The notes under the pieces are model-generated. The model did not search any database. It worked only from the letters and a program-made list of their open reading frames with translations, and had not been told where the DNA came from. Below are positions 1 through 51,783 of a stretch of 51,783 nucleotides of DNA, piece by piece. How positions within the stretch are numbered: the first letter of the stretch is position 1; each line of letters begins with the position of its first letter. The DNA is from Nocardioides sp. Its GTDB lineage: Bacteria > Actinomycetota > Actinomycetes > Propionibacteriales > Nocardioidaceae. The stretch lies in assembly GCA_025965275.1 (NCBI GenBank), contig JAOPXG010000405.1, forward strand, positions 1 through 51,783, written 5' to 3'. A program made the position numbers and the translations under genes.

Positions 1-491
1 CGCCGCGGGAGCGACCAACGCGTGATCGGGTGGCCCGGCGCGCAGGTCCTTGTAGTTCGGCTCAGCCCCCTGTGCGGCGACCGGCTGGGGCTTCGACCCG
101 GCTCAAGGTGGTGGCGTGCTGATGGGCGCGGTTGATCGTGGAGTCGACAGAGACGTTCCACTCGACCCGTCCGTCGGCGTCGGCCTCGACGATCAGGCGG
201 GCGTGGATCTTGTCCCAGGTGCCGTCAGTGCTGAATCGCTTGTGGCGCTTCCAGATCGTCTGACACGGTCCGAAGGAGTCAGGCAGGTCGCGCCAGGCGA
301 TCCCGGTCCGGAGCCGGTAGACGATGCCCTCGATGACCTGACGGTGATCACGAAACGGCCGTCCCCGCTGACCCGCCGAAGAAGGCATCAACGGCTCAAT
401 TCGAGCCCACTGAGCGTCAGTCAGCACCGCAGAACGCGCCATGCGTCATCAATCTCCACTCGACGCCGCGTTCTTTGGGAGACACGCCCTA
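1..491 (-). mobile_element. IS5-family insertion sequence, left end only (runs off the window), probably degenerate
   Basis: Transposase ORF 62-442; terminal sequence GGGCGTGTCTCCCAAAG (489 to 473, minus strand) next to TA/CTAG at 489-492; second-ORF motifs PDHAL and GRSRG present in 1-40 but in different frames. Confidence 0.85.
62..442 (-). CDS. IS5-family transposase, N-terminal ORF
   Basis: LTDAQWARIEPLMP, GRPFRDHRQVIEGIVYRLRTGIAWRDLP, W-RF--DGTW, VSVDSTINRAHQHA are typical IS5 transposase motifs. Confidence 0.92.
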   Translation of the reverse strand: MARSAVLTDAQWARIEPLMPSSAGQRGRPFRDHRQVIEGIVYRLRTGIAWRDLPDSFGPCQTIWKRHKRFSTDGTWDKIHARLIVEADADGRVEWNVSVDSTINRAHQHATTLSRVEAPAGRRTGG

Positions 492-555
492 GTCGCTGCC
501 TCGAACGAGGCCCCCGCCCTGCCGCTGACCTGCAGCGGAGCGGGGGCCTCTCCTG

Positions 556-650
556 CGTGGACCTGCGGCCCGGAGGGCAACGAGTTCTGCATCGAGCGCG
601 GGCGGGCCGAGACCGTGCCCCGATTGCCGCGAGCCTTCCGGCTCGGCTGA
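556..650 (+). pseudogene. C-terminal remnant of a VOC/glyoxalase-family gene
   Basis: Translation WTCGPEGNEFCIERG resembles the VOC C-terminal DPEGNEFC motif; no intact N-terminus, and the IS end lies just upstream. Confidence 0.55.
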
Positions 651-667
651 CGGCGTAACCCGGGCGT

Positions 668-686
668 CGTTCGTCCTGGCCGAACG
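668..686. promoter_or_regulatory. Candidate IclR operator upstream of the demethylase gene
   Basis: CGTTCG-TCCTGGC-CGAACG inverted repeat; the same motif occurs twice at 6896-6929. Confidence 0.7.
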
Positions 687-803
687 TTGTCCTTCCACTG
701 CGCGGTGCTGGGCTCCTACCGTCGCGAAGCGGTTGGTGGACCGACCCAGACAGACGGCGGCTAGACCGCGTCCCCCACGAGAAGCAGCGACGAGGAGTCC
801 AGG

Positions 804-2192
804 ATGAGCGACCGGCGAGAGCCCCAGACGCTTCAGGAACTGATCGACACCACCCCCAGCTTCGTCGATCACCTGTACGGCAACCGCAAGGGCTCGGTGG
901 TCCGTGACGCGATCCAGCGGCAGCCCCCACAGTTCATCTCCCCGGAATTCACCAACTGGCGCGACGAGCAACGGGCATGGCGCGAGACGGTGGCGCTGTA
1001 CGACCAGTCCTTCCACATGACCGAGACCTACGTGCGCGGCAAGGACGCGATGCCCTTCTTCGAGTCGCTGGGCATGAACGGCTTCAAGACCTTCGGCCCG
1101 AACCGGGCCCGTCACTTCCTGCCCTGCACTCCCGCGGGCCACGTCATCGGCGACGGCATCCTGTACTGCGAGAACCCCGACGAGATCACCCTGGTGGGCC
1201 GCGCGGCCGGCCACAACTGGATCGCGTTCCAGGCCGAGACGGGGAGCTGGGACGTCAGCGCCGAGCGCGACGAGATCTTCTCGGCCAACCCGGCCGGCCG
1301 GCGGAAGGTCTACCGCTTCCAGCTCGAAGGTCCCCATGCGTTCGACCTCTTGGAGACGCTGACCGGTGAGCCCCTGCCCGACACACGCGCGTTCCACATC
1401 ATCCAGCTGACCATCGCCGGCCACCGGGTCTCGGCGCTCCGGCACACGATGGCCGGAGGACCCGGCTACGAGCTCTACGGCCCCTGGGACGAGGGCGGCG
1501 AGGTCAAGGCTGCCATCCTCGAGGCCGGCGAGGCCTTCGGACTGCGGCAGGTGGGTTCGATGGCCTATTTCACCACCGCTGTCGAGCTCGGCTGGATCGC
1601 CCGCCCGCTGCCGGGAATCTTCACCGACGAGGCTCTTCGCCCCTTCCGCGAGTGGTTGCCCGCCACCTGCGAGGAGGCAAGCTGGTCGATCGGAGGCAGC
1701 TTCTACTCCCCGTCAATCGAGGACTACTACTTCACGCCGTACGAGCTCGGCTACGGCCACCTGATCAAGCTGAACCACGACTTCGTCGGACGAGGCGCCC
1801 TCGAGCGGATGGCCGGGGACAACCACCGCCGCAAGGTCACCCTGGAGTGGGATGCCGACGACTTCGGGCGCGTCTGCGCGTCGTACCTCACGCCTGGCGA
1901 GCCGTCCGCGAAGTACATCGACCTGCCTCGGGCCAACTACTCCACGTGGCAGTACGACGCCGTGCTGGACGACCGAGGCCGCACCGTCGGCGTCGCCAAC
2001 TACACCTGCGCGAGCTGGAACGAGCGGGCGATGCTGTCGGTCGCCGTCGTCGAGGCGGAGCACGCCGAGCCCGGCAAGCAGCTGACCCTCGTGTGGGGAG
2101 AACCCGACGGCGGGGCCAAGAGCGCCCCCTGGTTGGAGCCGCACCGTCAGATGGAGATCCGCGCCACTGTGGTCAAGAGCTACGCCGACTGA
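804..2192 (+). CDS. Tetrahydrofolate-dependent aryl demethylase, LigM/DesA-like (aminomethyltransferase/GcvT family)
   Basis: PEFTNWRDEQRAW, DQSFHM, GHVIGDGI, VGRA, RFQLEGP, VGSMAY, IGGSFYSPSIEDYY, LVWGEPDGG, EPHRQ are colinear with Sphingobium LigM as recalled; GGAG RBS upstream. Confidence 0.9.
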   Translation: MSDRREPQTLQELIDTTPSFVDHLYGNRKGSVVRDAIQRQPPQFISPEFTNWRDEQRAWRETVALYDQSFHMTETYVRGKDAMPFFESLGMNGFKTFGPNRARHFLPCTPAGHVIGDGILYCENPDEITLVGRAAGHNWIAFQAETGSWDVSAERDEIFSANPAGRRKVYRFQLEGPHAFDLLETLTGEPLPDTRAFHIIQLTIAGHRVSALRHTMAGGPGYELYGPWDEGGEVKAAILEAGEAFGLRQVGSMAYFTTAVELGWIARPLPGIFTDEALRPFREWLPATCEEASWSIGGSFYSPSIEDYYFTPYELGYGHLIKLNHDFVGRGALERMAGDNHRRKVTLEWDADDFGRVCASYLTPGEPSAKYIDLPRANYSTWQYDAVLDDRGRTVGVANYTCASWNERAMLSVAVVEAEHAEPGKQLTLVWGEPDGGAKSAPWLEPHRQMEIRATVVKSYAD

Positions 2193-2200
2193 GGCGCGGG

Positions 2201-3070
2201 ATGTCCCCCACCCCGCGCGAGGGCATGTCTGCCCAGGTGGCCCTCGTCCACGACTTCTCACTCGAGATCACCGGCAAGGACAGCGGCTCGCTGCTGGAGG
2301 CCGGCGCCCTCATCCCCGCCGGCACCCGGGTCAACGTGACCTACCTGGCCCAGGAGGACCTCCAGCTCCGCGTGGCCGCGGCCCGCGCGGTCCGCGAGCT
2401 CGGGTTCGTGGCGGTCCCGCACGTGTCCGCACGCCGTCTCAGGAGCCGGGCCGAGCTCGACCAGTTCGTCGGGGCTCTCCGGGCCGACGGCAACGCCGAC
2501 CACCTCTTCCTGGTGGCGGGTGACCCGCGGACCCCCGAGGGGCCGTTCCCGGACACCGTGGCGCTCATCGAGTCCGGTGTGCTGGAGCACCACGACGTCC
2601 GCGAGGTGGGCATCTCCGGATACCCCGAAGGACACCCGCACATCCCCGACCACCTGCTGTGGCGCTCGCTGGAGGACAAGGTGGCCGCCCTGCACCAGCG
2701 GGCCGTCGAGGCGAGCGTGATCACGCAGTTCGGCTTCGACGCCGACCACGTGCTCGCGTGGGCGGAGCAGGTGCGGCAGCGCGGCGTCACGGTGCCGGTG
2801 CGGGTAGGGGTGCCCGGCCCGGCCGGCGCGAAGCGACTCCTCGCCTACGCGACCCGGTTCGGCGTCGGGACCAGCGCCGGGATCGCCAAGAAGTACGGGC
2901 TCTCGCTCACCAACCTGATGACCAGCACCGGGCCGGACCGGTTCATCCACGCCCTGGGTGAGCGGTACGACCCGCGACGCCACGGTGAGCTCCGGCTGCA
3001 CTTCTACACCTTCGGCGGCGTCGAGGCGACGGCCGACTGGGTCCGTCAGTTCCGGGGGTCCGCGTCGTGA
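2201..3070 (+). CDS. metF: Methylenetetrahydrofolate reductase of the type that accompanies LigM (alternative start 2225)
   Basis: FSLEITGKD, VPHVSARR, LVAGD, ISGYPEGHP, ITQFGFD, VGVPGPA, LHFYTFGG; directly downstream of the demethylase. Confidence 0.88.
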   Translation: MSPTPREGMSAQVALVHDFSLEITGKDSGSLLEAGALIPAGTRVNVTYLAQEDLQLRVAAARAVRELGFVAVPHVSARRLRSRAELDQFVGALRADGNADHLFLVAGDPRTPEGPFPDTVALIESGVLEHHDVREVGISGYPEGHPHIPDHLLWRSLEDKVAALHQRAVEASVITQFGFDADHVLAWAEQVRQRGVTVPVRVGVPGPAGAKRLLAYATRFGVGTSAGIAKKYGLSLTNLMTSTGPDRFIHALGERYDPRRHGELRLHFYTFGGVEATADWVRQFRGSAS

Positions 3071-3116
3071 GGCACCGTGGCCGGGGGGAAGCTCACCGAG
3101 GGCGGCGGTGGTCGTC

Positions 3117-3917
3117 CTACCCGGTCGCCACCCCGTCCGCCACGTCGACGAGGGCGCGTGAGATCCGCTCCCCCGCACGCAGCAGGGGGGCCACCATGTG
3201 GTTGCCCCGGGCTCCGAGGACCCGTTGGGTGGGGCCGGCGATGGAGACGGCGCCGACGGCCCGGGCGGCGTCGCCGCTCCGCACGAGCACGGGCACCGCG
3301 ATCGACGACAGACCGATCTCGAACTCCTCCTCCGCGCTGGCCCAACCACGCTCGCGGACGATGGCGAGGGCGGCCCGGTAACGCTCGGGATCCATCACGG
3401 TGTGCGGCGTGTGCCGACGGAATCCCGCATTGAGGACCGCCTGCTCGACGACCGGGTTGAAGGCCGCAATCGCCCGGCCACAGCTGGACGAGTGGCCGGG
3501 TACCCGACGGAACGCCTCGGTGTGGAACCGCAACCCGTGGGTGGTGCCCTCGAGCCGGTCGACGTAGAGCACCTGCGAGCCGAGCGGGATCCCGAGCTGG
3601 ACCGTCTCGCTGACCCGGTCGCGGAGCTCACCGAGGACGGGAAGCGCCAGCTCCTTGAGCAGCAGGCGGTCGGCCGCCAGCTGCCCGTACTCGAAGAGCC
3701 GGATGCCGAGCCGGTAGCGGCCGTTCGGCCGACGCTCCAGCAGGCCCCCCGCGGCCAGGGTGGCCAGCATTCGGCTGGCGGTGCTCTTCGCGATGCCGAC
3801 TTGTCGCGCGATGTCGGACGCACCGCACTCGTCCGTACCGGTGAAGCACTCGAGCACGCCCATGGCGATCGTCACCGATCGCAGGCCCCGGGGGTCCTGG
3901 GTAGCGAGCTCGTCCAC
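3117..3917 (-). CDS. IclR-family transcriptional regulator
   Basis: HTH SDIARQVGIAKSTASRMLATL, YRLG, effector domain ETVQL...SSCGRA...EEFEIGLSSIAVPV; GTG start at 3917 preceded by TGTAAT (start uncertain). Confidence 0.92.
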   Translation of the reverse strand: MDELATQDPRGLRSVTIAMGVLECFTGTDECGASDIARQVGIAKSTASRMLATLAAGGLLERRPNGRYRLGIRLFEYGQLAADRLLLKELALPVLGELRDRVSETVQLGIPLGSQVLYVDRLEGTTHGLRFHTEAFRRVPGHSSSCGRAIAAFNPVVEQAVLNAGFRRHTPHTVMDPERYRAALAIVRERGWASAEEEFEIGLSSIAVPVLVRSGDAARAVGAVSIAGPTQRVLGARGNHMVAPLLRAGERISRALVDVADGVATG

Positions 3918-4006
3918 GCCGCCGATTACACCGTGGCGGGAGGGAGCCGTCCAGTGTCTGGTCACCGGTCACCGACCAGGAGGCCGGCGGCCTCGGCCGG
4001 GCGCGA

Positions 4007-5065
4007 TCATCGACTCGCCTGGAAGGCGTACTTGAGGGCGAACGACGCGGAGTTCCAGGCTGCCGGCTGCCCGGCATTCCCCTCGACGGTGACCGGCCGC
4101 GACTGCACGACGTGCACGGGCCCTCCGGGCTTCCGGTCCTGGGACAGCACCCATTCGACGTCGACGGCGTGGCCGTAGTGCCGCTCGACGCGCCGGACGG
4201 TGTCGGCGATGGCCTGCAGCTCCTCGTCGTCGAGGACTCGGGTCTCCTGCAGCTCCGCCGGCATCTCGCGCTCGGTGACCCGCCGACTGGCCGGGTCGTA
4301 GTCGGAGATCACCTTCTTCGTGGCGACCGTGTAGCGCAGGGGTCGGAGGTCCGACTTGCCGACCTCGCCCCGGTCGGGCGTGACCAGCCCCTGGACCACG
4401 GCTTCCCCCCACCCCCACGAGCCCTCGACCACGATCCGGTCGGACTTGCCGCTGACCGGGTGCACCGAGAACGCGACCCCGGACGCTCTGGCGTGGACGA
4501 GCTCGAGGACGCCCACCGCCATCGGCATGTCCTGGTGCGAAGTCCCCCGCTCCAGCCGGTAGCGCAGCGCGCGGGGCCCGAACAGGCTTGCCCAGCAGTC
4601 ACGCGCAGCGTCGATCACCTCGGCTGCGCCGCTGATTCCCAGGTAGCTCTCGAAGATGCCGGCGAAGCTCGACTGGGCGCCGTCCTCTCCGGTCGCCGAG
4701 CTCCGTACGGCGACCAGGAGCGCCTCGTCCCGGCGGCGCTCGCACAGGTCGGCGTACCGTTGGGCGACGGCGTCGCAGAGCTCACTGGTCACGGCGACCT
4801 CGCGGATCGCCCCCACCAGCTCCTCCGACGCCGCCGTGAGCTGGCGGTCCGTCGGTGTCGCGGGAAGGGAGCGGAGGATGCCGGCGATCTGCTCGTCCAG
4901 CCCCGACGCCCGGAAGTGGGTCCGGTAGGCCTCGACGCCCAGGACGAAGCCGCCGGGCACGACCGTCCCGGCGGCCCTCATCTCCACCAGCCTCCCGATT
5001 TTCGCCCCGCCGACCGCCGTCGCCGTGTCCGGGCTGAGGTCGGCGAGGTCCAGGACGAGCGTCAC
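4007..5065 (-). CDS. PEP/pyruvate-binding (ATP-grasp) subunit of a split PEP-synthase-like phosphotransferase (PpsB/CreI/HpeI-like)
   Basis: VGGAK, VAVRSSATGEDGAQSSFAG, CWASLF, ASGVAFSVHPVSG, WGWGEAVVQGLVTPD, DVEW, VQSRPVT; GTG start overlaps upstream TGA (GTGA); no phospho-His domain. Confidence 0.88.
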   Translation of the reverse strand: MTLVLDLADLSPDTATAVGGAKIGRLVEMRAAGTVVPGGFVLGVEAYRTHFRASGLDEQIAGILRSLPATPTDRQLTAASEELVGAIREVAVTSELCDAVAQRYADLCERRRDEALLVAVRSSATGEDGAQSSFAGIFESYLGISGAAEVIDAARDCWASLFGPRALRYRLERGTSHQDMPMAVGVLELVHARASGVAFSVHPVSGKSDRIVVEGSWGWGEAVVQGLVTPDRGEVGKSDLRPLRYTVATKKVISDYDPASRRVTEREMPAELQETRVLDDEELQAIADTVRRVERHYGHAVDVEWVLSQDRKPGGPVHVVQSRPVTVEGNAGQPAAWNSASFALKYAFQASR

Positions 5066-6819
5066 GCGGGTACCTCGTCCGGCCGGTCGGCCCTTTTGAA
5101 GACCGTGACCGTGCCGTTCGTCCCGTCGACCTCCACCTCGTCGCCGTCGCTGATCACGACGGTGGCCAGGCCCACGGCGGTGACCGTCGGCACGCCGTAC
5201 TCGCGCCCGACGATCGCGGCGTGGGACAGCGTCCCTCCTCCGTCGCAGACGCAGGCGGCGATCTTGGCGAAGGCGGGCGTCCAGTTCGGAGACGTCGACT
5301 CGCATACGAGGATCTCGCCGGGCTGGACCCGGTGGAGCTCATCGGCGTTCGAGAGCACCCGCGCGATGCCGCGGGCGGTGCCCCGGGCGGCGGCGACCCC
5401 CGACAGGGTCTTGACGTCACTGTCGTCCCCCGCCGCCTGGACCGCCTTGAGGAAGTGCGAGTTCAGTCCGAAGATCTCGATGAGGATCGGGTCGGTCACC
5501 GCCTCCGGGATGGTGCCGAGCACCTTCGGCATGCTCGCCCGGCGCTCGTACCAGTGGTCGAAGTACTGCTTGCGGTCGTGGACGAGGCCCTTGAACTCGG
5601 AGAACTTCCTCTCCCCGTCGACCACCTGGAGGAGCTCGGGCCAGAACAGAAAGATGGTGTCGTCGGACGCGTCGGCGCCGACCACCTCGGCGATCTGCTG
5701 GGTGGCCCAGCGCATCGGGAGGGACACCCGCAGGTCGATGTAGTAGTTGTGGTCGTCCTGCCACCAGGGGAAGTTGGCCGCCTGGCACGACGCCAGGCCG
5801 GCGTCGAAGACCTGCTGCTCCTCCCGGGAGAGGGACGATCGCGCCGCATCGATCGCGGTCTCGCGCTCCTCGACGGCGTTCGCGAGTGCCGCCTCGAAGT
5901 CGTGGTCGGACTCCTTGAGAAGGAAGGTCTTCACCATTCCCAGTGCCGGGGTCGGGTCCTCGATCCAGGAGGGCAGGGCGATGTCGCAGGAGCCCTCGGT
6001 GCGGTAGCCGTAGACCCGCAGGAAGTCGTCGAACTCGGTCAGCCAGGTGGAGGCCGCACCTCCGTGCGCCGACAGCGCGGCACGCATCCCGGTGGCGTCG
6101 TGGGCGGCGAAGACCTCGCCGAGACCGGTGCCCCGCGCCTTCCGGGTGAGGTCCCACAGGGCCCGGTCGGTCTCCATGATCTTCGTGTCGTAGCCCTGCA
6201 GGAACTTGGCGATCTCTCCCGGGTCGATGCCCATCTCGGTGCAGGCGCCGTAGAAGCCGACGTAGTTGGCGAGGAGCGGATACATGATCTCGAAGTGGAT
6301 CTCGAACGCGCGCTTGTGGAACTGCCGCGCCTTGCGCAGATAGCCGCCGAGCTCCGCGAGCTCCAGCGACCGCAGGTCGACCGAGTGCAGGTGCGTCCAC
6401 CAGGACTCGACCTCCTCCCGGCGCTCGGCCCAGGTGCCCTCGAAGTTCTCCAGGAAGCGCGGCAGGTTCTGCATCATGCGGCGCGCCCGTTCGCCGATCT
6501 CCCACTCGTCCGTCACGTCGATCGCGGCGGCGTAGGTGTGGGTCCCGGCGATCCGCTGGGTGATGCCCCGGCCGGGCGGCAGCGGCAGCGACTCCGCCGC
6601 GAGCTGGGTCCCCCACGAGTAGCCGTCCTCGTTCCAGATCAGGCCCATCGGCGTGAGACCGCGCGGCCAGTGGAAGTCGATGAACCAGAAGCGCTCTTCG
6701 TCGGCCTTGTCGAAGGTGCGGAACGGCTCCACCACCCAGCCCGCATGGTCCAGAGCCGGCTTGAAACCGGGGTACCACTCATCCGTCACGAACTCGTCGA
6801 CGGGAACGACTGTGGCCAT
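5062..6819 (-). CDS. Phospho-His (swivel) plus substrate-binding subunit of a split phenol-type phosphotransferase (PpsA/CreH/HpeH-like)
   Basis: C-terminal GEILVCESTSPNW...GGTLSHAAIVGREYGVP...VDGTNGTV; helical N-terminal domain with FWFIDFHWP, YGYR, PSWIEDP; AGGAG RBS. Confidence 0.85.
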   Translation of the reverse strand: MATVVPVDEFVTDEWYPGFKPALDHAGWVVEPFRTFDKADEERFWFIDFHWPRGLTPMGLIWNEDGYSWGTQLAAESLPLPPGRGITQRIAGTHTYAAAIDVTDEWEIGERARRMMQNLPRFLENFEGTWAERREEVESWWTHLHSVDLRSLELAELGGYLRKARQFHKRAFEIHFEIMYPLLANYVGFYGACTEMGIDPGEIAKFLQGYDTKIMETDRALWDLTRKARGTGLGEVFAAHDATGMRAALSAHGGAASTWLTEFDDFLRVYGYRTEGSCDIALPSWIEDPTPALGMVKTFLLKESDHDFEAALANAVEERETAIDAARSSLSREEQQVFDAGLASCQAANFPWWQDDHNYYIDLRVSLPMRWATQQIAEVVGADASDDTIFLFWPELLQVVDGERKFSEFKGLVHDRKQYFDHWYERRASMPKVLGTIPEAVTDPILIEIFGLNSHFLKAVQAAGDDSDVKTLSGVAAARGTARGIARVLSNADELHRVQPGEILVCESTSPNWTPAFAKIAACVCDGGGTLSHAAIVGREYGVPTVTAVGLATVVISDGDEVEVDGTNGTVTVFKRADRPDEVPA

Positions 6820-6895
6820 GGGCGACTCTCCTAGGTCTCACCGGGTGACGTGAGTGACGAACGTCGCATCGCGCCCACCTTGGCTCAAGCGGCTC

Positions 6896-6929
6896 GTTCG
6901 CGACAGGAGAACGTTCGCGAGAGCCGAAC
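6896..6929. promoter_or_regulatory. Two abutting candidate IclR operators upstream of the phosphotransferase operon
   Basis: GTTCGCGACAGGAGAAC (6896-6912) and GTTCGCGAGAGCCGAAC (6913-6929). Confidence 0.68.
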
Positions 6930-7244
6930 ACGCCCCTCTCTCCGCGCCCGGCCGGTTCCTGCCCTCGCAGTGGGCCCAACCGTCGCGGGGTTCGTCGGTC
7001 GCATCTGCGCGCGGTCGGCGGTCGCTCGACGCCCCCTTGATCGGGCGGTCCTACGGCAAGTACCTCTCCCCCGGCGTCGTGATGCCCCGCCCCGCGCTCG
7101 CCGGCACCCCGGCGGCGGACTCCGTCGAAGACCATGGCGCTGCGGAGGTGCTGTGGCCTGGAGTTCCCCGATGTCGGTGAAGCCGGTCGTCGAAGACAAG
7201 GTGACACTGACCGGCAACCCAGTTCTCGGAGGGATGGGCGAGAA

Positions 7245-10190
7245 GTGCGCAGATGGTGGGCGAAGCTTCGCCGTCGGGGAGGTGCCGCGGCGGCTGCGGC
7301 CGTCCTCGGTCTGACTGCTTCGGTGGGTGCGGTCGCTGTCGCGGCGGGATCAGACGAGGCTCCTACGTCTGTGACGGTGCAGGAGGTGATGGACTCGTCG
7401 TCCAGCGTGCTGTCTGCTGCCGGCACCTTGGAGGTGGACCAGGTCAGCGACCAGTACGCCAACGAGTTCGACTCGACGACCGACGGTGTAAAGGCCGAGA
7501 GCGGGCGCGACTGGATGTGGGCGATCGCCTTGGTCGGGTCCTTCTACGGGGGTCTAGCGCTGCTGACCTTCGGTGTTGCCGGCGCCTTCCGCACCGAGTG
7601 GATGCGGCGGGCTGCGCTGGGGGCGATCGGCAGTGCCCTGGCCGCGTTCGTGGTATGGCTCGTCGCCCGAGCGCTGTTGGCCCAGATCGCTGACCTGGAC
7701 GCGTCGCGCCGCTTCGTCGCAGCGGTGGCCGGTTCCCTGTGGTGGGGGCAGCTGCTCATGACGATCCTGACCCTCGCCGTCATCGTCGCCGGCATGGCGT
7801 CGCTGGCGCTGCGGCCGAGTGTCAGGGCCGTGCTTCAGACCGTCGACGTGCCCCGGGCCGAAGGCGCGCCGAGCCCCCCGCTCAAGCTGGCCGGCGGCCG
7901 GACCTACGGGCTCGGGCTGGCGTTCTCCGGAGGCGGGGTTCGGGCGGCGTCGATGAGTCTGGGGGCGCTGCAGGTGCTCGAAACCGCGGACATGGGGTGG
8001 GACACCGCTTCCCGCGTCGCCGCGGTCTCGGGCGGCTCCTACATGGCGGGCGGGTGGAGCCTGGCGCGCGCGTACAAGCCCACCGCGCCGCAGGCGCCCG
8101 GACTGCCGCGGCCCTGGGCGAAGAAGGGAGACCAGCCCAGCCCCGAGGAACAGCATCTGATGGCCAACCTCGGCTACCTGCTCGCCACCACCCCGCGCGG
8201 CGTCGAGGAGGGCCACGAGGTCGACGCGGTGTCCGCCGCCCGAGCACGTCGCGCCGCCCGATTCCCCACCGCATTCGCGACCGTCTTGACCGGCATGCTG
8301 ATCAACGGCGTAGTGCTGTTCGCCATGCTGTGGGTGATCACCCAGCCCTGGGGATGGCTCTACCGCGCCTACTACGGCGGGCTGTGCAACTGGCCGAGCG
8401 GCGAACTCGACTACTCGACGGGGCACACCTGCCTACGGTCGTCGGCGACCTGGTGGCCCGGACTGGCCTGGGTGGCGATCGGCGTCGCCTTCGTCGTTGC
8501 CTGGGTGTTCGCCGCGAAGGACGCCGAACTGCGCGGCCGGGACGGCCCCCGCGCGTACGTCGGCGGGCTGAAGTACGCCGGGTACGGCAGCATCGCGCTC
8601 GGCGCGACGCTCCTGGTCCTCCTCGGCGCCCTGCCCGTGCTGATCACGCTGCTGTGGCAGCCGAACCTGCTGCAAGCGAACCTCGTCGCAGCTCTCGGCG
8701 CGCTCGGGTCGGCGACCGCGGTCGTGCGGATCCTGCGGCGGCCCCTGGCCCGGTTCGCGCCCATCGTCGGCGGCACCGTCTTCGCCGCGCTAGTGGTCTA
8801 CGTCGGATGCCGCTGCCTGCTCCACGGCATGAAGCACGGCACGAGCTGGCCGGCGCTGCTCGTGCCCGCCGCGTTTCTCGTGCTCGTCCAAGTGTTCTCC
8901 AGCCCCGAGTGGTGGTCACTGGCCGCCTACTACCGCGGGAAGCTCCGCCTGGCCTTCGCCACCTACCGACCCGGCGACGGTCGGGTCGCCGTAGCCTACG
9001 CGAACGGGAGCATCCAGAGCTCCCAATCGGATCGCCTTCCCGAACCGTCACTGGCCGACCTGGAAACCCGCGACGCTGACCCCGAGTACGGAACCCCGCT
9101 GACCGTGTGCACGACCGCCTCGGTGTCAGGCCGACGGATCCGAACCCACCACGGGATCCCGGCGATGAGCGTCACCTTCAACCCGCACGAGGTGGCTGTC
9201 CACTTCCCCAGCGGAGAGCCGGGCATCGCGCGCCGCTACGCGGTCGACACCGCGACCCTGCAGGATGTGATGCCCAAGCACAGCCCGCGGATCACGACCA
9301 TGCTCAGCGTCGGGCTGTCCGGCGCCGCGGTCTCCCCCGCCATGGGCCGGTTCCGCGTCGGCCCGGTGAGCATGCTGCTCACCTTCGCCAACATCCGGCT
9401 GGGCATGTGGATCCCCAACCCGCGATACGCCCAGGCGATCGCGGCCCGCGGAGTCAGGCTGCCGCAACCACGCCTGGGCTACCTGCTGAAGGAGTTCTTT
9501 GGCTTCCACGACCCCACCGACCTCTACCTGTACATCACCGACGGTGGCCACTGGGAGAACACCGGCCTGGTCGAGCTGCTTCGCACCGCCGACTGCCGGG
9601 AGCTGGTGTGCATCGACGCCGACGCCGGGCCGGGCAACTTGGCCTCGTCGATCTCCAAGGCGATCGACCTCGCGTGGCTCGAATGCGGCTGCCACATCTC
9701 GATGGACCTCGACTCGCTGCGATCCGACGTCGTCGTCTCGCCCGGGCGCGACTACTCGCCGCGGTCGGTGAATCTAGGTCTGGTGCTGCGTGACGACCGC
9801 GGCGAGCTCGCGATCAGCGTGCTCTGGTACGCCAAACCTGCCCTGACCCGCGAGATGCCGTTGCGGCTGCTGAGCTACCGCGAGGTCGACCACACCTTCC
9901 CCCGGGTGACAACCCTGAACCAGTTCTTCCACCTCGCCCAGTACACCGCCTACCGAGACCTCGGCCGCTTCAACGCCCGCCAACTCGTCGAGGCCCGCGA
10001 AGCCCTGCGGGACGCCGTCGAAGAATCCGACGACTTCGACACCCTTGCCGCACACGCCAGCTCCCACTGGGCCGTCGGCGAACTGGTCCGACTGATTCAA
10101 GACGCCGCTCATCGCCGAGAAGACCTCGACGTGGATGGGATCTACGCACGGATCAGCAGCGTCTACCCCACCGTTGCGCCGGCCAACTGA
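7245..10190 (+). CDS. Large multi-pass membrane patatin/cPLA2-like phospholipase (ORF open from 7134; start uncertain)
   Basis: Oxyanion motif FSGGGVRAAS, nucleophile VSGGS, catalytic TDGGHWEN; SGAAVSP, NIRLGMWIPNP; many hydrophobic helices. Confidence 0.8.
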   Translation: MRRWWAKLRRRGGAAAAAAVLGLTASVGAVAVAAGSDEAPTSVTVQEVMDSSSSVLSAAGTLEVDQVSDQYANEFDSTTDGVKAESGRDWMWAIALVGSFYGGLALLTFGVAGAFRTEWMRRAALGAIGSALAAFVVWLVARALLAQIADLDASRRFVAAVAGSLWWGQLLMTILTLAVIVAGMASLALRPSVRAVLQTVDVPRAEGAPSPPLKLAGGRTYGLGLAFSGGGVRAASMSLGALQVLETADMGWDTASRVAAVSGGSYMAGGWSLARAYKPTAPQAPGLPRPWAKKGDQPSPEEQHLMANLGYLLATTPRGVEEGHEVDAVSAARARRAARFPTAFATVLTGMLINGVVLFAMLWVITQPWGWLYRAYYGGLCNWPSGELDYSTGHTCLRSSATWWPGLAWVAIGVAFVVAWVFAAKDAELRGRDGPRAYVGGLKYAGYGSIALGATLLVLLGALPVLITLLWQPNLLQANLVAALGALGSATAVVRILRRPLARFAPIVGGTVFAALVVYVGCRCLLHGMKHGTSWPALLVPAAFLVLVQVFSSPEWWSLAAYYRGKLRLAFATYRPGDGRVAVAYANGSIQSSQSDRLPEPSLADLETRDADPEYGTPLTVCTTASVSGRRIRTHHGIPAMSVTFNPHEVAVHFPSGEPGIARRYAVDTATLQDVMPKHSPRITTMLSVGLSGAAVSPAMGRFRVGPVSMLLTFANIRLGMWIPNPRYAQAIAARGVRLPQPRLGYLLKEFFGFHDPTDLYLYITDGGHWENTGLVELLRTADCRELVCIDADAGPGNLASSISKAIDLAWLECGCHISMDLDSLRSDVVVSPGRDYSPRSVNLGLVLRDDRGELAISVLWYAKPALTREMPLRLLSYREVDHTFPRVTTLNQFFHLAQYTAYRDLGRFNARQLVEAREALRDAVEESDDFDTLAAHASSHWAVGELVRLIQDAAHRREDLDVDGIYARISSVYPTVAPAN

Positions 10191-10379
10191 ATCCGCCATG
10201 ACGTAGGAGTGCTCCCGAGGACAACCTGTCCCGGTGGGCATGCGACGGTGCGTACGAACCGCTGCAGCATCGGTCATCGGCAACACCTGGCTCGTCCACC
10301 GGCGGCGTGGCGGGCCGTGGTTGTTCCGACACCCCACCTGCGCGGGTTGTGCACATATGGCCGATCGGCATCCAGGTCC

Positions 10380-10944
10380 CACGGAGTCGGCTCGAACGCG
10401 ACCTCCACGACGGAGCGCAGCAGCGCCTGGTGGCGCTCGGTATGGCACTGCGGCTCCCTCAGCGCCGTGCCGCCCGGGGCATCGAGGTGACAGGCGTGAT
10501 CGACAACGCAGTGGCCGAGCTGGCGACCGCGGTCAGCGAGCTGCGTCACCTGGCCCACGGGATCCGTCCCAGCTGCCTGGACGACGGCCTCGTGCCAGCG
10601 CTGTCCCAGCTGGTCGGTTCCACCCCCACACCCATCGACCTGCGTGTGACCGACCACCCGCTGGACCCGGATCTGGAGACGACCGCCTACTTCGTAGCCG
10701 CGGAGGCCATCACCAACGCGATCAAGCACGCCGAGGCAGCCCGGATCACCCTCGAGGTCGATGTCGTCGAGAGCCGTCTCACGTCCGCGTCACCGACGAC
10801 GGGTGCAGGCAGGCCACCATCCGGGGAGGATCCGGCCTTGCCGGGCTCGCAGACCGCATCGGGGCCCACGGCGGCCGCCTGACCGTCGACAGCAGACTGG
10901 GTCGCGGCACCGTGATCGAGGCGATCCTGCCATGCGCCTCGTGA
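10380..10944 (+). pseudogene. Truncated and frameshifted HisKA_3-type sensor histidine kinase
   Basis: RLERDLHDGAQQRL H-box and EAITNAIKHA in one frame; HVRVTDDG...GSGLAGLADRI...GRGTVIEAILP in another (shift near 10780); no sensor or TM region upstream. Confidence 0.85.
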
Positions 10945-11573
10945 TCGGCGAGGACTCCGTCCTCTTTCGCGAGGGCCTCGCCAGCCTGCTCGCCGACGCC
11001 GGACACGAGATCGTGGACCGAGCCGGCGACGCGCCCGGTCTGGTCGACGCCGTACGCCGGCATCGACCCGACCTCGCCATCATCGACGTCCGGATGCCAC
11101 CCGACCTCACCGACGACGGAGCACGCGCAGCCAAGCAGTTGCGACACGAGATCCCCGACCTGGCCATCGTCCTGCTCTCCCAGCACATCGAGACCACCCA
11201 GTCCGTCGAGCTCGTCACCAGCGGCGGATTCGGCTATCTCCTCAAGGACCGGATCCTCGACGTCGACGACTTCCTCGACGTCCTCCGTCGAGTCGCCGCC
11301 GGCGGATCAGCCCTCGATCCCGAGGTCGTCGCCCGCCTCATCGGGGCCCGAGGCGACGGGCCCCTGCGCGACCTGACAACCCGCGAGCGCGAGGTGTTGA
11401 CCCTGATGGCAGAGGGCCACACCAACACCGGTATCGCCAAACGGCTCTGGATCAGCGACCGCACCGTGGAGACCCACGTAGCAAACATCCTCATCAAACT
11501 CGGCCTGGACCAGGTCGACGAAGGGCATCGCAGAGTCCTCGCCGTGCTCACCTACCTGGAAGCACACCGCTAG
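10932..11573 (+). CDS. NarL/LuxR-family response regulator
   Basis: MRLVIGEDS, DVRMPP, GYLLKD, LTTREREVLTLMAEGHTN...TVETHVANI. Confidence 0.93.
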   Translation: MRLVIGEDSVLFREGLASLLADAGHEIVDRAGDAPGLVDAVRRHRPDLAIIDVRMPPDLTDDGARAAKQLRHEIPDLAIVLLSQHIETTQSVELVTSGGFGYLLKDRILDVDDFLDVLRRVAAGGSALDPEVVARLIGARGDGPLRDLTTREREVLTLMAEGHTNTGIAKRLWISDRTVETHVANILIKLGLDQVDEGHRRVLAVLTYLEAHR

Positions 11574-11989
11574 ACAGCCGATGAACTCCGACGCGAGAAC
11601 AACCCCCTCACCGCGGTGAGGTAACTCGACCTGGGCTGCTCGCGATACGGCGCGCCCCAGAATCAGTGCGGCAGCCACATGGCGGTGAGCGGACGCCTTG
11701 TTCCAGGCGGACGCCACCCGATCTGCGTGACCCGCGATTGAGACCCGCCCAAGGGTGACGCTTGCACCCAGCGGCACCGAAATGCAGACCGCCACCCTGA
11801 CCGGGGCTTACCCGGCCGGGCGGCGGTGTGGTGGTGCTCGCTGGCCCGTCAGCCGCCTCTCGGCGAATGGCCGCTCGTAGCAGCAGAAGCTGAGGCCCGG
11901 GGGCATGAGTCGAACCAGCTGACAGGCCCAACCACGCGGGTCCATCACCGATTCCAGTCGTGGATGTGCGCCCGGTCACCCGCCGTCCG

Positions 11990-12132
11990 CTCCGGCCTAC
12001 GGCCACGCCCACCGACCGGCCCGGCGTGTCGGACGAGGTCGGCGAGTTGCCGGTCCCGATCCGCTCGCGCGCGAGGTCGTCGAGTCAGATGGAGACTCCT
12101 GCGTCCGAGCGCTGCGCGAGGCGGTCGGTCAT
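11990..12132 (-). pseudogene. tal: Transaldolase 5' relic (not in the ORF track)
   Basis: AGGAGAAACC-ATG at 12132 then MTDRLAQRSDAGVSI*LDDLARERIGTGN, frameshift, LADLV; matches the actinobacterial Tal N-terminus GVSIWLDDLSRERI. Confidence 0.8.
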
Positions 12133-12222
12133 GGTTTCTCCTGGAACGTCTGGCTTGATCGTGCGTACCCGCCGGTGGCGTTGGGCCCGGCGTTGTCGCC
12201 GCGCTGTTCGGCGAGCGGCCTG

Positions 12223-12978
12223 CTAGGTGGGAAGGTTGGTCAGGTTCGACCTGGGAGTCGATGGCGGCGTCGACCGCGGTGTCGACGTAGGCGGGTTGGG
12301 CAGCAGCACGCCCGAGACCAGCACGTCGGCGCTGTCGCGGCTTGCGGCGATGAGCTTGGCATTCGGTTCGTCGACCTCGGCCACCCATGCCTCAGCGTGG
12401 CTGGGGGCCTTTCCGAACTGGATGTGGCGGCGCACGAGCCGAGACCGGCGGACCTCGTCGTCGGCGTCGAGGAACCAGACCTCGTCGAGCTCGGCTCGCA
12501 CGTGCCCCCAGTCCTCGTCGTCGAGGAGCAGGTAGTTGCCTTCGGTGAGGACCAGTTCGCAGTGCGGCAACACCGGGATGGTTCCGGCCACTGGCTGTTC
12601 GATGTCCCTGTCGAAGGCGGGTGCGTACACCGTCTCGCCGGTGCCGCACGTGGAGTGGATGCGGTGCAGCAATGTGGCGTATCCATTGGCGTCGAAGGTG
12701 TCCGGGGCGCCTTTCCGGTCTCGGCGGCCGAGGCGTTCCAGCTCGACGTCTGCGAGGTGGAATCCGTCCATTGGAACGTGGGCGAGCCAGCCGTCGGTCT
12801 TGTCACTAGTGGCCGCCAGTGCCTGGATGACCGCCTCGACCAGGGTCGTCTTCCCTGCCCCCGGGGTTCCGACGACGCCGATGATGCGACGCTCCCCGGC
12901 GGCCAGGCGTCCCCGGGCGCGCTCCAGTAGCTCGGAGAACGTCGTCATCACAGGCACGCCGCCAGGTGCGTAGCTCAT
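12223..12978 (-). CDS. P-loop kinase, FrcK/YggC (pantothenate/uridine-kinase-like) family
   Basis: GTPGAGKTT, VPMDGFH, RKGAPDTFD, TEGNYLL; ATG overlaps the epimerase stop (ATGA). Confidence 0.85.
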   Translation of the reverse strand: MSYAPGGVPVMTTFSELLERARGRLAAGERRIIGVVGTPGAGKTTLVEAVIQALAATSDKTDGWLAHVPMDGFHLADVELERLGRRDRKGAPDTFDANGYATLLHRIHSTCGTGETVYAPAFDRDIEQPVAGTIPVLPHCELVLTEGNYLLLDDEDWGHVRAELDEVWFLDADDEVRRSRLVRRHIQFGKAPSHAEAWVAEVDEPNAKLIAASRDSADVLVSGVLLPNPPTSTPRSTPPSTPRSNLTNLPT

Positions 12979-13886
12979 CGGCGCCACGCCGCCGCCAGGC
13001 CGGTCGCGATGTAGGTGCGCGCATGCGAGGCGAGGTCGTACCCGTCGTCCCACAGGTTCCGCCAGATCGCCAGGTCGTTGGACAGACCGGGAGCAACCAC
13101 TGCCGACGAGAACGACTCGAACGTGATAGGGCCGGTGTACCCGATGTCGGCCAGGGCGTGGAAGAAGCCAGTGAGGTCGAGGTGGCCCGAGCCGAGGTAC
13201 CCGCGGTGGTTCTCGCCGATATGCACGTATCCCAGCCGCGACCCGACGTCGTAGACGGGCCGAACGAGGTCGTCCTCCTCGATGTTCATGTGGTACGTGT
13301 CGAGGTGAATGCTGACGTTGTCCTCGCCGATGTCGTCGGCCAACCTGAGGGCGTCATGAGCGGTGTTGATGACGTTTGTCTCGTATCGGTTGCAAATCTC
13401 CAGACCTAGTGTCATCTGCTTGGCCTGGGCCTCCTTGGCCAGGTCGCGGAGCACGGTGACTACGTTGTGACGACCGGCCGCCGTCAACGGGTGCCCGTAC
13501 TTGCCGAGCGCGCTGTAGAGCGCGCCCGTGAAGTGGCTGCCACCGAGCCCATCGGTGACCTCGAGGGATTCGTGCAACAGGGCAGCGCCCCGCTCGACGA
13601 CGGCGAGGTCGTCACTGGAGACGTCGGCGTCGAACGCCAGGCCCCTCGAGCAGACGACCTTCAGCCCGGCTTCGGCGAGCTCGGCCCGAGCCCGTGGCAC
13701 GTCGAGGTTCACCGAGTCGTGCAGCGACAGTTCGAGGAGGTCGAAACCGGCCTCGGCGGTCTGGCCGATGGCCTCGCTGACCGAGGCCGGCGATGTGTCG
13801 CCGACCCACACGAGGGCGTGGACGCCCAGCGGGTTCGGCACGCCTCCACGGGGGGCGACATCCGGGGTCTGGGTGGTGGTGCTCAC
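12975..13886 (-). CDS. Ketose 3-epimerase (D-allulose/D-tagatose/L-ribulose 3-epimerase family)
   Basis: GVHALVW, GALYSALGKY, LEICNRYETN, HLDTYHMNIEE, YVHIGENHRGYLGSG, ITFESFS, LAIWRN; the E/D/H/E metal ligands are present. Confidence 0.88.
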   Translation of the reverse strand: MSTTTQTPDVAPRGGVPNPLGVHALVWVGDTSPASVSEAIGQTAEAGFDLLELSLHDSVNLDVPRARAELAEAGLKVVCSRGLAFDADVSSDDLAVVERGAALLHESLEVTDGLGGSHFTGALYSALGKYGHPLTAAGRHNVVTVLRDLAKEAQAKQMTLGLEICNRYETNVINTAHDALRLADDIGEDNVSIHLDTYHMNIEEDDLVRPVYDVGSRLGYVHIGENHRGYLGSGHLDLTGFFHALADIGYTGPITFESFSSAVVAPGLSNDLAIWRNLWDDGYDLASHARTYIATGLAAAWRR

Positions 13887-14023
13887 GATTCTCTTCCTTC
13901 GCAGGTTGGGTCCGTTCCACACCGGTTCCCGGGGACGGAGAAGACCGGGCGGGACGGTGGGGCGGCAGGGTGGGTAGGGCAGGTCCCCGACCCGCGCGAC
14001 TGGGCCGGGCCGGGGAGCCGGGG

Positions 14024-14806
14024 TCAGGCTGCTTTGGCGCCGGTGATGAGTGCGACGATCTCTTCGCCGTCGGTCTCGGCGGTCCGGCGACCGGCCACGC
14101 ATCGGCCAGCACGCATCACCCACACCTGGTCGCTCAGGCGCAGCACCTGGGCGAAGTTGTGGCTGATGAGCAGCACGGCACGGCCCTCGGACTTCAGCCG
14201 GATGATGAGCTCCTCGACGCGAGCGGTCTCCTGGACACCCAGCGCCGCGGTGGGCTCATCCATGATGACCAGCTTGGAGCTGAAGCCCGCGGCTCGGCAG
14301 ATCGCGACGGCCTGGCGCTGGCCGCCGGACAGGCGCCGCACCCGCGAGCTCACCGCCGGCACGTTGACTGCGAGGGTTGAGACCATCTCCTGGGCCCCCT
14401 TGCGCATCGCGCGCCGGTCGAGCAGACCGAGGGGTCCGACGCCGCGGACGATCTCCCGGTTCAGGTAGAGGTTCTGCCAGACCGTGAGGTCGTCGACAAG
14501 GGCGAGGTTCTGGTGGACGGTCTCGATGCCCGCCTCGCGAGCTTGCTCGGGGTTGTGGAACGACACCGGAGAACCGTTGTAATGGATCACTCCGGAGTCG
14601 GCCTTGTGGATGCCTGAGATGCACCTGACGACGGTGGATTTTCCGGCCCCGTTGTCGCCGACGACGGCGGTGACCTCGCCGGGCCGCAGTTGGAGGCTGA
14701 CGTCCTTGAGCGCCTGGACGTTGCCGAAGGCCAGGGACAGATCCCGCACCTCGATGATGGGCGTGCCAGTGGTGCTACTGGCCGGACTGTTGGCCTGGGT
14801 GGTCAT
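14024..14806 (-). CDS. Sugar ABC transporter ATP-binding protein (single domain)
   Basis: GDNGAGKST, LSGGQRQ, IMDEPTAALG, ISH. Confidence 0.95.
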   Translation of the reverse strand: MTTQANSPASSTTGTPIIEVRDLSLAFGNVQALKDVSLQLRPGEVTAVVGDNGAGKSTVVRCISGIHKADSGVIHYNGSPVSFHNPEQAREAGIETVHQNLALVDDLTVWQNLYLNREIVRGVGPLGLLDRRAMRKGAQEMVSTLAVNVPAVSSRVRRLSGGQRQAVAICRAAGFSSKLVIMDEPTAALGVQETARVEELIIRLKSEGRAVLLISHNFAQVLRLSDQVWVMRAGRCVAGRRTAETDGEEIVALITGAKAA

Positions 14807-15885
14807 TTCTGGAACCTCGTGATCAGGGCGGCGAGGATGACGACTCCGCCGACTGCGACGGGCTGGTAGAACTCGGAGACTCCGAGCAGCGTGAGTCCGT
14901 TTGCCAGGGCGGTCAGCAACAGTGCGCCGAGGACCGGGCCGACGATCGTGGCTCGGCCGCCGAAGAGGCTGACCCCGCCGAGGACGACAGCCGCCACGGA
15001 GTTGAGGAGGAACTGGGTGTTGGCGGCCGGCTCGGAGGCTCCGATGCGGGCGACCAGCAGGATCGCTCCGATTCCGGCCATGGTGCCGCTGATGGAGTAG
15101 ACGGCGACCTTGATGCGCCCGACGCTGATGCCGGTCGCGGTCGCGGCCTCCTTCGATCCGCCCGCGGCCAGGACGTGGGTGCCGAATCGCGTGTGGAACA
15201 TGACCACGTGGGCGATTACGGCCAGGACGGCGGCGACGACGACGGGCCAACCGATGCGGCCGATCCCGCCGGTGGACAGTCGGAGCAGGAAGGTGTCGAA
15301 GATGGTGGTGGGCTGTCCGTCCGAGACCACGAGCGCGACACCAGCTGCCGCTGAGAGTGTGCCGAGGGTGACGATGAAGTCGGTGATGCCCGCGACGCCG
15401 ATGAGGAGTCCGTTGACAACGCCGACCGCGGCGCTGCCGAGCACAGCGAACACGCAGCACAACCAGATGGGCTGCCCATTGCCGAACGCAGACCCGAAGC
15501 TGACCGCGCCCAGGGTCATCGCCGACGCGATGGACAGATCGATGCCGGCCGTGGAGATGACGAAGGTCTGGCCGAGTGACAGCACGACCAGGATGGAGGC
15601 CGCGACCAGCATCGCCTGGATGTTATTGGTGCTCAGGAAGGTCGTGTTGCCGATCTGGAAGACGACGCAGAGCGCGACTAGGCCGATCAGGGCGGCCCAG
15701 TCGGCCCAGAAGGACGGGTCCGTGACCTTGTGGGTCCAACTTGGGGACGATCCACCATGCACTGCCCCGGCGGTCGAACCCGACGATTCGGTGACCGTGG
15801 TCGAGCTGCTGCTTCTGTTGGTCGTCATGTGCTCGGCCGCTGGCTCGTGGGAGCCCGCGGGCGGGGTCGGTGTCTGCTGGGTCAC
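14803..15885 (-). CDS. Sugar ABC transporter permease (RbsC-like)
   Basis: GQTFVISTAGIDLS, FIVTLGT, TRFG, AAVVLGGVSLFGG. Confidence 0.95.
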   Translation of the reverse strand: MTQQTPTPPAGSHEPAAEHMTTNRSSSSTTVTESSGSTAGAVHGGSSPSWTHKVTDPSFWADWAALIGLVALCVVFQIGNTTFLSTNNIQAMLVAASILVVLSLGQTFVISTAGIDLSIASAMTLGAVSFGSAFGNGQPIWLCCVFAVLGSAAVGVVNGLLIGVAGITDFIVTLGTLSAAAGVALVVSDGQPTTIFDTFLLRLSTGGIGRIGWPVVVAAVLAVIAHVVMFHTRFGTHVLAAGGSKEAATATGISVGRIKVAVYSISGTMAGIGAILLVARIGASEPAANTQFLLNSVAAVVLGGVSLFGGRATIVGPVLGALLLTALANGLTLLGVSEFYQPVAVGGVVILAALITRFQK

Positions 15886-15901
15886 GGTTCAGTCCTCCAT
15901 G

Positions 15902-15948
15902 GGAGCCGAGTCGGCCGGGGTACAGGGGAAGTCCCCGGGGCGGGCTCA
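15902..15948 (-). terminator. Stem-loop after the binding-protein gene (stabiliser or attenuator)
   Basis: Imperfect inverted repeat gagcc..ccgggg / ccccgg..ggctc between SBP and permease genes. Confidence 0.35.
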
Positions 15949-15953
15949 GGTGG

Positions 15954-17018
15954 CTACTGGTTGATGAGTGCGGCGAACGGGTCGTCGTAGTTGCCGACCG
16001 GCTTGGGGGTCTTCTGCAGCGCCTCGGCGGCGTTGTCCTTGGTGATGAGCTCGACGGGAGCCTTGACGTCTTCCGGCAGCGACTGGCCGGCGACGGCGGC
16101 CTCGCATGCCTCCACGCCCATGGCGCCGATCACGTATGGGTACTGGGCAACCACCGCGGTGATCGAGCCGTCCTGGACGGCCTGCAGGGCGTCCTTGATC
16201 CCGTCGACCGAGATCACGTCGACCTCGCCGGTCTTGTGCGCGTTGGCGATCGCCGTCGCCACGCCAAGGCCCATGTCGTCGTTGGCGACGAAGAAGCCCT
16301 TCAGGTCGGGGTGGGCCTGCAGGAGGGTCTGAGCCTGGGTGAGCGCGTTCTGGCGGTCCCAGTTCGCGGCGACGGTCTGGACGACGTTCCCGGCCGAGCC
16401 GAGGCCCTGCGTGAAGCCCTCAATGCGCGCGTTGCTGGTGGCGTCACCAGAGATGCCGCCGATAATCGCGACGTCGCCGCCTCCGCTACCGAGCAACTCG
16501 GCCATGTGCTTGCCCGCGAGATCGCCGGCCTGCACGTTGTCGGTGCCGATGTAGGTGTCCGGGGTCGCTCCCGCCGCCTTCGCAGCGTCCGCGTCGACCG
16601 GGTTGTCGATGTTGACGATCGGGACGTTCTTCTGAGCCAGCTGCGCCATGCCTTGGACGAGGTTCGTCGCCGAGATCGGGTTCAGCAGGAAGCAGTTGTA
16701 GTCCTGGCCAGCCATCGCGCTGAGCTTGTCGGCCTGGCCTGACGTGTCGGTGATGGACTGCGCGGCCTGGACCGTCGTCGAGACACCATCGGTCTCGGAC
16801 TGATCGTTGATGCCCTGCTCCATGGTCTGGAAGAACGGGTTATCCAGTCCCTTGATGACCGCAGCGACCTTCGCCGAGTCCGAGCTGCCGGACGAGCCGG
16901 ATGAGCCGGATGAGGAGCCTGAGGAGTCCGAGCTGCAGCCGGCCAGCGCCAGTCCGGCGACGGCGACCACGGCCACTGCACTCAGGCTGCGCCGGGACGG
17001 ACGGGTTGGTGTTGGCAT
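15954..17018 (-). CDS. Sugar ABC transporter substrate-binding lipoprotein (RbsB/AlsB-like)
   Basis: Lipobox LAGC, Ser/Gly linker, KGLDNPFF, VNIDN, IGTDN, ANWDR, ANDDMGLG, SVDG. Confidence 0.94.
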   Translation of the reverse strand: MPTPTRPSRRSLSAVAVVAVAGLALAGCSSDSSGSSSGSSGSSGSSDSAKVAAVIKGLDNPFFQTMEQGINDQSETDGVSTTVQAAQSITDTSGQADKLSAMAGQDYNCFLLNPISATNLVQGMAQLAQKNVPIVNIDNPVDADAAKAAGATPDTYIGTDNVQAGDLAGKHMAELLGSGGGDVAIIGGISGDATSNARIEGFTQGLGSAGNVVQTVAANWDRQNALTQAQTLLQAHPDLKGFFVANDDMGLGVATAIANAHKTGEVDVISVDGIKDALQAVQDGSITAVVAQYPYVIGAMGVEACEAAVAGQSLPEDVKAPVELITKDNAAEALQKTPKPVGNYDDPFAALINQ

Positions 17019-17082
17019 GGGGAGCCCTCCTGGTTGGCGGCCCGACCCAGATCGGTCGTGGCTCTCATCACAGTGAAACCCC

Positions 17083-17143
17083 CTTTTTGTCCACCGTCAA
17101 GCAGAAAGAGGCCCTTTTTTACTTGCTTGCCGTCAGATAAGGT
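17083..17143. promoter_or_regulatory. Divergent promoter with two candidate ROK operators
   Basis: AT-rich imperfect palindrome CTTTTTGTCCACCGTCAAGCAGAAAG and an inverted relative ACTTGCTTGCCGTCAGATAAG; TAAGGT lies 6 nt before the ROK ATG. Confidence 0.55.
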
Positions 17144-17149
17144 TCAGCC

Positions 17150-18421
17150 ATGCCCCGTCTGTCACAGGTAAGAGTTGGTACGACGCCATTGCCCACCGCG
17201 GCCGACCTCGCCCACGTGCTCGGCCTGTTCCGCGAAGCCGAAGCCCTCACTCGCGCAGACGTGATGCGCCTCAGCGGGCTCTCCCGATCCACCGTGAACC
17301 AGCGGATCGACGCGCTGCTGACCGCAGAGCTGGTAAGACCAGCCGGAGGGCAGTCGATCGCGCGCGGCCGCCCGCCTGAGCGGTTCGCGTTCAACAGCAA
17401 CCGGGGCGTCCTGCTGGTCGCCGACATGGGCGCGACCAGCCTGCGGACGGGTCTGTGTGATCTGTCCGGGAAGGTTCTCGCCGAGCACGAACAGGCGATC
17501 GACCTCACCCAAGGCCCCGAGGCACTACTCACGCTCATCAGGACCGCGTTCGTCGAGCTGCTCATCGACGCCGCCCTTGAACCGACCTCTGTTCTCGGCA
17601 TCGGCCTGGACGTACCCGGTCCCGTCGACTTCGCGCGCGGCCAGGTCGTGAGCCCGCCCATCATGAACGGCTGGGACGGGTTCGACATCCGCGCCTGGTT
17701 CGGACACCACTTCACCTGCCCCGTCCTCGTGGAGAACGACGTCAACGCCATGGCCTGGGGCGAACACCAGACCATTTACCCCGACGTCACCGAGCTCTTC
17801 ATGCTCAAGCTCGGCACCGGTATCGGCGCCGGGCTGGTCACCCGAAACCGAATCTTCCGCGGGGCCGACGGCGCGGCCGGCGACATCGGCCACTACTACG
17901 CCTCCCCGCCCGACGACGCACCAGTGCCGCAGTGCCGGTGCGGCCGCCTCGGTTGCGTCGAGGCGTACGCGGGCGGCTGGGCGCTGGTCCGGGACCTCAA
18001 TGAAGCTGGTATACCCACAGCGAACGTCGGCGAGGCCGTGCAGTTGCTGCGCAGTGGGGATCTCACCGCAGTGCGACTGGCTCGACGAAGCGGACGAATC
18101 GTCGGAGAGGCCATCGCCCAAGCGGTGAGCCTGTTCAACCCCAGGGTCATCGTGCTCGCCGGACAGCTTGCCGCCGCCGAGGAACACCTGATCGCCGGGA
18201 TCCGTGAAGTCGTGTACCAGCGCTCGCTGCCGCTGGCCACCGGAAACCTGCAGATCAGGCGCAGCGAACTCGCGGACCGGGCAGGCTTGATCGGTCTCGC
18301 TCTACAGCTCGCGGACACCATCTTCGCCGGACCAGAGGTTGAGCTACTGGTTGCGGCCAGTGACTCGACGAGGCCCAGCGAGTACGCGCGAAGCCAGCCA
18401 CAGGTCACGCACAGCGGGTAG
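17150..18421 (+). CDS. ROK-family transcriptional repressor
   Basis: HTH TRADVMRLSGLSRSTV, GRPP, DVPGPVD, VENDVNAMAWGE, GTGIGAG, GDIGH, CRCGRLGCVE. Confidence 0.95.
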   Translation: MPRLSQVRVGTTPLPTAADLAHVLGLFREAEALTRADVMRLSGLSRSTVNQRIDALLTAELVRPAGGQSIARGRPPERFAFNSNRGVLLVADMGATSLRTGLCDLSGKVLAEHEQAIDLTQGPEALLTLIRTAFVELLIDAALEPTSVLGIGLDVPGPVDFARGQVVSPPIMNGWDGFDIRAWFGHHFTCPVLVENDVNAMAWGEHQTIYPDVTELFMLKLGTGIGAGLVTRNRIFRGADGAAGDIGHYYASPPDDAPVPQCRCGRLGCVEAYAGGWALVRDLNEAGIPTANVGEAVQLLRSGDLTAVRLARRSGRIVGEAIAQAVSLFNPRVIVLAGQLAAAEEHLIAGIREVVYQRSLPLATGNLQIRRSELADRAGLIGLALQLADTIFAGPEVELLVAASDSTRPSEYARSQPQVTHSG

Positions 18422-18471
18422 CACGCGCCTTCAACGGCCAGACCCCCGAAGCTCAGCGCAAGGAGATCACG

Positions 18472-18867
18472 ATGAACATCGTCGTCGGATACGTCCCATC
18501 GCCTGAGGGCAAGGCGGCCATCGACTACGCCGTCAACCTGGCGGCACGCGACGGCGATCGGGTCGTCGTCGTCAACACAGGCGTGCGGGGCAACGATGCC
18601 CACCCTTCGTTCGCAAGCGCCGCAGACTGGGATGCGCTCGACGAGCGTCTCACCTCGCTCGGCGTCGACCACGAACTCCGGCGGCCGCTGCAGGCGCAGT
18701 CGCCGGCGGAGGAGATCCTCTCCGTTGCAGAAGCCGTCGACGCCGGACTGATCGTGATCGGGCTCCGACGACGATCGCCGGTCGGGAAGCTGTTTCTGGG
18801 AAGCAGCTCCCAAGAGATTCTCCTTGATGCGAAATGTCCCGTGGTCGCAGTCAAGCGAACCGATTGA
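18472..18867 (+). CDS. Universal stress protein (single domain)
   Basis: IVVGY, LIVIGLRRRSPVGKLFLGS, CPVVAVK. Confidence 0.92.
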   Translation: MNIVVGYVPSPEGKAAIDYAVNLAARDGDRVVVVNTGVRGNDAHPSFASAADWDALDERLTSLGVDHELRRPLQAQSPAEEILSVAEAVDAGLIVIGLRRRSPVGKLFLGSSSQEILLDAKCPVVAVKRTD

Positions 18868-19292
18868 GCGTGCCGGAATCAGCGCTCGGCGTGGGATGCG
18901 GGCTGAGTCGGACCCTACGAGACTGCTCACACCGCCGCGAGTGGGCAACACCATGTCGATTCGGACCGGCACTTCAGGTGTGGGCCCGGCATCTGAGGCG
19001 ACTCCCGCGCCGCGCTGAGGAGGAGGCAGCCGCGTGCTCGATTGCTGCCGTGTGCGCGGACCGGACCGGTCTCGTCATGCCCATCGACATCCAGTCCCCC
19101 TGACCTGCGCAGACGCGGGTCAGGGGCCGGTGTCGTCGGTCCGTAGGGACCGCGTCACTGAATCGTTGTCGAGAAATCATCTGCGACGGGCAACGTTTTC
19201 GCGTGTCACGACGTCTGTGTGGGTGATGGAACTCCACACCGCGCTGCCCGCGCTCGTGGCCCTCTCGGGCCATCTCTCGAACGGCAAGGCGT

Positions 19293-19877
19293 GTGCTCAC
19301 CGTGCCACCCGGTGAGGGACGCCCAGCGCCGCGACGAGGACACGTCGCCTGGCGTGTCGTCGTGATGGCCGGCGTCCTCGTCTTCGCCGTCCTGATGGCA
19401 GCAGGCCAGTCGCTGGGTCGGGCCGAGCCGACCGGCAACTACCGACCCGACCTGGTCGCCGACCCCCTCGCCATCGGCTGCTACCCGCTCCCTGACGATG
19501 TGGTCCTCGACTTCCCGTACGTCGTACGTCGTGACGGCGACGTCCCCACCGCGTCCGGCGAACGTCGTTCGCTGGTGCTCCACTGGTCGCTCCTCGACCT
19601 CGACCAGGTGCGCGACCGACTCAGCGAGGCGTTCACCCGGGCGGGGTTCGTGGTGACCGGCCGGAGCACGACCCCGGCCGAGCTGTCCATGGCCCGACCG
19701 GAGCCCGGCGGCAGGGTGACCCGCGTCGCGGCGCGGCTCACGGAGCTGGACAACCGTTCGCCCGACCCGATCGTGCGCGGGGTGCTGGAGCTCGACCTGC
19801 CCGTGGTCGCGCTGTCGTCGGACGATCCGGCGTGTGCGAACCCGTTCGTCACCAAGCGGTTCGAGGAGGACCGATGA
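19293..19877 (+). CDS. Hypothetical exported or membrane-anchored protein
   Basis: N-terminal hydrophobic helix; two Cys (GCYPLP, ACANPF); stop overlaps next ATG. Confidence 0.7.
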   Translation: MLTVPPGEGRPAPRRGHVAWRVVVMAGVLVFAVLMAAGQSLGRAEPTGNYRPDLVADPLAIGCYPLPDDVVLDFPYVVRRDGDVPTASGERRSLVLHWSLLDLDQVRDRLSEAFTRAGFVVTGRSTTPAELSMARPEPGGRVTRVAARLTELDNRSPDPIVRGVLELDLPVVALSSDDPACANPFVTKRFEEDR

Positions 19878-21400
19878 CGGCCACCGCGGTGCGCCCCGTC
19901 GAGGTCTCGTCCCGGGGGCGAGGGCTCCCCCGTGCCGACCGGATCCTCCTGCTGCTGGTCGCGGCGCACCTGGTCGTCAAGGTGGTCGTGTTCCTCCAGA
20001 TCGCCCACGGGCCCCTCGTGGGTGACGAGACCGCGTACGTGAACGGCGGCAAGGCCCTGTCGAACCTCCTGCGCGACTGGGGCTCGCTCAGCGCTCCCGA
20101 CTGGGCGGAGGTCGAGCGCAACGTCGTGGGCAGCGGGTGGTTCATGCCCGGCATGTCCCTGCTCCTGGCGCCGCTGTACCTCGTCGCGCCGCACGCCGAC
20201 GGCGCGCTCCTGCGGGGCTACCTCGGCGTCGTGACCAGCCTGGTGTTCCTCGCGACCGTGCTGCGGGTACGCCGGAGCCTGGGCGCGTCGTACGCCGGCG
20301 CGCTGCTGGTCATGCCGGGGCTGGTCCCGGTGTGGGCGGCGTTCTCCCTGGCGGCGTGGGGGGACCTGGTGGCCGGCCTCCTGGTCGTGCTGCTGCTCGT
20401 CGAGCTGGTCGAGCTCAACCGGGGCCTGCGCCGGGGACGGGCGCCGTCGCTCGGGGTCGGCGTGCGGCTCGGTCTGCTCGCCATCGCGGTCGTCTACTTC
20501 CGGTCGAGCGCGTCGCTCCTGGTGGCCGGTCTCGGCCTGGTCAACGTCGTCGCGGCACTCGCCCTGCTCCGCGGGGCCGAGCGGCGGCGGGCGGTGCTGT
20601 CCGCGGCGGCCGCCGCCCTGGCGTTCTCGGCGGTGCTGCTGCCGTGGTCGGTGGCCGCGTCGACGACGCTCCACGGCCGGGTGGTGACGACCACCTCGGT
20701 GCCCACGGTGCTCGCCAACACCTTCGGGGACCGAGACCTCGTCTGCTTCGGGCCGTGCGACCCCGGCTCCACCGTCTGGTTCAGCCCCCTGCGCTACTCG
20801 CGGGAGACGGCACGGGTGACGGGGCGGTCGGAGATGGACGTGGCCCAGCAGATGTCGGCCTACGCGCGACAGGGGGTGACGCCCGGCAGCTACACGTCCG
20901 ACGTCCTGGTCAACCTGCGGTCCTACGTCCGCGATCCCGAGCGGTTCTACGGCTACCTCCGTGCCGCCCCGGACCACGAGCGGTCGCAGGACGTCGTCAT
21001 CGAGCGGACCACGCGCGGCCTGGTCTGGGCAGCCTTCGCGGTCGGCGTCGGCCTGCTGCTGTGCGTCGTCCGGCGGCCCCGCGAGGACCAGGTGATGAGC
21101 ATCCTCCTCAAGTTGTCGGTCGGGGCGTTGCTCACCCAGCCGTTCGTGCACATCGCGGGTCCCCGCTACTGGACGACGGCCGCACCGCTCCTGGGTCTGG
21201 CGGCCGCCCTGTTGATCGGACAGCTGCTGCCCCACGTCGTGCCCGGCCGTCTCAGACCGCTCGCTGCCGGGGAGCCCACCGATGGCGACACCCACGCGGA
21301 CCTCACCCTCGGTCGTTGGCTCACGGCCTTCCAGGTGCTCCTGAGCGCGACGGCGATCCTCGTGACGACTGTCGTCGTCGTGGTCGCCTCCACCAGCTGA
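19874..21400 (+). CDS. Polytopic membrane protein, probable GT-C-fold glycosyltransferase (GtrC/ArnT-like)
   Basis: About 11-12 hydrophobic segments; GDE--Y after TM1; large extracytoplasmic loop; co-oriented with GT2 and GtrA genes. Confidence 0.65.
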   Translation: MTATAVRPVEVSSRGRGLPRADRILLLLVAAHLVVKVVVFLQIAHGPLVGDETAYVNGGKALSNLLRDWGSLSAPDWAEVERNVVGSGWFMPGMSLLLAPLYLVAPHADGALLRGYLGVVTSLVFLATVLRVRRSLGASYAGALLVMPGLVPVWAAFSLAAWGDLVAGLLVVLLLVELVELNRGLRRGRAPSLGVGVRLGLLAIAVVYFRSSASLLVAGLGLVNVVAALALLRGAERRRAVLSAAAAALAFSAVLLPWSVAASTTLHGRVVTTTSVPTVLANTFGDRDLVCFGPCDPGSTVWFSPLRYSRETARVTGRSEMDVAQQMSAYARQGVTPGSYTSDVLVNLRSYVRDPERFYGYLRAAPDHERSQDVVIERTTRGLVWAAFAVGVGLLLCVVRRPREDQVMSILLKLSVGALLTQPFVHIAGPRYWTTAAPLLGLAAALLIGQLLPHVVPGRLRPLAAGEPTDGDTHADLTLGRWLTAFQVLLSATAILVTTVVVVVASTS

Positions 21401-21432
21401 GCGCACGTCCCTCGACCACAGAAGGTGCCCCC

Positions 21433-22443
21433 ATGCCGTTCGAAGAACCACATCACGTGGCCTACGTCCTCCCCGTCTTCAACGAGGAGGCGAACGTCGA
21501 CCTCTTCCACACGACGCTGGTCGAGGCGACCCGGTTCCGCCCGGACCTGGACTTCGAGTTCGTCTACGTGGACGACGGGAGTCGGGACACCTCGCTGGAC
21601 CGTCTGCTCGCGCTGCGCGAGCGCGACGACCGGGTCACGGTGATCAGCTTCTCCCGCAACTTCGGCCATCAGATCGCGGTGACCGCCGGGCTCGACCTGG
21701 TCGCGGACGCGGACGCCGTCATCGTCATGGACACCGACCTCCAGGACCCGCCTCGCGTCAGCAGGGAGATGCTCGCCATGTGGGAGAGCGGCGTCGACGT
21801 GGTCTACGCCCAGCGCCGGACCCGGAAGGACACCCGCCTCAAGCGGTTCACGGCGTACGTCTTCTACTGGTTGCTCGGACGGCTGGCATCGATCGAGATC
21901 CCTCGCAACACCGGGGACTTCCGGCTGATGGACCGGCGGGTGGTCAGCGAGGTGAACCGTTACCGCGAGCAGGACCGCTTCCTTCGCGGGATCGTCAGCC
22001 ACGTCGGTTTCCGCCAGGAGGCGCTTCTCTTCGACCGCGACTCCCGCCACGCCGGGAAGTCCGGTTACCCCTGGAGGAAGATGATGCAGTTCGCGGCGAG
22101 CGGCATCTTCGGGTTCTCGACCTTCCCGCTCCGGATGATCTCGCGACTGGGCGTGCTGATCTCGAGCATCAGCGTGCTGCTGGCCGCGTACGTCTTCGCG
22201 GTGCGTGTCTTCACCCCGGAGAACGCCGTACCCGGATGGGCCTTCCTCGGCGTCGGCATGTTCCTGCTCAGCGGTCTGCAGCTGATCATGATGGGCGTCA
22301 TCGGCTCCTACCTGGGCCGGGTGTACGTCGAGACCCAGGGCAGACCGTTGTACTCGGTGGCACTGCAGGCTCGAGGACCGCGAGAGGCGGCAGCCTCGGC
22401 GGCGCCGGCTGAGGCAGGCGAACGCCGCGTGAGGTTCCGCTGA
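21433..22443 (+). CDS. GT2 polyprenyl-phosphate glycosyltransferase (GtrB/YkoT-like)
   Basis: VLPVFNEE, VDDGSRD, FSRNFGHQIA, MDTDLQDPP, GDFRLMDR, two C-terminal TMs, GSYLGRVY...RPLY. Confidence 0.93.
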   Translation: MPFEEPHHVAYVLPVFNEEANVDLFHTTLVEATRFRPDLDFEFVYVDDGSRDTSLDRLLALRERDDRVTVISFSRNFGHQIAVTAGLDLVADADAVIVMDTDLQDPPRVSREMLAMWESGVDVVYAQRRTRKDTRLKRFTAYVFYWLLGRLASIEIPRNTGDFRLMDRRVVSEVNRYREQDRFLRGIVSHVGFRQEALLFDRDSRHAGKSGYPWRKMMQFAASGIFGFSTFPLRMISRLGVLISSISVLLAAYVFAVRVFTPENAVPGWAFLGVGMFLLSGLQLIMMGVIGSYLGRVYVETQGRPLYSVALQARGPREAAASAAPAEAGERRVRFR

Positions 22444-22916
22444 GGCGTCCAGGCGCAGCTCTCGGTGTCCCCGCGCTCCGCTTCGCTGCGGTCGGCGTGG
22501 TCAACACCGCCATCGACGTGGGGCTGTTCACGCTGTTGCACGAGGAGCTGGGCATCACCCTGGCCAACCTGGTGTCGACCAGCGCCGGCATGGCCTTCAG
22601 CTTCACCGCCAACGGGATCTTCGTCTTCGCCGGCGCGCGGCTGGGCTGGCGTCAGGCCGGACGCTTCGTGGCGACCACCGGGGCCACCATGTGGGTCCTG
22701 CAGCCCGTCGTCATCCACCTCCTGCTGTTCGCCGGTCCCGCTCCGGTGGCGAAGCTGTTGGCCACCGGGGTCACGGTCGTCGTGAACTTCCTCGTCTACC
22801 GGTTCCTGGTGTGGCCCACACCGCTCACCGCCTGCGGGACCGCAGCAACGCCTCGTGGACCGCATGGACCACCGGGAGCACGATCACGGCAAGGAGACAG
22901 AAGAGCCATCCGGTGA
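22440..22916 (+). CDS. GtrA-family small flippase-like protein (start uncertain, 22440-22497)
   Basis: LRFAAVGVVNTAID, ANLVS, FSFTAN--FVF, AKLLA, NFLVYRFLVW; tail overlaps the antisense ATPase relic. Confidence 0.85.
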   Translation: MRRPGAALGVPALRFAAVGVVNTAIDVGLFTLLHEELGITLANLVSTSAGMAFSFTANGIFVFAGARLGWRQAGRFVATTGATMWVLQPVVIHLLLFAGPAPVAKLLATGVTVVVNFLVYRFLVWPTPLTACGTAATPRGPHGPPGARSRQGDRRAIR

Positions 22917-23135
22917 GCGACGGCCAGGACCCACCCAGGAGGTCGGAGACCCACGGGATCCCGAGGAACCCGAGCAGCAGCAGCGCCTCGACCGCGACGG
23001 CACCGAGGACGAACGGGTTGCGGCGCGCCAGGCGGGCCGCGTCTCGCTGCGGCGCGAAGGCGTTGGCGATCTGGGCGACGGCGATGACCGCGAACGCCGA
23101 CCCGGAGGCCACGGACACGAGCGCGTCCGAGGCGT
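22825..23135 (-). pseudogene. C-terminal relic of a cation-transporting P-type ATPase (CtpF-like)
   Basis: AFAVIAVAQIANAF...RNPFVLGAVAVEALLLLGFLGIPWVSDLLG resembles Cation_ATPase_C; no catalytic core. Confidence 0.7.
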
Positions 23136-23266
23136 CCCCGCCCTCCGCCGAAGGCGCATGCTTCGTCCTCCTCCTCGCAGGCACCACGGGCCGACGCGCC
23201 GGTGAGAACCGTAGGTCCCCGTGCCGCAGGACCGAGGTACCGGGGCGACACCGGTCCCCGACCGCC

Positions 23267-23280
23267 GGGACCTTGTTCCC
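23267..23280. promoter_or_regulatory. DosR-like box upstream of the CBS gene
   Basis: GGGACCTTGTTCCC. Confidence 0.65.
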
Positions 23281-23353
23281 TGTCGGGTGACGGAACCCGT
23301 CGGCAGGGTGGCACCAGAGGCACGAGGCCTCCGTCGACGAAAGTGAGGGCGAC

Positions 23354-23950
23354 ATGCTCGTCCGAGAGATCATGACCGCGGGCCCGGCGACCACGACCCC
23401 GCAGACCAGCACCAAGGCCGCGTTGCGTCAGCTCGCCGAGCGCGGCATCACGGCACTGCCCGTCGTCGACCGCCACGGACGGCTGTGCGGCATCGTCAGC
23501 GAGGCGGACCTCATCCAGGACGTCGTCGTCCGCGACCCGCGCGCACAGGAGCGGCCGATCACGATCGACCCCCTGTACCCGCCGAAGACGGTCGAGGACG
23601 TCTACACCCGTGCGCCCGTGACGGTCGCCGCCCAGGATGACGTCTCGGTCGCCGTCGAGCTCATGACGGCCACCGGCGCCAAGAGCCTCCCGGTCGTCGA
23701 CGACGACCGGACCGTCGTCGGCATCCTCAGCCGCAGCGACGTCATCAGGACCCTGGCCCGCGACGACGCGGAGATCGCCGCCGACATCGACCGGGTGCTG
23801 GCCTCGGTCGGCCACGAGGACTGGCTGGTCGAGGTCGTCGACGGTGTCGTGTCCGTCACCGGCCCCGCCGCTGTCGGCGAGTCCTCGATCGCCCGCGTGG
23901 TCGCCCAGACCGTGCCGGGCGTCGTCGACGTGCGGGTCTCGGCCACCTGA
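23354..23950 (+). CDS. CBS-pair protein with C-terminal BON-like domain
   Basis: MLVREIMT, ITALPVVD--GRLCGIVSEADL, SLPVVDD--VVGILSRSDV, VEVVDGVVSVTG...VPGVVDV. Confidence 0.9.
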   Translation: MLVREIMTAGPATTTPQTSTKAALRQLAERGITALPVVDRHGRLCGIVSEADLIQDVVVRDPRAQERPITIDPLYPPKTVEDVYTRAPVTVAAQDDVSVAVELMTATGAKSLPVVDDDRTVVGILSRSDVIRTLARDDAEIAADIDRVLASVGHEDWLVEVVDGVVSVTGPAAVGESSIARVVAQTVPGVVDVRVSAT

Positions 23951-23979
23951 CGGCCAGGGATCCGTCGTTCAGAAACCCG

Positions 23980-24338
23980 GACGGTCTCGAGCTCGGGGCC
24001 GGTCGGCGGCGGCTCGTGGTGCAACGGCCGGACCGGGCCGGTCTCCTCGAACCACACCTGGGCGTCGTAGCGAGCGCCCATGACCGTGGGGACGTGGTTG
24101 CCCGCCTCGCGTCCGGGGGCGCGGGCGCTCGGGTCCCAGCGGACGAGGCGACCGTCACGACGGACGGTCGCCTGCGGCGCGGACAGCTCGTCGAGCGCGG
24201 GCAGCGCGGTGGCGGCCGGCACCTCCTGGACCATCCCGATCGCGGTGTTGAGGACCACGACGTTGGGGCCGAACGAGCGCAGCCGGAGTCCGCGTCGGTG
24301 CTGCGCAGCCCCGCCGGATCGGCGGGGCCGGCAGTCAT
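23980..24338 (-). pseudogene. Chimeric relic: P-type ATPase N-terminus joined to an erythromycin-esterase-family C-terminus
   Basis: ATG at 24338 overlapping the USP stop; GLRSTDA, frameshift, RLRSFGPNV, VVLNTAIGMVQE, APQATVRRDG; then GNHVPTVMGARYDAQVWFEETGPVRPLH. Confidence 0.68.
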
Positions 24339-25258
24339 CTGCTCAGCGATCCGGCCTGCTCGAGCACGAGACCCGGGACGGCGTCCACGACCACCCTCGG
24401 CGGGACCACCCGGACCGGGCACTCGGCCGTGCGCAGCAGCGCGCGCGCCGTGCCGCCGAGGTGGACGGCCGCGGGGATGCCGCGGGAGCGACGCACGATG
24501 ACGAGCACGTCGGCGTCCGCGGACGCCTCGACCAGGGCGGTCACCGGGCGACCGTGGACGATCCTCGTCTCGACCTCGACATCGGGATAGGTCCGACGCC
24601 ACTCCTCGGTCAGGAGGTCCATCTCGTCGGTGGCCCGTCGGGTCCAGTCTTCGAGGTCGACGCGCGCCACGATGATGTCGTCGTAGCCGCTGGGCAGCCT
24701 CCACGAGTGCAGGACGACGAGCCGGGCGCCGCGCGCCGCGGCCACCGCGAACGCGTCACCCAGCAGCTCGGTCGCGTGGGTCGGCGACTTCACGCCGACG
24801 AGGACGACGCCGCGGGCGGGCTCCGGCTGCCAGCCGGCGGGCACGGAGAGCACGGGGCAGGTCGCCGTAGCGGCCACCCCCGTCGCGGTGTTGCCGAGGA
24901 CCAACCGCTCCAGCAGCGGGCGGTCGTCGCGGCCGACGACGAGGAGGGACGCCCCCTCGGCCGCCTCGGCGAGGCGCTTGGCCCGGGGGCCGCGCAGCAG
25001 CTGGCTGTCGGCCTCGAGGTCGGGGTGGATCTCACGGAGCTCCTTCAGGGCGCCGCGCAGAACCTGACCTCCGATCTCCGCGAAGTCGCGGGGCGTGACC
25101 GGCATCATCGGCGAGATCGCGACGTAGTCGGGGACGACGTGGGCCAAGGAGACCCCGACACCCAGACGTCGCGACTCGCTGACACCGAGACGCAGGGCGC
25201 TCTCGTCCGTGGGTGAACCGTTGACCCCGATGACGACGGGGCCGGTGCTGGCGGTCAT
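24335..25258 (-). CDS. Tandem-domain universal stress protein
   Basis: VVIGVNGS, LLVVGR, LVLGNTA, CPVLSVP, HLGGTARALL, CPVRVVP. Confidence 0.92.
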   Translation of the reverse strand: MTASTGPVVIGVNGSPTDESALRLGVSESRRLGVGVSLAHVVPDYVAISPMMPVTPRDFAEIGGQVLRGALKELREIHPDLEADSQLLRGPRAKRLAEAAEGASLLVVGRDDRPLLERLVLGNTATGVAATATCPVLSVPAGWQPEPARGVVLVGVKSPTHATELLGDAFAVAAARGARLVVLHSWRLPSGYDDIIVARVDLEDWTRRATDEMDLLTEEWRRTYPDVEVETRIVHGRPVTALVEASADADVLVIVRRSRGIPAAVHLGGTARALLRTAECPVRVVPPRVVVDAVPGLVLEQAGSLSR

Positions 25259-25259
25259 G

Positions 25260-26168
25260 TCATGCCTCCTCGATCGTGGTGGTGGACGGCGGTATGGGAT
25301 CGACCACCATGACCGGGCAGGTGCCGAGGCGCAGGACTGCGCGTACGACGGAGCCGAGGTGGGGGCCGAGCGGGATCGTGTGCCGGTGGCGGCCGGCGAC
25401 GAGCAGGGCGACCTGCTGCGACTCGTCCACGAGGGCCTGGCCGGCGCGGGCGTGCCGGGCGACGACCTCGGTCTCGACGTCGGGGTACTCGGCGAGCAGC
25501 GGAGCCAGGTCGGCGGTCATCGCCTGCACCTGCTCGGCGTCGTGCCGGGCGGTCCCCTCCGCGTCGAAGACGACGTCGTCGTAGGCGTTGCTGTAGTGCC
25601 AGGCGTGCAGCAGGCGGAGCTTCGCGCCGCGCAGGCGCGCCTCCTCCAGCGCCGCCCGGACGATCTCGTGCGACCCGCCGGGGTCGTGGATCGCGGCGGT
25701 CACCGTCTGCCGCTCGGAGCTCTCGCTCCAGCCCGCGGGGACCGCGACGACCGGCACCGGGGACAGCGCCGCCACCGGGTTGGTGGTCGACAGCGTGGGG
25801 ACCAGGCCCCGATGTCCCATCCGCTGGTGCTGCAGGACGACGAGCCCCGCGTGCTCGGCGATGTCGACGAGGACCCGGGTCACGGGACCGTGGGCGAGCT
25901 CGGTGGTGACCGGCAGCTCCTCGCCCAGGTCGTGCTCCAGCGCCAGGGCCGCGTGGTCCAGCGCCTCGCGGCCGAACTTGCGCACGGCGCGCTCCTCCAC
26001 GGTGAGCGCGACGCCGTCGGGCGAGATGACGACGGGGTGGAGCACGTGTACGAGGTGGACGCCGGCACCCCTCCGCCGCGCCTCGGCGGCAGCGAACCCG
26101 AGCGCGGCCTGGACGTCCTCGTCGCCGGTGACGCCGACCAGGATCTTGCGGGGCGTGGTGTCGAGCAT
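25260..26168 (-). CDS. Tandem-domain universal stress protein
   Basis: ILVGV, LVHV, VPVVAVP, LLVAGR, HLGSVVRAVL, CPVMVV; GAGGAGG RBS. Confidence 0.92.
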   Translation of the reverse strand: MLDTTPRKILVGVTGDEDVQAALGFAAAEARRRGAGVHLVHVLHPVVISPDGVALTVEERAVRKFGREALDHAALALEHDLGEELPVTTELAHGPVTRVLVDIAEHAGLVVLQHQRMGHRGLVPTLSTTNPVAALSPVPVVAVPAGWSESSERQTVTAAIHDPGGSHEIVRAALEEARLRGAKLRLLHAWHYSNAYDDVVFDAEGTARHDAEQVQAMTADLAPLLAEYPDVETEVVARHARAGQALVDESQQVALLVAGRHRHTIPLGPHLGSVVRAVLRLGTCPVMVVDPIPPSTTTIEEA

Positions 26169-26228
26169 CGTGACCTCCTCGGCCAGGACTCCTGTCTCCA
26201 GACTCGCCCGGCCTCCGCTCAACCGACA

Positions 26229-26242
26229 GGGACCTTGGTCAC
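26229..26242. promoter_or_regulatory. DosR-like box between divergent usp and flavodoxin genes
   Basis: GGGACCTTGGTCAC. Confidence 0.65.
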
Positions 26243-26321
26243 CACGACCTCGGACCGGCGACCCGTGTGTCCGTCCCCGCGGCTCGGGAGGGTGGAGGGA
26301 GGACGATCGAGGAGGCTCGAC

Positions 26322-26900
26322 ATGAATGGCAACGTGAGCACCGAGAAGGAACTGCAGGCACTCGTGGTCTACGAGTCGATGTTCGGCTGCACCGAGCTGG
26401 TGGCCCGCTCCGTGGCGGAAGGGCTCCGCACCGAGGGCGTCGCGGTGACGCTCACCGATGTGCGCGACGCCGCGCCCGCGGACGAGTCGGAGTTCGACCT
26501 GCTCGTCGTCGGCGCACCGACCCATGCGTTCTCGCTGAGTCGCCCGTCCACCCGGGCCGACGCGGTGCGGCAGGGCGCACAGCCCGGAGCCGCCACCACC
26601 GGGCTGCGCGAGTGGCTCGACGCGATGGGCGTGGCGTCCGGCGCTCCGGACCGCCTGGCCGCGGTCTTCGACACCCGGGTCACGAAGGTGCGGCGGCTGC
26701 CCAAGGCGGCGGCAACCCGCGCGGCGCACGTGCTCACCCGCCACGGCTACGACCTGGTCTCGCGCCCGACCCCGTTCCTGGTGGAGGATCTCAAGGGACC
26801 GCTCATGAACGGCGAGCTCCACCACGCCGTCACGTGGGGCCGGGTCGTCGCGCTCGCCGCGCGGCAGCGCCTCCACCCCACTCCTGCTCCGGTCCGCTGA
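26322..26900 (+). CDS. Flavodoxin-domain protein
   Basis: ALVVYESMFGCT, DLLVVGAPTHAFS, GLREWL, AVFDTR. Confidence 0.88.
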   Translation: MNGNVSTEKELQALVVYESMFGCTELVARSVAEGLRTEGVAVTLTDVRDAAPADESEFDLLVVGAPTHAFSLSRPSTRADAVRQGAQPGAATTGLREWLDAMGVASGAPDRLAAVFDTRVTKVRRLPKAAATRAAHVLTRHGYDLVSRPTPFLVEDLKGPLMNGELHHAVTWGRVVALAARQRLHPTPAPVR

Positions 26901-26938
26901 GGGGGTGCGGCATGGACGAGCTGCTCTTCATCTGACCG

Positions 26939-29942
<3,004 letters not shown>

Positions 29943-29999
29943 GACCCCAATCTAGGGCGCCGATGTCGGTCCGTCGGGCTCCGATGGACCCGCCTTCGG

Positions 30000-30072
30000 G
30001 GGACCTTGGTCCCTCGTCCGTGACCGTCCACCGGCCGGGACCCGATGGGGACCATCACGGGACCTCTGGCCC
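30000..30072. promoter_or_regulatory. Two DosR-like boxes between dosR-like and acg-like genes
   Basis: GGGACCTTGGTCCC (30000-30013) and GGGACCTCTGGCCC (30059-30072). Confidence 0.78.
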
Positions 30073-30127
30073 TACGGCGCCACCGCTCCGGCGCCGCAGC
30101 GTTGACGCATCCCGAGGAGGTGGCGCC

Positions 30128-31093
30128 ATGAGCACGAGGCCCGGGCCGGCGACCCTGCGCCGGATCGTCGAGCTCGCCTGTCGCGCCCCGAGCATCCACA
30201 ACACCCAGCCGTGGCTCTGGCGGGTGACGGGCAGCCGGCTCGACCTGTACGCCGACCCCGCCCGCCAGCTGGTCGTCGCCGACCGCGACGGCCGCAACCT
30301 GACGATCAGCTGCGGCGCCGCCCTGCACCACGCCCAGGTCGCCGCGAGCGCCCTCGGCCTGCAGGCCTACGTGCGCCGGATGCCGGTGGCCGGCAACCCG
30401 AGACACCTGGCCTCGCTCGAGCTGACGCCGCGCCGCCGCCCGCCGCACGCCGAGGCCGACCTCCGGGCCCTGGATCGGCGCAGCACCGACCGCCGCCGGT
30501 TCACGGCGTGGCCGATGTCCGACGAACGGCTCGTCGTCCTGGCCGGCTCCGTGTCCACCTGGGCCGTCCACGTCACGCCGATCACGGACCTCGCCACGCG
30601 CGTGCGCCTCGAGCTCCTGGTCAGCCGGGCGATGGCCCACCAGGACGCGGACCCGCAACTCACCGCGGAGCAGCAGCGCTGGATCGACCACAGCCCGGTC
30701 GACGGCATCCCGTCGGCCTCGGTCCACTCGGGCTGCTGCCGCCGCCTCCGACCGTCCCGTTTCGACCACCCGGACCCGGCCGAGCCGGAGGTGCCCGTGC
30801 AGAGCACCGACGGAGTGCTGCTGCTCAGCACCGACGCGGACGACCCGGCGGCCTGGCTGCGCACGGGCGAGGCTCTCAGCGCACTGTGGCTGCGCGCGAC
30901 CACCGAGGCGCTGTCGGTCGTCCCCCTGAGCCAGGTGGTCGAGGTCGCCGAGACGCGGTCCGTGCTGCACCATGACCTCCTCGGGGGCCGGGTGGTCCCC
31001 CAGACCCTGCTCCGGATCGGCTGGCAGGAGATCGGCCGCAGCGACCTCCCGCGCACGCCCCGCCGCCCGGTCGACGAGGTCATCCTGCGCTGA
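30128..31093 (+). CDS. Acg-family FMN-binding nitroreductase-like protein
   Basis: ACRAPSIHNTQPW, ISCGAALHH, RRSTDRRRF, WLRTGEALSALWL, PQTLLRIGW, TPRRPVDEV. Confidence 0.92.
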   Translation: MSTRPGPATLRRIVELACRAPSIHNTQPWLWRVTGSRLDLYADPARQLVVADRDGRNLTISCGAALHHAQVAASALGLQAYVRRMPVAGNPRHLASLELTPRRRPPHAEADLRALDRRSTDRRRFTAWPMSDERLVVLAGSVSTWAVHVTPITDLATRVRLELLVSRAMAHQDADPQLTAEQQRWIDHSPVDGIPSASVHSGCCRRLRPSRFDHPDPAEPEVPVQSTDGVLLLSTDADDPAAWLRTGEALSALWLRATTEALSVVPLSQVVEVAETRSVLHHDLLGGRVVPQTLLRIGWQEIGRSDLPRTPRRPVDEVILR

Positions 31094-31108
31094 CGGACAG
31101 GCCCTGGT

Positions 31109-31122
31109 GGGCACTAGGTCCC
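31109..31122. promoter_or_regulatory. DosR-like box upstream of usp-usp-ackA
   Basis: GGGCACTAGGTCCC (reverse complement GGGACCTAGTGCCC). Confidence 0.55.
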
Positions 31123-31180
31123 GCCCGCCGCAGGCCGTCCGTCGGTACCGCAACGCGAGGCCGGTGCCGACAGTGGACTC

Positions 31181-32068
31181 ATGGAGACCACACCCCTTCC
31201 GACCGGCGGCATCGTCGTCGGCGTCGACGGCTCCGAGTCCGCCGACCGCGCTCTGGCCTGGGCCGCTCAGGAGGCCGCCCTCGACCACCGACCCCTCGTC
31301 CTCGTGCACGCCGTCGGCACCCTGGGGACGCCCGGCACCGTCTGGCTCACGGAGGCGGACGAGCTCGTCCAGGAGATGCGCGAGCACGGCGCGAAGCTCC
31401 TCGCCGACGCGGCGCAGGACGTCACCCGGCGGCACCCCTCCGTGGAGATGCACACCTGCGTCGTGACCCAGGACGCGCGCCAGGCCCTGCTCCACCTCGC
31501 CGACGACGCCCAGATGATCGTCGTCGGGTCCCGGGGACGGGGTCCGATCCGCAGCCTGGTGCTCGGGTCGGTCAGTGCCGCGGTCGCCCGACACGCGGGC
31601 TGCCCGGTCGTCGTCGTCCGTCCCCACCACCCGGGCACGGTGCGTCGCGGCGTCCTCGTCGGGGCCGACGGGACCGCCGGCTCGATCCCGACGCTCGACT
31701 TCGCCTACCGCCAGGCATCGATCCGCGGCCTGCCGCTGACGGTCATGCACTGCGTGTGGGACGTGGTCGCCGCGTCGACCACCGCCCAGGTGGTCCCACC
31801 CGGGGAGCCCAGCACCGAAGAGGCGCGCCTCCTGCTCGCGGAGTCGGTGGCGGGGATGACCGAGAAGTACCCCGACGTGTACGTGACCGTCGAGGTCGGC
31901 CGGGGGCTGCCCGAGCGGTGCCTGGGAGCGGTGTCCGAGCAGATGGACCTCCTCGTCGTCGGTCGCCGGCACTCCGGGGCCCTCCCCAGTGCGTTCTTCG
32001 GCGACGTCGCCCACCATCTCGTCGAGCACGCCCGCACCGTGGTCGCCCTCGTCCCCGAGACCCGGTGA
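31181..32068 (+). CDS. Tandem-domain universal stress protein
   Basis: IVVGVDGS, VVGSRGRG--LGSVS, CPVVVVR, VLVGADG. Confidence 0.94.
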   Translation: METTPLPTGGIVVGVDGSESADRALAWAAQEAALDHRPLVLVHAVGTLGTPGTVWLTEADELVQEMREHGAKLLADAAQDVTRRHPSVEMHTCVVTQDARQALLHLADDAQMIVVGSRGRGPIRSLVLGSVSAAVARHAGCPVVVVRPHHPGTVRRGVLVGADGTAGSIPTLDFAYRQASIRGLPLTVMHCVWDVVAASTTAQVVPPGEPSTEEARLLLAESVAGMTEKYPDVYVTVEVGRGLPERCLGAVSEQMDLLVVGRRHSGALPSAFFGDVAHHLVEHARTVVALVPETR

Positions 32069-32080
32069 CCTGGTGACCTC

Positions 32081-33034
32081 GTGACCGACGAACCCACCTC
32101 GCCCACCCTCGCTGGAGTCGACATCAACAGGTCCGAGCCCGTCACCCGGTCCATCGTCGTGGGCGTCGACGGGTCCGCCTCGTCCGACGCGGCTCTCGAC
32201 TGGGCGGCGAGCCAGGCCGCGGCCGAGGACCTTCCCCTGGTCCTGCTGACCGCCGTCTCGACGCCTGCCCCCAGGTCCGCGGCGTGGCTGGCGGCTCACG
32301 GCATCGACGAGCGCAGGCTGCGCGTCCAGCTCAAGGAGGAGGCTCGCGCGCTCCTGCGTCGGTGTGACCGGCGGGTGCACGAGGCCCACCCCGACCTCGT
32401 CGTCGAGCACGACGTCCGCTGCGAGGACGCACGCGACGCCCTGCTCGACGCCGACGCCGGGCTGCTGGTCGTCGGGACCCGGGGTCTCGGCCCCGTGTCC
32501 CGGTTGCTCCTCGGCTCCGTGGCCAGCACCGTCGTCAAGCACGGCACCTGCCCGACCCTCGTCGTGCGGTCGGCCCACCCGTCCGGGACCGGCGGCGGGC
32601 TGGTCGTCGGCGTCGCCGGCGACGCCGGGGACACCGCCGCGGTCGAGCTGGCGTTCCGCATCGCGTCCGCCCGTGGCCTCACGCTCACCGCGTTCCACTG
32701 CTTCTGGGACGTCGTCGGCGTCGACGAGGAGCGCGACATCGCTCGCGACGAGCCCGGGTACGACGACCAGTGGGAGCTGGTGGCCGGCGCGGTGGCCTCG
32801 GCGGCAGCTCGGCACCCCGACGTGGAGGTACGCCACCGGCTGTCGCGGGGTTTCGCCGACGAGCGCCTGCTCCGGGCGTCGCGGGGCGCCGACCTGCTGG
32901 TCGTGGGGCACCGCCGCAAGCCGTTCCTCGGCGAGCTGGTCTACGGCTCGGTGGCTCCGCACCTGGTCGAGCACGCGCACTGCTCGGTCGCCGTCGTGCC
33001 CTACCGGGAGCAGGTCTCGCCGGCCGAGGACTGA
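32081..33034 (+). CDS. Tandem-domain universal stress protein
   Basis: IVVGVDGS, VVGTRGLG--LLGSVA, CPTLVVR, YGSVA--HAHCSVAVVP. Confidence 0.94.
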   Translation: MTDEPTSPTLAGVDINRSEPVTRSIVVGVDGSASSDAALDWAASQAAAEDLPLVLLTAVSTPAPRSAAWLAAHGIDERRLRVQLKEEARALLRRCDRRVHEAHPDLVVEHDVRCEDARDALLDADAGLLVVGTRGLGPVSRLLLGSVASTVVKHGTCPTLVVRSAHPSGTGGGLVVGVAGDAGDTAAVELAFRIASARGLTLTAFHCFWDVVGVDEERDIARDEPGYDDQWELVAGAVASAAARHPDVEVRHRLSRGFADERLLRASRGADLLVVGHRRKPFLGELVYGSVAPHLVEHAHCSVAVVPYREQVSPAED

Positions 33035-33070
33035 GTCCCCGTTACGGTGACCGGGACCGAAGGGGGCCGC

Positions 33071-34198
33071 ATGGCTGGGCGAGACGTCCTCGTGCTCAAC
33101 GCCGGCTCGTCGTCGTTGAAGTACCAGGTGGTCGATCCCGCGTCGGGCGACGTCCTCGCGAGGGGCCAGGCCGACCGGATCGAGACGACGGGGTTCGAGC
33201 GGGCGCTCGCCGAGATGACCGACCACCTGGGCTCCGCCGGCGTCCGGCCGTCGGACCTCCGTGCCGTCGGGCACCGCGTCGTCCACGGCGGTGCCCGGTT
33301 CGTGCAGCCCACCGTCATCGACGACGAGGTCCTCTCCGGGATCGACGAGCTCGCCCGGCTCGCCCCGCTCCACAACCCGCCGGCCGCGGCCGGCATCCGC
33401 CAGGCCCGGCGCGCGTATCCCGACCTGCCCCAGGTGGCCGTGTTCGACACGGCCTGGTTCGCCGACCTGCCGGCGGCGGCTGCGACGTACGCACTGGACT
33501 CCGCGACGGCGGCTCGGGAGGAGATCCGCCGCTACGGCATGCACGGCACCAGCCACCGGTTCGTGGCCCACGAGGCCGCCCGCCACCTCGGTCGCGACGT
33601 CGGGTCGCTGGGCCAGATCGTGCTGCACCTCGGGAACGGCGCCTCGGCGGCGGCGATCCGGCACGGGCGCCCGGTGGACACGTCGATGGGGTTCACCCCG
33701 CTCGAGGGGCTGGTGATGGGCACCCGGGCGGGCGACCTCGACGCCGGCATCCTGCTGCACCTGCTGCGCCACGGCGACCTCGACGTCGACGGACTGGAGG
33801 ACCTGCTCCATCACCGCTCCGGCCTGCAGGGCCTCGCCGGGCTGCACGACTTCCGCGACCTCGAGGAAGCCGTGGGCGCCGGTGACGAGCGTGCCCGCCT
33901 CGCCTACGCGGTCTACTGCCACCGGCTCCGGAAGTACGTCGGGGGGTACCTCGCCGTGCTGGACGGCGCCGACGTCCTCACGTTCACCGGCGGTGTCGGC
34001 GAGCACTCCGCGCTCGTGCGGGCGGACAGCCTGCGCGGCCTGGACCGGCTCGGCATCGAGGTCGACGCCGGGCGCAACGCGGCCCCGGCCACCGGACCGC
34101 GCCGGATCAGCACGGACGCGTCGCGGGTGGCCGTGCTCGTCGTCCCGACGAACGAGGAGCTCGCGATCGCCCGCGACGTCGCCGCGCTACTCGACTGA
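33071..34198 (+). CDS. ackA: Acetate kinase
   Basis: [73 protein letters not shown]. Confidence 0.96.
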
Positions 34199-36568
34199 GG
34201 TCGGCAGCCAGGACCACTCGCGCACCTCGGGAAGGTCCTCGCCGTGCTCCCGGGTCCAGGCCCGGGCGCGGTGGCGGGTGTCGACCATCTGCTGGCGCAG
34301 GCCGGCGGCGCGGGTGCCCAGGCCGGGCACGCGGTCGATCACGTCCATGACCAAGTGGTAGCGGTCGAGGTCGTTCATCATCACCATGTCGAACGGCGTG
34401 GTGGTGGTGCCCTCCTCCTTGTAGCCGCGCACGTGGATGTTGTGGTGGTTGGTGCGGCGGTAGGTCAGCCGGTGGATCAGCGACGGGTAGCCGTGGTAGG
34501 CGAAGATGACCGGCCGGTCCGTGGTGAATACGTTGTCGAACTCGCGGCTCGACAGACCGTGCGGGTGCTCGGTCTCGTCCTGGAGCCGCATCAGGTCGAC
34601 GACGTTGACGAACCGCACGTCGAGGTCGGGCAGGTGCTCCCGCAGGATCGACACGGCCGCGAGCGCCTCCAGGGTCGGGACGTCACCCGCGCACGCCAGC
34701 ACGACGTCGGGCTCACCGTCCTCGGACGACGCCCACTCCCAGATGCCCAGCCCGCGTGCGCAGTGCTGGTCGGCGGCCTCGGCGTCGAGCCAGTCGAACG
34801 ACGGCTGCTTGCCCGCCACCACGACGTTCACGTAGTGCTCGCTCTCCAGGCAGTGCCGCATCGTCGACAGCAGGGTGTTGGTGTCCGGCGGCAGGTACAC
34901 GCGGACGACCTCGGCCTTCTTGTTGACCACGTGGTCGATGAAGCCGGGGTCCTGGTGGGAGAAGCCGTTGTGGTCCTGGCGCCAGACATGTGAGGTCAGC
35001 AGGTAGTTGAGCGACGCGATCGGCGGCCGCCACTCGAGCGTCCGCGTGGTCTTCAGCCACTTGACGTGCTGGTTGAGCATGGAGTCGACGAGGTGGATGA
35101 ACGCCTCGTAGCAGCTGAAGAGCCCGTGCCGGCCGGTCAGGAGGTAGCCCTCGAGCCAGCCCTGGCAGGTGTGCTCGGAGAGCATCTCGACCACGCGGCC
35201 ACGGTGGGCCAGGTGCTCGTCGACCGGCCAGATCTCACCGGCGAAGACCTTGTCGGTCTCGGCGTACACACCGTCCAGGCGGTTGGAGGCGGTCTCGTCG
35301 GGCCCGAAGAGGCGGAAGTTGTCGCGGTTGAGGCGGACCACGTCGGACAGGTAGTCGCCGAAGACCCGGGTGGCCTCGTGGACCGACGCACCGGGCTCGG
35401 TGACCTCGACGGCCCGGGTGCGGAAGTCGGGCAGGTCGAGCGGCCGCCGCAGCAGTCCCCCGTTCGCGTGCGGGTTGGCGCTCATCCGCCTGGTGCCCTC
35501 GGGCGCCAGGGCGTGGAGCTCCGCCACGAGACGACCGGAGTCGTCGAAGAGCTCCTCGGGCCGGTAGGACCGCATCCACACCTCCAGCTGGGCCCGGTGG
35601 TCGGCGTTGTCGCGCGGGCCGGAGAGCGGCACCTGGTGGGACCGCCAGGTCCCCTCGATCTGGACGCCGTCCACGGTGCGCGGACCCGTCCAGCCCTTGG
35701 GGGTGACCAGCAGGATCATCGGCCAGGGGCGCCGTACCAGGTCGCCGTCCTCGCGGGCAGCGCGCTGGATCTCCCGGATCCGGTCGTGCGCCAGGTCGAG
35801 TGCCGCGGCCATCTGGCGGTGCACGTCGAGCGGGTCGTCGCCCTCGACGGTGATCACCTCGTGGCCGTAGCCGCGCATCAGGCTCTCGAGCTCCGCGCGC
35901 GGGATCCGCGCCGGCACGCTCGGGTTGGCGATCTTGTAGCCGTTGAGGTGCAGGATCGGCAGCACGGCGCCGTCGTGGACCGGGTCGACGAACTTGTTCG
36001 CGTGCCAGGACGTCGCCAGCGGGCCGGTCTCGAACTCACCGTCGCCGACGACGGCGGCCACGACCAGGTCGGGGTTGTCCATCGCCGCGCCGTACGCGTG
36101 GGACAGGACGTAGCCGAGCTCGCCGCCCTCGTGGATCGAGCCGGGCGTCTCCGGCGCCACGTGGCTCGGGATGCCGCCCGGGAAGGAGAACTGGCGGAAG
36201 AGCCGGCGCATGCCCTCCTCGTCCGGACCGACGGACGGATAGACCTCGCCGTAGGTGCCCTCGAGCCAGGCGTTCGCGACGGCCGCCGGGCCGCCGTGGC
36301 CGGGCCCGGCGAGGAAGATCGCGTTCACGTCGCGCTCGCGGATCAGCCGGTTGAGGTGGGTCCAGACGAGGTTGAGGCCGGGGGTGGTCCCCCAGTGGCC
36401 GAGGAGGCGTGGCTTGATGTCGTCCGCGACCAGCGGGCGCCTCAGCAGCGGGTTGGCGAGCAGGTAGATCTGGCCGACGGCGACGTAGTTGGCCGCCCGC
36501 CACCAGGCGTCGAGCAGCCGAAGCTCGTCCTCGGAGACGGTCGTGGGCGCGGCGGTCGACGTGGTCAT
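34187..36568 (-). CDS. xfp: Xylulose-5-P/fructose-6-P phosphoketolase
   Basis: [89 protein letters not shown]. Confidence 0.96.
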
Positions 36569-36581
36569 GCGGTGCCCCGCC

Positions 36582-37478
36582 TCATGCGAGCTGGGCCGGG
36601 TGCCGGTCCGGGCGGCGGACGTGGTGCGCGTGCCGGGGTGCGGCCAGCAGCACCGGGCAGGCGGCTTCGCGCAGGACCGACCGGGCGACCGGCCCCAGCT
36701 GCGAACCCCGCGGCAGCAGCGGGTCGTGCCGGCCGAGCACCAGCAGGGCGGCGGGGTACGACGCCTCGATGAGCGCCTCGCCGGGCCGGGCGTTGCGGAC
36801 GTGCACCTCGACGGGCACGTCGTCGTAGGCGACCAGCAGCGAGGCCAGCGCGCGGTCGATGCCGGCTTGGCAGGTCTCGGGCCAGGTGGGGTCGTCGACA
36901 TGGGTGAGGGCTCGCCGGCCGGCGCCGGGCGGGCGCCACCAGGTGCTCACGACGGTCAGCCTGGCCTGCCGCGCACGAGCGGCGGCGAACGCCTCGAGCA
37001 GCACCTCGGCGCTGTCCGCGGCATCGTCGACACCGACCACCACGTGGGGGGACCCCGTGGTGCCCTCCCAGCCGTCCGGGACCGAGACGACCGGCGCGTG
37101 GACCCGGGCGGCGACGCCGCCGGTCACGGAGCGCACGTAGGGGTGGGTCCGCCGGGACTCCGGGCAGCGCCCGACGACGACGAGCGGTGCGCTCTGCGCG
37201 GCGCACACGACCGCGTCGACGGCCGGCGCCTGCACGAGGGTCGAGGTCACGGGCACCAGGTCGGCGACCAGTGCCGAGACGCTGTCGACGGCCGACTCCA
37301 GGACGGCGGCTCCTTGTCGCTCCAGCTCGCGGACGTCGGCGGCGCGCAGCAGGTCGATGGCGTGCACCAGGTGCAGGCCGCGACCCTGTCGCAGTGCTTC
37401 GACCGCGGCGTACTCGAGGGCGCTGGCCGAACCTCGGCGACCGACTGCGACCACGACGGGCGGGGGCGTGGTTTCCAT
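36582..37478 (-). CDS. Tandem-domain universal stress protein
   Basis: [42 protein letters not shown]. Confidence 0.9.
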
Positions 37479-37530
37479 GACGACTCCGTTCTGTTGTCTC
37501 CACCGTCGGGCACCACGGCCACCCGACCTA

Positions 37531-37583
37531 GGGACCAACGGCCCGGGTCCGGGGGCCACGGGTCCTCGCGGGACCTTCGGCCC
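37531..37583. promoter_or_regulatory. Cluster of DosR-like boxes between usp-xfp and ppdK
   Basis: GGGACCAACGGCCC (37531-37544), a weaker GGGCCACGGGTCCT, and GGGACCTTCGGCCC (37570-37583). Confidence 0.78.
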
Positions 37584-37618
37584 TCCCGTTGGGGGCTCCC
37601 GGGATACACGCTCGACCC

Positions 37619-40315
<2,697 letters not shown>

Positions 40316-40512
40316 CCTGGGTCCCTGCCCGGCCACGCCCGGGACCGGTGGGCTGACGTCGTGCTCGAGACCAGGACCCGCGCCGACGCTCCGCCCGGAT
40401 CGGGCTCGATCGGGCTCGCACGGGAGCTCACGCTCGGAGACACTTCAAAGTCGATCGTTCTGCACGACTCAACGCCCGGGGCAGACACGGGTTACGCCGT
40501 AGCGTGGTCGCT

Positions 40513-42060
40513 GTGAGGACCTACACGCGCCGGGGGTTGCTGGTCGGCGGCGCCCTGGGCGCGGTGTCGGCCTGCACCTCGGAGGACCCGACGTCCCTGG
40601 AGCCGCGGCCGACGTCCAGCGGTTCGGCCAGGGGTTCGACCAGCGGTTCGACCGGGCCGAGCCGGACCGGATGGGCCCAGCTCCGACGCTCGGTCTCGGG
40701 CAGCCTGGCGCGGCCCGCGGACCCGACGTACGACCGGGTCCGCCTGCTGGAGAACCCGAGGTACGACGGGCAGCGCCCGCTCGCCGTCCTGACGGTCGCG
40801 TCGGCGGCGGACATCGCGACCGGCCTCTCGTTCGCCCAGGAGCACGACCTCCCGATCGCGATCCGGTCCGGCGGGCACAGCTACCCGGGCTGGTCGGGAG
40901 GAGGCTCGCCGCGCGCGCTCGTGATCGACTGCCGGTCCCTCGCCCGGGTGCGGCTGGAGGGCAGCACGGCCACCATCGGAGCCGGTGCCGCGCTCGCCCG
41001 GGTCTACGACGCGATCGGGAGCCGGGGCCGGGCGATCGCCGGCGGCTCCTGCGCGACCGTGGGCATCGGCGGGCTCACCCTCGGCGGCGGGGTCGGGGTG
41101 CTCACCCGGGCGATGGGCCTGACCTGCGACGCGGTGACGTCGATGCGGGTCGTGACCGCCGACGGCCGGGTCCGCACCGCCAGCGCCGACGAGGAGCCCG
41201 ATCTCTACTGGGCCCTGCGCGGAGGCGGGGGTGGCCACCTGGGCGTGGTCACGTCGTTCGACCTCGCGACCACGGCAGCCCCCACCCTGCACACCGTCTA
41301 CCTGCAGTGGCCGATCTCCGCGGCTCCGCGGGTCATCGACGCCTGGCAGCAGTGGGCCCCCGGCGCCGACGAGCGGCTCTGGTCGACGCTCAAGGCCCTC
41401 GGCGGCCGGCGCCACCCGGACGGCCCGATCCTGCTCCTGTCGGGCACCTGGACCGGCCCGGCCGCCTCCCTCGACGCGCAGCTCGCGGGGCTCCTCGACC
41501 ACGTGCCCCCGCCGGCCGTCCGCTCCGACCACACCCGGGGCTACCTCGACGCGATGCTGTCCTACGCCGGGTGCGCGTCGATCCCGGTCGACCGGTGCAC
41601 CACCGGACCCGGGGGGTCGCTGACCCGCGAGGCGTTCGGCGCCACGTCGCACGTCATGTACGACGAGCTCGACTCGTCCGGCGTCGGCGACCTGCTCGAC
41701 CGGGTCGACGCGGCCCAGTCGTCGGGGCTGCTCGAGGCGGGCATCTCGATGGACGCGCTCGGCGGCCGGGTGCGCGACCTCGCGCCGGGCGACACCGCGT
41801 TCGTGCACCGGGACGCGCTCGCCACCGTGCAGTACACCGCGACCTTCCCGCCGGGCACGCCCGGCGCTGCCGACCGCTACGTCCGCGGGTTCCGCGCCGC
41901 GATGCTGCCCCACTGGGGCAACCACGCCTACGTCAACTACGCGGACCCGACGATTCGCGACTACCGCACGGCCTACTTCGGGGCCAACGCCGACCGGCTC
42001 GCGCAGGTCCGGTCGACGTACGACCCGGACCACGTCTTCAGCCAGCCCCAGGACTTCTGA
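40513..42060 (+). CDS. Exported FAD-linked oxidase, berberine-bridge-enzyme-like; probable Tat lipoprotein
   Basis: TRRGLL twin-Arg, AVSAC lipobox, IRSGGHSY, GSCATVGIGG, WALRGGGGG, AYVNY, YFG-N--RL--V---YDP. Confidence 0.9.
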   Translation: MRTYTRRGLLVGGALGAVSACTSEDPTSLEPRPTSSGSARGSTSGSTGPSRTGWAQLRRSVSGSLARPADPTYDRVRLLENPRYDGQRPLAVLTVASAADIATGLSFAQEHDLPIAIRSGGHSYPGWSGGGSPRALVIDCRSLARVRLEGSTATIGAGAALARVYDAIGSRGRAIAGGSCATVGIGGLTLGGGVGVLTRAMGLTCDAVTSMRVVTADGRVRTASADEEPDLYWALRGGGGGHLGVVTSFDLATTAAPTLHTVYLQWPISAAPRVIDAWQQWAPGADERLWSTLKALGGRRHPDGPILLLSGTWTGPAASLDAQLAGLLDHVPPPAVRSDHTRGYLDAMLSYAGCASIPVDRCTTGPGGSLTREAFGATSHVMYDELDSSGVGDLLDRVDAAQSSGLLEAGISMDALGGRVRDLAPGDTAFVHRDALATVQYTATFPPGTPGAADRYVRGFRAAMLPHWGNHAYVNYADPTIRDYRTAYFGANADRLAQVRSTYDPDHVFSQPQDF

Positions 42061-42073
42061 CCTCCCGCGCTGC

Positions 42074-42871
42074 TCAGGCCGAGGTCACCAGCAGCACCAC
42101 GTCGACGAGGGCGATGCCGATCGCGGCCACGAACGGCGCCCGACCCCGACCGGCCAGAGCGACGGCGGCCAGGACCGCGACGACGCCCAGGGCCGTCAGC
42201 GACCCGACACTCGCGAGACCGGTCCCGACCGCGACCACCACGGAGCCGGTCACGAGGACGGTCGTCGCCACCGCCGGCAGCCGGCGCGCGCCGATCCGGT
42301 GCGGGAGGCCACGGACTCCGGTGGCCTCGTCGTCGGCGAGGTCCGGGAGGACGTTGACGAGGTGGGCACCGACCCCGAGCAGCCCGGCCGCGACGACCAC
42401 CCACCAGGGCGGCAGCTCGGCCGGCTCCCCGGCGAGTCCGACGAACACCACGAGGGCGCCGAAGGAGAAGGCGTACGGGAGCCAGGACCAGACCGTCGAC
42501 TTGAGCCGGATGTTGTAGACCCAGGCGGAGGCGACGGCCAGGAGGTGGACGATGCCCGCGGCCCAGCCGCAGGCCAGCGAGAGCGGCACGACCGCGAGCA
42601 CCGCCAGCGCGCAGGCGACCCGGACCGTCCGGGTGCCGACCGCCCCGGTGGCGAGGGGCTTGTCGAGACGGTGGACCGCTCGGTCGCGGCCCTGGTCGAC
42701 GAGGTCGTTGGACCAGCCGACGGACAGCTGGCCGGCGAGGACGGCGAGCCCGACGAGCACCACGCGCCCCGGGGACAGGTCGTCCGCCACCGCCAGGAGC
42801 AGGGCGAGCACGACGACCGCCACCGCCGGACCGACGTGGGCCGTGCGCACCAGCGCCGACATCGGGCCCAT
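42074..42871 (-). CDS. UbiA-family prenyltransferase
   Basis: NDLVDQGRD, KPLATG, VYNIRLK, NVLPDLADDEATG; multiple TMs. Confidence 0.88.
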   Translation of the reverse strand: MGPMSALVRTAHVGPAVAVVVLALLLAVADDLSPGRVVLVGLAVLAGQLSVGWSNDLVDQGRDRAVHRLDKPLATGAVGTRTVRVACALAVLAVVPLSLACGWAAGIVHLLAVASAWVYNIRLKSTVWSWLPYAFSFGALVVFVGLAGEPAELPPWWVVVAAGLLGVGAHLVNVLPDLADDEATGVRGLPHRIGARRLPAVATTVLVTGSVVVAVGTGLASVGSLTALGVVAVLAAVALAGRGRAPFVAAIGIALVDVVLLVTSA

Positions 42872-42887
42872 GGACCGAGTATGCCGA
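42872..42887 (-). repeat. 16-bp direct repeat, copy 1, containing a leaderless -10 element (CATACT)
   Basis: GGACCGAGTATGCCGA, identical to 45680-45695; abuts the ubiA-family ATG. Confidence 0.75.
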
Positions 42888-42895
42888 CCGACCCG

Positions 42896-45262
42896 TCAGC
42901 CCCCGGCCAGTCGCCGCGCGAGGTACGGCGCGGTGACGCTGCCGGAGGACGCCGCGACCTCGGCCGGGGTGCCGGCGGCGACCACCCGCCCACCCGCGCC
43001 GCCTCCCCCCGGTCCCAGGTCGATCACCCAGTCGGCGGTGAGGACCGTGTCGAGGTCGTGCTCGACGACGACGACCGTGTTGCCCGCGTCGACCAGCTGG
43101 TGCAGCTGGCGCTGCAGCAACGCGACGTCCGCCGGGTGCAGCCCGGTGGTCGGCTCGTCGAGCAGGTAGAGCGCGTGTCCGCGACGGGCACGCTGCAGCT
43201 CGGTGGCCAGCTTGATCCGCTGGGCCTCACCGCCACTCAGCTCCGTCGCCGGCTGCCCGAGTCGCAGGTAGCCCAGGCCGACGTCGCGCAGCGTCTCGAG
43301 GCTCCGCGAGGCGGGCGCGACGTCCGCGAGGAACGTGGCGGCATCGTCGACGGACATCGCCAGCACCTCCGCGATGTCCTTCCCGCGGTAGGTGACCTCG
43401 AGCGTCTCGGTGTTGTACCTCGCTCCGTGGCACGTCGAGCAGGGCGCATAGGTCCCGGGCAGGAAGAGCAGCTCGACCGAGACGAACCCCTCACCCTGGC
43501 AGGTCTCGCAGCGCCCCTCGGGCACGTTGAACGAGAACCGCCCCGCGCCGTACCCGCGCGCCCGGGCCTCGTCCGTCGCCGCGAAGAGCCTGCGCACCGC
43601 GTCGAACATCCCGGTGTACGTCGCCAGGTTCGACCGCGGCGTGCGGCCGATCGGCCGCTGGTCGACCAGGACCAGGCGGTCGAACGACTCGTGCACCGCC
43701 GGGTCCTCGGCGAGCACCCCCGTGACCAGCGTCGACTTGCCGGAGCCGGACACGCCGGTCACCGCGGTCAGCACGCAGAGCGGGACGTCGACGGACACGT
43801 CGTCCAGGTTGTGCCGCGAGACGCCGCGCAGCGACAACCAGCCCTGCGGTGTCCGGAGGTCGTGCTCGAAGCGGGGCGACCGCCCGAAGAGGTGGGCGCT
43901 GGTGGCCGACTCCTCGATCTCCTCCAGCCCGGCGACCGGTCCGCTGTAGAGCACCCGGCCGCCGCCCTCACCCGCGCCGGGACCGATGTCGACCACCCAG
44001 TCCGCACGGCGTACGACGTCCAGGTCGTGCTCGACGACGAAGAGCGAGTTGCCCGACGCCTTCAGCCGGTCCAGCACGTCGAGGAGCGGTGCCGCGTCGG
44101 CCGGGTGCAGGCCGGCCGAGGGCTCGTCCAGCACGTAGACGACCCCGAACAGTCCCGAGCGCAGCTGGGTGGCGATCCGCAGCCGCTGGGCCTCGCCCGG
44201 CGAGAGGGTCGTCGAGCTGCGCCCGAGGCTGAGGTAGCCGAGCCCGAGGTCGAGGAGGACGTCGATGCGCGCGACCAGGTCGGCGCAGATCCGGACCGCG
44301 ACCTCGTGCGACTCCTCGGGCTGCTCCGCGCTGGGCCGCAGGAGGGCGACCACCTCGACGAGCGACAGCGCGTTGACCTCGGCGATCGACCGACCCGCGA
44401 ACGTCACGGCCAGCGCCTCGGGGCGCAGCCCGCTGCCGTGGCAGGTGGGGCAGGGAGCATCGCGGACGAACCGCAGCGCCCGCTCGCGCATCCGCTCGCT
44501 CGTGGAGTCGGCGAGCACGTGCATGACGTGCTTGCGGGCGCTCCAGAACTTGCCGTGGTAGCCGTGGTCGACCCGGTCCCGCTCGGGCTTGATCAGCACC
44601 GACGGCTGCTCGTCGGTGAACAGCAGCCAGTCACGGTCCTTCTTCCGCAGCCGGCGCCACGGCGTGTCCACGTCGATCCCGAGTCCGGTGACGATGCTGC
44701 GCAGGTTGGCGCCCTGCCAGGCGCCGGGCCACGCGGCGATCGCGCCGTCGCGGATGCTCAGCGTGGGGTCGGGGACCAGCAGCTCCTCGGTGACGTCGTG
44801 CACGACGCCGAGTCCGTGGCACCGCGGGCAGGCGCCGGCGACGGTGTTCGGCGAGAACGCCTCGGCCGCCAGGTGCTCGGCCCCGGGCGGGTAGTCGCCG
44901 GCCCGCGAGTAGAGCATCCGGAGCAGGTTCGACAGCGTCGTGATCGTCCCGACCGTCGACCGCGAGCTGGGTGCCCCGCGCCGCTGCTGGAGGGCCACGG
45001 CCGGGGGCAGCCCGGTGATCTCCTGCACGTGCGGCGCGCCGACCTGCTGCAGCAGACGGCGGGCGTACGGCGCGACCGACTCGAAGTAGCGGCGCTGCGC
45101 CTCGGCGTACAGCGTGCCGAAGGCGAGCGACGACTTGCCCGACCCGGAGACGCCGGTGAACACGACCATCGCGTCCCGGGGGATGTCGACGTCGACGTCG
45201 CGCAGGTTGTGCTCGCTCGCGCCGCGCACGCGCACGACGTGGTCCATCGGGGGCTCGCTCAC
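42896..45262 (-). CDS. Short class II UvrA-like ABC ATPase (UvrA2/DrrC-like)
   Basis: GASEHNL, two GVSGSGKS Walker A motifs, CPRCHG/CPTCHG/CETC..CSTC zinc motifs, LSPGEAQR and LSGGEAQR; 788 aa with no apparent UvrB-binding insert. Confidence 0.9.
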   Translation of the reverse strand: MSEPPMDHVVRVRGASEHNLRDVDVDIPRDAMVVFTGVSGSGKSSLAFGTLYAEAQRRYFESVAPYARRLLQQVGAPHVQEITGLPPAVALQQRRGAPSSRSTVGTITTLSNLLRMLYSRAGDYPPGAEHLAAEAFSPNTVAGACPRCHGLGVVHDVTEELLVPDPTLSIRDGAIAAWPGAWQGANLRSIVTGLGIDVDTPWRRLRKKDRDWLLFTDEQPSVLIKPERDRVDHGYHGKFWSARKHVMHVLADSTSERMRERALRFVRDAPCPTCHGSGLRPEALAVTFAGRSIAEVNALSLVEVVALLRPSAEQPEESHEVAVRICADLVARIDVLLDLGLGYLSLGRSSTTLSPGEAQRLRIATQLRSGLFGVVYVLDEPSAGLHPADAAPLLDVLDRLKASGNSLFVVEHDLDVVRRADWVVDIGPGAGEGGGRVLYSGPVAGLEEIEESATSAHLFGRSPRFEHDLRTPQGWLSLRGVSRHNLDDVSVDVPLCVLTAVTGVSGSGKSTLVTGVLAEDPAVHESFDRLVLVDQRPIGRTPRSNLATYTGMFDAVRRLFAATDEARARGYGAGRFSFNVPEGRCETCQGEGFVSVELLFLPGTYAPCSTCHGARYNTETLEVTYRGKDIAEVLAMSVDDAATFLADVAPASRSLETLRDVGLGYLRLGQPATELSGGEAQRIKLATELQRARRGHALYLLDEPTTGLHPADVALLQRQLHQLVDAGNTVVVVEHDLDTVLTADWVIDLGPGGGGAGGRVVAAGTPAEVAASSGSVTAPYLARRLAGG

Positions 45263-45309
45263 CCAGCAGCAGTACCCCGTGAGCCGAACCCATGCGCGTC
45301 GCCCGATCC

Positions 45310-45678
45310 TCAGGCCCAGCCGAGCTCCCGCAGCTCGGACTCGGACATGCCCATGGCGTGCCCGACCTCGTGCACCAGCACGGTGCGCACCCGGGCGGGC
45401 ACGTCCTCGAGCCGCGCGCAGACCTCGACGATCGGGATCCGGTAGAGCGTGATCGTGTCCGGCAGCGTGCCGGGTGCCCGCCCGTAGTGCGAGGTGCGCG
45501 GGACGCCGCGGTAGAGGCCCAGCAGCAGGACTCCGGGGCGACGCTCGGACTCGGCCTGCTCGTCCTCGACCAGCACCGCGATCTCGCTGACGACCGGCAG
45601 CACCCAGTCGGGCAGGGAGTCGAGGGCGTCGACGACCATCGCCTCGAAGGCGTCGATCGGCACTGCCCGCGGGTCCAT
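45310..45678 (-). CDS. Minimal zincin metallopeptidase-family protein
   Basis: ALDSLP, LLGLYRGVP, PDTITLYRIPI, HEVGHAMG. Confidence 0.9.
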   Translation of the reverse strand: MDPRAVPIDAFEAMVVDALDSLPDWVLPVVSEIAVLVEDEQAESERRPGVLLLGLYRGVPRTSHYGRAPGTLPDTITLYRIPIVEVCARLEDVPARVRTVLVHEVGHAMGMSESELRELGWA

Positions 45679-45679
45679 G

Positions 45680-45695
45680 GGACCGAGTATGCCGA
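45680..45695 (-). repeat. 16-bp direct repeat, copy 2, containing a leaderless -10 element (CATACT)
   Basis: GGACCGAGTATGCCGA, 1 nt before the zincin ATG. Confidence 0.75.
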
Positions 45696-45707
45696 GCGGC
45701 TGCCTGA

Positions 45708-46433
45708 TCAGGCGCCGCGGCCGAAGTCGAACGTCGCGATCGGGTCGCTGGACGGGCGGGTGGAGCCGCCGGTCGGCTCGAGGGTGATGGCCGCGCCGTT
45801 CGCGGTGGTGGCGTCGCCCACGAGGACGACGGTCTGGTCGCCGCCGGCCGACATGGTGCCTGCGGAGACCCTCCCGGAGGCCGGCTGGTCGAGCCACAGC
45901 TGGTAGACCAGCCCCTCCGGCGCCGGCGGCAGGTGGTGGGTCACGATCACCGCCTGGCCGACGGAGTCGGAGCGCCAGACGGTGGCCTCCCAGCCGCGGT
46001 CGGACTCGACGGTGGTGTGCGCGCGGTCCGCGGCGTGCATGACCTGCGCCGAGGCCGTGACCGGTGCCGGGTCGTCGGACCCGCGACCGACCGTGGCGCC
46101 GACGCCGATCGCGGCGATCAAAGCGGCCGCGGCCGCGAGGGCGACGGGGCCGGTCCGTCGGCGACGACGGACGCGCGCAGCGGTCTGGTCGGTGGTGCGT
46201 GGAGGGAGCGGACGGACCCCCGAGACGTCGCGCACGACGCGGCCCCGCAGGCCGTCCGGAGGAGAGAGCTCCACCGCGGCGGCCAGGAGGACGACCGCCT
46301 CGCGCATGCTCGCGAGCTCGGTCCGGCAGTCGCCGCAGGTCTCCAGATGGTTCTCGAACTCCAGGATCTCGTCGTCGCCGAGGGAGTCGAGCGCGTACGC
46401 ACCGGCGAGGAGGTGGACAACGTGGGTCTGCAC
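45708..46433 (-). CDS. Anti-sigma factor, RskA-like
   Basis: HLLAGAYALD, FENHLETCGDC (HxxxCxxC), PPDGLRGRV, one TM, LPPAPEGLVYQLW, AITLEPTGGSTRPS. Confidence 0.9.
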   Translation of the reverse strand: MQTHVVHLLAGAYALDSLGDDEILEFENHLETCGDCRTELASMREAVVLLAAAVELSPPDGLRGRVVRDVSGVRPLPPRTTDQTAARVRRRRRTGPVALAAAAALIAAIGVGATVGRGSDDPAPVTASAQVMHAADRAHTTVESDRGWEATVWRSDSVGQAVIVTHHLPPAPEGLVYQLWLDQPASGRVSAGTMSAGGDQTVVLVGDATTANGAAITLEPTGGSTRPSSDPIATFDFGRGA

Positions 46434-46459
46434 GGCCTCGCTCCTGTCTGGTACGCCGG

Positions 46460-46508
46460 ACGCGTCGATGCGGCCCCGGTCAGGGACCTGGGCCGCATCG
46501 AGACGCGT
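46460..46508 (-). terminator. Strong hairpin after the lipoprotein gene
   Basis: ACGCG-TCGATGCGGCCC...GGGCCGCATCGA-GACGCGT inverted repeat. Confidence 0.7.
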
Positions 46509-46519
46509 GGTGCTGGGTG

Positions 46520-47194
46520 TTACTTGGAGGTGGTGTTCACCGTGATCTTGGCGATGCCGACCAGCAGGCCGGGCTTCACGGCGTCCGTCTTGAACGTCTG
46601 GTTCAGCAGCGGGGCGGCGTCGGCCGAGATCTCGACCTTGGTGCCCTCGAGGATCGCGTTGCTGCCCTCGGTCTGCAGCGGCTGGAGCGTGCGGCCGTCG
46701 AGCTGGAAGAGGAACGCGTTGGTGACCGCGACCTTGCCGTTGACGGTCACGTCGCCGTAGACCCGCGAGACGCCGGGGTCGACGTTGAAGTTGGTCAGCT
46801 CGACCGTGGTGCCACCGGCGGTCAGCGAGAGACCGGAGCCCTCGTGCTGGATCTGGCCGATGACGTACGGCGAGACCTCGCCGGGCGTGAAGACGGTGAC
46901 GTTGCCGCCGGTGATCGGGAAGATCAGCGAGCCGTCCTCGAGCTTCGCGGTGCCCACGACACCCGGGGTGAGCTTGAGCGCGGTGAGCGCGTCGGTGAAG
47001 CCCTTGTCCAGGGCGATCGCGGTGCTCTCACCCTGCAGGGCGTCGATGGCCGCGACCGGCTTCGGGGCCGAGGCGGAGCTGGAGGAGGAAGACCCCTCCG
47101 AGTCGGACGAGCCGCAGGCGGCGAGCGGACCGGCGAGCAGGGCCACGGTGGCCAGCGCTGCGAGCGTCTTCTTGGGGTTCGAGATGGTGCGCAT
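46520..47194 (-). CDS. Lipoprotein of unknown function, beta-rich (possibly HtaA-like fold)
   Basis: Lipobox LAAC, Ser linker, FPITGG, IQHEGSGL, VELTNFNVD, DAAPLLNQTF; GGGAG RBS. Confidence 0.8.
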   Translation of the reverse strand: MRTISNPKKTLAALATVALLAGPLAACGSSDSEGSSSSSSASAPKPVAAIDALQGESTAIALDKGFTDALTALKLTPGVVGTAKLEDGSLIFPITGGNVTVFTPGEVSPYVIGQIQHEGSGLSLTAGGTTVELTNFNVDPGVSRVYGDVTVNGKVAVTNAFLFQLDGRTLQPLQTEGSNAILEGTKVEISADAAPLLNQTFKTDAVKPGLLVGIAKITVNTTSK

Positions 47195-47241
47195 GTGGCG
47201 CTCCCTACTGATTGGCGTCGTGGTGCTCTGTCGCGGGGTGG

Positions 47242-47268
47242 TTCGCCACCACCCGGGATCCGGATTGG
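47242..47268 (-). promoter_or_regulatory. SigK-type ECF promoter candidate
   Basis: Minus strand CCAATCC-N16-CGAA upstream of lipoprotein and rskA-like genes. Confidence 0.6.
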
Positions 47269-47275
47269 ATCCGGT

Positions 47276-47289
47276 GGGACATTGGTCCC
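47276..47289. promoter_or_regulatory. DosR-like box upstream of the second PNPOx-like gene
   Basis: GGGACATTGGTCCC. Confidence 0.7.
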
Positions 47290-47373
47290 GCCGCCGACGG
47301 ACCGACGCACCTGTCGACCACGGTGTCCTCCATCGGACGATCGAGTGACATCGGGAGGAAGAGAGGCGTGGCC

Positions 47374-47799
47374 ATGGACATCACCGAGACACCGCGGTGG
47401 GCGAGCGGGAAGCTCGTCGACCTGCCCCTGGACGAGTGCACGCAGCTCCTCGCCGAGCGGTCGGTCGGCCGGGTCGCGTGGACCGGGCCGGCGGGGCCGA
47501 CCGTGCTGCCGATCAACTACGTGGTGGTCGACGACGAGATCTGGTTCCGGACGACGGCCCACTCGTCGTTCGCGACCGAGGTCGACGACCAACCCGTGGC
47601 CTTCCAGATCGATGAGGTCGACGAATTCACCCGGTCGGGCTGGAGCGTCCTGGCCCGGGGCACGGCGCACGTCGTGTTCGACACGACCCGGCTGCCGCGG
47701 GCCTGGTCGGGGCCGGAGACGTGGCCGTCGGGCGCGCACGCCCTGTACGTCGTGATCGAGCCACGCCTGGTGACCGGCAAGCGCCTCTTCGCCAGCTGA
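47374..47799 (+). CDS. Pyridoxamine 5'-phosphate oxidase-like protein (paralog of 28844-29266)
   Basis: ECTQLL, VGRVAW, LPINY, WFRT, AFQID, GWSVLARG, VTGKR. Confidence 0.88.
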   Translation: MDITETPRWASGKLVDLPLDECTQLLAERSVGRVAWTGPAGPTVLPINYVVVDDEIWFRTTAHSSFATEVDDQPVAFQIDEVDEFTRSGWSVLARGTAHVVFDTTRLPRAWSGPETWPSGAHALYVVIEPRLVTGKRLFAS

Positions 47800-47875
47800 C
47801 GGCGTCCGTGGCCCCAGGACACGGGACGGTCACCGTGAGGTCACGGAACGATAACGGCCCCGGAGGCCCCGGGAG

Positions 47876-50050
<2,175 letters not shown>

Positions 50051-50118
50051 GTGCTCGGTGCTCCCTCACGACGTACGCCGCTCCCCGCGGCTGACAGTCG
50101 TGAACGTAGACGCGCCAC

Positions 50119-50145
50119 GTGTCGGGATTGTTTCGCGGTCGTCAC
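50119..50145 (-). promoter_or_regulatory. GlnR box upstream of glnN
   Basis: Minus strand GTGAC-N6-GAAAC-N6-GACAC matches the actinobacterial GlnR consensus GTNAC-N6-GAAAC. Confidence 0.8.
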
Positions 50146-50168
50146 AGCCAGCGACCGGGTCGACCGGT

Positions 50169-50630
50169 CTAGAACGTCCCGCTCTGGTTGGTCCTGGACG
50201 GGCAGGTGATGCTCTTCGTGCCGATCGCGCTGGACCAGCCCTTGAGGAAGCCCTGGATGCCGATCGTCCACGTCGTCGCCAGGCCGTCGTACGACCGGGA
50301 CCCGGTGAGCGTCTGCCGCTTGACGGTCGAGGACACCGAGTCCTTGACCGTGCTGCCGATGGCCAGGCCGAAGCCGTACGTCGAGCCCGTCGGGCCCAGG
50401 TCGGTGAACGTGGAGATCGTGACCGACATGTACTCGGTGCTGCCGAACACCGAGCAGCTGTAGGAACCCGTGATCGCGGTCGGGGTCTCCAGCGTGTCCG
50501 TCCCGACGCTCAGCGTGGAGGGCTTCGAGGAGGTGAACTGCGCGTACGCCACGGCCGGGACCACCAGGAGACAGAGCACGACCAGGAGGACCGAGGCTGC
50601 CCGACGGCAGTGGTCGAACCAGGGCGTCAA
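50169..50630 (-). CDS. Small secreted Ser/Thr-rich protein with a possible SipW-class signal peptide
   Basis: GGAG RBS and TTG start at 50630 (uncertain); hydrophobic leader ending AYA-QFTSS; two Cys in the mature part. Confidence 0.7.
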   Translation of the reverse strand: MTPWFDHCRRAASVLLVVLCLLVVPAVAYAQFTSSKPSTLSVGTDTLETPTAITGSYSCSVFGSTEYMSVTISTFTDLGPTGSTYGFGLAIGSTVKDSVSSTVKRQTLTGSRSYDGLATTWTIGIQGFLKGWSSAIGTKSITCPSRTNQSGTF

Positions 50631-50744
50631 GGGGTCTCCGGACTCGGGGCGTGGGGGTGGCTGTGGACTCCAGTCTCCGGGGCGGGGCTCAAGCGGGTCG
50701 CGAGTGCAACTCAAGAAACCTTCAAGAAATGACATGATCGCGTC

Positions 50745-51488
50745 ATGGGGACTCGCGTTAGCAACGACCGTCGCGCCGTGGTCGTCGAGGACGACGAGGA
50801 CATTCGGGCGCTGATCGAGTTCACACTGGCGCAACAAGGCTTTGACGTCGTCGCCGTGGACTCCGGTCTGGCGGGTGTCGAAGCCGTCCGCGAGCACCAG
50901 CCCGACCTGGTCACGCTCGACCTCGGGCTGCCCGGCATCGACGGCATCGAGGCCTGTCGCCGGATCCGCGAGATCAGCGATGCCTACGTCGTGATGATCA
51001 CCGCCCGCGACGACGAGATCGACCGGCTCCTGGGACTCGAGACCGGCGCCGACGACTTCATCGCGAAGCCGTTCAGCGCCCGCGAGCTCAAGGCCCGGGT
51101 CAACGCGATGTTCCGCCGGCCGCGCACCGGCGTGCCGTCGAGCAACGGGACGGCGCCCGCCTCCGTCGTCGACGACGACAACGAGGTGCTGGTGCACGGC
51201 GCGCTGCGGGTCGACGTCGACGGCCGGCGCGCCTTTCGCGACGACGACGAGCTGGTGCTGACCCGCACCGAGTTCGACCTGCTCACCGAGCTGATGCGCA
51301 CGCCGGCGCGGGTCTGGACCCGCGAGGCGCTGCTGCGCTCGGTCTGGGGCACGGAGTGGGCCTCCGACACGCACCTGGTCGAGGTCCACATCGGCAACCT
51401 GCGCCGCAAGCTCGGGGAGACGCGGGGCGAGGTGCGGTTCATCCGCACCGTGCGCGGGGTGGGCTACCGGATGGAGCTTCCCGTCTAG
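50745..51488 (+). CDS. OmpR/PhoB-family response regulator
   Basis: VVEDD, LDLGLPGIDG, MITAR, GADDFIAKPFS, LTRTEFDLL, EVHIGNLRRKL, IRTVRGVGY. Confidence 0.95.
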   Translation: MGTRVSNDRRAVVVEDDEDIRALIEFTLAQQGFDVVAVDSGLAGVEAVREHQPDLVTLDLGLPGIDGIEACRRIREISDAYVVMITARDDEIDRLLGLETGADDFIAKPFSARELKARVNAMFRRPRTGVPSSNGTAPASVVDDDNEVLVHGALRVDVDGRRAFRDDDELVLTRTEFDLLTELMRTPARVWTREALLRSVWGTEWASDTHLVEVHIGNLRRKLGETRGEVRFIRTVRGVGYRMELPV

Positions 51489-51503
51489 CTCAGCCGGACA
51501 GGC

Positions 51504-51783
51504 TCAGTCGGACAAGAAGGCCGCGAACGCGTCGTCGGCGCGGTGCTCGGCATCGGCGAGCCCCTGGGCCGCGACCCTCGCACCGGCGAGGTCGGAGGCG
51601 CGGAGACGCTCCTCGATGCGGGTGCTCACCGCGCAGAGCTCCTCGGCGCCGAGCGTGCAGGAAGAGGTGCGGAGGCTGAGAACGGCGTCCATGACCTCCT
51701 TGTGGTCGTCGCCGAGCATCGCCGACTCGATCCGGCGTACGCGCCCGGGGAGGAGCCGCTGGAAGCGGGCCACGAAGTCGAGC
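51504..51783 (-). CDS. Hpt-like domain protein (5' end outside the window)
   Basis: F---F---LP-R---I, DAVLSLRTSSCTLGAEEL: Hpt-like helical pattern without the canonical His. Confidence 0.72.
   Translation of the reverse strand, partial: LDFVARFQRLLPGRVRRIESAMLGDDHKEVMDAVLSLRTSSCTLGAEELCAVSTRIEERLRASDLAGARVAAQGLADAEHRADDAFAAFLSD

What the first reader, a model, noticed from the sequence alone, without database searches (positions are those of the whole stretch)
668..6929. Phenol-phosphorylase pair coupled to a THF-dependent demethylase: candidate new aromatic catabolic route
Seen: a LigM/DesA-like demethylase and MetF converge on a split PEP-synthase-like pair (585 aa phospho-His subunit, about 352 aa ATP-grasp subunit, translationally coupled) and an IclR gene. 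Known: such split pairs phosphorylate phenolic OH groups (Thauera PpsAB, Corynebacterium CreHI, Rhodococcus HpeHI, Sphingobium AcvAB) ahead of carboxylation or P450 oxidation, while LigM/DesA with MetF demethylate vanillate/syringate without phosphorylation. Inference: a methoxyphenol (guaiacol, syringol or related) is phosphorylated and then demethylated, or the catechol product is masked as a phosphate. I know of no described pathway joining the two. No carboxylase, P450 or phosphatase is visible in the module.
Basis: partly seen in the sequence, partly recalled or inferred. Interest (0 to 1): 0.85.

Follow-up and report, generated by a model that had tools for sequence, protein, structure and literature searches.

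The report
Phenol kinase coupled to folate demethylase
This is a conserved five-gene bacterial cassette whose two halves share one control-site motif and travel together across genomes; it likely attaches a phosphate to a methoxyphenol such as guaiacol and then removes the methyl group with folate, which would be an undescribed oxygen-free entry step for lignin-derived phenols.

Summary
Window 664-6932 is one 6.27-kb block, 86-87% identical in two other Nocardioides genomes, bounded by three copies of a palindrome (GTTC-N9-GAAC) placed before both the LigM-like gene and the kinase operon. The kinase (K1) and this LigM-like subclade occur in the same 3 of 300 genus genomes, and in at least five gene orders across Actinomycetota. 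The subclade was found in 0 of 400 background genomes. K1 is a divergent RPH/CreHI-type dikinase (28% to a CreH-like protein). The demethylase keeps the equivalents of LigM His60, Arg122 and Tyr247 and adds invariant basic residues. Phosphatases and catechol 2,3-dioxygenases lie in a second kinase-Rieske cluster of the same genome, which carries the same palindrome. Among 51 K1 genomes, 12 have the LigM-like gene, 15 a dedicated Rieske oxygenase, none both, and 24 neither. Best reading: methoxyphenol → aryl phosphate → THF-dependent O-demethylation → catechol phosphate → catechol cleavage. Substrate and step order are inferred, not shown. My literature searches found no such pathway.

The parts
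669..685 (.). Candidate operator GTTC-N9-GAAC, 135 nt before the ligM-like start; left end of the cassette
   Evidence: rank 2 in the genome with a matrix trained without own, Nocardioides or LigM-bearing loci; binding by IclR is inferred
804..2192 (+). LigM/DesA-like THF-dependent demethylase, 462 aa, distinct subclade with an N-terminal NxKGS..D..RQP segment
2201..3070 (+). MetF closest to type-4 (methyl-THF-oxidising) S6MTHFR; alternative start at 2225
   Evidence: (7XG9, E 5e-81)
3117..3917 (-). IclR-family regulator
4007..5065 (-). ATP-grasp subunit (K1B) of a two-component dikinase, 352 aa
5062..6819 (-). Substrate-binding and phospho-His swivel subunit (K1A), 585 aa, His533
6896..6929 (.). 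Two tandem candidate operators GTTC-N9-GAAC before the kinase operon; right end of the cassette

Best explanation
The cassette likely encodes an add-on entry route in which the two-subunit kinase would phosphorylate a methoxyphenol (most likely guaiacol-type), the LigM-like enzyme would move the O-methyl group of the aryl phosphate to tetrahydrofolate, and phosphatases encoded elsewhere in the genome would release a catechol for ring cleavage. Step 1 (inferred from fold, His533 and family chemistry): K1B binds ATP, K1A passes the beta-phosphate via His533 to the phenolic OH and traps the diffusible phenol. Step 2 (inferred): THF-dependent O-demethylation of the anionic aryl phosphate gives catechol phosphate and methyl-THF without O2 or formaldehyde. 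Step 3 (inferred from the type-4-like sequence): MetF oxidises methyl-THF to methylene-THF to recycle folate; a purU-like gene lies on C292. Step 4 (inferred): the HAD or histidine phosphatase of the C378 cluster removes the phosphate and catechol 2,3-dioxygenase with the meta-cleavage enzymes finishes. An IclR protein is predicted to control both arms through GTTC-N9-GAAC. Shown: genes, cassette limits, shared motif, co-occurrence. My odds: one pathway 0.9, phosphorylation first 0.7, O-methylated phenol 0.8.
For: Co-occurrence: K1 in 3 of 300 genus genomes and the LigM-like subclade in the same 3; in a draw of 201 genomes of another order, 5 and 5 with 4 shared, centre genome included; subclade in 11 of 50 K1 genomes against 0 of 400 phylum genomes. 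Linkage in 8 of 80 K1 loci plus metagenome contig L095, in five layouts including one strand (L017) and divergent genes (L095). Motif upstream of 70 of 83 K1A rows (0.14 expected), in relaxed form upstream of 24 of 24 subclade rows (17 distinct records, some on contigs without K1) and of 4 of 66 distant LigM rows. L095 holds catechol dioxygenase, both phosphatases, iclR, K1, ligM, metF and purU in one locus. A K1-adjacent Rieske subclade and the LigM-like gene exclude each other, 15 against 12 of 51 genomes with no overlap, with LigM-bearing kinases next to Rieske-bearing ones at three places of the tree and again in G554. Demethylase: H71, R133, Y255 kept; N27, K29, R39, R267 invariant in 120 of 120 homologues. 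In the Hpe pathway the downstream carboxylase accepts only the phosphorylated substrate (PMC9618137, passages).
Against: No biochemistry. 24 of 51 K1 genomes have neither the LigM-like gene nor the dedicated Rieske enzyme, so K1 has uses that need no such partner (many are incomplete MAGs). G654 has the demethylase without a K1 hit (contig ends next to the HAD gene) and four short metagenome contigs L091-L094 show it without K1. I could not place the basic residues in the pocket: the model has pLDDT below 50 at residues 19-53 and 252-272. The 120 homologues include non-actinobacterial proteins whose neighbours I could not check. MetF lacks three type-4 marks (P49→A, C219→F, P268→T). LigM-family enzymes also open methylenedioxy rings (PMC5547118, passages) and such kinase pairs also serve 3-hydroxypyridine (bioRxiv 2020.01.08.898148, passages). 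Genomes counted are related, so counts overstate independence.
Confidence: 0.55

Rival explanations
1. Same pathway, other substrate class: the phosphorylated compound is a heteroaromatic or N-, S-methyl or methylenedioxy phenol (methoxy-hydroxypyridine, methylthiophenol, sesamol) rather than a lignin-type methoxyphenol.
For: K1A is about equally distant (26-28%) from CreH-like and from a molybdo-hydroxylase-linked pair; a PEP-utilising pair is required for 3-hydroxypyridine hydroxylation; BrdA/SesA cleave methylenedioxy rings with THF; both LigM and DesA cut-offs are missed.
Against: Linked ring-cleavage genes are catechol 2,3-dioxygenase above its cut-off and catechol ortho genes; BrdA is only 26.7% identical to LigM while this protein is 42-45% identical by structure alignment; a demethylenase would give methylene-THF and need no MetF.
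Confidence: 0.17
2. Demethylation first: the LigM-like enzyme frees a phenol from an aryl methyl ether (anisole or veratrole type), or K1 masks the catechol formed; K1 then phosphorylates the product for the Rieske enzyme of the core cluster.
For: Explains co-occurrence and shared motif equally well; the core Rieske enzyme is present in 11 of the 12 LigM-bearing genomes; K1 genomes with neither partner would use the core Rieske enzyme.
Against: The demethylase keeps Arg122 and gains invariant basic residues, which suits an anion, not a neutral ether (inference); the genome already has a CreH-like kinase beside that Rieske gene; masking a catechol would delay its cleavage.
Confidence: 0.15
3. 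Two co-regulated but chemically separate arms: the demethylase acts on a free methoxybenzoate, as LigM/DesA do, and K1 phosphorylates alkylphenols for a Rieske enzyme.
For: L138 shows an ordinary LigM-like gene near an Hpe/Acv-like kinase, where demethylation would follow phosphate removal; AcvAB does not phosphorylate vanillate (bioRxiv 2022.04.28.489975, passages).
Against: No carboxylase or protocatechuate genes in the LigM-bearing K1 loci examined; strict co-occurrence of this subclade with K1 and exclusion by the K1-adjacent Rieske enzyme are unexplained.
Confidence: 0.1
4. Chance juxtaposition next to an insertion sequence.
For: An IS5-family element lies at 62-442 at the contig start.
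Against: Same block in two other genomes, five gene orders, shared motif.
Confidence: 0.02

Closest known systems
CreHI-CreJEF-CreD 4-cresol pathway (Corynebacterium glutamicum)
   Same: Two-subunit phenolic dikinase, IclR regulator, phosphorylate-modify-dephosphorylate logic.
   Different: K1A is 28% identical to the CreH-like protein of a Cre-type cluster on a Rhodococcus ruber plasmid, against 55% for the genome's second kinase; the modifying enzyme is a THF demethylase, not a P450; no phosphatase in the cassette.
HpeHI / AcvAB acetovanillone pathways and Thauera PpsAB
   Same: RPH-like fold and catalytic His; HpeHI and AcvAB phosphorylate methoxylated phenols.
   Different: These go on to carboxylation and demethylate only the later free vanillate; their large subunits share 40-46% identity, which K1A does not reach with the CreH-like reference.
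LigM/DesA with type-4 MetF and LigH/PurU (Sphingobium SYK-6)
   Same: Fold (TM 0.8), His60/Arg122/Tyr247 equivalents, ligM-metF gene order, MetF closest to S6MTHFR.
   Different: Below both NCBIfam cut-offs; N-terminal YxYP segment replaced by a longer basic segment; linked to a kinase and to catechol rather than protocatechuate cleavage.
3-hydroxypyridine pathway of Ensifer adhaerens HP1 (orf9/orf10 with HpdA)
   Same: A PEP-utilising/PPDK-like pair genetically required for a non-carboxylase modifying enzyme.
   Different: Partner is a molybdenum hydroxylase; no demethylation.
GcoAB/AgcAB/SyoA P450 guaiacol and syringol O-demethylases (GcoAB named, SyoA in search listings; AgcAB details recalled)
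   Same: Same proposed net reaction, methoxyphenol to catechol.
   Different: O2- and NADH-dependent, release formaldehyde, act on the free phenol.

Membership tests
Two-component phenolic dikinases (CreHI/HpeHI/PpsAB/AcvAB) | Separate ATP-grasp subunit and substrate/swivel subunit | tested here: met
Two-component phenolic dikinases (CreHI/HpeHI/PpsAB/AcvAB) | RPH-like fold over most of the large subunit, no PEP-binding domain | tested here: met
   model pLDDT 87.9; best hits RPH, TM 0.57-0.63
Two-component phenolic dikinases (CreHI/HpeHI/PpsAB/AcvAB) | Catalytic His of the swivel domain | tested here: met
   His533, invariant in 53 of 53 aligned rows
Two-component phenolic dikinases (CreHI/HpeHI/PpsAB/AcvAB) | T/SxxGGxxxH motif with Met two before His (PMC12167813) | tested here: not met
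   Cys525 in place of T/S and Leu531 in place of Met
Two-component phenolic dikinases (CreHI/HpeHI/PpsAB/AcvAB) | About 40-46% identity among characterised large subunits; PRK08296 models | tested here: not met
   28% to a CreH-like plasmid protein used as stand-in; best PRK08296 score 234 against cut-off 578
Two-component phenolic dikinases (CreHI/HpeHI/PpsAB/AcvAB) | AMP-forming phosphorylation of a phenolic OH | not testable with these tools
   needs an enzyme assay
LigM/DesA O-demethylases | NCBIfam equivalog cut-offs | tested here: not met
   LigM 477.8 against 580, DesA 522.7 against 800
LigM/DesA O-demethylases | LigM fold and His60, Arg122, Tyr247 equivalents (their roles are recalled, papers not held) | tested here: met
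   H71, R133, Y255 by alignment to 5X1I assuming a 3-residue tag offset
LigM/DesA O-demethylases | Tyr29/Tyr31, Pro248, Asn250 of the vanillate pocket (roles recalled) | tested here: not met
   F256 and T258; YxYP segment of the LigM-like row L138 aligns to V32/R34 plus an 8-residue insertion
LigM/DesA O-demethylases | THF-dependent demethylation of vanillate or syringate | not testable with these tools
   needs an enzyme assay
Type-4 MTHFR (S6MTHFR) | Three motifs (Leu48-Pro49; Phe215/Cys219; Pro268-Phe269) and linkage to a THF demethylase | tested here: inconclusive
   best structure hit 7XG9 at E 5e-81, next 3e-7; L48 and F269 kept, P49, C219, P268 changed
Cre-type pathway cluster | P450 system, dehydrogenases and phosphatase beside the kinase | tested here: not met
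   absent from the cassette

The most novel reading that the evidence does not exclude
Actinobacteria run a phosphate-tagged phenol funnel: a second, deep-branching kinase tags guaiacol-type phenols so that the phosphate stands in for the carboxylate that LigM enzymes need, and a new aryl-phosphate O-demethylase family (THF-dependent, swapped for a Rieske demethylase in other lineages) turns them into catechol phosphate, merging with an also undescribed kinase-Rieske route from phenol. This would be the first THF-dependent, oxygen-free guaiacol demethylation in aerobic bacteria and the first demethylase for aryl phosphates.
Probability: 0.4. Interest if true: 0.85.

Novelty: new variant of a known kind. 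Interest (0 to 1): 0.72.

Why it matters
O-demethylation is a bottleneck in lignin valorisation, and known aerobic guaiacol demethylases use O2 and NADH and release formaldehyde. A kinase plus THF demethylase would trap volatile methoxyphenols at low concentration, keep the methyl group in the folate pool and give a protected catechol. It also addresses the question left open in PMC12167813 of why these pathways start with phosphorylation. The module occurs in small-genome Nanopelagicales MAGs as well as soil isolates, and two named Nocardioides strains carry it, so it can be tested directly.

Tried and rejected
Chance neighbourhood: rejected. Ordinary PEP synthase/PPDK or rifampin phosphotransferase: no PEP-binding domain, split architecture, scores far below cut-offs; an intact PPDK lies at about 37619-40315. 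P450 before ligM in L012: P450cin-like, outside the shared block and absent from L011, so not part of the module. The P450 near K1 in 9 of 80 loci is only 27% identical to the CreJ-like protein and has no close solved relative. The genome's P450-reductase gene on C162 is CYP116B-like, not GcoA-like; the other P450s were not tested. The demethylase model (mean pLDDT 68) could not place the basic residues. RNA run X7 has four short contigs in metF, iclR and K1A; with no silent control this is no evidence of expression. Sigma-70 scan found nothing. Residues separating the two Rieske subclades were not universal and were not used. Matching longest-contig lengths between the two homologue lists (86479, 18220, 5880, 130898) hint at further linkage but were not verified. 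The LigM structure papers were not held and searches for their residues found nothing useful. No complex prediction was run, since a split pair would pass by likeness to RPH.
Full report
Anatomy. The five genes are present and intact: a 462-aa LigM/DesA-like gene (804-2192) and metF (2201-3070) on the plus strand meet iclR (3917-3117), a 352-aa ATP-grasp gene (5065-4007, K1B) and a 585-aa phospho-His gene (6819-5062, K1A) on the minus strand, the last two overlapping by GTGA. An IS5-family element occupies the contig start. By blastn, window 664-6932 is one block 86-87% identical to L011 (Nocardioides aquiterrae) and L012 (Nocardioides sp. PD653-B2), whose flanking genes differ from the window's. 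It is a discrete cassette.

The kinase. K1A folds like rifampin phosphotransferase without its ATP-grasp domain (pLDDT 87.9; TM 0.63) and has His533. That is the architecture of HpeHI/CreHI/PpsAB (PMC12167813, parts 1-4 of 6 read). It is not a close member: 28% identity to the CreH-like protein of a Cre-type plasmid cluster, which I used as stand-in because the characterised sequences were not retrievable, and far below the PRK08296 cut-offs. The genome's second pair on C378 (K2) is 55% identical to that stand-in and passes those cut-offs. K1 is a separate clade: 169 matching stretches in the species collection, the best 80 kept, nearly all Actinomycetota.

The demethylase and MetF. The protein is LigM-like in fold and keeps the equivalents of His60, Arg122 and Tyr247 (roles recalled, the structure papers were not held). 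It misses both equivalog cut-offs and belongs to a well-supported subclade in which the N-terminal pocket segment is replaced by a longer basic one; N27, K29, R39 and R267 are invariant in 120 of 120 homologues. A phosphate site is an inference, as the model is poor there. MetF is closest to the methyl-THF-oxidising S6MTHFR (PMC11868366, parts 1-3 of 8 read) but keeps only part of its motifs.

Do the arms belong together? In 300 genomes drawn from the genus, K1A occurs in 3 and the demethylase subclade in the same 3. In 201 genomes of the order of G449, each occurs in 5, with 4 shared including the centre genome; the lone demethylase genome breaks off beside the usual HAD neighbour, and the lone kinase genome has a Rieske oxygenase in the locus. 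I searched 50 of the 80 K1 loci's genomes: 11 have the subclade, against 0 of 400 phylum genomes. The genes are within one locus in 8 of 80 K1 loci and on metagenome contig L095; of 6 close metagenome matches only L095 shows K1, the other five contigs being 1.7-8.2 kb, and none of 73 distant LigM-like contigs shows K1. Layouts include convergent (window), one strand (L017), divergent (L095) and two with a MetE-like gene in between.

A shared control site. GTTC-N9-GAAC occurs three times in the window (0.38 expected), once before the demethylase and twice before K1A. It lies within 300 nt upstream of 70 of 83 K1A rows; a relaxed form lies upstream of 24 of 24 subclade rows (17 distinct records) but only 4 of 66 distant LigM rows. 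Because I derived the motif from these regions, I retrained a matrix on 61 K1A-upstream sites from loci other than the own, Nocardioides and LigM-bearing ones: the window sites rank 2, 3 and 5 in the 4.4-Mb genome and a site before the C378 cluster ranks 8; ranks 1, 4, 6 and 7 have no evident link. That IclR binds it is inferred.

The missing steps. C378 carries two catechol 2,3-dioxygenase genes, a histidine phosphatase, K2, a phthalate-dioxygenase-type Rieske oxygenase (RieB), a HAD hydrolase, a reductase and the meta-cleavage lower path. The same core is present in all six other LigM-bearing genomes whose RieB region I fetched, in part cut by contig ends. A RieB-level match occurs in 11 of the 12 LigM-bearing genomes against 16 of 400 background genomes. 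L095 has dioxygenase, both phosphatases, iclR, K1, demethylase, metF and purU together. Earlier AI notes of this scan describe this core cluster in other genomes and none the demethylase link; they are leads, not support.

A swap partner. Rieske genes near K1 fall in two subclades; all 18 rows of subclade A sit next to K1 (quick tree). Across 51 K1 genomes, 15 have A, 12 have the demethylase, none has both and 24 have neither. Demethylase-bearing kinases occur at three places of the kinase tree, each near A-bearing ones. The simplest reading is that both act on the K1 product and yield a catechol phosphate; whether A demethylates or hydroxylates is open. Relatedness and incomplete MAGs weaken these counts, and the 24 genomes with neither show that K1 is not confined to this use.

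Mechanism and rivals. Best: methoxyphenol → aryl phosphate → THF-dependent demethylation → catechol phosphate → catechol → meta-cleavage (0.55). Rivals: other methylated substrate class (0.17), demethylation first or product masking (0.15), co-regulated separate arms (0.10), chance (0.02).

Literature. Ten full-text searches found Cre, Hpe, Acv, Pps, MarK (PMC12624787, abstract, part 1 and one section) and Hpd (passages) but no paper joining such a kinase to a THF demethylase; two searches returned nothing. The library lacks most subscription journals, and I read no supplements, where the kinase phylogenies of PMC9618137 might include this clade.

Verdict. Real, conserved and probably one regulated pathway; a new variant of phosphorylation-primed aromatic catabolism with an untested substrate. 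Interest 0.72.

Noticed in passing
G000:C378:293-16953 (L170): Second kinase pair (CreH-like) with Rieske oxygenase, histidine and HAD phosphatases, two catechol 2,3-dioxygenases and meta-cleavage genes; candidate phosphorylation-primed phenol-to-catechol route, with the same palindrome at 15053.
   Followed up: partly
L023:6373-7539 and 19 other K1 loci: A MetE catalytic-domain-like protein with H-T-C and a later Cys kept lies near K1 in 20 of 80 loci, with or without the LigM-like gene. In LigM loci it appears where metF is absent. It could be a methyl sink or a third, thiol-dependent demethylase.
   Followed up: partly
L170:7342-7587 and L170:15147-15767: Two conserved proteins with no family hit: an 80-aa Cys-pair protein after the Rieske gene and a 207-aa protein before iclR.
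   Followed up: no
window 62-442: IS5-family transposase ORF at the contig start, ending about 180 nt before the first operator; a partial second copy on C131.
   Followed up: partly
window 7134-10190: 1018-aa membrane protein with a weak patatin hit (E 7e-4); not in related loci.
   Followed up: no
window 23354-40315: Cluster of universal stress proteins, CBS protein, GAF histidine kinase and regulator, acetate kinase, phosphoketolase and an intact PPDK, resembling a hypoxia/dormancy island.
   Followed up: no
window 47876-50050: Type III glutamine synthetase gene.
   Followed up: no
L138:718-9505: An ordinary LigM-like gene about 2 kb from an Hpe/Acv-like kinase pair with apparent biotin-carboxylase parts.
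   Followed up: no
L012:16240-18646: P450cin-like P450 with reductase and ferredoxin just outside the cassette in PD653-B2.
   Followed up: partly
L048, L061, L078: K1A or K1B matches are in pieces in these MAG loci (possible frameshifts or assembly errors).
   Followed up: no
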